From Cycas panzhihuaensis (taxonomy: Eukaryota; Plantae; Cycadophyta): a DNA stretch of 64,000 nt. The notes below the pieces were generated by a model. It searched no databases, was not told the origin of the DNA, and saw nothing but the letters and a program-made list of their open reading frames with translations. How positions within the stretch are numbered: position 1 is the stretch's first letter; each line of letters starts with the position of its first letter. Location of the stretch: assembly GCA_023213395.1 (NCBI GenBank), contig CM041465.1, positions 119,481,741 through 119,545,740 of the forward strand. The letters are read 5' to 3'. A program made the position numbers and the translations under genes. Positions 1-64,000 of the stretch are shown here, piece by piece.

Positions 1-2629
1 TATTATTACATTAAAAAATAAAACTTGAGTCTTTAAAAGTATGCTAGATCAAAACCTGCTACTTTAGAATATCTGAGCTATCAATATCCATATGAAGTAA
101 AGTCCATCTCCTAGAATACATGGGTTGCTAGCCACTATAATCTCCAATTAATTAGGAACTTCCTTTATGTATGTGAATTAATCAGTGTTAGTAAGAGTAG
201 TTGTAAAGTGATCCCATCCCTTGCTTATATGGGAATGTAAGCAATCTTCAAGTGAAAAATATACAAATGGTAAGAGTAGCTTCTAAAAGTATATCCTACT
301 TCTTGCTAAATAAGACTATCACTTCTTGGACATCTAATGGCTAGAAATACAATAGGCTCTATGGCCTTATATTTGCCTCAATGGGCCAAAAAAACTAGTA
401 ATAAAAATTAATACATGACTTAAATGGATAGATGTGACTTAAATTGTTACATGAATGATCTCTCTCATATAATAAAGCTCAAAATTCAATGGGTTCTTAA
501 GAGCCAAAAAATTAAAGTTTGGTACATGTTATCCCCCGTATTTGGGGTATATTACATTAGAAAATAGTATGGAACCTTAAGAATTGCATGTAAATACCTA
601 AAGAGGCTGAGAAAATAAAGAAATATGAAGATTTGATGAAAACTTTAAACTTTAAGCTAAAAAATTTGCACTAAAACAACTCCAAAAATCATCAAGTAAC
701 CTGCCAATAGAAAGATCTCTCTATTATGAGTTCAATACAATATATGGGACTAAAAAAGGAGCACCCTAGCTCAAGATATTATTAAAATTGTGAGGGATAC
801 TCAATAAAAGCTAAAAATAGGGGACTAGCCCCTTTCACTAGCTAACTACTAGTCGGGTAACATCTCCATATGACTAGGGGCTATGCGAGTAAGGGGCTAG
901 GTGAACTTGAAAAGGTTATACAATCTAATTTTAGCTAATTTTAAATATACAAAAAAATATTAACCATAAAAAATATTGACGTCTGCCAAATTAAAATATG
1001 TCAAAAAATTGAAATCTTTAATAAAAGAAGATTAACCTTAAAATATTTAGGGTTCTGCCATTTCTTTGATCTATGTGGCCATATGAATATTATAAGACGT
1101 TGCCATTATAATAGGGCTGCCATGGTTAGTACAAGATGTAGAGACAAGTAGATTGTTGGTGCCACCAATGAAGAGAGAGCATGTAGATATAAATAACCAG
1201 AGATAGATGAAGCAACTAAAGATGTAGTATTTGCATTATGATGTAGATCTAGCCATGGTTTCACTCACAAGTAGATGTAAAAAATGATTAAAGACCTTAA
1301 GAAATCACTTCACATTCAATTAAAGGGCACTCAGAGAAAGGGACATCTATAAAGGTGCAAGTCCAGATTCACAGTCCTATACACATTATTCACTAGGCTC
1401 ATTAAGTAGATGAAAGAACAACCGAAAAGACCATCTAAAATGCCCCTATTGCCTATTAAATGATTCATCTACGTGAGAGCACAAAGCAACATAATGATAC
1501 TAATAGGATCCACTAGCTATTGAATATATTACATTACTTGTTTCAGAACCTTCTTCTGAATAACCATTCTTGCATTTCCATAAAATTTATGCCTCACATA
1601 CCCTAGGCTATGAAAACCCTTCATCACTAAAAGATCAGTCGATTTTATTGATACAGATAATACAAATGATGAAGCACCTACATCTGATAGCCCAAAAAAT
1701 AGTAGAGTGCCCTACATCTAAAAGGCCCACATCTTGATATGAAAGTTAGCCTATATGGATCGACAATAAGCTAAGAAGGACTAGCCAAAGCAAATTGTAA
1801 ATTTTACCTCTTATAAACAGTGTTAGTAATCCTCTAGTTAAGGCTATTGGCAATAAATAGAGCCTAGCTCAAGTGTAGATTTTCCATAAAGAACATATAG
1901 TCATGAGGAACATCTTCAATTTATTGCTATGCAAAACTTTAAACAATAGGATGCTCCCATGTTAAGGACTGAGGTATCTCATGGAGTTGGCCAATATCAT
2001 AGAGAGGACATGAAACAACACCAAGTACCAACAAATCTGGCAACCCTCTCTCTCTCTCTCTTTTTTTTTCATTCATAAAATATAGGCCAAATATTGAAGG
2101 GCATACATAATTTTTTTTTATTTTTATTTTTACATGAAAGTAATACAAACACATCCTCATAGAAAACTATAAAATTTTCAAAATATGGAGTCATTTTTGA
2201 CTTTCAGATAGCCAAGAAAAGGCTCACTCAATTGTTGTTAACAACTCCATTGCAATCTGCCCACTGGCATACAAAGAGATTACTTCACACCAACTGTATA
2301 TGCACATAAAACTCCTCCTTGTTGAAAGTAGACACACTGATTCTATAGGGTGATCAAGCCTATATAAATAGCTAATTTGCAACAACTTCAAAACACCTTC
2401 AATAGCCTCAAAAAATATAAACAATAAAACTTTTAATAACTCTTAATAACCTCTTAATAATATCAAAGCACAACCCCTTGAAATGACTGATCATTGACAA
2501 AAATAGCCCCAAATACCTTTAAAAGTAGGTCATAATATATGTGCAATATATGTTCCTAAAAAGAATAACAAGAATGAAGGATAACATGTACTAAAGGTTT
2601 ACAATAATGCCCTTAAGGATTAAACCTTG

Positions 2630-2945
2630 GGCTCTAATACCATATTAAAATTAGAAATGCAATATACATAATATATAATGGTGAGTAAAAGATAAAATAA
2701 TAGAGTACAAAAAAGATGAAGTATGTACATATATAAATACCATATATGGAAAATTGGCTAAACCTCAAATAAGAGAAAATAAAAGAGTGCATACTTATAG
2801 TACATGCTCACCATTGGTGAGAGAACCTCATTGGTCAACTTAGAGGTGGCACACATCTCTAGGTGGCCTACAACCTCTAATATAAAAATATAAATAAATA
2901 GAGAGAGAAATTACATACAGGTAATTTATGTAATTAGGTATTACA
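2630..2945 (-). mobile_element. Degraded LTR-retrotransposon 5' end: tRNA-Met-type PBS plus short putative LTR
   Basis: GGCTCTAATACCA at 2630-2642 reads TGGTATTAGAGCC on the minus strand (canonical TGGTATCAGAGCC). An AT-rich LTR-like block follows and ends ...TATTACA at about 2945. No partner LTR or TSD found. Confidence 0.4.
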
Positions 2946-3994
2946 CCTATCATTAGATATGTCATATATATTTAGTTTATACTCATGATGGAATGTGCAA
3001 CTAGTTCATACTCATCATAGAGTGTTCACCCCTCATGAGAATGTGATGGGGACTACTATACTTAAGCTTTTTAATAAGTGGATTTTCATAACTATAGTTT
3101 ATTCTCATTATAGAGATAGTAATGCCCCTAAGTATAGGTCTCGGGGGAGCAACAAGTTTATACTTATTAGAGAATATTGATACCTACAACTTATAATGAC
3201 ATGGCTATGAGCGATAGTGATGGAGGATATGAGATATAAGCAAGCTAAATTTTACATTTTAACTATGTGGGATGTATTAGATAGAAATTGAAGATAATTG
3301 AGATAATAAAGATAAGGCAGTAGCTAAAAGGGGTGTAGGTGGTTAGAGTATATTTAATAAATATGTATGAGATAGTATATTATAATTTGTGAATTGTAGA
3401 ACAAAATAATGGAACCATAATAAAATTATAGAGCATCACCTATGGCACCTATGATAATTATGTACTTAGGTATATTATTAGTTACTCAAGGGATGAAAAA
3501 ACTCCAATGCTAGCTAGGACATTTCTCAATTAGCCATGGATAATCCAAGTGGTAGTGAATGGCCTTATGTTTCCCCAGCTCCTCCTATTAGTGTGAATAT
3601 CCAATGCCATGTGAGAAAGGGGTAGTTACTTAGAGATAAATTAATGAATATAGAGATAGTGTCTAAATCAATCTACAAGGATATGTCTTAGAAAGGATAG
3701 TTTAGATTTGATTATAAAACCATAAAGGGAGTGGGCTCCATGGTTTGATTTTCTCACTAGGACTACACATTCTAAAACTAATCAATTTGAACCTCTTAGA
3801 ATACTGGACAAGTTTCAATCATAACTAAAGCCACAATAGGTCCACACAACTAGATTTGAAGATCCTGGATGATGTACATGACTCAATCCAAACTACATAA
3901 TTGTAAGTGGAGACAACATCGACACATGACTTGCCCTAGATACCAAGATGTAAAAGTCTATATACATATGTATAATTCTTATTTTTATTTAGCT

Positions 3995-4000
<6 letters not shown>

Positions 4001-4036
<36 letters not shown>
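4001..4036. repeat. (CT)n microsatellite
   Basis: About 18 CT units visible directly. Confidence 0.95.
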
Positions 4037-4040
<4 letters not shown>

Positions 4041-6236
4041 GTTTTTTTTTTCTTTTAGGAGGGCATTACTCCATATGATGATTTAGATGAGGGTCACAAT
4101 GAACTAAGCATTATTAAATCTATTTTTTGGATGATGCACTTCATTTGGCCTCATACTTTCCCTAATGTCTAAGTTGACTACAAATGACACGCAATGTTCA
4201 TCAAGATATGGTGGGTATTGGGAGTAGCTAGTTTTGAAAGGTATGATAGTGATTAGCATACCAATGGGGCATTAAACATTATAAACTTATAATGAGAGTA
4301 TTCTTTGGTGAATTGTGGGCAGTGAATAGACTGAGACCAAGTCTTTTAAGGATGAATTGTGGCTAGTGAAAGGTACATTTGATTAGGATGTCTTTGGGTA
4401 TTTAGAGGATGAGGGACATTAATCAACAATCCTTAGGGTAGGAACCAAAATAGGCTTAGGAAACTTATTACAACAAAGATTATGTAATGCACACAAATAA
4501 GGGGTGTAAATAGAGTGGTGGCAATGTAAAACTAAGATTATTCATGGATGTGTGAGAATCGATACTAGCTCAATCATAAAGAGAATCAACTTGGAAAGGA
4601 AGGAATGTTACCAACTCTTAGATACAAGTTTAATAGGAAAGAAGATAATCTTAAATAAGGTAAATTAACCAAAAAGGTACATGATTATTGACCAATAAGA
4701 ATGTGAACTTATTTAAGATGTAACTCAATTAGATAATGAGGAATGCAATGTAGATGGAGAAGGTAGCTCTCTAAATCCACGATTATGCACCATCTTGCTA
4801 AACAAAGCTTGGGTGAAAGAGGTTTTAGCAAGGCTAAAAGGAAAAGGAGGAAACAAAAAGAAATGATATACACTTTTTTTTATCTTTTTGTGAATTTATG
4901 ATTTTTAGGAATTTTAAATGGATTGATATGTACACATAGTTTATACTCAAATTTTGAGTAAGAGAAGCTCTAAAGAGGAGAATAAAAATATGTAAGAAAT
5001 AAGAGTGACATCTCTAAAACTGGGAGAGAGTAACTGGAAATTAATAAGTATCCCATCCCTAAGAGTTTGGGGTTAGTTTATTTATCTAGTAACTGAGACC
5101 ACTTGAAAAAACAATCAACACTAATCCCTTAGGAATGTAAATCTAAATTGCATCAACCCCTTAGAGGAAGATTTATATATAACCTAACAAACATGTATAA
5201 AAAGGTATTTATTATTATTGGTTGATCCCAATTGACTAATATTTATACTGTGCTTCTTAAAGGAAGGATAACTACTCATCAAACATATTAGAGAACCTAT
5301 TTGGTAAGCGAACAATCCCCTGACACATGTTAGATTCTCCCTTGACTATTTCCAAGTGTAGGAGGCTTTTATGAACCTATACCTAGCCAAGGCCCTCCTT
5401 GGCTCTTAATTCTCATAAAGATTTTTCTTTTAGGTACCTTCTTCCATTCTTAAGTTTATAACACATGAATCTATCTCATTGCTAATTTCTATTTCAAAGC
5501 TTCCATCATCTCATACCCATAGAAGGATATGAGGATCTCATACCCCCAAGCATGGGGCTTGGGCAAGGGGTAGGGGGGGATGTAGTTTAAGCTCATTATA
5601 GAGCATATATAGTTTAACCTCATTTTAGATTTGAAATCACTTGGCCCTTTTAAGTATAATACTTTTTGCAAGTACTACAAATTAATAAATTTTTAAAATT
5701 TAAGACCTTTGAGGGTGGCTAGGTAGTAAGCTCCATTGTTTAAATCTTTAATCACTAAGTAGGGACTAACCCACTTAGGATTGAACCTATAGTATTTATC
5801 ATGGACATATTCTAGCTTAAACACTTTCTTACCTACATAGAACTTACTACACCTAAGATACTTGTCATGAGTTGCTTGGGTTATACTTTTAGAAGCTAAG
5901 TTTTTCTAATATACCTCAAGTTGAGCCTCATCTATCTTTTCAAGTTCTAATAACCTAGTCTACCTTAACTATTCTTTGTTAATGAAATGTTTGAGTGAGA
6001 TTTAGAGGGAGGGAATCTCTACCTCCAAAGGAATAATAACTTTGGTACCATAGACTAAAGAAAATAGGGTCATCCTCATTACATTTTATATAGAAGTATG
6101 GTATACCCATAAGGCAGGAAAAAGTTGGATATACCAATCTAAATGGCAAGTAGCCATTGTTTTAGCCAAAATCTAAGCTAATATTTTGTTAAAGACTTCA
6201 ATCTAGATATTAGCTTATGGGTAGCATGAGGATGAA

Positions 6237-8472
6237 TGTAACAATGCAATAAAGATCCTACAAGGTATGGTTAAGTAATTGGTATGTATTACCATTTTAT
6301 TGTTTTATTTGTTTAGATAATTCTGGCATATAGTACTTGAGAATATCTTTGAGTTTAATTTATAATCAAAAGATTATAACAAGATTTATGTGATATGATA
6401 ATTTAGCCCTCAACTTATGGCATTAGAATACCTATAGGGCCAAGGTTGAATATGAAATGAGTTAATTGGATATAACACCATGCCAATAGGTCATAGAACT
6501 ACCTACTATAATAAGCTAATGTTGGTGATTTTGATATAACCATTCCTATTTTTTTGGGAAAATAAAACCAAGGTTTCTAATATAGAGATAAAGTAACTAA
6601 CCCTTTTTAGCATGGCTTAGTTAAGTGTTATGGTTATACTTGGAGAAAAAGCCAACCCTTCTAAATTAAAAAGTACATTAGTTCTAAATCCTTTAACCAT
6701 TTATTAGTATAAGGGTTTATGGTTCCTAATTAAATATTTTCAACTTCTTGACTATAATCTTTATTGAGTAGTTAATCTCACCATCTCAATTTGTCTTTAA
6801 CATGTTTTAGCACTTATCTCAATTAGTGACAAGCCTAATATCATATATATAGGAGCAAATTATACCTATAACAATAATACCTATGCCTCTTTCATGAGTT
6901 CCATGACATTTTTGCTTGTTCCTACATAGACTTGTTTATCATCAACCCTAGTACTAAGTTACATAATGTTGTCACTTGACCATACACATAAAGGATGAAG
7001 TCTAAAAACTAATACGTAGTTAAGGTTATCCTTGTTATATACCATACAAATTCCCTTGCATGGGGGAAAGTAATATGGCATGAGGCTCAAGGGATGTGAT
7101 TACTTTATTATGGTTTATGCACTAATAATTGAGTTTGTGAGCATGTGAAATAAAGAGACTTGGAACCAAAGGGGAGATAAAATGAAAGGGTAATATAATT
7201 ACAAGGATAGGAGTTGTTGAGAGGAGATATATATGGTTGTAGAGAAGAGGAGGCAAGGAGAGCAGTGATAGAGGTGACTCATTTAGCTCCTATATAGGCT
7301 ATTATATACCTGATGGACTAACTCATGAGGGTACCTCAAGCATCTTGCATAATCCTCAAGGTTGTGGCTCCATAGTCATGCATTTCCATGGCTCAATTAT
7401 TGGGTAAGCCACATATTATTAACATGGCATAATGTTCTTATAAGACATCCATTAAGGTTATATTCAAGCATAACCTTACATCTATTAAACAGAAAGAGTT
7501 TGAAGGAAATGTATCCTCTTCTCTTAGTTAATATTATTTTCACTAGTAGTGATCTAGTTTGGATAGATGAGTACAAATTTGAATTTGTATATATTTGATT
7601 TTTATAGTTTATAAGTAGTTGTATTTTATATTCTTTCGTGTTCTTAACTTTCATGTTCTTAACATGGCATTTTATATGAATGCTACAAATATGGTTTGTG
7701 AAATAGTAAAAATTATACTAAGGCCTTCAATGTGGTATTTATTTTAGCTCATGATGCACTTCTTATTAATTGGGGTTTTATACTTCCATGCTTTAGATAA
7801 GGGATCTGCTAAATAATGAATTGCCAATATAATTGGCATCTATATATGATAGTTAAAAATACCTCATATTTATATAAGCCTTTTGTTTTGAGATGACATT
7901 CAACTAAAAATGTTTGGTGACTAATTATAGTTCAAGTTTTAAAAAGGCCTACTTATTTCATCTTTTATATGCTTAAGATATGACATAGCATAATTTTAAG
8001 AACAAGTTTTCCTACATAGTGAAGCTATAATAGAACATAATACAACAAGTAACATCCATTGATGAAACAAGCATGCATACCTTTCTTCTATAAAATGTAC
8101 ATTTGATACACTCATATTACAATTGTTGGGTAATATTACTTATTATTTGGGTGCATGTATGCATGTGTAGTAGCTCTGCAATATGTATGTTATGACTATT
8201 AGTATGATGAGGATTATTGACCTAGCAAACATCCTTGGGAATGGTAATAACCTGATGAGCACATTTTTAGTCTCTCTAATATTGGCTTTTCTTAGATCAA
8301 GTTAGCTATCCCATAAATTATTATATATTAAGGGTTAATACAACTTTAACTACATGTAATGATAAGGTGGGCTATTACAATTATCATTAATTCCTCTAAT
8401 AATGGGATTTAGTTAGGACAAACTAACTATATTTTGATTTGACTATGGTTACTAGCTAGTAGGTATGTCACA
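6237..8472 (-). mobile_element. Solo-LTR-like insertion (~2.24 kb) in the integrase of the old Tat element
   Basis: Termini TGTAACA...TGTCACA, flanked by ATGAA/ATGAT (4/5 TSD). Removing it restores INT HRISSSCYP*AN. A minus-strand CTATATA followed by a CT-rich tract lies near 7295-7240. No coding domains recognised. Confidence 0.75.
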
Positions 8473-8871
8473 ATGATATCCTATGATTGATATGGAACTT
8501 GTTGTATAACTCATTAATGTGGGTGTTATAAAATAGGGTTATATTGTCTATGAAGATGATGTCGGGGATCTCAAATCTACAAATAATGTATTAGAATATG
8601 AAAGTGGAAATCACCTTCTTAATTATAGTGCTTAACAAAATAGACTCACTCCATCTTATGATATACTCTATGGTGGTTAGGATGAACTTACGACTACTAG
8701 ATGATGGAAGATATATTTTTTCAATGAGGTCAAAAATCCATTGGAAAAATAATCACTATGAGAGGATGAATCTCAATGAAGTGGTAGACTAATGAGTCAA
8801 GGAGGAGCACACTTGGTGCCTCTTATATTTTTGTATATAAATATGCACATCTTTAAATAGAGTAGGCTAGT

Positions 8872-9287
8872 TGTTATATAACTCATCTTGCTAAGTTATA
8901 TAAAGCATTAACAAGTAAAAATATATCACAAGGTTAAATGATAAGGTTAGTTATGAAACTATATGTGTTGGCCACTAAGCTATCTAATGAAATATAAGGT
9001 TGCTAAGCTATGAAATAAAATGTAAGGTTGCTTAGGCCACTAATAGGATTACTTAGTAAAGACTCACTTTATCTATTTAAGGGTCGTGAATTGTAGAAGA
9101 TGGTTAACTTGATATTTTCTCTTTTTGTAAGAATTATACTATAATACTCTCTTTTGGTGATAAATTAATGCTCTTGTGCTTTTGAGTCCCTTTTAGTAAT
9201 CTATTTGTCATTGTTGGTTAGATAAAGTAATTATGAATTTCTATTTTTTGCCATTTTGAAGAAAGCTTGTTAAGAAGAAACATCCCA
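8872..9287 (+). repeat. 5' LTR (416 bp) of the chromovirus-type element
   Basis: Starts TGTTAT after TSD CTAGT and ends CATCCCA just before the PBS. 9039-9287 aligns with 31006-31254. Confidence 0.85.
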
Positions 9288-9289
9288 AG

Positions 9290-9305
9290 TGGTATCAAAG
9301 TGAGG
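9290..9305 (+). promoter_or_regulatory. Primer binding site, tRNA-iMet type
   Basis: TGGTATCAAAGTGAGG two bases after the LTR end. Confidence 0.8.
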
Positions 9306-10499
9306 CCTAATAACCTATGCAATAGCTAGAAGTAAGAGAAAAAAGAGACTCTTTTTCTCCCCTTAGTAACTCTCATAAACCCTCTCTTTAATTTTGATTT
9401 CTGTTGTTTTAGTTCTATTAAAGAGTAAATAACACTGCTTGGTAGCTACCCTTTCCATTCCATCCCACTCCTCTTTGAGTTCTTAGATAGATAACTCTAC
9501 ATGGTAGCTATCTTCCAAAAGTAGAGACCCTATTATAAGGGTCTTGAAATATCATGAAGGATCTTTTATTTTAGAGTAAGCGTACTGTGGTTTTTCTACC
9601 CTTACGTGAAAGACTTCAGTTAACTTCATTGAACCAAGCCTTAGATAGAACTTATATATAGAATTAAGTCTTTGTATACCTTTAGGTATATAGGAGGTCC
9701 CCTTATAAGATTCCCCTTTCTTGCCTAGAATAGGTAACCCTTTGGTTGTTTGTCCTCTTGTTACATGGGTTAGTAGTTAGCACCTGGAAGTTACTTTGTA
9801 CAAGTACTTCTACATAGTTGTAGACCTTATATAGATAGTCATTCCTTTATAGGTAGTGCCCTAAGATATTGGGACAAGCTACAAAATTGATAGAGAAGTT
9901 TATCATAGGGATCATATATCTAAGTAATCGCAATATTAGAGTTTGGTAGTTATTATTTGATTTGAAAGCACTCTTGCATAGTTTGTTACTTTGCTGCTAT
10001 TCATTTATTCTTGATACCACAACCCTAGAAAGAGAAGGTGATAACTTTATTAATACTTACTAGAATCTAAATTAACCATTATAATTGATGGTAAAAAAAA
10101 AAAAACACTACTAAAATTCATACATCTTATTTTGATTAGCATGTCATACTAATCATCTTATACTAGGTTAGTTTCTATAGTCAATTTTAAGGTTAGTAGC
10201 ACCTGGGTTATCAGTGGGCCATGTCACTCAAATTTCATCCATAAAACTCACCTACCTTATTTTGATGAATTTTTTGCACTCATTCAAGTGGGTTAGGTGT
10301 CATTCTTATGTAAAATTTAGGGTCAATAAGTTATAGACACCCTACAAATCCTCCCTTTCCCCTCCCCTTCTTTTTCCTATCTATCTTTATAATATCTCCC
10401 TATTTCTTAAATCTTGTTCTCTCTTACTCTTTCCTATTTCATATATTTCTATTTCTTTCTACTTATACCTTTTCTTTAAACCCTTTTTACATTCGTCAT

Positions 10500-13400
10500 G
10501 GCTCCCTAAAGTCAAAGTGACAAAATTTTGGCACTCAAGAATTAGGTGACCAACTTTTAGTAGGAATTCAAATAAGAAATAACCATTATGCATGAGAAAG
10601 TTAAAGAAGAAATAGCTACTATACATCAAGATATTAAATTAGATATGTCAACGCTTATATCTAGGTCAGATATGAAAAATATATTGTAGCAGATAATGCT
10701 TATCTCTACTAATCTACTAATCCCATTAACTTTGCTCAGCCCCACAATACATCAAATGATAACTCTGCCTCCATGTCAGTAGTAACTATTTCACTATAAG
10801 ATCATAATCCCTGCATTTGATCTTAACCCCAACAAGGATAGTACATGAAGGTAGATTAGTAAATTAGAGTTATGCTTTACCCTCAACTCGATGACAATCA
10901 ATGATTAACTTATATTTGCATCTATCCATTTAGATAAAAAGGTGTATTGTTAGTTCTAATGATGAAAATGGGAATACCCTTCTAGTCAATCTTGGGCCCA
11001 TTTCTCTACCGGCTTCTTCACGTAATATGAGGATACCTGGAACTAATCCTTCTTTACCTAGGTAATATGGTTAAAATAAGTATTATCTATTGAAGTGTAC
11101 ATAGATAAGTTTTAATCTTTACATAATCGAGTTGATTAATAACTCAATAAATAAATAAAGATAGATACATATGTATCCATGCTTAAAGAGTGCATCTAAA
11201 TGCATCTTAAGATTGCGGAATTCACCTTAGAAAGGCCCACTCCATTTAAACAAGATTCCACTTGGTTTCAATGATCATGGACAAGCTAATTATCAATGGG
11301 ATACCATCTGGTCTCAAAGATTACACCTAATAGACTACCAACAATCATGGCCATAACTAGAAGACCCTCAATCTTTATCTACTAAGTACCATTCAGAGGA
11401 ACCATGATTAAAATTCATTCACATCACTTTAGTAGAGGCACAATACAGTTAGGAAGCTAGTCTCTGTATATAATACTTAGAAAAGTAGACCCTTAGTTAT
11501 GGTAGAGTTTGTAAAGCCAAGAAGATGATGTTTATAATCAACCCTAACTTATCTCTAGAAGATGATCCTAATTCTGATCATGAATATAATAAAGACCCCC
11601 AAGATCTCCCTACTAAAGAGCTACCCCTTCATCCTAAACTTGAAGTTTCTTTATCTATTGTAACCTAGACCTTATATCCTAAGCCACTTTATGTTAAAGG
11701 AATATTTCAGAAAACCCCCATCACCATTCTAATCGATGGTGGTGTATCAGTAAACTTCATTGACATATCCATCACCAAACAATCTAATCTTTATATAGAA
11801 CCCAAGATGGGCTTCATCTATTCCCTACCTAGTCATCACACTCTTCATTACATAAGGATGACTGAAAACCTCACTATTCATATTAGCTCTTATATCCTAG
11901 TCTCTAATTTTTATACTTTGTCCATAGATGGGTAAGATATAATTCTTGGTGTATAGTGGCTCTAAATATTAAGAATCTATAACACCAACAATACACCTAT
12001 AGCCCCATTCATCATGTTCAAAGTTCATATAAGCTACTCACATAAACTCTATAGGATGCAATCCCCCCCAAACAAAATGATCTCACCTACTAGAATGCAT
12101 AGATAACTCAATTGCAATGTGGGGTACATTATCTGTCTCAATAATATCTAGGCTCTTATAGTTATTCACCCTAATATCTAGCAAGTATTAGATCAATACC
12201 AGTTAGTATATGCCTCACTACCCACTAGCCCCCCACCTGACTAATGCTATTATCATACTATTGAGTTACTAGTTCACATGACTCCATCAGTCTTCAACCA
12301 TATAGGAATTCATATTTAAAAATAATGAAGTTGAAAAAATCACTAAGGAATTAATGGACATTAGCATTATTTAACCTAAGAAGAGCCTATATACTATACT
12401 CATCATGTTAATTCATTAAAAGGATGGCTTATTTTGACTTTATATCAACTATCATAAGTTAAGCAAAATAACCATAAAAAATAACTTTCTTATGCCATAG
12501 ACTAACGACATGTTAGATTAGATCCATGGTAATGAGGTCTTTATCAATCTTGATCTATAGTTAGGATATTGCTAGGTCCCCATCCTATCAAAAGATAAAC
12601 ACAAAAATGGCCTTTCAAACTCACCATGGCCATTTCAAGTTTCAAGTCATGTCATTTGGCTTGTGTAATGCTCCAACTACCTTGTAGACCCTAATGAATA
12701 AAATATTCTCTCCATACTTACAAAAAATTGTCATGATGTTTTTTGATGATATCCTTATCTATAGCTCAAACATACCTGCTCATATATCTCATTTGGAAAT
12801 AATTCTCCAAATCTTCATTGAGAATGAGTTATATGCTAAATTCTCTAAATACGTGTTTGGAAAAAATGAATTATAATACCTTGGCCATATTATATCATCT
12901 ATAAGGGTTCAGGTAGATCATAATAAAATTTTAGTCATCACCAATTAGCCAACCCCCAAAACCCTTACCTAATTGCGATCCTTCTTAGGACTTACTAGAT
13001 TCTATTGATAGTTCTTCTAAAATTATTCTACCTTGACCACCCCTTTAACCCACTTGCTTAGGAAAGATTCCTTCTAATGGTCTCCCTTTTCCAACAAAGC
13101 ATTCATCCACTTTAAGGAGGTCATGACAACCATCTTAGTTTTAGCCTCGATAAACTTTACTCGCCTATTCCAACTAGAATGCCATGCATTTAGATTCAGA
13201 TTAGGTGCCATCTTAATATAGAAATTCTACCTAATAGCTTTTGAAAGTAGGAAACTCAAGGAATATGAGTGAAAACTTTCCACCTACTAAAGGAAATATA
13301 GGAAATCCTCCATGCTTTTGAAAAATGGTGACAACCATCATAACCTTGTTACCTATTAGACCAACTAGTCCTCTTAGAAGAACATGCTAAATGGCTTAAT

Positions 13401-13793
13401 CATCTTCAACTTTTTGACTTTATAATCACTTATAAAAAGGAAAAAGATAATATTATAGTAGGCACTCTTTCTTGCTTACCATTCCTTGTATCTAATGAGA
13501 CCACTCATTATCTTGAGGATCCTACCCTTCACACCATCTCTACCTCATAACTAATATGGATACAAGAATTGGCCTTAGATAACCAATTCCAACTAGACTT
13601 TTCATAATGGACTAATAAGGTTCATACATAAAAGGATTGGTCCATCTATAACACTCTCTTATTACACCAAAACCACATCTTTCTACATCCTAAATCAACT
13701 TATATTTCTAAGATTTTATTGAAATATTACTCTTCTGCATTAGGTGGTTATTTAAGATTCAATAAGACATATCACAAGACCCATTCAGACTTC
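10500..13793 (+). pseudogene. Chromovirus gag-pol pseudogene, 5' part (gag, PR, RT, RH, start of INT zinc finger)
   Basis: Many stops and frameshifts. Motifs IDGGVSVNF, MSFGLCNAPTT, FDDILIYS, YLGHIISS, IAFESRKL, GGYLRFNKTY..DF. Start is approximate. Confidence 0.8.
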
Positions 13794-16380
13794 TGAAACG
13801 CTCGCTACGGGGCGGTGTCCCTACGTCTAGCAAAAGGATATAAGAATACGCTATGCTAACTAAGTTAGGCAGCGAGGACCTCACCTCACAAGGCGTCCGT
13901 GTGCCGGAGTGCAGATTCAGGACTGCAAGGTGCCTAGTTGCTTTCAGGTAGCCGTGTAAAGCAAGGCCTTCCTACCTTTCAGATGGCCAGGAAGGAGAGA
14001 GAATGCCTTGCGCGTTGCGTCTTCTCAAGGCAATGAAAAGGCAACGAATGAAAGGGAAACTAACTAATGTGTAGGTGAATGCAGGAAAGGGCGCAATGAG
14101 GGCAGCTCAAATACGATGCGAGCAAGCTATCTACGCTATGCTACTCTAGATAAAGCAAGAAATGATGTAAAGAAAATGAATGCACTTTCCCTTTTTCCTT
14201 TATATTCCTTTATAATTTCCTGACTACTCAGGCAAATGCATGAAAGGTAGTAATGTAAAAGGGGATACATGGGAAACAAGGGGAATACCTGGATCCAGCG
14301 CCTAAATGGAGTGCAACTTGTCTCTCTGAGTCCCGCTCCTTTCTTCTCTGTTTGTCGTGCATGCGTTGCTGATCGGCGGTAGTTGCCAGAAGCAATAGAA
14401 GAGGGGTTTACTTACCTCCCCATAAACATGCAAAAGCAAATAAAACAGAAAGAAACAAAAAGCTTGAAACCAAAGAAAGAAATGCACTACTTAGGGAACT
14501 AACCTACAACGGGCTCATCCCACGTATCACTCCACCAATGCACGGTCCTGCAAATGGGTGAGAAGAACACCTTCCTCTCCGAAGAGAGGCCACGAGATAT
14601 ACCAAAATATATATATATATACTGAAATCAAATGGAACTAAGATCTATGCTAAGCATCGAAATATAACTGAATGAAATAACAACATACAAGAAATGCTGT
14701 CACCACCATACACCACGAAGACACTCGAAAGGGAAAGGAGTATAGCCTCGGGATGGCTAACTTACCCATGGGAGACCTCCATGGAACTCAGGAAGGAAAA
14801 CCAGTTAGCAATAAGGTAGTGAAGCAACAAACCGTAACAAGGAAAAGAATAACAGAAAAAAAACTGGGGCTTACGTAGGGCCCAACACCAACAGGTGAGA
14901 CTTCTGGCAATGACATAGTGACGGGTTACTTATGCTAGTCTGAGCACCCTAACTAAGTTCCCTAAATTCCCTTAACCCGTTCCCTAAGAAAGCGCTGATG
15001 GCAAAGGGAAAGAGGACAAGGGACATAACCCTTTGGGAGAAGGACAGCAATGGGGGGTGGAACCCCGCCTACCTCCCTCAAATCCTCGTATGTTACTCCT
15101 TTGCACCAGCTAACTAAGGAAGGGGTGAAAGAGATAGTTTAAGGAAAATAGAGAGGCTTCAAGGAAACAATGGGAGGGTATTACTAATCCAGTGTAACAC
15201 TATGAGGAAAAGCTAGCTAATTAAGATCCCATTCATTAACAAACAAAAGAAATATGAATAAAATGGATTGCAAGTAGAAAATAAGAAGTACCTCATAGGA
15301 AGAAGATCAATCATGAACTTTGCTGCTAGGAGACAGCAGTAATGACCAACATATGAGGACTGATCATGAGTGGTTCTTACAAGAGTGAGAATGAAGAAAA
15401 CTCCTTACAAGCTTGGAGCCTTAGAAGTTGGCTCTTTGGGAAGCTTTTGGGTGAAAATGCCACTTAGATCCTTGAGCACCTGTAAAGAAAGATGGGGCTT
15501 GCTATGGAGAGCTGTAGGGGGTAGCAATGGCCCTGCAAGTCCAGCTGATAGCAATCATTTTCTCCTTTGTCTAGTTGCTGTGTATGTAGATTATCTTTTT
15601 CTGTTTGTTTTCTTGTTGAAAAAATTAGAAATTCTTCCAAGAGATTTAAAAAATGGACAAAAGATCCAAAAAATGGGGAGCAAAATCCCCTTTATCCCCT
15701 TGTTCACAGCAAGTAAACATTGGGGATGTCAGGGTGACTCGAATCAATCAACGCCATGCGGCAGTTCCACAAAAAAATAGAAACTGTCGCGTGGTTCTCT
15801 TTTTTTCTAATTTCAAACAAATATATCATGACAAACTCTACCAGATCGCGAAGAAATGCCGTCATCGCTAAGTTTATAGTGGTATCCGACTGGAAATAAA
15901 AAAGAGAAAAAATAAGCAGAAACATCAGGTTTTGGGGTAAAAACCAAGGTTAAACATAAGTTAGAGCAGCTGGGGGAATGTCCAGGTAATGGGCAGGTAC
16001 CCAAAATAATGCAAAGAGTCCTAACTAAGGATTAAATCAGGCTTAAGAAGGACTGCAACATAAGCAACATGTTGTAACAGGAGTAAACAGAGCTGACGAA
16101 AACATCCCGGGAGACCGTAGAGACAACGTGGGTGGCTGTGCGACATACATGGTGTAGAATTCGCTGAGGAATGCCCCCGCTGTGAGTCGTCATAGGCTGA
16201 TGGTATGCCGTAAGCATATGCATTATGAGCAAGTAGAAAAGCAATGTGTGCAGGCAGGCATATGTCAAGCAACCTACTCTAAATAACCTCAATCAAGCAT
16301 GGGCAAGAAAAGGTAAGAAAATATACCTGAACAAACCTGCGTCGATGCGTCTCGAGTCCATTCCCAGTAGCTGGGAAACA
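13794..16380 (-). repeat. 3' LTR (2587 bp)
   Basis: Direct repeat of 27809-30367 with TG/CA termini. PPT abuts at 16381. Confidence 0.95.
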
Positions 16381-16390
16381 CTACCCCCTT
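16381..16390 (-). promoter_or_regulatory. Polypurine tract
   Basis: Minus strand AAGGGGGTAG immediately before LTR start TGTTTCCC. Confidence 0.85.
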
Positions 16391-16462
16391 GGCAGCAGAG
16401 CCTCACTGCTCAGAAGCATAACATGATGGTGAATGCTGACAATCAAAGATATGAGTAACACA

Positions 16463-16465
<3 letters not shown>

Positions 16466-16500
<35 letters not shown>
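16466..16500. repeat. (TA)n microsatellite between aRH and PPT
   Basis: Visible directly. Confidence 0.95.
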
Positions 16501-16502
<2 letters not shown>

Positions 16503-16769
16503 CAATAAAGAGCAGCACGTGGACCAAGGGCGTAGGTAAGTGTCATGGCGGAACGCGTGGACAAGGGAGACGGAGACAAGGACAACATAGGGGCTGTCTA
16601 CGCGTCGTCTAACATTAACCTGTAAATGAAATAAGCAAGTAAAAGGGGATGCCCCCATTGTCGAAGAGCAACGTGAAGTAGGAGGGCATCCAGTAAATAG
16701 AGCAAATATATCGAACTAACATCAACCAAAGACTGTGCATGGGCCGTGCAAGCCTCGGGGCTGCTATCT

Positions 16770-17181
16770 GAAGAGGGAGGCGATGCTCAAGGATGAGGTG
16801 GACGAGGCTGTTGGCCTCAGCATTGAGGTGCCTAGGGATATGATGAATATCCACTGACGAGAAACAAGCTAGAAGAGACCTGGCAGCAGACATGAGGGTT
16901 CTCAGGTGGGGGCATCGCACTTGGTAAACCTAGGTGAGATGGGACACCACAACTTGAGAATCACAAAGCAACACAATGGATCTGAGATGGAAACATAGAG
17001 CATCGGTAAGGGCTTCAATAACGGCTATGTACTCAACTTCATTATTAGTTGCCTCATGAAGAAAGACCTCAGAATATAAGAAATCATGTCCAGAGGGGCT
17101 GCAAAGAATCCACGCAGTGGCAGAAGGTCCGAGGTTGCTGCGACTTCCACCATTGGCGAAAACGAGAAGGGAAATGCCTGA
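16770..17181 (-). pseudogene. Stand-alone archaeal/bacterial-type ribonuclease HI (aRH) domain
   Basis: One frame: SGISLLVFANGGSRSNLGPSATAWILCSPSG..LHEATNNEVEYIAVIEALTDA..SIVLLCDSQVVVSHLT*VYQVRCPHLRTLMSAARSLLACFSSVDIHHIPRHLNAEANSLV. This matches the RNase HI motifs DGxSRxNPGP, TNNxAEY, DSxLVV and IPRxxNxxADxLA. The first and last catalytic Asp are Asn (GCCGA>GCCAA), and there is one TAG. Confidence 0.9.
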
Positions 17182-17700
17182 ATACTAAGCTCTGGTAGCA
17201 AACTAATAGTAGTGAAAGTAAAAGAAAGACTCGAATGGCAAGGAAAAAAGTGGCCGAGAAGGGTAGGAGGACCTAACAATGAGGTTATCCGAGAACGAGA
17301 GCAAGCAATTCAGCCATTGGCTGAGAGTGGGCAGAGAAAAGATGCCCTGGAGTGCCAAAGGTTACTTTGGGAAGCAAAACATGCCCCCAGACGGGGGAGC
17401 ACTCCCTTTGGAGACCCCAGGGGTGAAAAAGGGCTGCGGAAATGAGGCCAGGGTGGCAAAATAAGCCAAACGAGTATAAACTCAGGCACACACAGGAGTA
17501 GCGCACAAAACGATATAGAAGGGCCCTGGCAAAAGTACGATAATGAGGCGCCACAAATACCCTTACAAGGGAGGGCAAAAAGGGCATCACTAGAGCACAA
17601 TAGGCAATAGGGCCAGAAGGCAAAGGCTATCAGGGCAACGAGACGATCCCAACGATCGTCATGAGCCGTAACGGAAGAAGTGCCCGTCGGGGCCCCCGCC

Positions 17701-17707
17701 TATATAA
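17701..17707 (+). promoter_or_regulatory. TATA box of the antisense PMD gene
   Basis: CCGCC-TATATAA-GG after a GC-rich block, about 28 nt before a TTCATTTT initiator-like site and 71 nt before the ATG at 17772. Confidence 0.65.
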
Positions 17708-17771
17708 GGAAAACGAATGAAAATTGGATTCATTTTCACCGGCTCTCGTATGAAACCAGAGCCTTTTCCTT

Positions 17772-20253
17772 ATGATGCAGAGTGCTACCCAACTTCGGAG
17801 GCATGCAGGAGATGATCCAACCATTGGATCCGAGCGCAGTGAGAGTCATTATGACCAGAGAGATGAGATGGCGATGGTCAGGCCAGATTCAGTGAGTGGA
17901 TCTCACGAAACCTTCCCCATTTCGAAGTTCAAAGTTTATTGCTTTTTAGTTAATTTTAATACATTTTTATGCCCCTTATAGGCAATTGGATGCCTCTCGG
18001 AGTCCAAATTGGACCCAGAAAGAGATGGGGATCTAGGCATTAGAGAGCCCTAGTCCCAGTGGGCCCCACAGGGGTCCACCACAAAAATTTTGGGGATTTT
18101 CTGGGCTGAAACCCTCTTTTTTAGGGGGTTGCCATTCATACCGCAGCCAAGATTGTGGCACCGCGATCTTGGCCGCATGATCGCTATAGGAAAGCGATCA
18201 CCGCGGGACCCACTCCAAATTTAGCGGTATCGCTAAATTTGGAGCCAGACACGTAAAAATAAAAAAAAACTAGAAAATGGGCCACCCTAAAATTAGAAAG
18301 AGAGCTAGGAGCCTAGATGACTGCTAGGAGGCTGACCTTGACTGACTTTTGATGATTGCAGGCAGTTATCGCGGTGGATAACCGCGAGAACGTCGGCATG
18401 CCGATACTGAGTTACTTGGAGATGGCATCCCAAGAGGACAAGGCGACTCTTAAGAGGTGTGGCCTATACAAGGCCCTCAAGACCCCCTAGTTCACGTCAG
18501 ACCAGAGGCTTCTAGTTGACATCGTGTCACACTGGGACAAGAGGAGGCATATATTTCACTTGCCTCAGATAGGTGACGTCACTATCACCCCAAGAGATAT
18601 CAGGCAGATTTTGGGGGTACTAGCGACAGGGAGGCCAGTGAGGCTGGGAGCGCTGCCTAGCACCGAGGTAGCACATAGGGAGGTAGCCCAGTTTTTCACA
18701 GGGACCGACAGGTGGGAGCAGAGGGGAGCTGCCCTCCAGACTATGCTCATGTCCAAGATTCCTCGGGTGAGGAAGTTGATATTAGTATGCATTCTGTTCT
18801 AGATTTCCTGGAAATAGAACTACAGGGAGATCCCCGGAGGTTGGGTGGATGTAGTGCGCTGGTGTGAGGCTGGCGAGAGGATGGATTGGGCTACTCTAGT
18901 TGCGGCGAACCTTGTCGCCTAGCTAGACACCATCCAGAGATCCGACAGAGGAGGGTTCTCTTATAGCACACTATTGCAGTGCTGGTTTTTTGACCATTTT
19001 GCGGTAGTGGCACCAACAGGGGGGCCATTCCCCATAGCAGAGTGGGCCCCGATGGCCCACAGATGGCAAACGTGGCTCCGAGGGACAGAGGATCAGGCGC
19101 ATGTCCATCGGTCAGTCGATGCGACATCATTCAACCTCCTCACTCTGACAGATTATATAGCAGAGCCCTATAGAGCAGAGAGGTAGGGGAGTAATAATGG
19201 AGTGGGCAGAGCAAGATCACCCATCGACGACGATGATGACAATGATAGCGATGGTGATAGCGGTGACGACGGTGATGATGGAGGGGATGGGGCTGGCCCA
19301 TCGCGACCTGTAGGAGAGGCAGGTCTATCACAGTCAGTAGGAGGAGCAGCAGGACTATCCGGGACTGCCGGAGGAGGGGCACGCCCATCAGGAGCTGCCG
19401 AGGTGAGCAGGGTACCAGAGACCGGGGGTCGCAGATTACGGATCGTGAGGAGATCCGGAGAGGCAAGGGTCGAGCCAGTCCCTGTTAGGGGCGAGGTAGA
19501 GGCAGAGGATGTACCTGAGGACGAGGTACCTACAGCTGGCGGAGGGCCAGGAGACGAGGATGTCACCCAAGCAGAGGAGCCGGCGGCCGTGGCAGGTGAG
19601 ACCTAACCGTTTCCTTAGTCGTTTGACATCTAGATAGATGCTTGATTTCCTTTTATTATGGTATGCAGTGAGGATATACACTGACACACGACATGTTACA
19701 TTGACAGGTGTAGCAGAGGTCCAGAGACTAGTGGAGGCCATGGTGAGGGAGATGTTCCCTCAGGTCTACGCAGAGGGGTAATCGCCCATCCAGGCAGAGG
19801 ATGTGCCTAGGTCGGTAAGAGCCCACATGCAGGCATTTGCCCCACTGGTGAGGGTGAGAGACATCTGGGTTGCAGAGACCCAGGAACACATGGCATTCCA
19901 AGGGCAGCCACAGCGAGAGCTCAACGTGGCCAAGGGCGAGTGGGATGAGTCCAGGCCTTAGAGGCTTAGAGTGGACTAGGAGGAGATGCGGGGAACAACA
20001 TCTGTATAGCAGTACTAGAGGAGCGCCTCAAGGCGACAGAGGAGAAGTTTCAGAGTATGGAGGAGGGACTCCAGGGAGAGAGGGATCACATCCAGGTTCA
20101 ATACGACCAGCTAGTGGCGCAGATGGTCTTGAGGTCGAGCAGGAGCCAGACCCACACACATACAATCTACGACCCGAGATGGCCTCGATGAGGGGAGCGA
20201 GGCAGGCCTGGGGAGCTCAAAGGGATGTGGTCCCCAGGAGAGGGATCACATAG
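17772..20253 (+). pseudogene. Three-exon Plant Mobile Domain (PMD / aminotransferase-like, MAIN-like) gene, antisense to gag-pol; exons 17772-17891, 18362-19595, 19669-~20253
   Basis: Exon 2 holds DQRLLVDIVSHWDKRRHIFHLPQIGDVTITPRDIRQILGVLATGRPV and LQCWFFDHF (PMD signature LxxLVERW..THTFHLP.GE.TITL.DV..ILGLP..G.PV; LQ.W..EHF). Intron 1 is GTGAGT...CTGAC...TTGCAG (phase 0) and intron 2 is GTGAGA...ATGCAG (73 bp, phase 1); both join in frame. Exon 2 stays in one frame with only in-frame stops. The 3' end is approximate because of frameshifts. Confidence 0.85.
18143..18244. repeat. Three adjacent CpG-rich inverted repeats in PMD intron 1
   Basis: 18143-18176 (16-bp arms, 13/16 matched), 18178-18200 (TGATCGCT/AGCGATCA, perfect), 18213-18244 (CTCCAAATTTAGCG/CGCTAAATTTGGAG, perfect 14 bp). 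Confidence 0.9.
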
Positions 20254-20418
20254 ACTAGGGGATGGCACCCCAGGATCAGGACAGCAATAAATGAGATGTA
20301 TATATAGTTTTGATGGGAAAGCACAGGCCTCCAGGGGGTCATATGTAGGCTCACATGATTGTACCCCCCCTGCAAGGATCCCGGCTTCCCACATGCACGA
20401 TGTACCATGACATTTTTG

Positions 20419-20475
<57 letters not shown>
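20419..20475. repeat. Compound (AC)n(AT)n microsatellite
   Basis: Visible directly. Confidence 0.95.
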
Positions 20476-20480
<5 letters not shown>

Positions 20481-21000
20481 ATTGGAACCCCATTTTGACA
20501 TGAAATCGTGCATATCATGTATGATAGAGATAACATGTATGATTTACTTTGTAAATGAATATTTTTTGTATGTTGTAAATGTAAATATGTAAATATGTTT
20601 TGTTGTAAATATTTGGTTATAAAATGCATGTGTTTCTTTCCATGTATAGCTATATGTCTAACAGGAGTACACACGTCCACCATAAGCAGAGGTGATCGAG
20701 AGGTGTAAGGTTAGAAATAGAGCGACACGCACGTCCACAGAGGAGCATAGCAGAATATGTGAAGGAAACAACAGGCAGGAGAGGGGAGTGACGATACTCC
20801 ACAGCGTCATCCTAGTAAGAGAATGCCCAAATAGGAGGACAAGGGTTCCCGAGAGGATACGGGAACACAGGAGGAACCAGAAGACAAAGCGAAAATCCAT
20901 CTTAAATTACCATTCTACCCGTGGTTGGGAGGAATGGGAACAATTTAAAATGGTAGTTTAGGCTCGTTTCAGAGCATGGCAGAGAAAAAGAGCAGAAAGA

Positions 21001-24000
21001 TCACGCGTAAAACTTCTTAAGGAATTTTTCATTGACTACTTTCTCAAATTCTAAGCCTTCTAAGGTGGCAATCCTGTATGCACCGTTATCGAGGCTTTCG
21101 AGAATGACGAAGGGGCCTACCCATTTGGGCCCGAATTTGGCCAAGCGATCATAAAGGTACTCCAATTTGAGGATGTGGTCCCCGGGGCACAAAGGATGAG
21201 CACAAAGATGTTTGTCGTGTGTCCTTTGCAAGTGGGCTTTTGAAGCAAGGTTCGCTTGATAAGCCGTTAAGCACCTCTTATCTAGGGCTTCGAGGTCTGG
21301 GAGGCGAGCCTGGCAAATAGACTCCTCGTTAATGAGACCTCAAAGGGAAACTCGAAGAGAGGGGATCTCCACTTCCAGTGGGAGTATCGCCTTGGTTCTG
21401 TAGACTAACGAGAATGGGGTCATTCCAGTAGCCGTGCGGATGGAAGTGCGATAAGCCCAGAGGGTGGAAGGGAGTTGGACATGCCAATCCCTTTGAGATT
21501 GGGCAACGGTTTTTCTTAAAATGCTGACGAGCATTTTGTTGAAGGATTCAACTTGCCCGTTTGCTTGGGGGTAATAAGGGGATGATGTCTTATGCGAGAT
21601 CTTGAATTTCTCACACAATTTGTCCATTTCCTTATTACAGAAGGAAGTTCCATTATCCGTGATTAGGATATCTAGAATCCCGAAACGACAGATAATATGC
21701 TGGTAGACGAAGGTGGCTATCATCTTACTAGGGGTAGTGGACAGGGGGATTGCCTCTACCCATTTAGTGAAGTATTCGGTAGCAGTTAAGATATATTTAT
21801 GTTGTGCGAAAGATGGCGGTGATATAGCCCCAATGAGGTCTAAGCCCCATTGAGAAAAGGGCCATGGAGACACGATAGGGTGCAACGCCTCGGAAGGTAC
21901 GTGAGAGACATTGGCATGCTCCTGGCATCACCGACATCTAAGGGCATAAGCGTGGACGTCCTTGAACAAGGACGACCAGTAATAACCCATGCAGAGGATC
22001 CTTTGGGCCATGGATTGGCCCCCAAAGTGGCCCCCATAAATGCCATGATGGCATTCGTGGAGTATTTGGTCCGCTTCGTCAGGAGTGACGCAACAAAGCA
22101 GGATCCCATCAAAAGATCTCTTGTACAACACTTCATCCACAAGGAAGTGTTGCCTAGTAGTGGCGTAGATATGCGACCTAACCTTGTTACTAGCTTCAGG
22201 GCGACATTCTTACTGAGTCAGATATCGCACAATATCACCATACCACTCGCTGTCGGTGAGTGGGTGGGGAGAAGCATCATGGACGGTCATGATAGACTCG
22301 TCCGGGAAAGAGTCGTCAACAGGAACGCCACTCGCATTAGGAATGGTAGCATCAGCTAACTTCTCTGCTACTATTATTCCCTTCTTTGACTTCCTGTTAA
22401 TGACTTGCAAGTCGAACTCTTGAAGCGGTGACTACCAACGACCGCCTCCCTACCCATCAAGTCCGAACGAGTAAGTAAGTAACGCAAGGGATCAGATTGA
22501 ATGATCACCTTAGTTGTATTACCGAGCAAGTAATGCCTAAACTTCTTGGTCGTATGGACCAAGGAGAGGCATTCCTTTTTGGCATGGGGATAGTTTAATT
22601 TAGTGGCAACGAGAGTGCGGCTGATGAAATAAATAGCCCTCTCAGTTCCTGAATCATCCTCCTGTGCAAGCATTGCGCCCAGGGATTCGTCGGTTGTCAA
22701 GGTGTATAGAATGAAGGGCCTATCAAAACGAGGAGGCGCCAGTGTAGGGGCGGAAACGAGAGCTTTCTTGAGTCCTACGAAGGCCTTTTGGGTCTTGTCT
22801 GACCAAACAAAAGGGGTTTCTTTCTTCAATAGGTTCGTAAAAGGCTTGGCGTTTATGGCAAAATTTGCCAACAAACACCTCAGAAAACCAAGTCTGCCTA
22901 GAAACAACTTAATTTGTCATTGGGTCCTAGGCAGCGGCATGTCAAGGATTGCCTTGACTTTTTCCAGATCGATTTGGATTCCTTGTTGGGACACGAGGAA
23001 ACCCAAGAGTTTGCCTAAAGTGATGGCAAACACGCATTTCAGCAGGTTCAGGCTAACGTGATACTTGCGGCATCTTGTGAAGATGGCATGCAAGTCAGAA
23101 GGATGATGGGCTCTGGTACGTAAAGGCCCATCATATCGTCCATGAAAACCTTTAACGTATTGTTGATGAGGTCGTGAAAGATAAAATATATGGCTCTTTG
23201 ATAAGTAGCCCCTGCATTCTTAAGACCAAAGGGCATTGCCTTGTAGGCAAAGGTACCCCATGACGTAGTGAAGGCCATCTTATGGCGGTCTTCAGGAGAA
23301 ATCTGAATTTGGTTATAGCTGGAGAAGCTATCCATTAAGGATATTACTTCGAATCCAGCCGTACGATTAATTATTTGATCAATGAAGGGAAGAGGAAAGT
23401 TGTCCTTAGGACAAGCATTGTTTATATCGCGAAAATCGACACAAATACAAATGGTCCCATTCTTCTTAGTAACAGGAACGATATTTGATACCCACTTAGG
23501 GTAATCGATGGAAGAAACGAGTCCTGCATCCAGAAGCTTCTCAACCTCCATCTTAATGGCAGCTGAAAGCTTCGGGTGAAGGGGACACTACTTCTGACAT
23601 ACTGGGCGAGCATCAAGAACAGTCATAAGGTTATGTGTGATGATGGAGGGGTCAATGCCCTTCATATCCGAGTAGTCCCATGCGAATACATCATGGAATT
23701 CCTGGAATAGGAGGGAGTATTCCCTCACTTCATCAAGAGTACATTCCGCTCCTACCTTGATGATCTTGTCCAGGGTAAAGACTATGTCCTGAGTTGCCCC
23801 CATGCACATAGCATTCCCCTCCTCGAAATGGAGGGAGGCAAGATTGACCAGAAGAGAGGAAACGGAAGAAGGGATCGGATCAGCTAATGTGGACCCAATC
23901 GCTAAGACCTTCTGGTGGCCAAGCTTATGGTGACCAGGAGGCAAACTGGGCATGGAACCTGTTAAGTGCTCCAACAAAGCCTCATTATCTTCGAAGTAGT

Positions 24001-27000
24001 CCACCCGATGGATGACCTGGCTTCGAATGGACGAGGCGCAGGATAGCGTGGGAGTGATAGGACCAGTATGGCCTGAAAGCTGCCTATCATCCCCAAGGGA
24101 CTCTAAAGGAGAGTCAAGGAGAGGTCCCTTGTAAAAAGTAAGAGGGAAACTCTCAACATCATCACCTATGGGAGGTGATGGGATGGAAGAGCTAGGAACA
24201 CGATGATCAACATGCGCAATGTCATGTGACATGTGAAAATGACCAGGCTCTATAACAAAAGGGATCCTAGGAGGATGCCCCATACTAGTGCGGAGAAACG
24301 AAACTGGGTGAGGATGATCCTCATCCTCGCTATGGGACTCGTCATCGTTAAACATGGTGAGGTAGCCATAGCTCCCAACACCAATGGGGGTGAAACACAT
24401 CAAACCAGGAGAAGAAGATATGGGATCTTCTTTATGGTAAGAGGAATCGGGGATTCCAATGGAGCAAGCCGAGACATGATCAGAAGGGTGTTTGTTTCCC
24501 TTCGTATGGCCATGGCTTGCCTGAGTAGAAGGCCTGACTTGTTTGGCGAGCGATCGCTCACGGGAGACAACTTTCATTTGCCTATTATGGACAAATTTAA
24601 GTTGCCCCCAACGGGTGGAACACACGGCTCCCATTTGGTCAAGCCATAGTTGACCCAGAAGCAAGTTGTAATCAACGTCAACATCGAGGACGACGATGTC
24701 AATAACGATAGTCTTGTCCTCAAGAGTAAGGGGTATTGAGATAGATCCCAAGGGAGTCTTCTCGCTACCGTCATAACCCTGATAATGCCATGGAACAGGT
24801 TCTAAGGTGGAAATGCTAAGTTCTTGCATAACGCGTAAGGGCATGGCATTGACGGAAGAACCGTTGTCTACGACGGTTCTTCGCAATGTGCAATCAGGAG
24901 TATCTATGGTAATGGTAAAAGGGAAGTTCCATTGGCGCTCCCTTCCACTAGACGCAGGAAGATCTCTGGGATTGAAAGAGATGATAGGTTCACAACTTTG
25001 GGTTGTGCCCAAGGCGTGAACGGACATGTCATTCGATCCTAGAGCTTCCAAGAGGAGTGTTCGCTGCTTGGGGCAACTTCTCAAGACATCCATGATGGAC
25101 ATCTCGGCAGCCACAGTGAGAAGCTCTTCGACTACGGAGAAGGGCTTACCCCTCCCTGTGGGTTGGGTAAGGGCTCTCCTAAAGTTGAATCTACCGGGGC
25201 AGACGGGAATGCTCTTGGGAAGCGCGAGAATATCTGGAGGAATGGCTTCCGGAGGAGGATCGAGTTGCAAGGTAGATGCGGAGGCGCCTGTTGCCTCGTT
25301 TGCGACTTGAGACTGGGTCAACGTATAAAGGGGAGTGGTCTCAAGCATTTAGATCACCTTCTTTCCTTTATTATGGGACCGCGAAGGTGATGGAGTATGG
25401 CGGCCAGGGGAGCACGAAGGGGAAGATGGCCTTTGCACACCCTTCCCTCTACCATATGAAGGGTGAGAATCGGGGGATCTATCCTGATTTTGATTGTTCC
25501 TTTACTGAACATCATGACCATGTTCCCCATGTTTGGGGAATGGGTCTCTATGAATGGGTTGATCGAGGTTAGGCCTCGATGCCTGCCTAGGGGACGAATC
25601 ACGTGGTGGGACGTCGTGTGGGTGCTGCACTCGACAATGCGAATCGTCATGGAAACACTCCCTGTGGATGGAACACCACCTTTTCTCAAGGGGAGGATCG
25701 ATCCTCCTTGCTTGAGAAGACTGGATGTTACCCCCTTTGGGGGGCACCGCACGAGAAGCCTATTGAACTGGTTTATGGGAGGTCGGTGATGAAGGAGGTT
25801 GGAGTTTAAGCTCCTTCATAGTGTGCTCAAATGAGCGAATAGTGGAGGTAAGAGGATCTAGGGTCCTCTCAGTCAGATGAGAGGTGGGCCTAGTGGGTTA
25901 CGAAGGTTTGGTTTCCTTCACTCGGGGAGGTGCCTCATGGTGTTGTGAGGGCTTAGGAGGTTTCTTGAGTCCATCTTGGATCTTAATGGCCTCCAACGCC
26001 AAGCACCTCGTAATCGCGGAGTCACATGTGGTTGGCCCCATCTTAAAGACTTCCACATGCACTTCGAGGTGAAGCGCGTTGACGAAGAGATCTCACTTCA
26101 ACTCTTCAGGCAACGTGGCCTTGGTAGAGTAAAGGAGATCATGAAAGTGTCACACAAAGTCACGATTCATTTCGTCGTGACCTTGTTTAAGCGACAGAAG
26201 TGCTTTCATTCCACTTTTGAATGGACGGGCTACATCAAAATAGTTGATGAACTTGTCCACCAATTGCTGGAACGAAGAAATTGAATGAGCAGGGAGATGG
26301 TAAAACCACTTGAGGGCGTCACCCTGCAAGGATCACAGAAATAACTTCATTAGAATATGGTCGTAAGCCCAATAATCAATGCACGCCATAGAGAAACTAC
26401 ATACGTGCTCGGTTGGGTTTTGCGACAAAGTTCCGTTGAATTTGGGAACTTCAGGAGGGTGAGGCGGCAGGTTCGTCCTTAGTGCCTCAACAGATAATGG
26501 CGTCGACCTATAGTCTATAAAAGGACATGTCCTTACATGGGCTAACAGATCGATGACCGGCAAAGGAACAGGAATGGATGGGGGTGGTAAGCCCATCCCT
26601 CCCCGGGGAAATGCCCCTTGTTGGAAGGGGGGTTGCAGGTAAATGCCTTGAAAGGGAGGTATGTTCCCTTGCAAAGACGCGGTAATAGGGGTTGCGCTAG
26701 ATGGTGGAAATGAAGGGTGAGGGACCGGGTTTTTCCCATACGGGCCACCCGTAGGTGGCGCAACTCCGTATGGGTGCAACGGGTCCACCCCATAAGCAGG
26801 AAGATGGTTTCCCCTACCCTGCCCCCAAGGTTGAGACGTGTAACCTGGGGGCACGTAAAGGGAAGGACCACCAGCAGGGTTTTAAATATATGTAGGAGTG
26901 GGTTCTACATAGTTAATGGTAGCAACTCTAGTAGGGCCTCGAGGCCTACTAGAGAACACATGCGCCACGTTCGAAGGTGGCACATTCATTTGACTCGGAA

Positions 27001-27634
27001 ATGACATTCTAACCCTGAGTTGGGGAAAGGACATGCCACGAACAGGTCTCGAAGAAGTAGGTAGCGCAACACTTGCCCTAGGAGCCAGTGTAGACATGGC
27101 ATAGGATGAGTGTGCACATGCAGGAGCATCATTCATTGTATAAGACGCAGGTATGGATGAAGAAGATGCTACATTGCGCAATATTTCTTCAAACCACCTA
27201 GGATGCGGTTGGCGGTGAGTTGTTCGGAAGTACTCACTGAGTGCTTCGACTACGTCGGCAGGAGGGGTATCCTCGTAGCCATACGAAGTCAACGGGATCT
27301 TGAATGTCGAGGATCCCTCAGGACGCTCCTCGTAAGGCTCACCAGTAGGGTGGTGAGTCTCGTGAGGAGATGACTCTTCTGCTGCATGAGCAGAAGGACG
27401 AAAGTCAGCAGGGTGAAACTGGTCATCTGGATAATAGATGGAATTATCGCCCCCCTAGGCAGATTCCGGAACAGATGAGGGGAACTCTTGAGTTCCCAAA
27501 GCAATGGTATGGTAAGCCCAATCGGACGGGTAACCTTCCATTGTCGAATTGGGGTTCGACGACGGAAGGGAACAAGGTGATTGGTCTTCTGACAACGGCG
27601 GCAGACCTCGCAAGCGACGTGAGAAACGTCGCAT
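21001..27634 (-). pseudogene. gag-pol: gag-pol polyprotein (gag, zinc knuckle, PR, RT, RH, INT), disrupted by several stops and frameshifts
   Basis: Starts MRRFSRRLRGLPP (ATG 27634). gag VPKFNGTLSQNPTEHVCSF, knuckle WCSIHRECFHDDSHC (~25680), PR VVDNGSSVNAMP (~24880), RT WVSNIVPVTKKNGTICICVDFRDIN..MPFGLKNAGATYQR..FMDDM, RH FILYT..LGAMLAQ..AIYFISR, INT CHHGIYGGHF..YYW..PWPFSQWGLDLIG..YPQANGQVES..WVGPF. Stop at 21001. Confidence 0.95.
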
Positions 27635-27789
27635 GCAATGCCTTTGCGAGCGTTGTTAGAAGAAAACAAAAAGAAGGAAATGAAGCAAGCACATTGGGGG
27701 TTACCCAACTGAAAACACGGAATAAGAGACTACCTAGAGGCAAGAACACCAACGAAAAGGGGAAGCGAATCTAGCTCCCTTACTGGCAG

Positions 27790-27807
27790 TCCCCAGTATG
27801 GTCGCCA
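27790..27807 (-). promoter_or_regulatory. Primer binding site, tRNA-Arg type
   Basis: Minus strand TGGCGACCATACTGGGGA one base after the LTR end. Resembles the Ogre/Tat Arg PBS TGGCGACTCCACTGGGGA. Confidence 0.8.
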
Positions 27808-27808
27808 G

Positions 27809-30367
27809 TGAAACGCTCGCTACGAGGCAATGTCCCTACATCTAACAAAAGGATATAAGAATACACTATGCTAACTAAGCTAGGCAATGAGGACCTCACC
27901 TCGCAGGCGCCTCGGCGCCAGCATAGATTCAGGATCGCAAGGTGCCCGTTGCTTCTGTGTAGGCAAAGCAAGGCCTTCCTACCTTTCGGATGGCCGAGAA
28001 GGAGAGGGAATGCCTTGCGCGTTGCGTCTTCTCAAGGCAATGAGAAGGCAACGAATGGAAGGGCAACTAACTAATGTGCAGGCGAATGCAGGAAAGGGAG
28101 CAATGAGGGCAGCTCGAATACGACGCGAGCAAGCTATCTATGCTACGCTATGCTAGATAAAGCAAGAAATGATATAAAGAAAATGAATGCACTTTCCCTT
28201 TTTCCTCTATATTCCTTTACAATTTCTTAACTACTCAGGCAAATGCATGAAAGGTAGCAATGTAAAAGGGGATACACAGGAAACAAGGGGAATACCTAGA
28301 TCCAACGCCTGAATAGAGTGCAACTCGTCTTTCTGAGTCCCGCTCCTTTCTTCTCCATTCATCGTGCATGCGTTACCGATCAACGATAGTTGCCGGAAGC
28401 GATAGAAGAGGGGTTTACTTACCTCCCCATAAATATGCAAAAGCAAATAAAACGGAAAGAAACGAAAAGCTTGAAACTAAAGAAAGAAATGCACTACGTA
28501 GGGAACTAACCTGCAACGCACTCGTCCCATGTATCACTCCACCAATGCGCGGTCCTACAAATGGGTGAGAAGAACACCTTCCTCTCGGAAGAGAGGCCAC
28601 GAGATATATCAAAAAATATATATATACTGAAATCAAATGGAACTAAGATCTATGCTAAGCATGGAAATATAACCAAATAAAATAGCAACATATAAGAAAT
28701 ACTCTCACCACCATACACCACGAAGACACTCGAAAGGGAAAGGAGTATAGCCTCGGGATGGCTAACTCACCCACGGGAGACCTCCATGGAACTCGGGAAG
28801 GAAAACTAGTTGGCAACAAGGTAGTGAAGCAACAAACCGTAACAAGGAAAATAATAACAGAAAAAAAACTGGGGCTTACGTAGGGCCCAATACCAACAGG
28901 TGAGACTTCTGGCAATGACATAGTGATGGGTTGCCTATGCTAGTCTGAGCACCCTAACTAAGTTCCCTAAATTCCCTTAACCCGTTCCCTAAGAAAGTGC
29001 TGATGGCAAAGGGAAAGAGGACAAGGGATGGAACCCTTGGAGAGAAGGACAGCAATGGGGGACGGAACCCCGCCTACCTCCCTCAAATCCTCGTATGTTA
29101 CTCCTTTCCACCGGCTAATTAAGGAAGGGGTGAAAGAGATAGTTTAAGGAAAATAGAGAGGCTTTAAGGAAACAACAGGAGGGTATTACTAATCTAGTGT
29201 AACACTATGAGGAAAAGCTAGCTAACTAGGATCCCATTCATTAACAAACAAAAGAAATAGGAATAAAATGGATTTCAAGTAGAAAACAAGAAGTACCTCA
29301 TACGAAGAAGATCAATCATGAACTTTGCTGCTAGGAGACAGTAGCAATGATCAATGTATGAGGACTGATCATGAGTGGTTCTTGCAAGAGTGAGAATGAA
29401 GAAAACTCCTTGCAAGCTTAGAGCCTTGGAAGTTGGCTCTTTGGGAAGCTTTTGGGTGAAAATGCCACTTAAATCCTTGAGCACATGCAAAGAAAGATGG
29501 GGCTTGCTGTGGGCAGCTGTAGGGGGCAGCAATGGCCTTGCAAGTTTAGCTGATAGCAATCCTTTTCTCCTTTGTCCAGTTGTTGTGTATATAGATTGTC
29601 TTTTTTTGTGTGTTTTCTTGTTGAAAAAATTAGAAATTCTTCTAAGAGATTTGAAAAATGGCCAAAAGATCCAAAAAATAGGGAGCAAAATCCTCTTTAT
29701 CCCCCTGTTCACAGCAAGTGAACGTTGGGGATGTCAGGGTGACTCGAATCAATCAATGCCATGCAGCAGTTCTGCAAAAAAGCAGAAACTATCACGTGGT
29801 TCTCTTTTTTTTAAATTTCAAACAGTCATACCACTAAGAATTTACTGCATCAAAGAAATGTCATGCATCGCTAAGTTTACAGTAGTATCCGACTGGAAAT
29901 TAAAAGAGAAAAAATAAGTAGAAACATTAGGTTTTGGGGTAAAAACCAAGGCTAAACATAAGTTAGAGCAGCTGGGGGAATGCCCAGGTACCCAAAATAA
30001 TGCAAAGAGTCCTAACTAAGGATTAAATCAAGCTTAGGAAGGACTGCAACATAAGCAACATGTTGTAATGGGAGCAAACAGGTCTGACGAAAACATCCCG
30101 GGAGACCGTGGAGATAACGTGGGTGGCTGTGCGCCATACGGGGTGTAGCATTCACTGAGGAATGCCCCCGCTGTGAGTCGTCATAGGTTGATGGTGTGCC
30201 GTAAGCACATGCATTATGAGCAAGTAGAAAAGTAATGGCAGTGTGCATATGTCAAGCAACATACTCTAAATAACCTCAATCAAGCATGGGCAAGAAAAGG
30301 TAAGAAAATATACCTGAACAAACCTGCATCGATGTGTCTCGAGTCCATTCCCAGTAGCCGGGAAACA
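27809..30367 (-). repeat. 5' LTR (2559 bp)
   Basis: Direct repeat of 13794-16380 with the PBS adjacent. Candidate TATA (CTATATAC on the minus strand) near 29590. Confidence 0.95.
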
Positions 30368-30372
30368 ACTTC

Positions 30373-31005
30373 TTTTGGCTAGCTATGGAGTCCATCATTC
30401 TCACATTTATCTCTAAATATGATACATGCTAATACAATAAAGCATATACGAATATGCAACCAGATCTTCTATAACCTTTGCATATCTCACAAAGTAAGTG
30501 ATAAGATATTGCCATGGATTTTATCACGAGATTACCATTATCTACCAAGTATGACTCTATTCAAGTGGTTATTGACAGGTTGATAAAATATGCCCACTTT
30601 TTACCTATCTACATAGCCTATAAGGTGCCATACATCGTAGACATTTACCTCCAAACAATATTTCGCTTGCATGGATTTCCATCCACTATTGTATAAGATT
30701 GGGATTCTAAATTTAGTAGCTCATTCTAGCAAGAACTATTTCATACATCTAGATCATCATTTGATATAAGCTCTACATATCATCCATAGATAGATGGCTA
30801 ATCAAAGGTCCTTAACAAAACTTTAGAGACTTACTTATGCTATTTTGCATTTGGCCACTAGTCTAAGTGGACAGTATGCCTAGCCCTAATTGAGTACTAA
30901 TACAACTCCTCACATCATTTAGCCATTATAATGTCTGCATTTTTGGCCCTCTATGGATATCCCCCACCTTCTTATCATACCTTAGCTACCAACCTCTATA
31001 CTACT
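30373..31005 (+). pseudogene. Chromovirus integrase, 3' continuation (truncated)
   Basis: FWLAM..KYDTC, MDFITRLP..YAHFLP..FRLHGFPSTIV, YNSSHH..LYGYPPP, then an abrupt junction to LTR sequence. Confidence 0.85.
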
Positions 31006-31254
31006 ACTAATAGGATTGCTTGGAAAAGACTCTCTCTGTCTATTTAAGGGTCATAGATTATAGAAGATGGTTAACTTGATATTTTCTCTTCTTGTAAGAA
31101 TTATATTATAGTATTCTCTTTTGGTGATCAATTGACACTCTTATGCTTTTTAGTCCCTTTTAGCAATTTATTTATCTTTGTGGGTTATATAAAGTGATTG
31201 TGAATTTTTGTTTTCTACCATTTTGAGGAGAGCTTATTTAGAAAAAACAACCCA
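31006..31254 (+). repeat. Truncated 3' LTR of the chromovirus-type element
   Basis: Collinear with 9039-9287, ends ACCCA followed by TSD CTAGT. Confidence 0.85.
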
Positions 31255-33869
31255 CTAGTAATACCCCATTTGAGGGATGTGTTAAGAGTGGAATAGACAT
31301 TGAAGTAACCACCACATATATTGTCATGGTATTTAGTCAGAGCTACCTACACTTTTAAAGAAGAAAGGCATGCCAATAAGAACCCATCAAAGGAGCACTT
31401 ATAAAAGACCACATCAAGTAGTAGGTACTAGTCCACAACTAGTCTAACTCTCTTACTTTCCTTAGAAGAGGTATGTGGTGGGTAGCTTTGATCATGTAGG
31501 TAAGTCTAGATATCCCTATACTTGTGAGTTGCATTTTCATCTAAGATAGCATCTACCTAAAATATGTGCCTATCTAAGAGTATATCATCTATGATATCAT
31601 CATCTATGCTAGGAAGGGGAGTTGTAGTAAGTTATTCAATAACACCTATGCCTTTCATTAACTTATGATTGATGATTGAAAGTCAAATTCCTAAGAGTAG
31701 TAAGGCCCACTTACCTACTCATCCACTAAGGTTATCTTTGGTGAGAAAGAGGTAAATGTGGTTTAATTGCATAATGATGTACATGGTATTATTGAGTAAA
31801 TAATGTCATAAGTTCTTAGTCATAAAGACTATAGCTAATAACTCCTTTTTAGATATTAAATAATCCACTTCCATAACCACTAATGTGTAGTTAATGAAAT
31901 AGATAGCTTGCTCTTACCCAAATTTATCTTCTTAGCGAAGCATGCCTTTAAGGGATTCCTTAGTAGAAGAGTATACAATATGAAAGGTTTATCAAAGATG
32001 GGTAGAACAAGAATGGTAGTAGAAACCAATGCCTTTTTAAGGTTATAAAATGAATCTCAGATAATTAGGATCCAATTGAAAGAAATCTCCTTTCTAAGAA
32101 GGTTTGTGAGGGGCTTCACATTTAGAGAAAAGTCTAATAATAAAGCTTTAAAGGAACCTAAGATCCCCAAGACATGACATGATCTATCTTTTATTATATG
32201 GTAGCAACATTTTGACTATGGCCTTGACTTTATTAGGGTCTACTTGAATGTCATTTCTTAAAACAATATCTTTGAGCATCTTTTCATAGGCAATGACAAA
32301 CATGCATCTATTAGGGTTAAGGAACAACTAACACTTATAACATATTTAAAAAATGATTCATAGATCATGAATATGATCATTTTAGTATTATAATAGTCCC
32401 AACATATTGTCAAGGTAGATGGTGACTATAATGCCAACCAAGTCATGAAAGATAAAAATCATAGCCTATTAATAGGTAGACCTAACATTCTTTAAGTTGA
32501 AGGGCATAACATTGTGAGAAAATATACCATATATCATAATGAATGCCATTTTGTGAGTGAGATGAGAATTTGAGTATATCCCAAAAAATTGTCTATACGA
32601 GACATCACTTCAAAGCTTATAGTTTTTATAATAAGAATAATGTTTGATACCTATTAAGAATAATCTATAATCTCAATAAAACTAATTTTTATTAACTTTC
32701 CAACTTCTTACTTGATTATTGTGAAATGGCCAGGGTGAATAGCTCTCTACTTTTGTCACTTAGGTTTGACCCCAAGAATACTAGTGATATTATAAACTAT
32801 GATGTTGAGGTGTAAATCCTTCACTTTAATATAGTCCTATGCAAAAGCTATAGAGAATTCTTTGAAAAGTTCCTTATGTTATTGGACCTTAGAGGGTGAG
32901 TAATCAGCTCCCACTTTGATTATTACTTTGGGCTTGTCATTAATTTTGAGGTAAATATCCATGGTTTCTCCACTAGAATGGCATTGCCTTCTTTGAAGTA
33001 AAGGGGTATAGTAGGGATGAAGGAATGCAAAAGTCTTGACTTTCACTTGCTAATGGTGAGTTAGGTTGGATATGTTTAGAAAAGCCAAGTTTGTGATGAT
33101 TAGGTAGGAAGTTAGGAGTTGCTCTTACTAATTGCTTCAAGATGGCCTCATCATTTTCAAAGTGGTCAAGGCCAAGATTGACTCTTAGAACTAGATTCTT
33201 TGAGCAATGAAGACCAAGAAGAGGTAAATTAGATGTGAATAACTACTATGGCATGGTGTTAGGAGCATAAGAAAGGATGTTAACAAGAGTGGATGCCTTA
33301 GGTATAAGATCCACGTTGGTGGGAAAACTCCAATCAACCTATGAAAGAAGATTGAATCGTGCATTATGACTAGGTTGGTAAATAGGATTAAAAGATATGG
33401 TAATAAAAGAGAGGGAATCTTTCTCATTATTGGAGGGAAGACTTCCAACTAGGTGACTTAAAGGAGGATTACCTTATGGGAATATCATGGTGATTATATG
33501 GACCTCTCTCACCTCCTCTTCACCTTCTCTTAGAAGTAGTTTAGTGGTAAACTATTATTTGAACCCTATAAAGTGAAAAGGAGAAGAAGATTCTCCTTCC
33601 TAAAAAATTATGTGAATTAGGGGAGTAGATTATCTAATAGGCTTGTTATTACTCTTAATAATCTTGAGCTTATGATTATGTATAAATTGATCTCATCAAA
33701 AAGTTAAGAGAAAACTATTAACATCTGACTGATCCATGGATGAACTAATAACACATTGAATTCTACATGAAGATGAAGGATAGTAACTTTTGTTGTGATT
33801 GCCTTCCCTACTAGTATGAGTGGGAGAGTGGCCTAACTAATTAGAGTCTTTTGATTTTTATCATAGCCT

Positions 33870-34750
33870 TGACATACCCAATTAATATGCTTATATTCTA
33901 ATATCTCTAAGTATTTTATGAGTTAGAGAGGGGGTATCTTCTTGGTGGACCTATGCAACCTATGTATACATATTAATAACTAACATTAATCTTCACTAAT
34001 ATTTCTCATATATATAGATATTTATGTTCTACTAATTACAAGTAGTTATGTCATAAGTCCTCTCCCCTAAGACATGAAGTCCCTTAAGTGCAAAATATGT
34101 GGATATTATTTAATGAATTATTCTAATCCCCATGCCACTTCCTTAAGTACATAGCTGACTGATTATACTAGATACTTAAAGATGGTCTTATTCTAGAGAT
34201 GACATTATCGATTATTCAAGATGTATTCTAGGGGAGCTATTAGGAGTTATTCTTCATTAAGGGCTAAGAGGGTAGATTGAGGGATAATGGTCTTTCCAAG
34301 GTACTTTTCAAGATATAAGACATGGAATACATTATGGATCTTGGTATCAAGGGGAAGTTTAAGGGTATAGGTAACTTCACTGATGTCCTAGATAACCTTA
34401 TAAAGACCATAGTACTGAGGGTTGATCTTATCATTTTTATTATTATGGAGGGATCATTGTTTGTAGGGTTTGAGATGAAGGAAGATTAAATCACTAATAG
34501 AAAAGGGTCAAATAAAATGGTGGCAAGCAGCAAGTTACTTCATACAATTTCAAGCAGAGGCTAAGTTTTATTTGAGTGTATGTAGGACTTGGTCCATATC
34601 TTATAATTTTTGTTAGATTGTAATAATTCAAAGATTGGTGGCCAATGTATGGTGAGATGGTGGGTGGTAATCATAAAGGGTCATGAAAGGGGACATACAA
34701 ATGGTAGAGTGATGGGATGAATTATACTAATATTCAAGTAAGAAAAGATG
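33870..34750 (-). mobile_element. 3' fragment of a chromodomain-bearing gypsy element (INT C-terminus, chromodomain, PPT, 184-bp LTR at 33870-34053)
   Basis: Minus strand YNSSHHST..SPFMTLYDYHPP, PQYYGLYKVI..YTLKLPLDTKIHNVFHV, then a chromodomain-like YILN.R..KYLV. PPT AGGGGAGAGG. LTR with 7-bp terminal inverted repeats TGACATA...TATGTCA. Confidence 0.75.
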
Positions 34751-37049
34751 ATAATACACCAAGGAAAATAATCAACACATAAGATCCTTTCCCTTTTTAC
34801 ATTTTGTTTCAATTAAGAGGTATAAGCAAGAGATATGGCCAAAATGAATAAAAGTTATAAAAAACAAAAGAAGGAAATGTAGAAGTATCATGTACCTTTT
34901 ATCTTTCTAAAGGATCATTCAAAGTCTTCAAATAGATGAGTTAATAATAGACAAGTTAGTATAAAATACATTCAAGCATGTATTTCAATTGTGAAATCAA
35001 ATTGATGCTAAGAACCATGACTTTCTTACCAAATACTAATAGCTTATTCACTATGCATGGGGAATCTTAGTGGAAAATGAATGTGTGAGAAGCTTAAAAC
35101 CTTATGAACAAGGGACTAAGACTTCTTTTAGGATCCTTTAATAAGGTCACCCACCTCCCTAAGCAAAATTTAGTAGCAGTTTTTTCCATATTGACAAATT
35201 TTCTTCAAGTTGTAGGTAGGAACCTTGGTAAGGAATATCTTAAATGCAACCAAACTGAGTCTAAGAAATCAAACTTTAAAGCTCATTTTAGAAATAAAGT
35301 AAGCTCAAATTCTAACCATTCTATATCTAAAACAATGCTCTAAAGCTCATTTGTATTTGAAGCATGAAATGGCTAGATGAATTTAACAAAACTAAAATAA
35401 ACACATTAAAAAGCATCCAACTTAAAAGGGGAGATAAGGAGGTGCCTTAGAGCCACACTTGCTGACCTACAATCACTCCAATCTAATGTTTTAGCTATGT
35501 AAACAAGTGAGGGAAATGCTCTTAAAGAAGGAAAGACAACAAGAGTGAGGAATTTTAGCATAAGGAAGGTTAAAAAGTTGAGAAAGGTGTGGCTAATAGA
35601 AGAAAGGATGATGGCTTCAAGTATATACAACCCCAAATCCTTGAACTTTTCATTTAAGAGACTAAAATTAGCCTTCAAATATAGTTCTCCAATGGTGTAA
35701 GTGAGATGGAAAAGGTTAAGTGACAAATTTGGTAGCACTCTATTATAAAACTCTCTTTCTCTTATTTCTTCATAAATAAGGGCCCTACTCATTAAATAAA
35801 TGAGAGGGAGAGGTTAAGTTAGACTATGGGTTGATGATCCATATTTTTGTAAAAAATTACAAGAAGTAAGGTTTAAGAAATGGCAATTTTTTGTTTTTAT
35901 TACACACAAAGTGGTGAAAAACATGATGTTCTTAAAAAGACATGACATAACAAAATGAAAATAGATATTCTTAAGAAAATGTGACAAAACATGACAAATT
36001 GAGTTGTCAGGTCATTATGGAAAATGTGATGAGTTGATAAATATAAATTAATTGTAGCAATACTAGGAGCCAACCCTTGGGCCATCATGACCAACCTTCC
36101 CATCTAGCTAACTAAGAATGCAACCACTTAGGTGACTAAGGAAACAAACTAGAAGAGGTACTACTTATAAGTACTTAGGGCCCCATCTTGGGCATCTTAT
36201 TATTATTACAAGAATTGCATGTCTCATGGGTAAACATAAGAATTTATGGAGCACACCTCAGCTCAAAGAGGATCACACCTAGAAAACCCTAATGGAAGCA
36301 CTATTAACTACCATTACTAGACTTAGACTATGCACTTGGTAAGTACCCCTTCCCTCTTTGATTTCTTAATTAATATGCATAATTATAGTTTTCTAATTGT
36401 ATGCATATTATCCCCTAAGTTAGTAGTTGTGCTTCCTATGCCATTTATGCCACTAGGAAAAAATCCCCTATTTTTGTTAAGTCAACCCATCATGCTAGAG
36501 CTATAACTATAACTATTATTACATTGCTATTAGAATTGGTTAAGAGAAAAGGAAGATTACTCCAACTAACATCCAAAATTTACCATATTCACCCAATTAT
36601 TCATTGATCATAACTACCTACATCTCCTCATAGATTTATCCTACCTTAGAATTCATATTGATGCTACCCACAACACCCTAAAATAACCCACAACTTAGGT
36701 TTACTACCATATTTTTATAGATTTATCGCTATATTAGGTCTACCTAAGCTAGAAATTCACTTATAGATCAACCATATTATCACCCATAATGGTCATAACT
36801 TATATATGCCACCACAAATCTATAGATCCACCCCATCCTAGGTCTGTCTAGGTCACAAGTCCACTTGTAGATCAACCATCTCCCTCTTTATTCCCCTCCT
36901 CGTAACCTACCCCATCTAGAACTAAACTCTACACACCATAAGAAAATTAACTTAGAATGCCTTGACCTTAGAAAATAAGTCAGGGCTTAGTAGAAGACCT
37001 ATTAATAAAGGGAAATATCTAAATACTAAATAAGCATAGATGTCAATAA

Positions 37050-38904
37050 AGACAAAATGGTGAACAATCCCTCAATAACTATAGAAGATGTCAAAAATAG
37101 GTTAGATAATCTCCATAATAAAATGTCTAAAATAAATTATTAAATGACTAATAAATACAAAAAAACTATGGTAGTACATAACAAATTTCATGGGATTGAT
37201 AAGTGATGCCATCCAAGATATAAAGAAAACCTTAAGGGGTAAAAGGATTAAAACTCATGAGGAAAATAAAGAAGAAGATAAGAAAAATCCCAATTAGGAA
37301 AATAATAAAATTAATAGAACCAAAGAGAAAAGTGGAAAAGAGTTTTGCCTCAAACGCATAAAGTTCCTCTTAGGAAAATTTGACCTTAAAAACTCTAAAG
37401 ATATTAGGAGCTAGATGATCTAAATAGATATGTATTATTAGTTAAACCTAGGATCCAAAAAAGATAGTATTATGGCAACTTCCTTACACTTATACAGGAA
37501 GGCCCTAAAGTGGTTCCACTAGTGGAACAACATCTACAAAATTCCAAATACTATAGTTAGAAATTATTAAAAGCGTCCCTAATAGATTAGTATGAAGATC
37601 CCTAGAACACTGACTATTTCTTATAACTCACGAGGGTACAAAAGACAGGTTCTATACAAGATTCTTTTAAATAGTTTTAGAATCTATAAAGCTTGGTTAC
37701 CACTAACGTAAAAATAAACTACTAGTACAAATATACATTGTTGGGCTTAGGCCACCAATTAAATTCTACCTAAAAATAATATTAATTTAGTTTATAGGTA
37801 AAATAATCCCCCAAGACAAGAATGTAGAGGCTAAAATTTGAGAGTCCAAACAAATCTACATCTAATGTAGTTAACACCCTAAGTACCCAAGTTAAAGTTT
37901 CTCAAACTAGAGTAACCAATCAAATTGGAATAGGTTAAGGGCCAAAGATAAAACCCCCCTCATAACTAGAGGTGAGAACGAACCAAATAAACTATCTAAA
38001 GTAAAACACCATAGGAGAGGAACTTACTTTGATTATAAAGAGAAATGGAGTCATGACCATAATAACCCATCAAAGAAGGTATTCATGACCAATAATGAAG
38101 AAGTAGAAATTCTAAACAAAGACACCCTAGAGGAATAACAAATTCTAATAAATAAGGAGGCTGAGATTGGGGACCTACTAAGAGAAACTAAAGGGGGAAA
38201 TATACAAATCTTACTCCAACCTATTACAAGGGAAGTCAACATGCCATAAACATTATGTTATAAGGGACTAATCAAGAACACTAGGATATCAGTCTTAGTT
38301 GATAGTGGAAGTACTTATAACTTTATCAATAGACCTATAATTATCAAGTTAGGTCTCCCTATATGACACTCAATTTATTCTAGGTTGCCATCACCAATGA
38401 GAATATCATGTCATATAAGGAATATTGTGAGAAGTTACACTTACAAATTACTAACTACTCAACCAATACTTACATGCTTATAATGCCAATAGGAGTAGTA
38501 GATATAGTCCTTAACATCCAATGGCTACAAAACCTAGGGACTATTGTTACTAATTACAAAACTCATTTTATAAGGTTCTATTAGAAAGGATAAAAATATA
38601 AGTTATAGGCCCTAATCTCACCACCTACCCAAGTAGTAACATCACACTAAATGGAGAAACTATTAAGATAGTAGCCAACTTTATACCTAATGACCTACTA
38701 TAAAATAATAGTAAAAAACATCCCCCATGAGATGCAAACACTCATAAACCAATATAACTAAGTCATTGAAAACCCCCAAGGGTTACCCTCAGGCTAAGGG
38801 TCTGAACATCCCATTGAACTAGCACTAAGATCAACACTAGTAAATATCTAATTATACTAGCACCCATACCACTTCAAAAGATAAATTAAATGCATAACAT
38901 AATC
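37050..38904 (+). pseudogene. Degraded chromovirus-type gag-protease relic, truncated before RT
   Basis: Protease VLVDSGSTYNFI (~38292), DIVL.IQWLQNL (~38500), ENPQGLPS..EHPIEL (~38770). Breaks off at about 38905. Confidence 0.7.
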
Positions 38905-41222
38905 TTGTGTATAAAGATCTCACATAATAGGCAATGAGAGGAGCTATAATCACATACCATAACATTCACCAAAGTAGTATCTCATGTAGCCAATAATCAA
39001 AATAATAGCCTAATTAAACCCTATCAATAAATAGAGTAAGGCACAAACCTAATAGTGCTAAAAAGGGGTAGGGCACAATGAAATTCACCTATTTTAAAAA
39101 GTGTAATTTTATGGGATAGTATCTTGGTGACTATACTAGGGAATTCAAATGAATATTTTATTTATGTTGGTTTATTTTCTTAAGACATATGCATGTGTGT
39201 ATGTGTATAATTTTCTTCCCATCAAGAAAGTATTATACAATCTAGAGCTCAAGGTTAGGGGAAGAATTCTTATATTCTCCTTAGGAATGGAGATGAAGGC
39301 CTAAATAATTTTAGCTTGAGGTCAAGGTTAAAACATAGATGAGTTAGGAAGAAAACTTAGAAGAATAAAGGTAAAGACAATAATAAGAAAATACTACCCC
39401 ATTGATGATTGATGACCTATTAATATTAGGAGGTAACTAGATAAAGTCTTTAATAAAGGCTAGGATACTTATACAAATTTTAGAGGTGATGTGGGTATTA
39501 TAGGTGAATAACATATCGTAAAATTTTCATTGATATATAACATGTTTAGCATTATCTTTAGAAGATATTAATATTATACTTTCTGTGCATATTATACAAG
39601 ATGAAGCTACTACCTAGTTTCAATCTTTACCCACTAAAATAATTACTAATTAGAATTCTTTAATGTAATATTTCAAACCAAATTATTTGAGTGAAAAGGC
39701 TTCAACTACTTTGATGAAAGAGATATCAAATATTAAAAGAGAAGCAAAGGAAGATATAACTAAATATGTTGATAGGTTTAATGCTCTACTTAGAGATATA
39801 CCTGAAGCTCATTACTTTGTAAAGGCTTTTTGAATGGAGTGGTTTATAAAAGGCTTAGATCTAGACACCAGACTTTAGAGGGCCTTGAGATCCATAAATT
39901 ACTCATATGAATGCATTAAAAATTAAAGAAAAGCTAGAATTGATGGGGAAGAATTAAATCTCCTCTTTTGCTTACATATAGAGTGAATTCTCCTTGAGCT
40001 CATTTCAAGGTTTAATCTTGGACATAGTATTGACTAAGAAGCTAAATAATAAAGTTTTGTTTTAGAGAAAACAAGCAATTGAATAAAGATCTAGAAAATT
40101 AGGCATATCAAAAAGACTAACAGAGGAACCTTCACAAATAAATAATGAATTTCATGAAGGTTTTCCTTATAGAAAAGAATAATAAGATTTTATTTATATA
40201 GGATTATTGAATCAATCCACTTTGAATCAGTAAGCCTCTACCTTAATAATGGTATTTGACAAATTAGAAGGAAATATGGTCATCTATGTGGGAGATGAAA
40301 ACAAAGAAGCTAATTCTAATGTTTACAAATACTAGAGTCTAATTAGCTTGACGAGGGGACTTAGACCCTTTAAACAAGCTTGGTATTTCCTCAAAAGAGA
40401 AAAGTATAAGGAGTGTTATTAGTTCCTTATAAATCCTAATAGAGTTTAAGAATATTTAGACTCTTGAGGTGAGTTTAGCTTAAAAAATTACTATTGTTAT
40501 TCCTTTAGGTTCTATCCTAGAATATGACATCTTCCAGGATTTGTTAAAATATCCTATAGGTTTGAATTTATACCAAGTTAAGCAACTTTTAGAGAAAAAA
40601 GAAAAATTTCTTAAGGATTTTGGCTTAGAAGAGTATCAAATTAATGTTATTACTAATATAAAAATAGTTAATGTTGCTACTCTTCCACTAAAGATAAAGT
40701 TTCTTCCTTTTTAGGTTTCTTTAAATATTTTAGATGTTTTCTTACATAATTATATAATAAATATAAGAGTAACACATAATGTGATGCCATATGTTATGAT
40801 GTAAGATTTGGGTTTAGACTATATTAAATCTTAAGAAGTTCTAAGGACTATGAATAATGAGATAATGACAACAATATGAGAGATCAAGCACTTGATGGTG
40901 TACATAATTACCTTTTAATATTTATTATCATTTCAATGATGGTGGCTGATATGCTACTAGCCTATGGTATATTTTAAGGAAGAGAATAGGCCTATGAAAT
41001 GGTCCAATGTCACTTTCCCTTTAGGGAGAGATCAAATGATCCTACTTAGAGAAGAAAGGTATTAAGAATAGGTTTAAAGTAAACAATTAGGTTATAAGCT
41101 ATTTTCAGTTCAAGTAGGATTGATATTTATACTATTGCCCCCCTAATTGATATGACATTGGCATTAAATAAATGGATAAAGAATAGTTTTGGATACCTTT
41201 TTTTTAATAAGGATAAATCTAA

Positions 41223-41980
41223 AAATGGTGTAGGGGTGGGCATTTCTCTTTATATCTTAGATAATTAGGTATACCTTTCTCCTCTAGACTTCCTTTTGAT
41301 TTTATCAATAATATTGTAAAATATGAAGCTTTGATCATAGGTCTACAAAAAGACTTATTGATGAAAATCAAAATCTTACAAGTGTCAGAAGATGTAAAGC
41401 TTATGAATAATTAGGTTAAGGAATCTTATTTTGCTAGGAATATTAGGTTAAAAATTTATATACATTGAATACATGCCCTTATAGAACAATTAAAAGCTTT
41501 TAATCTATAACATATACCTAGGGACCATAATTAACTTATGAATTCCTTAACTATTGTAACCTTGCTCTTTAAGGAGAAGCAACCTATGATATATGATTGA
41601 CAAATGGTAGAGACTGGCATTGCTTTTTATGCCCCCAGATAACAAGGTATACCATACTCCTTTAGACTTTCTTTTGATTGTACCAATCATATAGCAAAAT
41701 ATGAAGCCTTGATCCTAGATCTACAAAAAAATTTATTGATGAAAATCAAATTCCTATAACTAATAGGAGATTTAAATATTGTGATTAATTATGTTAAGGA
41801 ATATTGCTTTGTTAAGAATATTAGGTTAAAAAGCTATATACATTGAGTACAAGACCTTATAGAACAATTCAAATCTTTTAATATACAACATATACTTAGG
41901 GACCTGAAATAGCTTATAAATTCCTTAACTATTATAGCCTTGCTCTTTAAGGGGAAGAAACCTATGGCATATGCTTAATA
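41223..41980 (+). repeat. Old tandem duplication (~380 bp unit) of the aRH domain
   Basis: 41223-41602 and 41603-41980 both read ..RL.FD..N.I.KYEALI..LQK.LLMKIK.L...N.VKE..NIRLK.YIH..LIEQ..FN..HI.RD..NSLT. Confidence 0.9.
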
Positions 41981-43929
41981 AGTATTAAAGACCTTAACTA
42001 AAGCTTCCATTCCTAATAATATAGATCATTAGTAAAATTTTAGACGCTTTTTATATGAGACTAAATAATTTTAGGGTATAGTCATGGGAGAAAATATATC
42101 CAATATAGTAAAGAATATCTTGAGGGATTCTCACCATGAAGGGATAAGTAATGGTATATCTAACAAGATTCCAAAAGGCTTAGTTCTCCTTAAAAACATA
42201 TTTGACCATTTCAATTTGCAATAAAGGGGGACTATGTAGCAAAAAGCTTTTCTAGAATAGTATAAAGGGATATATGATGCAACATTGGCATATATGAGTA
42301 GCCCAAGATCATTTATGTTGACGAATACTACATTGAAAAGGAAAGATAAGCTAGCTTACAACTTTGTAAAGAATATTAGGATATTTTTACATGGGTCTAT
42401 AAAGATTTGAAAGTCTTTAAACTTGAAATTATGCAACATTCTATACCCCTCTAGAATAAATCCAAGCCTATGAAGTTAAAATAGAGGTATGCTAATCCAA
42501 AATTAAAAGATTTAATGTGGGATAAAAATTTTGAAAATACAAAAACTAGATATCATTTATGCTATTAAATACTCTACCTAGGTAGCTAATATGATTTCAT
42601 AAGAAAGAAGAATTATGGTATTAGGCTTTATGTCAATTTTCATAATTTAAACAAAGAATCTTTAAATAGAAAACTACTAGCTCCCTAGAATGGAGTAGAA
42701 TCTCTGAATGGTTTTGAGGATCTAGGATGATGCCTTTAACTTAATGACTTTTCAAGATACAGTTAAATTAAGACAATAAAAAAAGACCAACAAAAATTTA
42801 TCTTTAATACTATCCAAGGAACCTTGATATATAAAAGTATGCTATTTAGATTAATAAATATAAAGGTTACATTTTAGAGAACTATGGATGAAGCATTCAA
42901 AGATTTAATTAAGATCATTATAATCATCTACATAGATGATATGCATTCACAAAATGTAAGATAGATATTTAGAACATCTTAGAAAGGTTTTCCAAAGATG
43001 TGGAGAATTTAGAATCTCTTTCAATCTAAAGAAATAATTTTTGGAGTGATAACTATTAAACTATTAGGTCATATTATGATTGAGGAGGAAATATATATTG
43101 ACCTTAATAGAGTCAAAGATATTTAGGAATGTTCCCCCATGAAATAAAAAGACCCTTTAACATCTTCAATTAGGTTAATTTCTTATAAATATTTATTTAT
43201 GATTTTGCTAAGATGACCCTTCCATTGGGCAAGTTACTCAAGAAGAATGCAAATTTCATCTGGAATGAAGAGGACAAAGAGGATTTAATTTAATCAAGAA
43301 TTGAATTGCTAAAGCTCCTCTATTGATTATCCCATATTATATCAATGATTTATTATCCACTCTTATGCTTCACAAGAAGTGTATGCTATAATGCTTACTA
43401 AAAAATGTGAAATGGGATAAGAAAAGCCTACCGTATTCTTAAATAAAACACTAAAAAACTATCAATTGAGATACACCTAAGTAGAGAAACAAGCTTATGC
43501 TTTGGTTGAATCCATAAAGGATTTTAAGCCATATATCACACATAATCACACTGAGGCATATGCATCCTTTACCTTACTAAAAACTATGCTCAACCAAATT
43601 GAACTAGCTAAAAGAAAATGGGCTAAATGGTTAGCCTAAACTCAAGGGCTTGATGTGGATCTTAAGGTAGCCAAGTTGGTTTACATGTAAGTCTTATGTA
43701 AATTCTTAGATAAAAAGATTAAAGATGATAATCATTAATCTAAAAAAAGTGAAGAAACTCATGATAACATAGATTATATAGAAACAAATCTTGATGATTG
43801 TTAGATTTTGATGTTTTTTTGCAAAACATAACTTTTTACCTCAAGAATGGTTTTATGCTTAGTGGGTCTTGAAAAATGTGAGAAAAGTAATTTGAAGCTT
43901 AGATCTAACCCTCATATTCTTCTATAAGT

Positions 43930-43988
43930 TAGTTTGTATAAGAGGGGATATGATGGAGGTAGTTTGTATAAGAGGGGATATGATGGAG
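43930..43988 (+). repeat. Perfect 30-bp-period tandem duplication
   Basis: TAGTTTGTATAAGAGGGGATATGATGGAG at 43930 and 43960. Confidence 0.95.
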
Positions 43989-46900
43989 CCCTATAAAAAT
44001 GTTTAGGGTCTCACAAGACTTAGAGATGCTTAAAAAATTTCATGCTAGTCTATGTAGTGGTCATTTCATAGTCGAGGCTATTGCCTATAAGATTATTAAA
44101 GTGAGATATTTCTAGCCCATTATGTTTAAGGTACCTTTCAAATAGTAAAAGCATGTCTTTCATGCCAAAGGTTTCTAGGTAAATAGAACCTTTCTACCAT
44201 ATTAATTTAGCCTGTCTATGTAAAACAACCTTGTCGACATCAATTTATTATGACGAGGACTAGATTTTATTAGTCTAATCAACATAAATTCTAGTTGTAG
44301 GCATCTATTTTTCCGCACTTGAATTGATTAATTTACCAAATGGTTAGAAGTAATTACAACTAAAAGAGTTATCTTGACAGTATTAATTGAATCTTTAGAG
44401 CATATAATCAGATAGAGGTTTAGGCTAAACTTATATCAAATAATTATCTTATGCTTATATCAGTTGAAATTTTGATTTTTATGACAAATATCAAATTCAA
44501 CTTACATCATCCTCTAATTATTACCCTCAAGGAAATAGGTTAGTTGAGTCAACTAATAAGAACTTATTGAGGATTTTAAAAAGGATCATAAAGCAGAATA
44601 GAAAAGACTAACATAATAAGCTTTATCAAGTACATGCTAATTCAATTACTAACAAAGAAACATTAGGATAATCTCCATATTTGTTAGTTTATGATAAAGA
44701 AGTTATTCTAACTTCTCACTTGATTCTTTTGACATTACAATTTAGCTAAAATAGATGATGAAGGATAACTAGCCATAGAAAAGAGAGTACAAGACCTATT
44801 GGTACTATAAGAGGAAAGATAAAACCCTAGATATAAACTTTATTAATATCAAGAAAAAGTTAAATAATATTTTATTTAGGTAGTAGCTCTTAAGAAAAGT
44901 TTTAGGCTTGGTGACCAAGTCTTATAATGGGACAAAGCTCATGAAAAGCCAGAAGCCTATAGAAAGTTTGATTCATTATGGTTGGACCTATTTGAAATCA
45001 TGATATAAATTAGATATAATAACTTCTAGCTAAAAATTAGCAAAGGATGAATCTTACATGTTCTAATTAATAGGAAATATCTTAAGCCTTTTGTTTTTTT
45101 GCTTTGGAAGAATAAGTGCTTCTTTATTATAAAATTTTTTATAAGCTTTATATGGTTAGGTAGAGTTTTATAAGGAATGCTAGTTAATTTTTTAAACATA
45201 TGTAAGGATCACAAAAAATAAGGGGGCTAATATTACCATCTCATATTATGCTCTTATCTTGTTAATCCAACCAACATATAAAGAGGATACATAGTTGTGT
45301 TTAACAACTTTACAATTTCATTTAAATGATTTATAAGGTCTTTGATTGAAGTTTTATCTTATTTGATATTGTAGGCAAGGTTAGATTCTTTTCCCCATAA
45401 ATTAAATAATTGATCTTTATAGGGCCCCCCACAAAGTTATCAAATAGAAATCATAGGATTCATAATTAAAGTTCATTAGTAGTGTGAAGTGGCTAACTTC
45501 TTCTCAGTCATGTATTTTATAAATGTAATAGTAGAATAATTGATTAGGGAACATGTGTCAAAAGGTATTTTAAACAAGTGGGTCTAAAATATAAAAGCTA
45601 CAAGTTATCAAATACATTCATTAATTAGAAGGTGGTTGCATACATGTCAAATTAATTCTATTAACCAATTGTATGCTTATCATTAGTGAAAAGCCAAAGG
45701 CAAATGATACATGAAACATTAGCTAAGATGAAGAGAAGTTGGAAAAATATAGTTTCATATTATAATTTTATGCATGATGTTGTCATAATAATTTGCCACT
45801 TAACTAGCTTCTTATGATATGATCAATTATTTATGAGAATAATTTTTGTAAATATTTCATTTCTTTTATTTCATTTATAATGGTATCTCACTTGAAATAT
45901 ATAAAAGGGAAGAGACTATAAAAGAACAGACTTTTAGATCCTTTAATAAATTTTGAGGAATAGAACTAAGTTTTTAAGACATGTTATCTTAGTGGTGAAT
46001 GAGAAACTTTGATGTGTTGTATGATTGTGTGAGAGAGTATATGTTGTGAATGCGTAATGTTTGAATGCATTCTAAATTCTCATTTGTTAAGATCTTCTTG
46101 TAAGGATAAACCCCATTGAGAATTTAGTGTAGAGATAGTATGTGTATGGGTATTTAAAGTATGTTCTACATGCTTTAAATATGAAGACCATATACATGAT
46201 TAGCCATTTTAGTCTATAAAAATTATAGTCTAGGTTGCCCACATTTTGCTATCTAACTATAAATAAATAGTGGTAGGTCTTGTAGTTAGTCTCTTTTTGG
46301 TAATTGATTTCCCTACATTACAACTATATTGGAATGAATAACAATTGATAGTTTGTTTAGCTTCTTTTTGACGAGTAATTTTATACTTGCTTATTGACTA
46401 TAATCTCATGAGCTTGGCCCTTTTTCTAACTTAATATGGTTATCATAAACAAGGCTTAATCTTTGAAGTGTCCCTTTGTTAAATAAGAGTTTGGGATGTT
46501 CTCTTGCACTATCCATTCCCATAATGTCTTTCACCTATGTCCCTATAATTCATCATCTTACTATATTTTTCCTCTTAGGAGTACCTTTATATATGCTTAT
46601 AACTATATGTATATACATAGTTCCATGTATCATATATTGGAGTACTCCCATTTATTGTTAGTGCATACTTACCTACTCAAATGTTTTATAGACCAATGAA
46701 TATGGATATTTTAGAATGTGTATCTTTTTCAAGACAACAAATCCTATTATATATAACACACCCACACCCTTTATAAAGAATTATCAGTCCAATAGTACAT
46801 AAAGAAATTTAAGAAACTATAAAGTAAAACATAGTTATAAACTAATTAGGTATGAGATTTCTATATTAAAGATTAAGACCTAAGTTGAAGGCATAACTTT

Positions 46901-46994
46901 ATAATAACAAACCATAATCACTTGATGGAGATATTAATTTAGCTTATGAAATAAAAGTGTAAGATTAAAGAACCTATAACAAATATATCATTTC

Positions 46995-47456
46995 TAAATG
47001 GAAGTGGCATTTAGGCCAACTTCCACCTAAGTTTCAATCATACAAAATATGCATAAAACACCAATAAGAAATGTGAGGAGGTTAAATTTATCAATCCTCC
47101 AAAATAAACATCAATTCTTCACACATCAACTCATATCAAAATTACATCAATGTTACCTCATATATACAAACATTTATAGTTACGTAAGAGGCATATGGAA
47201 ATATGAAAGGTTGATCATGCAAGGTGACATTTGGCACCTTATATAATCAAATTATATGTGCGTTGCAATGAGGTGTGAGTAAATATGACCCTATATACTT
47301 AGGCTCACAATATCAAGTTGTGACTAACCACAAACATGATACTATTACCCTTATAATGTACTAACTTTACTAATATAAATTGAATATTATAAATATATAT
47401 TATATTTACAAAAGGGCTAAGTTTAAGTAATGAATTCAACATTAATTCTTCTACCA
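46995..47456 (-). repeat. Copia 3' LTR (~460 bp)
   Basis: Collinear with 60343-60794. Confidence 0.85.
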
Positions 47457-49256
47457 CCCTCTCTTAATGATGAGTTTATTAATTATGATATCAAGGCCAT
47501 GCCAAAAGTATTCCAATTTATCATGATGATGTGTTTTGGTAAAGATATTAATAATCTGTTCATCAGTTAGCTTATAAAATAAATCAATCTTATCATCTTA
47601 AACATGCTCCATGATGAAGTGATGGTGAACCTTGATATGCTTTGTTCTAGCATGGAACCAAAGATTTTTGGTCAATTTGAGAATGCTCTGATTATCATAG
47701 AAAAGAGTTATAGCTTATGCTTGATCAATACTAACCTCTTCAAGAATCCTTCTAAGTTAAATTTCCTTTATAGCTTTATTATTAGTAGCTTTGTACTCTA
47801 TTTTAGTGGAGGATAAGGTGATATTTGGATACTTTTTATAACTCTAGGAAACAGAGGTAGAACCCATGTTAAAACAATAGCTTGAGGTTGATCCATGACT
47901 ATCTTTACAACTAGCCTAATTAATATCTACGTAGCTTGCCAAAGAAGGATTGTCCGCCTAGCAGTAATTAAGTTCAAATTGAAGTAAACCTTGAAGATAT
48001 CTCGTGATCTACATAACTACTTTCCAATGTGAAATCTTGAGCTGAGTCATAAACCTATAATGGATCCCAATATCATATGAAATATTAGGTCAAGTATATG
48101 TGAGGTAAATTAATTTCCCTATGAATTGCCTATATAATGTAGGATCCATATATTTACCATGCTCATCAATATCCAATTTAAGTTTAGTCTTCATAGGAGT
48201 TGGTGATGGTTTATATTCCTCTATTCTGAACTTTTAAAGAATTTCCCTTACATAATTGGGCTATGAAAAGAAGATATGACCTGGCTATTACTAGATTTCC
48301 ATGCCAAGAAAGTAATAAAGCAATCTATCATCTCAAAGCTACTATTCAATTCTCCTTGAAATTGACTATGTGTTGTTACATGCTATTAATAAATAATCAA
48401 TATATAGTATAACTAGAGTGATCAAATTATCTCATATTATGATGTATAAATTAGGATTTAAGGATGAACATACAAGTCCATACTTCTAAAAGTACTTATC
48501 TATCTTTGCATACCAAGTATAAGGTGACTACTTAAGACCATAAAGAGCCTTCTTTAGCTTACAAACTGATTGTTCTTTTCCACGAACAACATAGCTGAGA
48601 GGTTGATTTAGGTATAGTTTCTCATATAAGTTGCCATTTAAAAAGGTGCTTTCACATCTATCTGAAAAATAGGCTAATTAAATTGAGATGATAAAGCTAA
48701 GACAAGCCTCATGGTGGTCATGTTAGTAATAGGGACAAACATATCATCATAATCAATATCCTCAATTTATTTAAAATCTTTGATAACTAAATATGCTTTG
48801 TGGCATTAAATGGATCTATTTACATGAAATTTTATTTTATAAATCCATCTATAATTAATTGATTTTTTTCCATTAAGCAACTAAACTAACTCCCAAGTGT
48901 CATTTTGCAAAATAGAATCCATATCCTTATTCTTGACTATTTACCACTTTTGATCTATAATAGCTTCTTCAAAAGTGATAGGTTCATGAGTTAATGATAC
49001 TTCTGCCATTAAGGCAAAGTTGGTGGATGATCTATACTTAGATTGCCTCTTAGTTTGTTGTGGAGGTGATGGAGTAGAAAAGATTATCTATAAGTACCAT
49101 TTTTTTTTTGATAAAATAAAATTGAAGTATAAGTGGGTTTGAAATAGGATCCCACAACCTAGTACATCAATATGCTTTAGGCTTCCAAGTCAAAGATGAC
49201 CGTGACATTCCCACAGTCTAGGCGTAAGAACTACATCGCCAGGACAAGCCCCATGG

Positions 49257-52200
49257 CTAGCTACTTTGGACCATTTCCTTCTCCACCAGAACCATAAGAT
49301 CCTCAGGAAAGTCAAGCCTCCACATGATGTCTTCCTTTTGATTCACCCCCTGGTTTGCCAAAAAATCAGCAACTTTGTTTCCTTCTCTTAGTGTGTGCCT
49401 TATACAGACTTCTTCTAGGCCCTTAATACTCTCCTTCACATCATTAATCATGGACTGGAATCTCTAGTCCGGGAGGGCTATGCCTTTTAGCGAATTAATG
49501 ACCACCTCTGAGTCTCCCTCAATTACCAGTTGCTGAATGCCTCCTTTGAGGGCTAAATTAAGAGCCTTGAGCATAGCATACAATTTCGCAAAGTGGTTTG
49601 TTTGGTGCTCATAATAGTCCGTGAAGGCCCAAATGGGGGTACCCTTGTTATCTCTCAAGAATGCCCCTCCCAGCCTTCTCCGGGTTCCCTTTTATAGCAC
49701 TGTTAAAGTTGATTTTTAGCCAGGGCTCCACTGGTGGCAACCAACTGCTACATCTGACCTTTACAACCTCATATGCTGGCTCTATGCCCCACTTAAGCAG
49801 AATCCTATTCTCAGTCAGGGTAGTATGCTTCTCCTTAATGTTTCTAACATTCTCCCTGATGTCCATACAGATTTTATTAAAGGTGGCATGCTAGTCCATC
49901 TGTTTGCCCTGGAAGATTCTTCTATTTCTTTCCTTCCATATATTCCACGATAGTATCGGTAGTGCACTCTTCTAAATATAACTTAAGACTTTACTTTTGA
50001 ATGGGCTTTGCCAAGCAAGCCATAGATTGACAACCTTTTCTGAAAAGGTCCAGCACACCTCTAGTTTATCCAATAGCAGCCCCCATACCTCCCTTGAGAA
50101 TGAACACCCAAGGAAAATATGATCCATGGATTCCTCTTCTTTGTAGCATAGTATACACCTGTTGGGCAGGTGGAACCCTCTCTTTTTGAGATTATCTACA
50201 AAAAGAGTTTTATTCCTCAAACAGATCCACCAAAACACTACTATCTTGGGGATAAGTGGGAGCTTCCAAACACCTTCTAATGTTGGATCCCTTTAGTCAC
50301 CTCTCACTAGGCATAAGTAGTGGTACCCCTGTTTGGTAGTATATTCCCCAGACAGGCTCAAGGGCCACACAACCGAATCCAGGGAAGGCGTCCTAGGGAT
50401 ATAACTCTTTCCCAAAATCCTCTTAATTTTGTAAAGACCCTCCTACAGAGGTTGCTCCTCCTGGAATTCCTCAAAGTTTCTCCAACTTCCGTTTCTTCCA
50501 ATCCCGATCCAGTAATCATTTATAAGTAATCCATATTGCCTAACACAGGGGCCCTGGATAGGAACTAAATCAAGGTATTTCTTTAAGGCCTTATCATAGC
50601 ACCACGCATCCTCCCAGAACCTAATGGAGCTACCATCTCCCAATCTCCATTTCAGGCCTTCTCTAATAACTTTCTAGGCTTTAAGGATACTCCTCCAGAT
50701 GGTTGAGCTAACCGGTGAGGCAATGTTTTTGATGAGAGAGTCACCTTGAAGATATTTTCATGTTAGAATCTTCTCCCATAGTCTCTCTCCCCCTTTGATT
50801 AATCGCCAAGCCCATCTTGGCCCTAAGAGCAACATTAAAAGATGGAATCCTTCTGAGATTGAGACCTCCAGCCCATTTTGGAGTACAAACTTTATTCCAG
50901 CTCACCAGGTGTATCCTGGCTTTGTTCTCTGCCTCAGACTAGAAAAACCTCTTTTGGATGGTTTCAATAATATCCGAGATTCCAGGCGGCATTCTAAAAA
51001 TGGACATCTAGAAGATTGAGATGATCTGAAGTGTAGAAGCCACTAGTTGGAGCTTTCCCAATAGACTTAAAAAGGCACCTTTCCAGCCAGCCAACTTCCT
51101 TTGGATTCTATCGATGAGGGGGTTCCACATTTCCTTAGTTATCTTACCTACAAAGAGAGGCAATCTGAGGTAAGTTATGGGGAGCTTCTTAATACCCATC
51201 CCTAAAATCTTGTTGATCCTACCTTGAGTACACCCTGGGGTATTTATGAAGTAGACATTACTCTTGTTCAAACTTATCTTCTGGTTCATAGCCCTCTCAA
51301 AATATCCCAAGATCTCCTTGAATTTAGATGCCTCTCTAATGGTAGCCTTCCCTAAGAAGATATTATCATCCACGAATTGGTGGTGGACCACATTATCCAT
51401 CCCTAATGTCAGTTTTATGCCTTTGATAATCCCTTGCCTTCTAGCTGTCTCCAAGGCTCTTCCCAACATTTCAGCCATAATTATATAGAGAAAGAGAGAG
51501 AGAGGATCACCTTGTCTCAATCCCCTAGAACCTGGGAAAAATCTAGAAGAGGAGCCATTGATAATTGTGATTTACCTATGCAAAGCTTGATCCAAGTCCT
51601 CCATAGTTCCCCAAAACCAAATGCCTCTAGACAATCTAGAACGCACTCCCAGGAGACCCTATCGAAGGCCTTTGTGAGGTCAATCTTAATGAGCATCGTA
51701 AGCTCCTTCCTTTCCTTAACCAAATCAATTATTTCATGAACTACTATGAAGCCATCATAGATCTATCTGCCCTGAAGGAAATCATCCTGATTTTGGGAGA
51801 TAATATTTGGCATGATTTTCTTTAGTCTATTGGCCAGGACCTTAGTTATAATCTTATATTTAACATTGCAGAGACTAATGGGATAGAACTCTTCCATTCT
51901 CTTCACCCCTTCTTTCTTAGGGATAAGAACAAGGAATGTGGTCTGCCATTCCTATAAAATCTTGTTATTTACATAGAATTCTTGCAGAGCTCCCATATGG
52001 TCATCCTTGATAATGTCCCAAAGCTCCTAAAAAAACCCCTAGGGAAATCCATCGGGGCCCAGAGCTTTGTCTCTCTTCATGCCAAAGAGAGCTAGCCTAA
52101 CTTCTTCCTGAGTAAAAGGGGCTGCCAACTGAGCATTTTAGGATTCATTCACCAAACTGGGGATGTTTCTTAGGAAGTCCTTCCTTCTATCCTTATCACC

Positions 52201-53418
52201 ATCATGTGGTTCGGTATATAAATCCTTGAAGTATTCACTAGCCATTTCCTTCATATCTTCCATAGAGCTTACTATTGAGCCATCTTCCCTTTGAAGACTC
52301 TTTATTCTATTGCTCGCTCTATGCTTAGCTATGGTCATATGGAAAAACTTAGTGTTTTTATCACCTTCAGCCAACCATAATGCCCTGGATTTTTGTCTCC
52401 AATGGATTTCCTCTCTGATGAGAATCTCCTCCAGGTTTTCAACCAATTCCTTCTCTGTCTTGTCTAGATCTAGGGATTTGCCCTCTCGTTGTATCCTGTC
52501 CTCTGCTTCTTTTAGATCGCAGATATTTTGAAAGACTTCCTTATTCCAAACCTTTACTTGTCTTTTTACTCAGTCTAATTTCTTCAAAAATCTATACATT
52601 GCATGGCCACGTATTTGAACTCCCCACCATTCCTCAATCTTTTTTTGGAAATCAGGGTGGCGAAGCCACATTAATTCAAACTTGAAAGGAGATCCAATGT
52701 ATTTTCCTAGGTCCAAAAATTGAAGTAAGAGAGGGGAATGATCTGAACTAATCCTCGACAAAGCCTCAAGGGTGAAGTCCTTAAAGCACCGCAGCCAACC
52801 GTAATTGATCAACACCCTATCTAGTTTGATTTGTATTAAATAATCCCCCAAATGCTTCTTGGAGCAGGTATACGAAGCACCCCTAAGCTTAACGTCCTCT
52901 AGACTCCCCTGTTGTAGGAAGTCACTGAACTCGCTTATACTACTAGTCCAACCTACTGTACCTCCACTCTTATCCCCTGGGCACAATGCTGAGTTGAAGT
53001 CCCCCACCAACAGCCATGGGGCTCGACAATCCCTGTGGGCTTCGAGTATTCTGTCCCAAAGCCTCTTCCTGGCCTCCTAAAGGTTTGGGGCATAGATGTT
53101 AGTGGCTAGCCATCTTAGATTGTTACTTTTATTTGTTAACTATATCAAAACAAAGGATTCCTCGACCATATGGATTTCTCTAGACCACGTCCTCATATCC
53201 CATAATACCATTAAGCCCTCAGCTCCTTGAGCATAGTCAATCTCTATGCCCTATGCTTTCCTCCAAATTTTATTCCTGATCCTTGGACCATTCTCCTTAC
53301 TTAACTTTGTTTCTTGTAACAACATTAAATCTGGGTGATGTCTATTCCTCATATACCTGATAATTCTCTATTTCGAGGGGGCATTTAGTACTCTGACATT
53401 CCACGATATAATTTTTAT
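49257..53418 (-). pseudogene. L1 ORF2: AP endonuclease, RT, zf-RVT, RNase H-like domain
   Basis: KIISWNVR, VGDFN, KLDRVL, SDHSPL, WRQKSR..WLAEGDKNTKFFH, KIDLTKAFDRVSW, RQGDPLS, HHQFVDD, NRCILC..EESMDHIFLGC, WLPP..WLKINF, IEGDS, HTLREGNKVADFLA. Multiple stops. Confidence 0.93.
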
Positions 53419-53459
53419 CTTTTCCTTCTTTACTTCCAAACTTCAATAGTCTCACCTTT

Positions 53460-54983
53460 CTATGGATCTCTGCCTTCTGTCCTGGATCTGAGATTAGGCC
53501 CTTTAAGGAAGATATCGTTTAGAGTTTTCTGGTTGCCTTGATCCACCTGGGCAGCCACTTCTTTTTCTCTTATCAGTTTCAGGGATGGCGTACCCACCCT
53601 CTTCTCAGTTCCCATATTTGGTTGCTTCTTTTGGGTCACAACCGAATGTGCTAAGGTATGTTGGGCTGACGTCCCTAGTTCCACTTTTGTGGGCATCCCA
53701 AGACCTTCATCCCCTTCCAGCCGTGCCTGGACCTCTAATTCCTATACTGTCTTCACTCCAGCACCTGAGAAGGAATCCTTTCTATTCAGGGGGGGCATCC
53801 CAACCCCACCTCAGCATCCACTATGCGTTTCTTCTGTGGCTTGATCATGTGTGCTAAAGTATATTGGGCCAAGGATACTGGCCCAATTGGGGTGATGGCC
53901 CCTTGGCCACCTACCCCATCTGACCTCACCGGGGTCTCAAAATCCTAGGCAACCTGCTCCCCTTCCTCTAAGAGAGTGTCATCCTCATTGGGGTCGAATC
54001 CAAGATTCAAGTATAGGGTACTATACAATTCTAGAGGAGAGCCAACTCAGTCCTTTGTGGTTTCAGGAGCCTCCATGTCTCCTAGAATCTGTTGTATCTA
54101 CCCTTCCATCCTTGTCTCCATAGAGTCAGTCACCTCTTGAGGTTTCGACTCTATGGAATCCTCTTGCTTCTCCCTTTAAGATCTTTACACCTGAATACTT
54201 CTGGGGTAGGTGACCTAGGTTTCTACATAGGGAGCATCTAAAATGCTCCATTTCATGTACCAGTGGTTGTGCCCAACTCCCATCCACCGTGTCCATCTAT
54301 ATATCATCTAGAAGGGGTTTGTCAATCCTAACCAGGGCACAAAACCTAGCATTTATAAGTCTGCTTCTGTTCTTTGTCGCTGCGTTTATTACTAGAAGAG
54401 GTCCCACCGCTTTTGCAATTCCTTTTAGCACTTTGGGGTTCCAATGGAGTAAGGGGAGACCTGGTAATTGGATCCATATGGGAGCTTGTTTGATTTTGAG
54501 AACAGAAGGATCAAAATCCCTATGCATTTTTTCAAGAGATAAGGCCTTTCTACCAAGAATCCATGGGGCCCTTAGGAGAATACTAGACATGTCCTCATAG
54601 GAAAAAAATTTAAATAGCACACAACCCTTTGGTATGGCTATTACTTCCACATTACCTACCATTTTCCATTTGATCCTTATCTAGTTTCTGATGGTTTCCA
54701 GTCCTGGTCTGGGTCCAGAGAATCTGCCGACAAGGTAGTTCTCCCAATATTTCTCAGTTTTCTCCACTAGGCCCTAAGGAATTTTTAGTCTGACCTTGTT
54801 ATCTTGTATCTCAGGTGTTAAATTGTATGTTTCCTCCTCATTTGCTTTCAAAACATCATAATAGGATCTCCCTAGTGAAAGATTGGGGTTCTGGTTCTGG
54901 TTTTGAAGTGTATAACCCTTATCCATATTTAAAATATTGTAAAATATAGAGAAATAAACCCCATGCAAGGGTGACATGGACAT
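53460..54983 (-). pseudogene. L1 ORF1 (DUF4283/RRM-like) relic
   Basis: FKFFSYEDM..RAPWILGRKAL..APIWIQLPGLPLLHWN..FARFCALVRIDKPL-like motifs at 54297-54662, typical of plant L1 ORF1. Boundaries approximate. Confidence 0.8.
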
Positions 54984-57900
54984 ACCATGGCCCTAGGCAC
55001 AATAGTCATCACAGCCTCTATCTTCCTCGCTGGCTTGTCTTTCTTCGTCTGATCTAGATGGCTGCCATTCATCCCCTTCACTTAGCATCCTCCAACTCTA
55101 AACAAAGCATTGCTATTCCTATCAATGCTATATAAGAGGTTCGAACATCATTCCTTAACTTGTCTCACCCCCTACGCGTCTTGTTTATGGGGATAGCTCG
55201 CCCTAATAGCTTGTCAATAAGCCCAGTACGGGCATCCATGCCTCCAATGATAGAGGGACGCCATTGCATCTGGGTCCTTTGTGTCTTGCCTGGTACTGCC
55301 ATATGAGCCGTAATCAGAAACCCTAAACAGTAGAAAAAGCTCGCCTCTGTCTCCATCCCGAGCAGAAAAATTTAACTTATCTATAAGTACCATTTAGGGA
55401 GCTACTTTAAAGTGACATTTTCTTAAACATCTTTCAAAGGAATTTTTGATGTATATATTGTAGTAGAGGTAGGAGGTATAGACAAAGTACCAAGTGTATA
55501 TGACATTGATAGAGGTAATTAAATTGTAGGAATATTTTCTATAGTAGGAGATGGAGTAGAAGGTACTGTAGGTTACTCATAAAAAAATAAAAGTTGAGTT
55601 ATGTTTAAGTCCTAGTTTTCTTATAAAAAGATAACATCTTGAGATGTATATATTTTCTTAGTGGTAGGATCATAACATTTATTTTCTTTATAGTTAGGTT
55701 GATAGTTAATGAAAATACATTTCCTACTTTTATCATCTAACTTATTCCTTTATTCTTTTGGTATAAGCATATACATTATATAATTGAAGGTATGCAAATA
55801 TGAGATCATAGTTTTTTGACTTGATTAGGCCTCCTTAGGTGCAATATTCAAAACAAACTTGGTTAGACTTCAATTTGTGAGTTAAAAAATAAAGTTAAGG
55901 GTTGTAACCCATAATTGAAGTCCCAAATTTTTAGTGGTAAGTATGGCTTTTCCTTCACTAAGGTCTAGTTCATATGCTTAGCAACTCCATTTTGTTGAGG
56001 TGTATAAGGGCCATAGAACTATTGTTTGATGCCATTATCCTTATGAAGCTAGGTGAATTCTCTAGAAGTATATTCACCTTCATTGTCACAATGAAGGATT
56101 TTTATTGGCTTTCTAGATTTCAACTCAACATCATGCTTAAATTCTCTAAATTTTTTAAACACTTCTAATTTCTACTTCAGAAACTAAACCCAAACTCTTC
56201 TATAATAATTATTAATAAATGTAATAAAATATCAACAACCATTGAAAGATGATTAAGATCTGGATCCATAAATACCAAAATGTACCAAGCTTAATAGTTC
56301 GTTAGCATGCTAGGCTCTTCCATCTAACTTGAATAGAGCCCTATGAAGTTTTCCATGACACAAACCTCACAAAAATATATTTGGTATTCCATGCACCATA
56401 TTCAATTTGAAAAGTAGATGAAGGCTACTCATGTTCAAATGACTAAGGTATTAATGTCGTAATTGGTCTTTTAGAAGTCTATAAGAAATAAGTTCTTGTA
56501 AAGTAAATTATTTATTAGTACTTGAAGTTGAATAAAAGTATGAGAAGTAAAAGTTGAAATTACATCAATTTTATAGCCTTTTTTTTAGGAATAAAGGTCT
56601 TGAAATTACATCAAGCTTATATAGGCCTTATTCTTTATATCTAGGGGAAATTAAATTTCCATTAAATTTTATAGTCAAACATTTTCCAAGATGACTGAAC
56701 AAAACATTAAGTTCTACTTACTTATTTGGCTGACAGATAGCAAGTTATGTGTCATGCTAGTGACATAGAAGACATTATTAAGATGATGTCAAATATCAGA
56801 ATTCTTTAGAGATATAGGATTATTGTTGATCTTGGCAACCTCTAAAATGATGTCATCAATAAATGTAAATGATTATTCCTACACTAGCCTTGTATCTATA
56901 AGTAGTTATTTGAAACATGTCATATGGTGAGAGACTCTATAATTTATCAACTATGATTTATTAGAATGGTTTGTAGCTAATGCAACAAAGAAAAGGTTTC
57001 ATAAATCAACCATGTAGCCACCTTGATTCTAATTTCATCTCTGGTTATGATTTTTACTCTGTTTATTACCCTAAGGGATATTTTGGTTCTATCTCCTTAG
57101 TCCTTCATAGTCATTCTAGTTTTGTCTTCTTGGTCCTTAATAATTACTACATCTATGATTTTGACTAGCTTGTATGGCAGTGCTGTTTTAGTATTGTTGT
57201 TATTATAGATTAACTTTATTCTTCCTATAATTAGGTGAAATATGACTAGGTTTATGACAATAGTGATAAATAACCTAAGTAGGATATTGAGATTATTATT
57301 GATATAGATGTTGGTTCAAATTTATTAAACTAAATTATTGATTAAGGTATGGGTGTTATTATCTCCCTTTATGTCATTCTATAAAGGCTAGAGTAGAAGA
57401 GGAGGCACCTAAATTTCTTGATCTATTCATAATACATTGCTCTTGAAGTAAAAGACCTTTAAGTGTGGTAAGATAATCAATATGAGATAGGTTGGATATA
57501 AGGGAATTATATCCTACTAGAAAAACATTAACTATATAAGATATAAGATCCTTGTCATTAGGTGGTTATGCCATAATACTTAACTAGTTCTAGATTGATT
57601 TTATCTATGTCAGATGAGCTATAATTTATCTAGCAAATAGTATGGAGTAGAGCTGAGCTTTAAGCATGGAAATTCTTGCATTATCCTTCTTCTCATACAC
57701 TACATAGATTATATTCCAAGCTTCAAAATAAATGGATGAAAGTTCAATATTTTGGTCAACATTATCTTCATACGACAGGTGTAGGAAAGAAAGAGCAACT
57801 TCATAAAATTATTTAAAGGAGGCTATAGTATCATAATTAATAAGAGTGACAACATCAAGATCATTAGGATCTTGAGTGTTGTTAGGCATATGGATTTTAC

Positions 57901-60342
57901 TAGATACATAAGCCTAGAGTTTATTTATTATTAGAATGTTCTTGACTTGTTTCTTTCAGGCTAAGAAATTATCATTACTAGATAATTTAATTGTATTAGT
58001 TATAACCATTTAAAGTGCAATTTTATCTTAGGTATATGTCCTATTTACTTAAAAAGGTTTACTAATATATTAGCTATATTCTCAATGTCTCCTTGCTTAA
58101 TAGCCCCTAGTAGTTGAGACGATTATATTTAATGACATACTTGCTCATAAGTGACAACTTAAGGACCCTATATACCAAAAGGTATATGACTTCTATTAAA
58201 GTTTATGCCACCTCCCTAACACTATTAACCCACCTACACTAGATTTATGGTTTGAATGATTGATCCTCATCTAAGAGCACACTTACAATAAAGGCACTCA
58301 ACCTCTTTAGGTTTAACTTGGGACCTAAACTCCAAGGTTTTTAGGTATATGCCTTAGTCTACCACTCAATATACTTAATAGCTATTGCCTCCCCCTATAG
58401 TTCATAGAGTTTAAGAAAGTACAATAGCATGTGTGGGAGTGATACCTTTAAGGGTCCTAGCCATTTCCCCTATAAGTTTGGTAAGAAGGGTGGTTTACTT
58501 AAGATCTTCTTTTTTAATCTTTTAATTTTTTATAAGATTTTATAATTAAAATTTAAAACTTTTTAATGTTTTAAGTAGAAATATATTAAAAAATTATAAA
58601 AGTCCCTATAAAACTAAGAAATAACCTGGAATCAATAAAAAAATATGCTAGAAATGACTTAAAATAGGCTAAAAAATAATTAGGAAAATATTAGAAATGA
58701 AACTTTAAGATGAAACCATAATACTTCTATGAATACTCTAAAGTATATAACCTAAAGTTTTAAAAACTATAGAAAAAAAAATTATATAATAGGTTTAAAA
58801 AAAGAATAAATAAATGAGGATACAAGGAAGAATTTCTATTTAATGGAGGTATGGAATCATAGTATGGTAATGTACTCAAGGACAAAATGCTATAAGGATC
58901 ATAATGAATGGTCACACTACCTAGTTTCATTGATTACAGAATGAATGGAAGTTAGATAAGCATCAAGAGGTCACCCAAATTTTACACCTCTATAATTGTA
59001 TTTATGCTCGAGTCTTAGGTGATTTATGCTTGTTACAATTTCACAATTGCTTCATCACTATGTCTAGGGTACGAGATGTCTTCCAGTATGTAGGGATTAT
59101 CCATGGAGAAAATGGTGGTGAGTTAAATTTACAAGCAGATGTTATTTAGGAGTGACTGTGTACTAAAGGTGATAAACAAAAGATGCACAAGATAAAGGCT
59201 CTAAAGTAGTCAAATAGATAACTCTATATAGCTGAATCAAGATGATTTTAATTTAGATGGAGAAGCCATATATATTAGGCTCATTAAACATCATTTTCCC
59301 TTTGTTACTCAGTTCTCTTATTCATTACCATCATCTCCACTGACACATTCTTAAAGGAGTGAATCGATGATGGGTGGAAAGTCATGCTCTGTAGTAGTGG
59401 AATAGGATTGCTTGGAGGATATAGATCTAACAAGAGCTCTTCTCTATGATACCACTTCAGATTATAAGAAGACACAGATGCATTGAGTCAAAGTGAGTTA
59501 AAACTATCATTCTCAAAGGCTTGCATATTAGGACAAGATGTAGTACTCTTATATTAGAAGTTAATAACATACTTCATTATATATTTCTTGTTATCTACTT
59601 TATAGGAATAACTTCCTGTTGCTCAGCCAACCTTCTTCATATCACTCACATAATCTTACAGTCTTTGGTATGCTTGGGAGCAATATTGGTAGCTTTAGCT
59701 CTCAACCTTTTAACTCCCTTCTTGAGATCCTGGGTTAAATCAACCTAAGGGATGATATTTCTATTGGAATTGAGGATGGCCCTTTTGGATTTAAGCATCT
59801 ACAATCTAGTTCAAATATGTAACCTCAATGTGTCCTATATATCCAACATTGATTTATAGTTAAGTATTCATTATTCATATTTTTATTAGTAGGTAGGGAT
59901 GGTTAGCTATTTGATTTTTGTGGTCTTTAGTAATTTATTTTATATTTTCCTTACTCCAATGTTCAAAAATAGCCACCACATAATCAACAGATAATCCATA
60001 ACAAATTTAGCAAATTCTATTGACTATAAGGTTAAATCTAATGAGGTTTATGATTAAATTAAAGAATAATAGATTGTATAAGTTTAGAGGAGGAGGTAAT
60101 CATCATGAAAGACATCATGGAAGTAGGGGTCAAATAGTGATAAAAATGAAATTATCTACAAAATTAAATGTAATCCTAAATGATCTATAAATGTATAACA
60201 AAGCCATGATAGATCGATGGCTATTCAGGAGGTAAGTAGAGGTAGACTTTATATAATATTCAAAAAACCAAATGACATACTCAATAAATAAAGTAGTAGA
60301 CAACTTAGTATGATAAGATGTAAATATGGCTTTGATACTAAG

Positions 60343-60794
60343 TGAAGAGAAGTGGCATTTAAGCCAACTTCCAGCTAGGTTCAAATCACATAAAGTATAC
60401 ACAAAACATCAATAATAGAAGTGAGGAGGTTAAATTTATTAATCCTCCAAAATCAACATCAATTCATCACACATCAACTCATATTAAAATTGCATCATTG
60501 TTACCTCATATATACAAACATTTATAATTATGTGAGAGGCATGAGGGAATATGAAGGTTAATCATGCAAGGTGACATTTGGCACCTTATATGATCAATTT
60601 ACATATGCGTTATAATGAGGTGTGAGCAAATATGACCTCATGTTCTTTAGCTCACAACTTGAAGTTATAACTAACAAAAAACATGATACTATTACCCTTA
60701 AAATACACTAATATAACTTCAATATTACAAATGTACATTACATTTACAAAAGGACTAAGTTGAATTAATGAATTTAACATTAATTCTTCTATCA
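60343..60794 (-). repeat. Copia 5' LTR (452 bp)
   Basis: TG...CA with the PBS relic adjacent; collinear with 46995-47456. Confidence 0.85.
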
Positions 60795-62521
<1,727 letters not shown>

Positions 62522-64000
62522 TGTAGAAGTAATGTGATAATATAACTCTAGACTATGCAAAGAACAAATAGCATAAACAAACCAAGCACACAATAAAGAA
62601 CACCAGGAGATTCAGGCCTAAGTATATACCTTTTATTAATCTGAGCAACAACTAAAGAATTACAAAGATAAACCCAAACTCTTCTCATTTACTCATCAAA
62701 GACTCATCCCACCTTTTTACAATACAATGAGTATAAACCATGGCTAACAAAGACCCCTATAAAACACCTAAAGGGACTCGGGTGTAGTGCCTATACCCAT
62801 GTAACACTTGTAAAGTGTTCAATATATCTAATAATCTCTTACTTATTAAACACTTTATAAGAAACCCAATATACATAACTACTTAATACCAAAATCACAA
62901 ACACCCATTGCATTTTTACACTTTGAATTTTTTTGTGCTAACAATCTTAGTTATTGAGCCTTTAATATTCTCTTATATAGCAATCTTCTACAAATCCACC
63001 TTGTGATCTTAAACCATTTTTCTGATAAAATAGAACTACATATCAATATGCTTTGACCGATCATAAAAAATGGGATTTCTTGCTAAGTAGATTGCACTTT
63101 GACTATCACAATCTATCCTCATAATATCCTTCTTTAAGCCAATATTTATGCATAATCTTGTAACTAAACTACTTCCTTGCATGTATGAGTAATTGCCATA
63201 TACTCTACTTCTGTGCTAGAAAGTGCCACAACTTGCTATCTTTTACTCATCCAGCTAACTGCGCGACCACAAATGGTAAGAACATACTTGCTTATAGATC
63301 TTCTACTGTTAAGATCTCCAGCCTAATCAACATTAACAAAACCTCTCATGTTCATTGTTCTACTCTCCATGGGATCTTCTTAATAGTAAATTTCATAGTT
63401 TGATGTACCCCATATAGACTTGAAAATCCTTTTCATAACTACCTAATGCTCCTTACCTGGGTTTGACATATACTTATTAACTACTCCTACTACATAGGTA
63501 ATGTCTAGTCAAGTGTAAACTATCACATACATCAGGCTACCAACAACACTAGCATAAGGGACAAATACCATGTCTTCAATTTCTTGGTAAGTCTTTAGGT
63601 ATTATTTACCTAATAATTTTAAACCAATAGGAAGAGGAATATTAATTGGTTTATTATCTTGTAACCTGAACTGCTACAATATTATCTCAATGTATCATCT
63701 TTAGCTAAGCCAAATCTTCCTATTTCTCTTATCCATTTTAATCTCAATGCTCAAAATAAAATGTATAACACCAAAGTCCTTCATCTTAAAATGAGATGCC
63801 AGTTGGCCTTTCATAAGTTGGTTCATTTCTTTATTATTACCAATTAAAAGCATGTCATCAACATATAAATCTAGAATAACAAAATGATTACTAACCTGCT
63901 TATAATAAACATAATGATCTGCTTTACTATGCACAAAGCCATCTGCTAACATATATGAATCAAATTTCTAATACCACATCATTAGAGATTATTTTAAGCT
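62522..64000 (-). mobile_element. 3' end of a Ty1/copia element (RT, RH, 3' LTR 62522-62943); continues beyond the window
   Basis: ORF 63701-63952 ADHYVYYK..LYVDDMLLIGNN..FKMKDFG. RH DCDSQSAIYLARNPIFYDRSKHID. LTR TGTAGA...CTAACA. Confidence 0.88.

What the first reader, a model, noticed from the sequence alone, without database searches (positions are those of the whole stretch)
16770..17280. RNase HI domain detached ~3.8 kb from pol, lacking an ATG but preceded by acceptor-like sites
Seen: the RH-INT linker is short (~22400-22200) and the PR-RT linker has no aRH motifs, so this is the element's only aRH and it cannot be translated as part of the polyprotein. No in-frame ATG lies directly upstream. 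Instead the minus strand has a pyrimidine tract (TCTTTCTTTTACTTTCACTACTATTAG) and several AGs at ~17230-17180. Both Asp>Asn changes are GCCGA>GCCAA, the CpG deamination pattern, so the ancestor probably had an intact DEDD site. Inference: expression needs splicing, either from pol/LTR RNA or from a short upstream exon (a GTAAGG donor-like site lies near 17568 on the minus strand).
Basis: partly seen in the sequence, partly recalled or inferred. Interest (0 to 1): 0.75.

Follow-up and report, generated by a model that had tools for sequence, protein, structure and literature searches.

The report
Retrotransposon RNase H as separate gene
This is a decayed copy of a known gymnosperm-type retrotransposon that carries its extra RNase H as a separate gene; sister copies have a normal start codon, and a splice-acceptor-like signal just before that codon in three families suggests the enzyme is likely made from a spliced RNA, as retroviral env is.

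Summary
The domain is a real archaeal-type RNase HI (Pfam RVT_3, E 6.6e-19), 3.8 kb behind pol in a 16.6 kb Tat retrotransposon of the known post-integrase type (TatIII, structure #3). The splice idea survives in altered form. In two other post-integrase families, a T-rich spacer ending in CAG sits directly before the RNase H ATG, 93-120 nt after pol; the window family has CAG two bases before it. The enzyme is therefore likely translated from its own ATG on a spliced RNA, env-style, and would act in trans on an RT whose own RNase H is degenerate. No RNA was available, so splicing and the donor are untested. The order pol, antisense PMD gene, RNase H differs from those two families. The 2023 Tat paper leaves expression of this ORF open; I found no paper or earlier scan note on splicing here.

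The parts
27809..30367 (-). 5' LTR (TG...CA), 2,559 nt; holds the two best donor-like sites of the sense strand (28510, 28422)
   Evidence: LTR pair 90.6% identical, K2P 0.085; the 28422 site is kept in the 3' LTR
30368..30372 (.). 5-bp target-site duplication, matching 13789-13793
   Evidence: GAAGT on the minus strand on both sides
27790..27807 (-). primer-binding site; tRNA type not tested
   Evidence: TGG-starting site 1 nt after the LTR
25349..27541 (-). gag, decayed
   Evidence: Retrotrans_gag E 9.9e-08
21001..25348 (-). pol: protease, RT, native RNase H, integrase; broken by stops and frameshifts
   Evidence: RVT_1, RT_RNaseH, rve and Integrase_H2C2 above cut-off; Asp_protease_2 weak, E 0.038
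22345..22740 (-). native RNase H, degenerate: first catalytic Asp absent
   Evidence: translation; also absent in near-intact L002
17851..20250 (+). antisense PMD gene, predicted to be spliced; ends approximate
   Evidence: PF10536 at 18461-18676 and 18851-19177, E about 1e-6, below cut-off; acceptor TTGCAG at 18359-18361 has a counterpart in L001
17701..17706 (.). palindromic TATATA box; candidate promoter of the PMD gene, possibly bidirectional
   Evidence: reads as TATA on both strands; similar box before PMD in L001
17205..17229 (-). T-rich pyrimidine tract
   Evidence: nearby AGs rank 2 and 7 of 245 YAG sites by upstream T content
   Evidence: 97.9-100% of laid depth differs at 17204
17178..17186 (-). 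two candidate acceptors (AG 17186-17185 and 17179-17178) just before the start codon
   Evidence: not among the 40 of 65 difference rows shown; each ranks 27 of 245
17173..17175 (-). start-codon position: ATG in sister copies, lost in this copy
   Evidence: 98.0-99.9% of laid depth, 54-72 contigs per run; Met in the same column of P0024 and P0042
16770..17175 (-). stand-alone archaeal-type RNase HI ORF. Catalytic positions 17154 (Asn here), 17034 (Glu), 16962 (Asp), 16812 (Asn here); internal stop 16932-16930; true end not fixed
16381..16393 (-). polypurine tract
13794..16380 (-). 3' LTR

Best explanation
The region is the stand-alone, ATG-started extra RNase H gene of a post-integrase Tat (TatIII) retrotransposon, decayed in this copy, and it is likely expressed from a spliced RNA that would join a donor in the 5' LTR leader to an acceptor just before the ATG. 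Shown: the domain, its separation from pol, the ATG and Asp residues in sister copies, the degenerate native RNase H, and CAG before the ATG in three families. Inferred: that the CAG is a working acceptor (about 0.7), that the donor lies in the 5' leader (about 0.5), and that the roughly 140-residue enzyme is co-packaged and removes the RNA template in trans for RT.
For: ATG in 98.0-99.9% and Asp in 86-97% of laid depth; the internal stop is a sense codon in 56-62%. Met-started stand-alone relatives: Ginkgo Gb_11691, 142 aa, 49% identical; 114 of 120 listed hits start exactly 12 residues before the first Asp. A search among longer proteins gave 1 hit of 418 candidates, and that hit lacks integrase. 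In L001/L002 and L003/L004, a 46-50% T spacer ends in CAG directly before the ATG. That site ranks 1 of 123 YAG sites in L003 and 11 of 180 in L002, while CAG precedes only 4 of 95 and 3 of 131 ATGs there. Those spacers (93 and about 120 nt) leave little room for a promoter. In-frame stops separate pol from the ORF in L002. No donor inside pol is shared by the three families. Precedent in the sister clade: Athila env mRNA is described as spliced from the full-length RNA (PMC7197481, passages).
Against: No RNA evidence at all. The acceptor rests on three families; L001/L002 and L003/L004 are near-duplicates, so they count as two loci. In the window family the ATG-proximal AGs rank only 27 of 245, and the loose-end line of run X1 shows a different context before the ATG. 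Of two N-extended relatives, P0280 has Gln before the Met (fits CAG) and P0199 has His (does not). The donor and transcription start are unlocated. A local TATA box offers another route for this family. Laid depth is summed contig depth, not copy number, and comes from one study. Gene callers may write Met for GTG or TTG starts.
Confidence: 0.5

Rival explanations
1. Local bidirectional promoter: the TATATA box at 17701-17706 drives the PMD gene rightwards and a short RNase H mRNA leftwards, with a 5' UTR intron ending just before the ATG.
For: Head-to-head layout; palindromic TATA; laid depth peaks at 17672-17750; similar box and splice-like sites downstream of it in L001; about 500 nt of T-rich leader.
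Against: Cannot apply to L002 or L003, where the ORF follows pol within 93-120 nt. The local donor is at chance level.
Confidence: 0.25
2. No splicing: the ORF is read by reinitiation or from an unspliced short transcript, and the CAG is incidental.
For: An ATG is present, so splicing is not required; T-rich spacers are common in non-coding DNA; one X1 context lacks the CAG.
Against: CAG directly before the ATG in two families 48% identical in protein, against a 2-4% background. Reinitiation across 3.8 kb and an antisense gene is implausible here.
Confidence: 0.12
3. Splicing from inside pol fuses RT and the native RNase H in frame to the extra RNase H, giving a retrovirus-like protein (closest to the first reader's idea).
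For: The L002 and L003 acceptors and the 17186 site are all in phase 0; a donor-like site lies at 22182, near the RH-INT boundary.
Against: No donor in pol is shared by the three families; the ATG is kept at a fixed position; the 17179 acceptor is in another phase.
Confidence: 0.08
4. The ORF is a non-functional passenger.
For: This copy is dead; only 57 of 120 listed relatives keep all four acidic residues.
Against: Each position is kept in 97-107 of 120, and most losses are Asp>Asn or Glu>Lys, the pattern of methyl-C decay; the native RNase H is degenerate.
Confidence: 0.03

Closest known systems
TatIII / Tat structure #3 'post-integrase', clusters H (Pinaceae) and I (Ginkgo, Cycas): PMC4408406, PMC6317226, PMC10508981, PMC13468544
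   Same: Domain order GAG.PR.RT.RH.INT.aRH, degenerate native RNase H, antisense PMD ORF, 5-bp TSD, size within 12.7-17.3 kb. The nearest named protein is Ginkgo Gb_11691, which points to cluster I.
   Different: The RNase H lies behind the antisense PMD gene, 3.8 kb from pol, not directly after integrase as in L001-L004 and the 2015 text. None of the text I saw mentions an acceptor or a route of expression; figures were not visible.
Athila and retroviral env subgenomic mRNA (PMC7197481, passages)
   Same: A third sense ORF between pol and the 3' LTR, with an acceptor-like site before it.
   Different: The product is a replication enzyme, not an envelope protein; splicing is not shown here.
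Archaeal-type RNase HI (PDB 4e19, 3u3g, 3hst)
   Same: Single domain of about 140 aa, DEDD plus the late Arg, Met a few residues before the first Asp.
   Different: Encoded by a retrotransposon; activity untested.

Membership tests
TatIII / structure #3 | Ty3/Gypsy order PR-RT-RH-INT between LTRs | tested here: met
TatIII / structure #3 | extra RNase H downstream of integrase and none inside pol | tested here: met
TatIII / structure #3 | archaeal-type extra RNase H with DEDD | tested here: met
   nearest solved structures are archaeal-type; Asp kept in 86-97% of laid depth; two are Asn in this copy
TatIII / structure #3 | degenerate native RNase H | tested here: met
   first Asp absent
TatIII / structure #3 | antisense PMD ORF in the 3' part | tested here: met
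   PF10536, E about 1e-6, below Pfam cut-off; 22% identity to the L001 PMD, E 1.5e-08
TatIII / structure #3 | 5-bp TSD and size 12.7-17.3 kb (REXdb table) | tested here: met
   GAAGT duplication; 16,574 nt
TatIII / structure #3 | tRNA-Arg primer-binding site (64% of REXdb TatIII) | not tested
   no tRNA reference; the paper search gave nothing useful
TatIII / structure #3 | RT phylogeny within cluster H or I | not testable with these tools
   reference sets unreadable; proxies: RT 57% to L002, RNase H nearest to Ginkgo
Lineage III as described in 2015 | RNase H at the Pol C-terminus, before the PMD ORF | tested here: not met
   3.8 kb away and behind PMD here; in L002 it is in pol's frame but behind in-frame stops
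env-like spliced subgenomic mRNA (works like) | acceptor just upstream of the third ORF | tested here: met
   by sequence only
env-like spliced subgenomic mRNA (works like) | donor in the 5' leader | tested here: inconclusive
   strong candidates at 28422 and 28510; transcription start unknown
env-like spliced subgenomic mRNA (works like) | spliced transcript observed | not testable with these tools
   no RNA run was available to lay

The most novel reading that the evidence does not exclude
Gymnosperm post-integrase Tat elements have put RNase H in the env slot: a third gene read from a spliced subgenomic RNA supplies RNase H in trans to a reverse transcriptase whose own RNase H is dead. The acceptor-ATG-RNase H cassette travels as a unit, which let it move behind the PMD gene in this lineage.
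Probability: 0.5. Interest if true: 0.62.

Novelty: new variant of a known kind. Interest (0 to 1): 0.42.

Why it matters
PMC10508981 says the separate-ORF position raises the question of how the domain can function, and PMC13468544 calls its status (part of pol or separate ORF) controversial. The sequences seen here favour a separate ORF and name one exact splice junction to look for. If confirmed, this would be an LTR retroelement that makes RNase H as a free subunit under its own expression control, an alternative to the fused RT-tether-RNase H of retroviruses.

Tried and rejected
No host genome was held. Run search: no RNA holder listed; this is no evidence on expression. The first protein search with the decayed copy gave only 2 hits at 33-36% identity. 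Viral-contig scans: none related; 75 loci at 27-42% identity that were not examined further. The single-sequence fold of Gb_11691 was useless, pLDDT 39.9. No homology between the leader and the LTR beyond 11-12-nt matches. No donor in pol is shared by all three families. No PMD was detected in the gap of the older relic. DNA joints in laid contigs were single, shallow and not intron-like. Wright and Voytas 2002 was not held. Earlier scan notes: two on separate integrase genes, not relevant; none by sequence or by splice words. Rejected: 'ATG-less gene', the AG at 17204 as acceptor, and GTAAGG as a significant donor.

Full report
Setting. The finding lies in a 16,574-nt LTR retrotransposon on the minus strand. 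Its LTRs (27809-30367 and 13794-16380) are 90.6% identical (K2P 0.085), with a 5-bp target duplication. In sense order it has gag, then protease, RT, native RNase H and integrase ending at 21001, then a PMD gene on the opposite strand, then the RNase H in question, a polypurine tract and the 3' LTR. No host genome was held.

The observation in this copy. The domain matches RVT_3 (E 6.6e-19) and RNase_H, and its closest solved relatives are archaeal-type RNase HI enzymes. A profile of 8 related proteins, including this one, finds no other copy inside the element. The gap from the pol stop is 3,826 nt. This copy has no in-frame ATG before the first catalytic position; it has the tract, five AGs and GTAAGG at 17566, two Asn at Asp positions and one internal stop. 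The native RNase H lacks its first Asp, as does that of the near-intact relative L002.

Sister copies. Four contig runs of one study, under four organism codes, hold the family. Only 40 of 237 and 40 of 65 difference rows were shown, and depth is not copy number. The AGs at 17186 and 17179 are not among the rows shown. A loose-end line of run X2 (21 contigs) carries CAG two bases before the ATG, whereas one of X1 (20 contigs, agreement 0.78) carries a different upstream context. Two related database proteins have Met in the same column.

Relatives. The nearest named protein is Ginkgo Gb_11691, 142 aa, Met-started, DEDD intact, 49% identical. This points to the Ginkgo/cycad cluster; the host was not determined. 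Of the 120 hits listed (of 1,296), 114 start 12 residues before the first Asp and 57 keep all four acidic residues. A search among longer proteins gave 1 hit of 418 candidates, without integrase; the tool calls such a blank weak evidence.

The acceptor. A metagenome scan gave four loci of two families (each pair is nearly identical). Both have pol, a short T-rich spacer, the RNase H ORF, then an antisense PMD-like ORF (Pfam detects PMD in L001 but not in L003). In both, CAG stands directly before the ATG. By upstream T content the site ranks 1 of 123 YAG sites in L003 and 11 of 180 in L002, and CAG precedes only 3 of 131 and 4 of 95 ATGs in those loci. The L003 site closely resembles the PMD acceptor-like site that has counterparts in the window and L001. 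In L002 the ORF is in pol's frame but behind in-frame stops, which may explain the 2015 reading as a Pol C-terminus. Of two N-extended relatives, one has Gln before the Met and one has His. The scoring is crude, uses recalled consensus motifs, and rests on three families.

Mechanism. The ORF has its own start, so splicing would only remove what lies upstream. With 93-120 nt between pol and the ATG in two families there is little room for a promoter, and no donor inside pol is shared by the three families. The simplest route common to all three is an env-like RNA spliced from the 5' leader. The two best donor-like sites of the sense strand (8 of 9 letters) lie in the LTR at 28510 and 28422, and the second is kept in both LTRs. 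For the window's family a local route also exists: a palindromic TATATA at 17701-17706 between the head-to-head PMD and RNase H genes, with a similar box in L001. The enzyme would be co-packaged and act in trans; that step is inference from the degenerate native domain.

Literature. PMC10508981 (whole main text; supplement parts 1 and 3 and search passages) defines structure #3 in Pinaceae, Cycas and Ginkgo and says it is unclear how the domain works from a separate ORF. PMC4408406 (section 6 and passages) places it at the Pol C-terminus, with an antisense PMD ORF. PMC6317226 (passages and one table row) defines TatIII. PMC13468544 (passages) calls the ORF status controversial and has no occurrence of 'splic'. 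PMC7197481 (passages) states that Athila env mRNA is spliced. PMC1142308 and PMC9289625 (passages) added nothing direct. Eight searches, judged from listings, showed no paper on splicing of this ORF or on the pol-PMD-RNase H order. Figures, the authors' online data and two REXdb files were not visible and may show that order.

Verdict. The detached RNase H is a known architecture and the missing ATG is decay. What remains is an acceptor-like site before the ATG in three families, and a gene order unlike the other two families. Together they give a concrete, untested answer to a stated open question. Interest 0.42.

Noticed in passing
window 33212-31302, 8863-8474, 6235-5660, about 3640-3270 (minus): A much older, fragmented relative, split by later insertions including the element studied, also has an RNase H relic about 2 kb behind integrase (60% nt identity to 16835-17050); no PMD was detectable in the gap.
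   Followed up: partly
window 41304-41555 and 41679-41930 (plus): Tandem pair of decayed RNase H-like segments upstream of RT and integrase relics at 42305-44746; possibly a Tat element with RNase H before RT.
   Followed up: no
window about 49350-53100 (minus): L1-type element with endonuclease, RT and a downstream RNase H-like segment.
   Followed up: no
window 25351-25346 (minus): gag ends in a stop followed at once by an in-frame ATG that opens pol; L002 has one continuous frame there, so this may be decay.
   Followed up: no
L001 4044-4380: Behind the shared TATATA box the sense strand has T-rich, splice-like sites but no recognised gene, hinting at a divergent transcript in that family too.
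   Followed up: partly
window 17240-17290: Laid depth peaks about tenfold over a short patch that shares a 12-mer with the 5' LTR; not significant, E 0.58.
   Followed up: partly
P0048 cluster: A cluster of 530 members; 36 of the 40 read carry a source name, mostly 'ribonuclease HI', but the loci fetched with it show retrotransposon ORFs, likely from plant DNA in metagenomes.
   Followed up: partly

Follow-up and report, generated by a model that had tools for sequence, protein, structure and literature searches.

An antisense PMD pseudogene lies between the integrase and a stand-alone archaeal-type RNase H in a probable Tat retrotransposon of Cycas panzhihuaensis

The 64,000-nucleotide stretch of Cycas panzhihuaensis DNA that we analyzed (hereafter the window) contains a complete Ty3/gypsy insertion on the minus strand (13794-30367; 16,574 bp) in which an archaeal-type RNase HI domain (aRH) is cut off from pol by an entire antisense gene. 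We judge, with a probability of about 0.8, that the locus is a single Tat LTR retrotransposon of gymnosperm type (TatIII or structure #3), considered here in its 3' internal region, and that this copy is old and has decayed neutrally; the assignment to a Tat subclade is a structural one. A first-pass annotation had placed a PMD gene on the plus strand and an RNase HI on the minus strand, head to head between the integrase stop (21001) and the polypurine tract (16381), and both the Pfam matches and the coordinates agree with that layout. Also supported is its reading of the region as the 3' internal part of a Tat element, one in which the PMD unit runs antisense and the RNase HI is detached, and the relatives show the RNase H as a stand-alone protein. 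This copy shows directly what the parts are, in which order they lie, and which way they face, as well as the pseudogene state of both accessory units. Taken by itself, the copy is an ordinary dead retrotransposon, and its value lies in the clarity of the example: an antisense gene stands between pol and the aRH, and the aRH is therefore not translatable as part of a contiguous Pol.

The element is bounded by a 2.59-kb direct repeat, which consists of the 3' LTR (13794-16380, minus strand, with TG..CA termini) and its repeat partner, the 5' LTR (27809-30367, minus strand), and it is flanked by a 5-bp target-site duplication (TSD), ACTTC, at 13789-13793 and 30368-30372. Adjoining the 3' LTR is the polypurine tract (16381-16390, minus strand), which on the sense strand reads AAGGGGGTAG directly before the LTR start TGTTTCCC. 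The primer binding site (about 27808-27791, minus strand), located directly after the 5' LTR, starts with TGGCGACC; for REXdb TatIII elements the site is described as complementary to tRNA-Arg (64%) or tRNA-His (15%) (Neumann et al. 2019, PMC6317226). ARAGORN detected no tRNA genes in the window, and an Rfam scan was empty. The two LTRs have diverged by a K2P distance of 0.091 (178 transitions and 38 transversions, a transition bias of 4.7:1). Comparison of the window with itself revealed no second copy of the Tat element, just unrelated retroelement fragments, and the element is known here from one decayed copy. Signs of decay are found in all of its coding parts: pol is distributed over at least seven ORFs, the PMD frame carries five stops, and the aRH is affected at its start, by one stop, and at two catalytic positions.

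The pol remnants (21001-23551, minus strand) retain Pfam domains in the order reverse transcriptase, RNase H, and integrase. These are RVT_1 (23048-23551), the native RNase H (RT_RNaseH_2; 22374-22907), Integrase_H2C2 (21928-22140), rve (21340-21885), and, at the end of the integrase, an SH3 domain (SH3_Tf2-1; 21001-21231), with the pol stop (21003-21001) coming directly after SH3. For the integrase the best relatives, 60% identical, were contigs and Cryptomeria proteins. Within the native RNase H, a Lys is aligned to the catalytic Glu401 of Ty3, a substitution that in a decayed copy may represent later damage.

The aRH (16780-17175, minus strand) is located 3.8 kb past the pol stop and is not contiguous with pol. 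It was recognized as the remnant of a stand-alone ORF from Pfam, from the closest solved structure (PDB 4E19, Halobacterium RNase HI), and from its alignment to P0121, P0122, P0124, and P0125, which are solo ORFs, and to the Ginkgo sequence Gb_11691. The Pfam family RVT_3 matched in two pieces, 17184-16933 and 16929-16618 (E = 5.8e-9 and 1e-4), RNase_H matched with an E value of 4.2e-7, and the open frame extends to 16615; a tblastn search with P0125 covered 17169-16777 at 46% identity. In this copy the aRH is a pseudogene. The column that holds the initiator Met in its relatives is occupied by Ile (17175-17173), one stop (16932-16930) interrupts the frame, and Asn is found both at the position of the first catalytic Asp (17154-17152, by alignment with 4E19) and at that of the last (16812-16810, by alignment with the relatives). 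The DEDD tetrad is incomplete here, with the Glu and the middle Asp kept; the relative P0125 has all four residues.

The relatives retain the aRH as an ORF of about 140 aa with its own Met. Nearly all of the matches at 45% identity or higher were solo ORFs of 73-142 aa; none was of pol length, and none was a fusion of integrase to aRH. In three relatives a Met stands seven residues ahead of the first catalytic Asp; five sequences of the Ginkgo type have in common an MA..LN start and a length of 142 aa, with the proviso that the initiator Mets of database proteins are in part set by gene callers. The Ginkgo biloba models Gb_11691, Gb_19334, and Gb_07833 (P0276, P0279, and P0277) contain the same RNase HI domain as the window, colinear over about 131 residues, in a stand-alone protein of about 142 aa with its own Met; they differ from the window aRH in sequence (46-48% identity) and in the placement of the Met, which is 17 rather than 7 residues before the first catalytic Asp. 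In a metagenome scan with the aRH alignment, all matches were prokaryotic RNase HI (30-53% identity), and plant elements were absent.

The antisense PMD gene is represented by one reading frame on the plus strand (18362-19603), within which the domain extends from 18491 to 19183. The family PF10536 matched at 18491-18799 and 18923-19183, corresponding to profile positions 15-78 and 175-244; the two pieces are colinear and in the same frame, each scores below the 34.9-bit gathering cut-off (25.4 and 20.9 bits), and profile positions 78-175 are represented by about 40 codons. Support comes from the relatives P0285 and P0286, which are 71-77% identical to the first piece and are open across the positions of the window's stops. 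In this copy the PMD unit is a pseudogene, with in-frame stops at 18488, 18800, 18815, 18920, and 19184. Frameshifts were expected at first, a view that was discarded: the whole domain lies in a single frame, and stops alone interrupt it. The domain is followed by an acidic, Asp/Gly-rich tail (19187-19603). A scan of viral contigs with the PMD piece gave zero matches.

The start of the PMD gene admits two placements. A candidate exon 1 (17772-17891, plus strand) offers 40 open codons from the first ATG past a TATA box, and its donor, CA/GTGAGT at 17892, and the acceptor, TTGCAG/ at 18361, would join it in phase to exon 2. The earlier proposal of a spliced gene starting at 17772 does not hold as stated: the join is canonical (GT/AG) and in frame, but the exon is a sequence-only model, and translation could begin just as well at the Met at 18398, which the two relatives have in common. 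Any introns of the PMD gene, being in antisense orientation, could not be spliced out of the sense genomic RNA and would for that reason outlast retrotransposition.

Both accessory units have precedents in the Tat literature. Tat lineage III was described from gymnosperms with the aRNH at the Pol C-terminus and, at the 3' end, an extra ORF (eORF) that encodes PMD in antisense (Ustyantsev et al. 2015, PMC4408406). Structure #3, or post-integrase, Tat elements, described from Pinaceae, Cycas, and Ginkgo, have their aRH in an ORF of its own (Biryukov and Ustyantsev 2023, PMC10508981), and a solo aRH ORF has been placed in the 3' UTR (Prokopeva et al. 2026, PMC13468544). For REXdb TatIII the reported values are a length of 12.7-17.3 kb, a 5-bp TSD, an aRH in 92% of elements, and an eORF-3'R in 18% (PMC6317226). 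TatIII (PMC6317226) is equivalent to Tat lineage III (PMC4408406) and to structure #3 Tat H-I (PMC10508981, PMC13468544). The present element resembles that group in its Ty3/gypsy class, its size (16,574 bp, as against about 15 kb), and its 5-bp TSD, in having an archaeal-type aRH as a separate ORF downstream of the integrase, in having a PMD extra ORF antisense in the 3' region, and in its gymnosperm connections, the nearest relatives of the window aRH including Ginkgo gene models. It differs from lineage III as described in PMC4408406, where the aRNH is at the Pol C-terminus and the PMD eORF is at the 3' end, in that the PMD gene here lies between the integrase and the aRH; the later structure #3 papers, in the parts available to us, describe the solo aRH and do not mention PMD. 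The novelty that the first-pass annotation left open for this exact layout is largely taken away by the literature: a solo aRH after pol and an antisense PMD have both been published, and only the exact order of integrase, antisense PMD, and solo aRH is absent from the text and legends available from these papers.

More distant comparisons are instructive as well. Maize Grande and other Retand elements, which belong to the Tat clade, have an antisense ORF in the long stretch from pol to the 3' LTR. The Retand ORFs, however, encode TRP28 rather than PMD, and the Retand aRH is inside pol, between RH and INT, so that the antisense gene has no solo RNase H opposite it. The host proteins MAIN and MAIL1 belong to the PMD fold family, but they represent clade PMD-C, whereas retrotransposon PMDs form the distinct clade PMD-A; that PMDs encoded by transposable elements act as anti-silencing factors is a proposal (PMC7156037, bioRxiv 10.1101/2024.09.27.615353). 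Given this difference in clade from MAIN/MAIL1, the idea put forward at first that the module pairs an anti-silencing protein with an RNA:DNA-hybrid nuclease is speculation. If PMD-A does prove to be anti-silencing, elements of this kind would carry a replication enzyme and a countermeasure against host defence as separate genes.

The arrangement sharpens a question raised by the Tat literature, namely, by what route an RNase H that stands alone is expressed and arrives at the reverse-transcription complex, and the copy supplies specific candidate sites at which to look: the TATA box at 17701, a possible splice donor at 27783, and possible acceptors at 17321, 17205, and 17187. In elements of the TatIII/structure #3 kind the catalytic core of the native RNase H would be degenerate, and a solo aRH encoded just upstream of the polypurine tract would work in trans, supplying the activity missing from the native domain. 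The route that we prefer, at somewhat less than even odds, is an env-like subgenomic mRNA, which would start in the 5' LTR and be spliced from the donor-like site at 27783, just past the primer binding site, to one of the acceptor-like sites that precede the start of the RNase H by 12-146 nt; the AUG of the RNase H would thereby become 5'-proximal. The model is taken from the env-class elements Athila and Bagy-2, members of the sister clade of Tat, whose subgenomic RNA is spliced (Vicient et al. 2001, cited in PMC11963269) and which have a sense-strand ORF between the integrase and the polypurine tract; that ORF encodes an env-like protein, whereas here it encodes an RNase H and the leader splice is proposed from motifs. 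The donor-like motif is CCA/GTAAGG at 27784/27783, with its GTAAG 25 nt past the LTR (GT[AG]AG occurs once per about 710 nt on the same strand). There are eight strong acceptor-like sites, one of them at 17321, and the sites at 17205 and 17187 are weaker. Singly, these splice-like motifs are compatible with chance (p of about 0.04 for the donor and about 0.14 for the acceptor). Transcription of the solo RNase H from an internal promoter in the spacer, shared with the PMD gene or not, would be a somewhat less probable route, and other routes account for the remainder.

With the ATG at 17772 taken as the PMD start, the spacer between the two units (17176-17771) measures about 600 bp. By analogy with maize Grande, in which the antisense gene has its own internal promoter (Gomez-Orte et al. 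2013, cited in PMC11963269), we infer that the PMD gene would need an antisense promoter of its own, for which the best candidate is a plus-strand TATA box, TATATAAG, at 17701-17708, which lies 71 nt 5' of that ATG. This box, which the first-pass annotation had also reported, is one of three TATAWAWR sites in about 11 kb of internal DNA outside microsatellites. The annotation went further and took the spacer for an internal bidirectional promoter that drives PMD rightward and the solo RNase H leftward as one self-contained module. The head-to-head arrangement across a short spacer, the presence of the TATA box within it, and the requirement of an antisense PMD gene for an internal promoter in any case all fit such a promoter, and the sense strand of the spacer, which is 63% pyrimidine and contains the acceptor-like sites ending at 17321, 17205, and 17187, could give core elements resembling Y patches. 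We nonetheless consider a shared promoter decidedly doubtful. The TATA consensus is matched on the plus strand only and thus faces PMD; the spacer, which had been called CpG-retaining, is ordinary for the element in its CpG observed/expected ratio (0.74, within a range of 0.39-0.89; G+C content is 0.51, within 0.40-0.58); a leftward transcript from near the TATA box would meet four AUGs (near 17661, 17588, 17383, and 17317) before reaching the RNase H; and the spacer grows to about 1.2 kb if PMD begins at the shared Met at 18398. The broader proposition that the antisense PMD gene and the solo RNase H are conserved as a divergent pair across structure #3 Tat elements, with the RNase H expressed by a dedicated route (a spacer promoter or an env-like splice), seems to us unlikely, if less so. 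Were it true, it would answer how an RNase H outside pol serves reverse transcription, a question raised in PMC10508981, and would settle the conflicting reports of the aRH in pol and as a separate ORF.

Those reports could also be reconciled if the RNase H belonged to Pol after all. A sense-strand intron that began at the integrase end and finished just short of the RNase H would take out the PMD gene and fuse the integrase to the aRH, accommodating both the aRNH at the Pol C-terminus described in 2015 and the separate ORF described later. Ogre elements, which are also Tat, have an intron in pol that is spliced. In the present copy a GT overlaps the pol stop (GC/GTGATC, about 21003), such that a donor there would skip the stop, acceptor-like sites lie ahead of the RNase H, and the disagreement over whether the aRH is in pol or separate (PMC13468544) may be counted on the same side. 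Against such an intron, GTGATC is a weak donor that falls outside the GT[AG]AG set, and, in this copy, splicing to either of the nearby acceptors would give the wrong phase for the RNase H frame. The relatives, moreover, keep an initiator Met and a short N-terminus (the five Ginkgo-type sequences with the same start, the three others with a Met at one column), and their preponderance as solo ORFs, with no fusion protein among them, leads us to regard the intron as very improbable. It is also conceivable that the cassette is an accident of this copy, for example a nested insertion, or a host PMD gene that was transduced and came to lie between pol and a leftover RNase H. The evidence does come from one copy, microsatellites occur on either side of the accessory region (16465-16502 and 20420-20475), and the part containing PMD is higher in G+C than its surroundings. 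But there are no LTRs, terminal inverted repeats, or target duplications around the PMD region, an antisense PMD eORF and a post-integrase aRH have both been published for the lineage, and relatives of the PMD (71-77% identity) and of the aRH are present in other public assemblies; we therefore give this explanation almost no weight. The reading that we retain is that of a decayed TatIII/structure #3 element.

Finally, we note that the PMD gene may continue beyond its acidic tail. In a Pfam search carried out exon by exon, no domain was found in exon 1, in the acidic tail, or in 19638-20250, and the region of the possible 3' exons gave weak spectrin-like matches alone (E = 0.06-0.08). Possible further exons occupy 19708-20253 on the plus strand, where the first-pass annotation had an ORF at 19870-20253, and a GT at 19596 and an AG at 19707 would join them in frame. 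A coiled-coil-like stretch is located at 19970-20188, in a different frame.

A single complete LTR retrotransposon is present in the window. It occupies 13794-30367 (16,574 bp, minus strand), is bordered on both sides by the 5-bp target duplication ACTTC and has LTRs with TG..CA termini at 13794-16380 and 27809-30367. The LTRs differ by a K2P distance of 0.091, with 178 transitions versus 38 transversions, and the copy is old and has decayed mostly via transitions. As judged by Pfam, pol on the minus strand has the order RVT_1, native gypsy RNase H and the zinc, core and SH3 domains of integrase; the frame is broken into at least seven ORFs, and its terminal stop (21003-21001) comes immediately behind the SH3 domain. 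The polypurine tract (16381-16390, minus strand) adjoins the 3' LTR. The native RNase H (22374-22907, minus strand) has lysine in the column of the catalytic Glu401 of Ty3, the flanking aspartate positions being retained. This fits the published idea that the additional archaeal-type RNase HI (aRH) stands in for a native domain that has degenerated, although the decay of this copy keeps the lysine from being decisive evidence.

Between the integrase stop and the polypurine tract are two units arranged head-to-head, a plant mobile domain (PMD) gene on the plus strand and the aRH on the minus strand, as the first-pass annotation had described. The PMD unit matches PF10536 in two pieces (profile positions 15-78 and 175-244), and translation of 18362-19606 places it entirely in a single plus-strand frame interrupted by stops alone (five, at 18488, 18800, 18815, 18920 and 19184). 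The public proteins P0285 and P0286 share 71-77% identity with its first piece and have ordinary residues at the first three of these stops. From the domain matches, the single PMD frame and these relatives it follows that the two-unit observation is real, not an ORF pattern that arose by chance. The accessory region is flanked by (TA)n and (CA)n(TA)n microsatellites at 16465-16502 and 20420-20475, and each LTR has one further (TA)n (14608-14621 and 28617-28626).

In the model of PMD intron 1 that had been put forward, the donor (CA/GTGAGT, 17892) and the acceptor (TTGCAG/, 18361, with two in-frame stops immediately ahead of it) are both strong and would link 40 open codons in phase with the PMD frame; a second predicted intron would use an in-frame GT..AG pair at 19596 and 19707. 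The exons were searched one by one. Alternatively, the gene could start at the methionine at 18398, since this residue is common to the window and both public relatives; the residues directly upstream are also common to P0286, which counts against a start there. Intron 1 as modeled contains two palindromes, one perfect with 14-nt arms (CTCCAAATTTAGCG / CGCTAAATTTGGAG) and a 4-nt loop (18213-18244) and one imperfect with 16-nt arms (18143-18176). After the PMD domain comes an acidic Asp/Gly-rich tail in the same frame (19187-19603, plus strand) and, in a different frame, a coiled-coil-like stretch (19970-20188, plus strand) with weak spectrin-like Pfam matches (E 0.06-0.08), which recalls the PMD-CC extra ORFs of angiosperm Tat lineages IV and V. 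Retrotransposon PMDs constitute PMD-A, a clade distinct from PMD-C according to the authors of the MAIN/MAIL1 work (PMC7156037, bioRxiv 10.1101/2024.09.27.615353), and the functional link to MAIN/MAIL1 that had been drawn would be by analogy only.

The aRH is represented by two adjacent minus-strand pieces (17184-16933 and 16929-16618) with matches to RVT_3 (E 5.8e-9 and 1e-4) and to RNase_H. Its closest solved structure is 4E19, a Halobacterium RNase HI, and the type 1 enzymes of archaea and bacteria that it resembles are also those matched by P0125, an intact relative. The gene is dead in this copy, with an in-frame stop at 16932-16930, asparagine at the first and last catalytic aspartate positions (the first by alignment to 4E19, the last by the relatives) and isoleucine in the first-methionine column of three close relatives. 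When an 84-aa piece of the aRH was used in an exhaustive profile-free search, 547 proteins had E <=0.001; the matches at >=45% identity were nearly all short (73-142 aa), with no pol-length protein among them, and no INT-aRH fusion was seen among the relatives in that search. A profile search added the Ginkgo biloba gene models Gb_11691 (142 aa), Gb_19334 and Gb_07833. Five Ginkgo-type sequences have a common MA..LN start 17 residues ahead of the first catalytic aspartate, and the three sequences nearest to the window's aRH have a common methionine 7 residues ahead of it. These relatives support an aRH that would be stand-alone and Met-initiated in this lineage, and they argue against an obligatory INT-aRH fusion. 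The closest integrase relatives, Cryptomeria proteins among them, are only ~60% identical, and the host is a gymnosperm with poor database coverage.

Because it is antisense, the PMD gene would require its own promoter, as in maize Grande, a precedent for an antisense gene driven in this way (PMC11963269). The obvious candidate is an oriented TATA box, TATATAAG, that had been reported in the spacer (17176-17771) and is indeed present at 17701-17708, 71 nt ahead of the first ATG (17772); the internal DNA (~11 kb, microsatellites excluded) has only two other TATAWAWR sites. A perfect 10-nt inverted repeat (ATAAGGAAAA / TTTTCCTTAT, 17704-17713 and 17764-17773) overlaps the TATA box with one arm and adjoins the ATG with the other.

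The solo aRH could be expressed by two main routes, splicing or a promoter in the spacer, and weak hints lean on balance toward splicing, to which we assign a probability of roughly 0.4. The mRNA would then be spliced from a leader near the 5' LTR to an acceptor ahead of the aRH, resembling the env mRNA of retroviruses and env-class plant elements. A strong donor-like site (CCA/GTAAGG, 27784/27783, minus strand) lies 25 nt past the 5' LTR, directly after the primer binding site, where retroviruses have their major splice donor; GT[AG]AG occurs about once per 710 nt on the minus strand. The sense strand has just eight strong acceptor-like sites; one of them, at 17321, lies with two weaker sites (17205 and 17187) 12-146 nt before the aRH start. 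That an internal promoter in the spacer, shared or not, drives the aRH seems somewhat less likely than splicing: the TATA box fits its consensus in the plus-strand orientation alone, the aRH has four AUGs upstream of it, and the spacer, which had been called CpG-retaining, is not distinct (CpG o/e 0.74, inside the element's range of 0.39-0.89). Other routes take up the remainder. The proposed bidirectional promoter shared by both genes is unsupported.

All structural features tested fit TatIII, the gymnosperm Tat lineage of REXdb, to which the element would be assigned by structure. Of the 39 elements (12.7-17.3 kb) that make up TatIII in REXdb, 92% have a 5-bp TSD, 92% have an aRH and 18% have a reverse 3' extra ORF, and Neumann et al. 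placed the aRH after INT in these elements (PMC6317226). Prokopeva et al. 2026 named this arrangement "post-integrase" and noted conflicting reports of an aRH within pol versus a separate ORF in the 3' UTR (PMC13468544); Biryukov and Ustyantsev 2023 raise the question of how a domain might work when it is encoded outside pol (PMC10508981). For lineage III, Ustyantsev et al. 2015 put the aRNH furthest downstream and report the first antisense extra ORF with a PMD, which they place at the 3' end (PMC4408406), wording that suggests a gene order other than the one here, where the PMD lies between integrase and solo aRH and is head-to-head with the latter. The parts and the lineage were already known, whereas an antisense PMD between integrase and solo aRH was not found stated in the literature texts and figure legends that were read.

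The window is intergenic, AT-rich (~32% GC) and rich in retrotransposons, with unrelated retroelement fragments at 5993-8749 (minus), 12327-12756 (plus), 31722-32600 (minus) and 42599-44746 (plus) whose INT, RT and RH matches are 26-55% identical to the proteins of the 13794-30367 element.

What the first reader, a model, noticed from the sequence alone, without database searches (positions are those of the whole stretch)
17772..20253. Intron-containing antisense PMD gene inside an element that replicates through RNA
Seen: two GT-AG introns (17892-18361 with a CTGAC branch site; 19596-19668) join three exons in frame, with a TATA box upstream and a TGTA-rich, 3'-UTR-like region at ~20510-20660. 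The ORF track shows only fragments. Established: introns antisense to the genomic RNA are not removed during retrotransposition. Inference: a complete Pol II gene with its own promoter and terminator was kept as cargo, a candidate source or derivative of domesticated MAIN/MAIL-like genes.
Basis: partly seen in the sequence, partly recalled or inferred. Interest (0 to 1): 0.8.

Follow-up and report, generated by a model that had tools for sequence, protein, structure and literature searches.

The report
Backward spliced anti-silencing gene in retrotransposon
A decayed plant jumping gene carries on its opposite strand a plant-mobile-domain gene with two likely introns, whose protein is predicted to fold like the transposon anti-silencing factor VANC21, so the element likely brought its own shield against host silencing.

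Summary
The feature is real, but this copy is dead. A 16.6-kb Ty3/gypsy element (LTRs 91% alike, 5-bp target duplication) carries, antisense behind pol, a plant mobile domain (Pfam E 1e-15) with a TATA box, two GT-AG introns and a TGTA-rich tail. The joined model has 12 internal stops and a frameshift, and no RNA evidence was found. A stand-alone extra RNase H lies beyond the PMD gene, head-to-head with its promoter. This fits gymnosperm TatIII (post-integrase Tat), for which an antisense PMD ORF is already published, so the cargo is lineage-typical rather than a recent capture. Not found in my searches: (1) the introns; (2) intron 1 lies in the same phase and within 0-3 codons of an intron inferred in host MAIL2-type genes; (3) the predicted fold matches the VANC21-DNA structure (Z 12.4, next 2.5); (4) the divergent RNase H/PMD layout. 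Likely role: a DNA-binding anti-silencing accessory factor (untested). It is not specially close to MAIN/MAIL. This scan earlier noted intron-bearing antisense genes in fungal and animal LTR elements, but not this sequence. New variant of a known kind.

The parts
13794..16380 (-). 3' LTR (2587 nt, TG...CA)
   Evidence: 90.8% identical to the other LTR; ends and 5-bp target duplication at 13789-13793 and 30368-30372
16381..16390 (-). polypurine tract
   Evidence: purine run next to the 3' LTR
16780..17250 (-). stand-alone additional (archaeal-type) RNase H, decayed; the frame may begin further up, near 17380
   Evidence: RVT_3 E 9.2e-19, RNase_H E 1.2e-7; best solved match 4e19 RNase H1, E 3.2e-17; 3 stops in 163 codons
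17400..17732 (+). spacer and core promoter of the antisense gene: GGGCC-type motifs, TATA at 17701, likely start near 17732; lies head-to-head with the RNase H ORF
   Evidence: TATA; 5 GGGCC motifs in 321 nt; start site inferred from recalled TATA spacing
17772..17891 (+). exon 1 (40 codons, no stop; coding status likely, not shown)
   Evidence: similarity to the host upstream exon is weak (135 of 5000 shuffles reach it against MAIL2-like rows, 1053 of 5000 against a broader set)
17892..18361 (+). intron 1, phase 0, weak donor, strong acceptor; holds three adjacent hairpins at about 18140-18245
   Evidence: hairpins z -5.6, 0 of 200 shuffles fold as well; acceptor column matches a host intron inferred from read-through fragments
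18362..19595 (+). exon 2: whole PMD (about residues 1-272) plus an acidic, glycine-rich linker; 5 stops in this copy
   Evidence: PF10536 E 1.2e-15; model pLDDT 82; VANC21 match Z 12.4
19596..19668 (+). intron 2, 73 nt, phase 1, AT-rich
19669..20290 (+). exon 3: helical region, frameshift near 19995-20000, heptad-patterned (coiled-coil-like) stretch 19994-20140; stops at 20189 and 20288 in that frame
   Evidence: hydrophobic share at a/d positions 0.57 against 0.22; no homologue found
20300..20700 (+). AT-rich, TGTA-rich 3' region (likely poly(A) signal zone), with (AC)n(AT)n at 20419-20475
21001..25348 (-). pol: protease, RT, degenerate native RNase H, integrase; decayed
25349..27454 (-). gag region (named by position and a recalled motif; no Pfam hit on the pieces scanned)
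27790..27808 (-). primer binding site, tRNA-Arg-like (assignment recalled)
27809..30367 (-). 5' LTR

Best explanation
This is a decayed copy of a Ty3/gypsy element, likely of the gymnosperm TatIII lineage, that carries on its opposite strand a plant-mobile-domain gene, likely spliced from its own promoter, whose product is predicted to fold like VANC21 and would likely act as a DNA-binding anti-silencing factor for the family. Steps: (1) shown: LTRs, pol, antisense PMD and a separate extra RNase H, in the order pol - [PMD gene, reversed] - RNase H - 3' LTR; (2) established: introns antisense to the genomic RNA are not seen by the spliceosome on that RNA, so they are copied at each round; (3) inferred: an internal promoter at about 17400-17730 makes a + strand mRNA, two introns are removed, and active members make a protein of roughly 600-680 residues (short leader, PMD, acidic linker, coiled coil); (4) predicted: the PMD grips DNA as VANC21 does and keeps family copies from being silenced, in trans (about 0.45); (5) speculative: the same spacer fires the other way and expresses the stand-alone RNase H (about 0.3). 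This copy makes nothing intact.
For: PMD hit. Three of four splice sites rank in the top 3 of several hundred candidates. Amino-acid conservation with relatives begins at acceptor 1, 12 codons before the first Met, while the sequence before it is unrelated and ends in an acceptor-like read-through (P0016). Relatives at 65-77% identity read through all four PMD-core stop positions that they cover. In 3 of 3 DNA runs no variant reaches 15% at 19593-19600 or 19667-19688, and loose ends recur inside intron 2 at 19637 and 19648. All 30 bins of 16300-21400 are covered in X1, X2 and X20, and 20 runs with 13 organism labels hold parts of the gene. Model pLDDT 82, pTM 0.81; best match among 48,161 chains is VANC21 bound to DNA, Z 12.4, rmsd 3.7, 243 aligned, next Z 2.5. 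Literature: antisense PMD ORF in gymnosperm lineage III (PMC4408406); extra RNase H as a separate ORF in conifers, Cycas and Ginkgo (PMC10508981); VANC binds motifs in non-coding parts of its own element (PMC5735166); PMD-C resembles VANC (bioRxiv 10.1101/2024.09.27.615353).
Against: No spliced read or full-length spliced protein was found. Donor 1 ranks only 91 of 230, and a diverged copy is under 80% alike across 17845-17964, which includes it. Splice-site invariance is a weak test: 30 of 221 places vary, so four invariant letters arise by chance at 0.56 and ten at 0.23; intron against exon variability p 0.21. Only 7 of 15 exon-3 variants are synonymous, and exon 3 has no homologue. No VANC-style motif array stands out. 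Foldseek found no match at E 0.001; the tool warns that helical models can reach Z near 13 by arrangement alone; the model leaned on 52 other PMD rows, so the fold is the family's. A shared fold shows no function.
Confidence: 0.65

Rival explanations
1. The gene is a real antisense ORF but unspliced: one exon from the Met at 18398 to the stop at 19604, and the introns are chance GT-AG pairs.
For: That Met is shared by 4 of 4 relatives that cover it; donor 1 is weak; no spliced form seen; exon 3 has no homologue.
Against: Conservation starts 12 codons before the Met, exactly at the best-scoring acceptor, with stops just upstream in this copy; the folded domain starts there; intron 2 has typical size, composition and sites; the 3' signal zone lies about 900 nt past the unspliced stop; a coiled coil behind the PMD is published for related lineages (PMC4408406).
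Confidence: 0.12
2. The gene is spliced and kept by selection, but the protein serves another nuclear job (chromatin tethering, nuclear import, control of the element's own transcription), or the antisense RNA itself dampens the element through double-stranded RNA.
For: MAIN and MAIL1 promote silencing of some elements (PMC5418596); both roles are proposed for antisense ORFs (PMC7264820); no target-motif array found.
Against: The only clear solved-structure match is a transposon anti-silencing protein on DNA; host PMD-C proteins counteract Polycomb silencing at motif-bearing genes (bioRxiv 10.1101/2024.09.27.615353).
Confidence: 0.3
3. A host MAIN/MAIL-type gene or a Mutator piece was picked up recently and rides along without function.
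For: The intron 1 position is close to that of host PMD-C genes; Mutator elements carry PMD-C (PMC5418596).
Against: Only 17-23% identity to MAIL2-like rows; separate from them in the quick tree; the second host intron (after the LLQ motif, 9 of 9 fragments) is absent; relatives span 52-79% identity; the arrangement is published as lineage-wide (PMC4408406); no transposase hit among the ORFs scanned.
Confidence: 0.05

Closest known systems
TatIII / Tat lineage III / structure 3 'post-integrase' Tat (clusters H, I) of gymnosperms (PMC4408406, PMC6317226, PMC10508981, PMC13468544)
   Same: Protease in pol, degenerate native RNase H, extra RNase H after integrase as its own ORF, antisense PMD ORF in the 3' part, 5-bp target duplication, size within 12.7-17.3 kb.
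   Different: The passages I read give no introns, promoter or terminator for the PMD ORF and do not place it between pol and the extra RNase H; the 2015 text puts the RNase H at the end of Pol. Figures were not visible to me.
Antisense extra ORFs of plant Ty3/gypsy elements: maize Grande gene23, RIRE2, Retand (PMC7264820, PMC11963269)
   Same: Antisense gene between pol and 3' LTR with an internal promoter, kept across a family.
   Different: Other domains (Transposase_28, SMC-like); 'intron' occurs 0 times in PMC11963269, and PMC7264820 asks for spliced antisense transcripts to be looked for.
Host PMD-C proteins MAIN, MAIL1, MAIL2 (PMC5418596, PMC7156037, bioRxiv 10.1101/2024.09.27.615353)
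   Same: PF10536 domain (profile match 99.9%); a phase-0 intron at or within 3 codons of the same place in front of the domain.
   Different: About 20% identity; element-borne; lacks the host intron after the LLQ motif; has an acidic linker and a coiled-coil-like tail.
VANC21 anti-silencing protein of VANDAL21 Mutator-like transposons (PMC5735166; PDB 9LNK)
   Same: Predicted fold (Z 12.4, 243 residues aligned); encoded by a mobile element as an accessory, intron-bearing gene.
   Different: 10% identity; no tandem motif arrays found in this element; binding and demethylation untested; here on a retrotransposon.

Membership tests
Ty3/gypsy LTR retrotransposon | Two LTRs TG...CA, target duplication, PBS and PPT | tested here: met
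Ty3/gypsy LTR retrotransposon | Domain order protease-RT-RNase H-integrase | tested here: met
   (protease hit weak, E 0.027)
TatIII (post-integrase Tat) | Extra archaeal-type RNase H downstream of integrase | tested here: met
TatIII (post-integrase Tat) | Native RNase H with degraded catalytic core | tested here: met
   read by eye against the recalled catalytic pattern; part of it could be decay of this copy
TatIII (post-integrase Tat) | 5-bp target duplication and size 12.7-17.3 kb | tested here: met
   5 bp, 16,574 nt; ranges from the supplement row of PMC6317226
TatIII (post-integrase Tat) | PBS matching tRNA-Arg | tested here: inconclusive
   PBS seen; the tRNA assignment is recalled, no host tRNA was compared
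TatIII (post-integrase Tat) | RT phylogeny inside Tat H/I | not tested
   no labelled reference set at hand
TatIII (post-integrase Tat) | Gymnosperm host | tested here: inconclusive
   organism names are coded; the best named PMD hits are from Cryptomeria and Ginkgo
Plant mobile domain PF10536 | Score above the Pfam cut-off | tested here: met
   58 bits against 34.9
PMD-C (MAIN/MAIL clade) | Groups with MAIN/MAIL sequences | tested here: not met
   quick tree, 43 rows: outside the MAIL2-like clade (support 99); its own wider group is weak (85, long branches)
VANC-type anti-silencing system | VANC/DUF1985-like fold | tested here: met
   (predicted model); not seen by Foldseek
VANC-type anti-silencing system | Dense arrays of a short target motif in the element's non-coding DNA | tested here: inconclusive
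   no clear array in one old copy; the best 9-mer occurs 4 times, 2 of 60 null sets reach that
VANC-type anti-silencing system | Sequence-specific binding and loss of silencing marks | not testable with these tools
   needs bench work
Spliced Pol II gene | Junction-spanning transcripts | tested here: inconclusive
   no RNA holder listed; no intron-skipping joint among those shown

The most novel reading that the evidence does not exclude
Gymnosperm Tat retrotransposons carry a two-gene accessory cassette on one divergent promoter: one way a spliced VANC-like PMD anti-silencing factor, the other way the stand-alone RNase H whose expression has been unexplained. The antisense position has preserved an intron shared with host MAIN/MAIL genes, so PMD moved between host and retroelement as an intact, intron-bearing gene, and VANC, MAIN/MAIL and retrotransposon PMDs are one ancient family of anti-silencing proteins.
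Probability: 0.2. Interest if true: 0.8.

Novelty: new variant of a known kind. Interest (0 to 1): 0.55.

Why it matters
Three open questions become testable. (1) The function of retrotransposon PMD ORFs is called enigmatic (PMC4408406); the VANC21-like fold predicts a sequence-specific anti-silencing factor in an LTR retrotransposon. (2) Whether host PMD genes came from Gypsy elements or the reverse is 'fully open' (PMC5418596); a shared intron would show that the gene crossed with its intron rather than as a retrocopy, and intron positions give a character independent of the saturated protein tree, though they do not give direction. (3) How a separate extra RNase H ORF is expressed is unexplained (PMC10508981); the head-to-head layout offers a concrete promoter to test. 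It also warns that ORF-only surveys undercount such genes (antisense 3' ORFs were scored in only 18% of 39 TatIII elements).

Tried and rejected
No whole genome is held, so no full-length sister copies could be aligned. No RNA holder listed. Run X20 is only guessed to be RNA, and one of its contigs runs from exon 1 into intron 1 unspliced, so it gives no verdict on expression. A search for longer relatives found 0 of 2604 candidates (weak evidence by the tool's own note). Viral contigs: 0 of 8 pattern matches confirmed. Metagenome contigs: 1 of 83 passed, L001, a 16-residue chance match with no DNA similarity; rejected. The first structure model (11 rows) had pLDDT 40 and was not used. Foldseek against the PDB: no match at E 0.001. 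Rfam: 5 matches, all far below gathering scores. The ungapped register test did not single out the shared intron column: shift 0 was a local peak (-9.1), but shifts +2, +3 and -6 scored higher; some anchors were set by eye. Codon-position tallies on the rows (40 of 1411 shown, mostly letters private to this copy) say nothing on selection. A pol-RNase H splice: no strong donor before the pol stop among the top 22, acceptors near the RNase H start rank 12, 14 and 22 of 208; not supported, not excluded. Intron 1 is not a copy of LTR sequence. The protein atlas gave no result for exon 3. The careful tree did not finish; only the quick tree was read. Steinbauerova et al. 2011 is not held and might describe introns in extra ORFs. 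Supplement file 1 of PMC4408406 could not be searched, and figures and the bioRxiv supplement were not visible; these may show the layout.

Full report
The element. The finding lies inside a 16,574-nt LTR retrotransposon at 13794-30367. The LTRs (13794-16380, 27809-30367) are 90.8% identical, begin TG, end CA and are flanked by the same 5 bases. Their K2P distance is 0.093: about 21 million years at a recalled conifer rate, 3.6 at a recalled grass rate. On the - strand lie a primer site, a gag region (named by position and a recalled motif), then protease (weak hit), RT, RNase H and integrase; pol ends at 21001. All frames carry stops. No whole genome is held.

Checking the observation. In an approximate splice-site ranking over 16381-21400, acceptor 18361 is 1 of 502, acceptor 19668 is 3 of 502, donor 19596 is 3 of 230 and donor 17892 is 91 of 230 (matrix recalled). 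TATATAAG at 17701 is the only TATAWAWR match that is not a pure TA run; TGTA is 9 against 1.6 expected at 20510-20660. Exon 2 scores 58 bits on PF10536. But the joined model has 12 internal stops in 646 codons and a frameshift near 19995-20000. Relatives read through the four PMD-core stop positions that they cover, so these are decay of this copy.

Are the introns real? For intron 1, conservation with relatives starts at the acceptor, 12 codons before the first Met. P0016 (52% identical) has unrelated residues before that point, ending in LQ as a TGCAG-type acceptor would read (inferred from protein, DNA not seen). Against: the donor is weak, and one diverged contig is under 80% alike over 17845-17964. 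For intron 2, the complete variant table (32 rows, 3 DNA runs) has no row at 19593-19600 or 19667-19688, a C/T variant at the -3 acceptor position, and loose ends inside the intron in all 3 runs. This is consistent but weak: 30 of 221 places vary, so the chance of four invariant letters is 0.56; 13 of 73 intron places vary against 17 of 148 exon places (p 0.21); 7 of 15 exon-3 variants are synonymous. No spliced joint was seen and no RNA holder was listed, which is no evidence either way. I put splicing of at least one intron at about 0.85, of both as drawn at about 0.7.

An extra RNase H lies on the - strand at about 17250-16780 (RVT_3 E 9e-19; closest solved structures are RNase HI proteins), 3.7 kb past the pol stop and beyond the PMD gene, head-to-head with its promoter about 450 nt away. 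Runs X1, X2 and X20 cover all 30 bins of 16300-21400, and pieces overlap from 17221 into intron 1 (24 pieces shown of over 219,000, none spanning the whole), so the layout is likely family-wide. Twenty runs under 13 organism labels hold parts of the gene. Intron 1 holds three adjacent hairpins (z -5.6) in a block that diverged contigs keep; their role is unknown.

What it is. PMC4408406 (passages, section 6, part of the supplement) describes gymnosperm Tat lineage III with an antisense 3' ORF containing PMD, and PMD plus coiled coil in lineages IV and V. PMC6317226 (passages and one supplement row) gives TatIII: extra RNase H after integrase, 5-bp duplication, tRNA-Arg primer, 12.7-17.3 kb. 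PMC10508981 (parts 1-2 of 3) and PMC13468544 (passages) report the RNase H as a separate ORF in conifers, Cycas and Ginkgo and ask how it can work from there. So the cargo is a known, lineage-typical accessory gene.

Relation to MAIN/MAIL. Of 56 representatives found, the nearest are fragments at 52-79% identity; the best named hits are Cryptomeria and Ginkgo proteins. In a quick tree of 43 rows the gene groups loosely (85, long branches) with such rows and apart from the MAIL2-like clade. A search with a MAIL2-like N-terminal region gave 16 hits: 9 of 16 are contig fragments whose unrelated N-termini all end in Q just before the ERGALRC motif and which all turn to V after the LLQ motif, the pattern of read-through into two phase-0 introns; the other 7 have the joined form. 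Profile alignment puts the first residue of exon 2 in the column of that E, and a Cryptomeria PMD (P0015) shares letters with both sides in that register. An ungapped test was equivocal (shifts +2, +3 and -6 scored above 0). So intron 1 is in the same phase and within 0-3 codons of the host intron; identity of position is likely, not shown. The second host intron is absent from the element. This fits PMD crossing between host and element as an intron-bearing gene, but gives no direction; PMC5418596 (passages) leaves that direction open.

How it likely works. A 53-row model of exon 2 residues 1-275 has pLDDT 82. Against 48,161 solved chains the one clear match is VANC21 bound to its target DNA (9LNK; Z 12.4, rmsd 3.7, 243 aligned; next Z 2.5). 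Foldseek missed it, and helical models can score high by arrangement. VANC21 binds short motifs in non-coding parts of its own transposon and strips methylation (PMC5735166, abstract and passages). bioRxiv 10.1101/2024.09.27.615353 (passages) notes the PMD-C/VANC likeness and proposes an anti-silencing role for transposon PMD-C; here the likeness extends to a retrotransposon PMD. My committed reading: active family members transcribe the gene from the internal promoter, splice it, and use the protein in trans to keep their copies unsilenced; the antisense position keeps the introns through reverse transcription (established principle, recalled). No target array was found in this old copy, so this step stays near 0.45. 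The head-to-head spacer may also express the RNase H (near 0.3).

Novelty. Antisense PMD ORFs and internal antisense promoters are known (PMC4408406; PMC7264820, parts 1-2 of 3; PMC11963269 and PMC9289625, passages; PMC7156037, passages). Searches (listings only, apart from the papers named) turned up no report of introns in such a gene, of the shared intron position, or of the RNase H/PMD divergent layout; Steinbauerova et al. 2011, figures and some supplements could not be seen. Earlier notes of this scan describe intron-bearing antisense genes in fungal and animal LTR elements (unchecked) but nothing like this sequence. Verdict: new variant of a known kind, interest 0.55.

Noticed in passing
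window 18140-18245: Three adjacent hairpins inside intron 1 (z -5.6; CpG observed/expected 1.29 against about 0.6 in the rest of the element); diverged copies keep the blocks on either side. Could be a packaging or export signal on the genomic RNA, or a protein-binding palindrome.
   Followed up: partly
proteins P0061/P0010 (Cryptomeria, XP_057852931.2) and P0058/P0007: Gymnosperm-type PMDs fused to other parts: P0061 is a NAC (NAM) domain plus PMD plus a charged helical tail; P0058 shares its first ~100 residues with short proteins P0059/P0060 and then switches to a PMD. Possibly element PMD exons spliced onto host genes.
   Followed up: partly
window 49900-54700 (-): A decayed plant L1-type LINE: DUF4283, endonuclease and RT hits.
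   Followed up: partly
window 16600-16640 (-): The strongest acceptor (16620) and donor (16619) scores of the - strand lie just behind the RNase H ORF; the LTRs also show many splice-like sites on the - strand by eye.
   Followed up: no
window 20894-20976: Many family contigs 'go back' 83 bases here in 3 of 4 runs: a tandem duplication polymorphism between pol and the antisense gene's 3' end.
   Followed up: no
non-coding parts of window 13794-27808: The 9-mer CTAACTAAG occurs 4 times in 5003 nt; 2 of 60 null sets reach that count. A marginal lead for a target motif.
   Followed up: partly
window 31000-48000: Flanking DNA is extremely CpG-poor (observed/expected 0.07 against 0.63 in the element), as in an old, heavily methylated genome.
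   Followed up: no
window 9039-9287/31006-31254, 41259-41973, 47001-47453/60349-60791: Other dispersed or tandem repeats at 83-85% identity; 41307-41588 has a faint RNase H-like match (E 0.006).
   Followed up: no

What the first reader, a model, noticed from the sequence alone, without database searches (positions are those of the whole stretch)
18143..18244. Three stacked CpG-rich palindromes sharing an ATCGC/GCGAT core in PMD intron 1
Seen: hairpins with 16-, 8- and 14-bp arms packed into 102 bp, each containing ATCGC or GCGAT. The 3 mismatches in the first are all CpG-type transitions, implying an originally perfect stem. Related motifs occur at ~18369-18387 (TCGCGGT..ACCGCGA) and ~17643-17660 (ACGATC..ACGATCGT). 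Many CpGs survive here. Inference: (a) inverted binding sites for a dimeric DNA-binding protein, possibly the element's own PMD, analogous to motif-directed VANC anti-silencing in VANDAL transposons; or (b) an RNA structure of the genomic RNA for packaging or dimerisation.
Basis: partly seen in the sequence, partly recalled or inferred. Interest (0 to 1): 0.75.

Follow-up and report, generated by a model that had tools for sequence, protein, structure and literature searches.

The report
Three-armed hairpin domain in Tat retrotransposon
An old plant jumping gene and its relatives carry three strong hairpins that are predicted to be the arms of one 220-base folded domain inside the likely first intron of its accessory gene, so they likely act as a shape-read RNA signal rather than as DNA docking sites for that gene's protein.

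Summary
The hairpins are real: arms of 16, 8 and 14 bp, unmatched by 1000 shuffles. They lie in a complete Tat-type Ty3/gypsy element with a post-integrase solo aRH gene, inside the predicted first intron of its antisense PMD gene. Contigs from 8 runs carry them; at the three mismatches of hairpin 1 many or most read the pairing base. New here: the three are predicted arms of one ~220-nt domain closed by an interrupted stem; hairpins 1 and 3 look like 38-nt paralogues whose mid-stems differ on both arms; hairpin 2's loop varies most. That favours a folded RNA signal (0.5). The dimer-site reading is weaker: spacers are 6, 9 and 11 nt, hairpin 3 has the core reversed, the core is not enriched in LTRs, and CpG loss (29-38%) equals that of the LTRs (34%). 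Its premise survives: the PMD model matches VANC21 (Z 13.1), but a CG-free 9-mer repeated six times per LTR is a better target. Linked covariation, splicing and strand were not testable. Template-switch origin without function remains open (0.2).

The parts
18100..18317 (.). Predicted multibranch stem-loop domain (closing stem plus three arms)
   Evidence: strand unresolved, minus strand slightly more stable (-96.0 vs -89.2 kcal/mol)
18100..18137 (.). Left strand of predicted closing stem; can alternatively fold on itself (C-run, T-run, G-run hairpin, 18110-18130)
   Evidence: similar C/T/G-run strings in loose ends of 6 runs
18141..18178 (.). Hairpin 1 (paired 18143-18176 in this copy; 38-nt frame)
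18178..18200 (.). Hairpin 2, 8-bp stem, variable 7-nt loop
18210..18247 (.). Hairpin 3 (perfect 14-bp stem 18213-18244; 38-nt frame), likely paralogue of hairpin 1
18275..18317 (.). Right strand of predicted closing stem
18365..18391 (+). Hairpin 4, 3 nt after the predicted splice acceptor, in coding sequence (VIAVDNRE)
17642..17660 (.). 7-bp hairpin upstream of the plus-strand TATA-like box
17701..17707 (+). TATA-like box, predicted antisense PMD promoter
   Evidence: sequence; inference
17772..17933 (+). Predicted PMD exon 1 (54 open codons ending at a GT)
   Evidence: inference
17934..18361 (+). Predicted PMD intron 1 (GT-AG, phase 0, 428 nt)
   Evidence: relative P0015 reads ...ILQ then VVIAVENR; no RNA evidence
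18362..19603 (+). PMD exon 2, broken by stops; PF10536 at about 18461-19177; model matches VANC21
   Evidence: (E 9.2e-15)
16780..17175 (-). Solo additional RNase H (aRH) gene, broken, with a TATA-like box near 17513-17518
   Evidence: (RVT_3 E 5.4e-17)
21000..27400 (-). gag-RT-RH-INT, broken; no aRH between RH and INT
13794..16380 (-). 3' LTR; six copies of a CG-free 9-mer (13856, 14060, 14949, 15110, 15217, 16021)
27809..30367 (-). 5' LTR; six copies of the same 9-mer (27871, 28067, 28954, 29115, 29222, 30012); 5-bp target duplication ACTTC flanks the element

Best explanation
The three hairpins are predicted to be the arms of one ~220-nt stem-loop domain in the 3' region of a Tat retrotransposon, and they likely work as a folded RNA signal read by shape plus short GC-rich boxes. 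Shown: the inverted repeats, their presence in relatives, their place between the element's divergent PMD and aRH genes. Predicted: the closing stem and the intron. Inferred: the domain folds in the genomic RNA (slightly favoured) and would be bound by an element- or host-encoded protein to route unspliced genomic RNA to export or packaging; on the opposite strand the same fold would shorten and shape the PMD intron, with hairpin 4 beside the acceptor.
For: A ~30-bp interrupted stem joins 18100-18137 to 18275-18317 around the three arms: duplex -34.9/-35.2 kcal/mol, reached by 2 of 1000 (+) and 0 of 1000 (-) shuffles and by 1 of 441 and 0 of 441 same-spaced segment pairs of the element; helix probabilities 0.91-0.95 on the minus strand in a 1-kb fold. 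Hairpins 1 and 3 are both 38 nt and match 10 of 18 from the centre outwards (P 0.001-0.007); of stem pairs 4-17, seven are identical, four swap one Watson-Crick pair for another as written in the window, and two more do so if the commonly read base is used. Hairpin 2 varies most in its loop (four loop sites at 6-74%) and 6 of 7 listed indels in 18171-18213 fall in 18184-18194. Weak, unlinked hints of double changes: 18183/18195 in 2 contigs each of run X14; 18115/18301, read by eye from loose-end strings.
Against: No linked covariation: contigs give per-site shares only, and no variant is listed within about 33 nt of an aligned end, so hairpin 3's interior was invisible. Any two perfect palindromes differ on both arms by construction, so the hairpin 1/3 argument rests on homology (about 0.04 after six possible pairings). 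Closing-stem limits were chosen after seeing the fold; on the plus strand its probability is only about 0.45. The domain is not the only well-folding part: its best 120-nt window ranks 7th of 276 (15 shuffles each) and gag and leader are also structured. Known Ty3 dimerisation sites are short loop palindromes near the 5' end, not long 3' stems. Loop-closing sites 18187 and 18191 vary at unequal shares (41-74% vs 6-58%).
Confidence: 0.5

Rival explanations
1. Neutral origin: local inverted duplications made and kept perfect by template switching during replication, carried along in a non-coding stretch with no function.
For: Template switching can create perfect stems in one event and repair existing ones (PMC8794818, abstract); loops here are 2-7 nt; the whole 17501-18500 region is palindrome-rich (16 hairpins scoring >=6 vs mean 2.6).
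Against: Hypermutable CpG boxes at stem base and loop are the parts shared by hairpins 1 and 3, which also keep equal length; the neighbouring 18246-18290 stretch has almost no aligned contigs while the hairpins align in 8 of 8 runs; a closing stem across 137 nt is not a short-range event.
Confidence: 0.2
2. DNA sites for the element's own PMD protein (VANC-like anti-silencing), for instance the spaced dyad CCGC-N10-GCGG that each arm of hairpins 1 and 3 approximates.
For: PMD model (pLDDT 87.6) matches VANC21 bound to DNA, 9LNK, Z 13.1, rmsd 3.7, 243 aligned, next hit Z 2.6; VANC21 binds non-coding regions including introns; the MAIL2 motif is palindromic; 2 of the 4 near-matches to the 10-nt-spaced dyad in the element are these arms.
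Against: ATCGC-GCGAT spacers are 6, 9 and 11 nt and reversed in hairpin 3; exact ATCGC/GCGAT is 0.8-1.2 per kb in LTRs vs 1.5 in gag-pol; no tandem array near the block; CpG loss equals the LTR rate; published VANC motifs are CG-free and non-palindromic; protein binding does not explain symmetric mid-stems or the closing stem; a CG-free 9-mer in the LTRs fits the VANC pattern better.
Confidence: 0.15
3. DNA-level regulatory module of the divergent PMD/aRH promoter: cruciform-prone, CpG-rich enhancer bound by host factors.
For: Lies 440-540 nt downstream of one TATA-like box and about 630 nt upstream of the other; GGNCCCAC boxes at 18062 and 18205 resemble TCP sites (recalled, not tested); maize Grande gene23 has its own internal antisense promoter.
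Against: Host factor sites do not need 14-18-bp perfect arms; no hypomethylation signature.
Confidence: 0.1
4. A small inserted element (MITE-like) whose terminal inverted repeats form the closing stem.
For: About 220 nt bounded by an inverted repeat.
Against: No second copy in the window; no target duplication visible at the stem ends; contig depth runs on through 18318 into exon 2 and no listed loose end marks either boundary (only the best-supported 24 of 429 rows shown).
Confidence: 0.05

Closest known systems
Tat structure 3 'post-integrase' elements (TatIII of REXdb; Tat H and I of Biryukov and Ustyantsev; PMC4408406, PMC6317226, PMC10508981, PMC13468544)
   Same: Ty3/gypsy order gag-RT-RH-INT, aRH after INT in a separate ORF, antisense PMD gene in the 3' region; best integrase hits are Ginkgo (60%) and Cryptomeria (57-59%) proteins.
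   Different: The passages read describe no intron, divergent promoter or hairpin domain; here the PMD gene lies between INT and aRH. The INT tree does not resolve its position.
VANC21/VANC6 anti-silencing system of VANDAL transposons (PMC5735166, PMC10398659; PDB 9LNK)
   Same: Element-encoded accessory protein with the same predicted fold; non-coding location of the candidate sites.
   Different: VANC targets are 8-9-nt CG-free motifs in tandem repeats; the hairpins are CpG-rich, inverted and local. The LTR 9-mer resembles VANC targets more, though dispersed rather than tandem.
MAIL1/MAIN-M1M and MAIL2-M2M modules (bioRxiv 10.1101/2024.09.27.615353)
   Same: PMD proteins associate with motifs near start sites; M2M is palindromic.
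   Different: Host PMD-C proteins; direct binding not shown in that paper; motif letters are in figures that I could not see.
Structured cis-elements of retroelement RNA: Ty3/Ty1 dimerisation palindromes (PMC11381356), export of unspliced RNA in Cer1 (PMC10309623, listing only), retroviral Rev-response-type elements (recalled)
   Same: GC-rich, stably folding, multibranch region in a retroelement RNA that also encodes an accessory protein.
   Different: 3' internal position, overlap with an antisense intron, near-perfect 14-18-bp arms; no Rfam family reaches threshold.
Template-switch hairpins (PMC8794818)
   Same: Perfect stems with very short loops and multi-base symmetric differences.
   Different: A mutational route, which can supply both neutral and selected stems.

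Membership tests
Tat structure 3 / TatIII | Ty3/gypsy domain order with LTRs and 5-bp target duplication | tested here: met
Tat structure 3 / TatIII | aRH downstream of INT and none between RH and INT | tested here: met
   RVT_3 only at about 16800-17170; none in the three pol frames
Tat structure 3 / TatIII | Antisense PMD ORF in the 3' region | tested here: met
   PF10536 E 9.2e-15
Tat structure 3 / TatIII | RT phylogeny within Tat H or I | tested here: inconclusive
   only an INT tree of 35 rows without classified references; query sits in an open fork on a long branch
VANC-type anti-silencing system | Protein with the VANC fold | tested here: met
   model vs 9LNK Z 13.1, rmsd 3.7, 243 aligned; Foldseek found nothing at E <= 0.001
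VANC-type anti-silencing system | Target motif multiplied in tandem repeats across non-coding regions (hairpin core as the motif) | tested here: not met
VANC-type anti-silencing system | Local loss of CG methylation at targets | tested here: inconclusive
   indirect only: CpG loss 29-38% vs 34%; a dead copy need not be protected; no bisulfite data
VANC-type anti-silencing system | Sequence-specific binding and reactivation | not testable with these tools
   needs DAP-seq, EMSA, transgenics
Conserved functional RNA structure | Folding better than shuffles | tested here: met
Conserved functional RNA structure | Linked covariation across homologues | tested here: inconclusive
   no full-length homologous loci obtained; only paralogue comparison and unlinked shares
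Known Rfam family | Score at gathering threshold | tested here: not met
   4 weak matches in 16400-21300, none in the block
MITE | Independent copies with unrelated flanks and target duplication | tested here: inconclusive

The most novel reading that the evidence does not exclude
These gymnosperm-type Tat retrotransposons run their own VANC-like anti-silencing circuit: the antisense PMD protein recognises a CG-free 9-mer repeated six times in each LTR, while the three-armed RNA domain in the PMD intron is a switch that couples PMD splicing on one strand to handling of the genomic RNA on the other.
Probability: 0.2. Interest if true: 0.85.

Novelty: new variant of a known kind. Interest (0 to 1): 0.52.

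Why it matters
The long 3' regions and antisense genes of Tat retrotransposons have no established function, and it is open how a solo aRH ORF is expressed. This locus gives concrete handles: a bounded RNA domain with two paralogous arms for probing and compensatory tests, a PMD with a predicted VANC21 fold, and a candidate target motif in the LTRs. If the PMD-motif link holds, sequence-specific anti-silencing would extend from DNA transposons to LTR retrotransposons.

Tried and rejected
No RNA holder listed, so intron, strand and expression are untested. Pattern scans for the acceptor/hairpin-4 stretch found 0 loci in viral and metagenome contigs; protein-based scans found 0 and 1 locus, L001, which is a bacterial-looking gene with no similarity to the element and was rejected. 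The word-indexed protein search scored none of 1653 candidates. Foldseek against the PDB gave no match at E <= 0.001. The PMD tree was a quick tree with long branches meeting and was not used for clade assignment. Rfam gave nothing. Absence of listed variants inside hairpin 3 was rejected as evidence of invariance because listed sites never lie within about 33 nt of an aligned end. Depth differences between arms were not used as copy numbers. A Helitron-type 3' end was considered and dropped (the CTAG lies 25 nt from hairpin 3). One search was in the wrong frame and was replaced. Earlier-findings look-ups by sequence, by place and one by words were empty. Two VANC papers were not held. Searches listed no paper describing such a hairpin domain in Tat elements; subscription papers, figures and supplements were not seen.

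Full report
Setting. The finding lies in a complete Ty3/gypsy element on the minus strand. Its LTRs are 13794-16380 and 27809-30367, 90.6% identical, K2P 0.091, flanked by ACTTC on both sides. Pfam finds gag, RT, RH and integrase in 21000-27400, an additional RNase H at about 16800-17170 on the same strand, and PMD (E 9.2e-15) on the opposite strand. All genes are broken. This is the 'post-integrase' Tat arrangement known from Pinaceae, Cycas and Ginkgo. The best integrase hits are from Ginkgo and Cryptomeria, but the tree leaves the position open. A gymnosperm host is an inference. TATA-like boxes at 17701 (+) and near 17515 (-) suggest a divergent promoter. A 54-codon frame ends at GT 17934 and joins in phase 0 to AG 18361 and the PMD frame; a relative reads ILQ then VVIAVENR at the same place. 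The intron is therefore a reasonable prediction, untested by RNA.

Observation. I laid 8 of the 21 listed runs, from 8 organism labels and 8 studies; all 8 cover the three arms. At the three mismatches of hairpin 1 the pairing base makes up 36-92% of contig depth, and at 18177 and 18178 a base that would extend the stem makes up 65-100%. The remaining common stem variants are mostly C-T and G-A transitions. The shared-core claim holds only in part: spacers between ATCGC and GCGAT positions are 6 (hairpin 1), 9 (hairpin 2) and 11 nt (hairpin 4, one mismatch), hairpin 3 has the pentamer in the opposite arrangement, and hairpin 4 is coding. The block is CpG-dense, yet this copy lost 4 of 14 to 6 of 16 CpGs there, against 34% per copy in the LTRs.

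Folding the whole intron places the three hairpins on one closing stem between 18100-18137 and 18275-18317. That duplex is reached by 2 and 0 of 1000 shuffles on the two strands and by 1 and 0 of 441 equally spaced segment pairs of the element; limits were chosen after seeing the fold. In a 1-kb fold its helices have probabilities 0.91-0.95 on the genomic-RNA strand and about 0.45 on the other; wobble pairs point both ways, so the strand is unresolved.

Part 2. Hairpins 1 and 3 occupy frames of the same length, 38 nt. Anchored at the centre, 10 of 18 letters match (P 0.001 mononucleotide, 0.007 dinucleotide shuffles; 0.004 against random element 18-mers; about 0.04 after six possible pairings). 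The shared letters are the GC boxes at the stem base and beside the loop; of pairs 4-17, seven are identical, four exchange one Watson-Crick pair for another in the window as it stands, and two more do so with the commonly read base. In hairpin 2 the loop is the variable part, with 6 of 7 listed indels in 18184-18194, each in one or two contigs per run. Kept pairing with changed letters and a tolerant loop is what a structure under selection looks like, though template switching can mimic it.

Against this reading. There is no linked covariation, hairpin 3's interior could not be scored, and other parts of the element fold as well: the best window here ranks 7th of 276 in a noisy scan, and mean z is -2.1/-1.9 for promoter plus intron, -2.3/-2.2 for the leader, -1.1/-1.8 for gag and about -0.2 to -0.4 for flanks (5-22 windows per region). 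Known Ty3 dimerisation sites are short loop palindromes at the 5' end, so dimerisation in particular has no support.

The protein. A model of PMD exon 2 read with X at its stops (pLDDT 87.6) matches one solved chain among 48,161 at Z 5 or more: VANC21 bound to DNA, Z 13.1, rmsd 3.7, 243 residues, next 2.6. Foldseek found nothing. The PMD-VANC likeness is already in print for host PMD-C proteins. So the premise of DNA binding is sound, but published VANC motifs are CG-free 8-9-mers in tandem repeats, unlike this block. An unbiased k-mer scan of the non-coding parts instead gave CTAACTAAG: six copies with at most one mismatch in each LTR, all on one strand, one extra overlapping reverse hit, none in the 11.4-kb interior; 1 of 500 LTR shuffles had any non-simple 9-mer four times. 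Over the whole window the one-mismatch count is only 35 against 24.8 expected, 5 of 100 shuffles reaching it, and the motif could be a host MYB-type site (recalled).

Verdict. Real, family-wide, and best read as a folded RNA domain (0.5), ahead of a neutral template-switch product (0.2), PMD DNA sites (0.15), a host-bound promoter module (0.1) and an inserted MITE (0.05). The element type is known; the domain and the LTR motif did not appear in searches or 87.

Papers, and what I saw. Passages and section 6: PMC4408406. Passages: bioRxiv 10.1101/2024.09.27.615353, PMC7156037, PMC6317226, PMC5735166, PMC13547354, PMC5418596, PMC7264820, PMC11381356, PMC13468544, PMC10398659, PMC11963269 (only a reference-list hit). 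Parts 1-2 of 3: PMC10508981. Abstract and outline: PMC8794818. Listing only: PMC10309623. No figures or supplements were seen; the M1M/M2M motif letters and the drawn TatIII layouts are in such files and may bear on the comparisons.

Noticed in passing
window 13856, 14060, 14949, 15110, 15217, 16021 and 27871, 28067, 28954, 29115, 29222, 30012: CG-free 9-mer CTAACTAAG (at most one mismatch) six times per LTR, same strand, absent from the internal region; candidate target of the VANC-fold PMD or a host factor site.
   Followed up: partly
window 16780-17720: Solo aRH gene and antisense PMD gene diverge from a ~190-nt stretch between two TATA-like boxes; an acceptor-like TATTCAG precedes the aRH frame on the minus strand near 17178, suggesting a spliced transcript of its own.
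   Followed up: partly
window 18365-18404: Hairpin 4 and a 12-bp palindrome (18393-18404) sit directly after the predicted acceptor; hairpin 4 uses CpG-containing codons and aligns to far more contig depth than the intron.
   Followed up: partly
window 21000-27800: gag, pol and leader fold better than shuffles on average, with several windows at z below -5; the genomic RNA may be broadly structured.
   Followed up: partly
window 19690-20150: Further likely PMD exon ending in a charged, coiled-coil-like stretch (by eye), as in PMD-CC ORFs of other Tat lineages.
   Followed up: no
window 27791-27807 and 16381-16390: Primer site beginning TGGCGAC (tRNA-Arg type by recall, untested) and polypurine tract next to the 3' LTR.
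   Followed up: no
window 50500-55500: Broken plant LINE on the minus strand (DUF4283, endonuclease, RT).
   Followed up: no
window 9039-9287 and 31006-31254; 47001-47456 and 60349-60794; 41259-41936: Other dispersed or tandem repeats at 83-88% identity in the AT-rich, CpG-depleted flanks.
   Followed up: no
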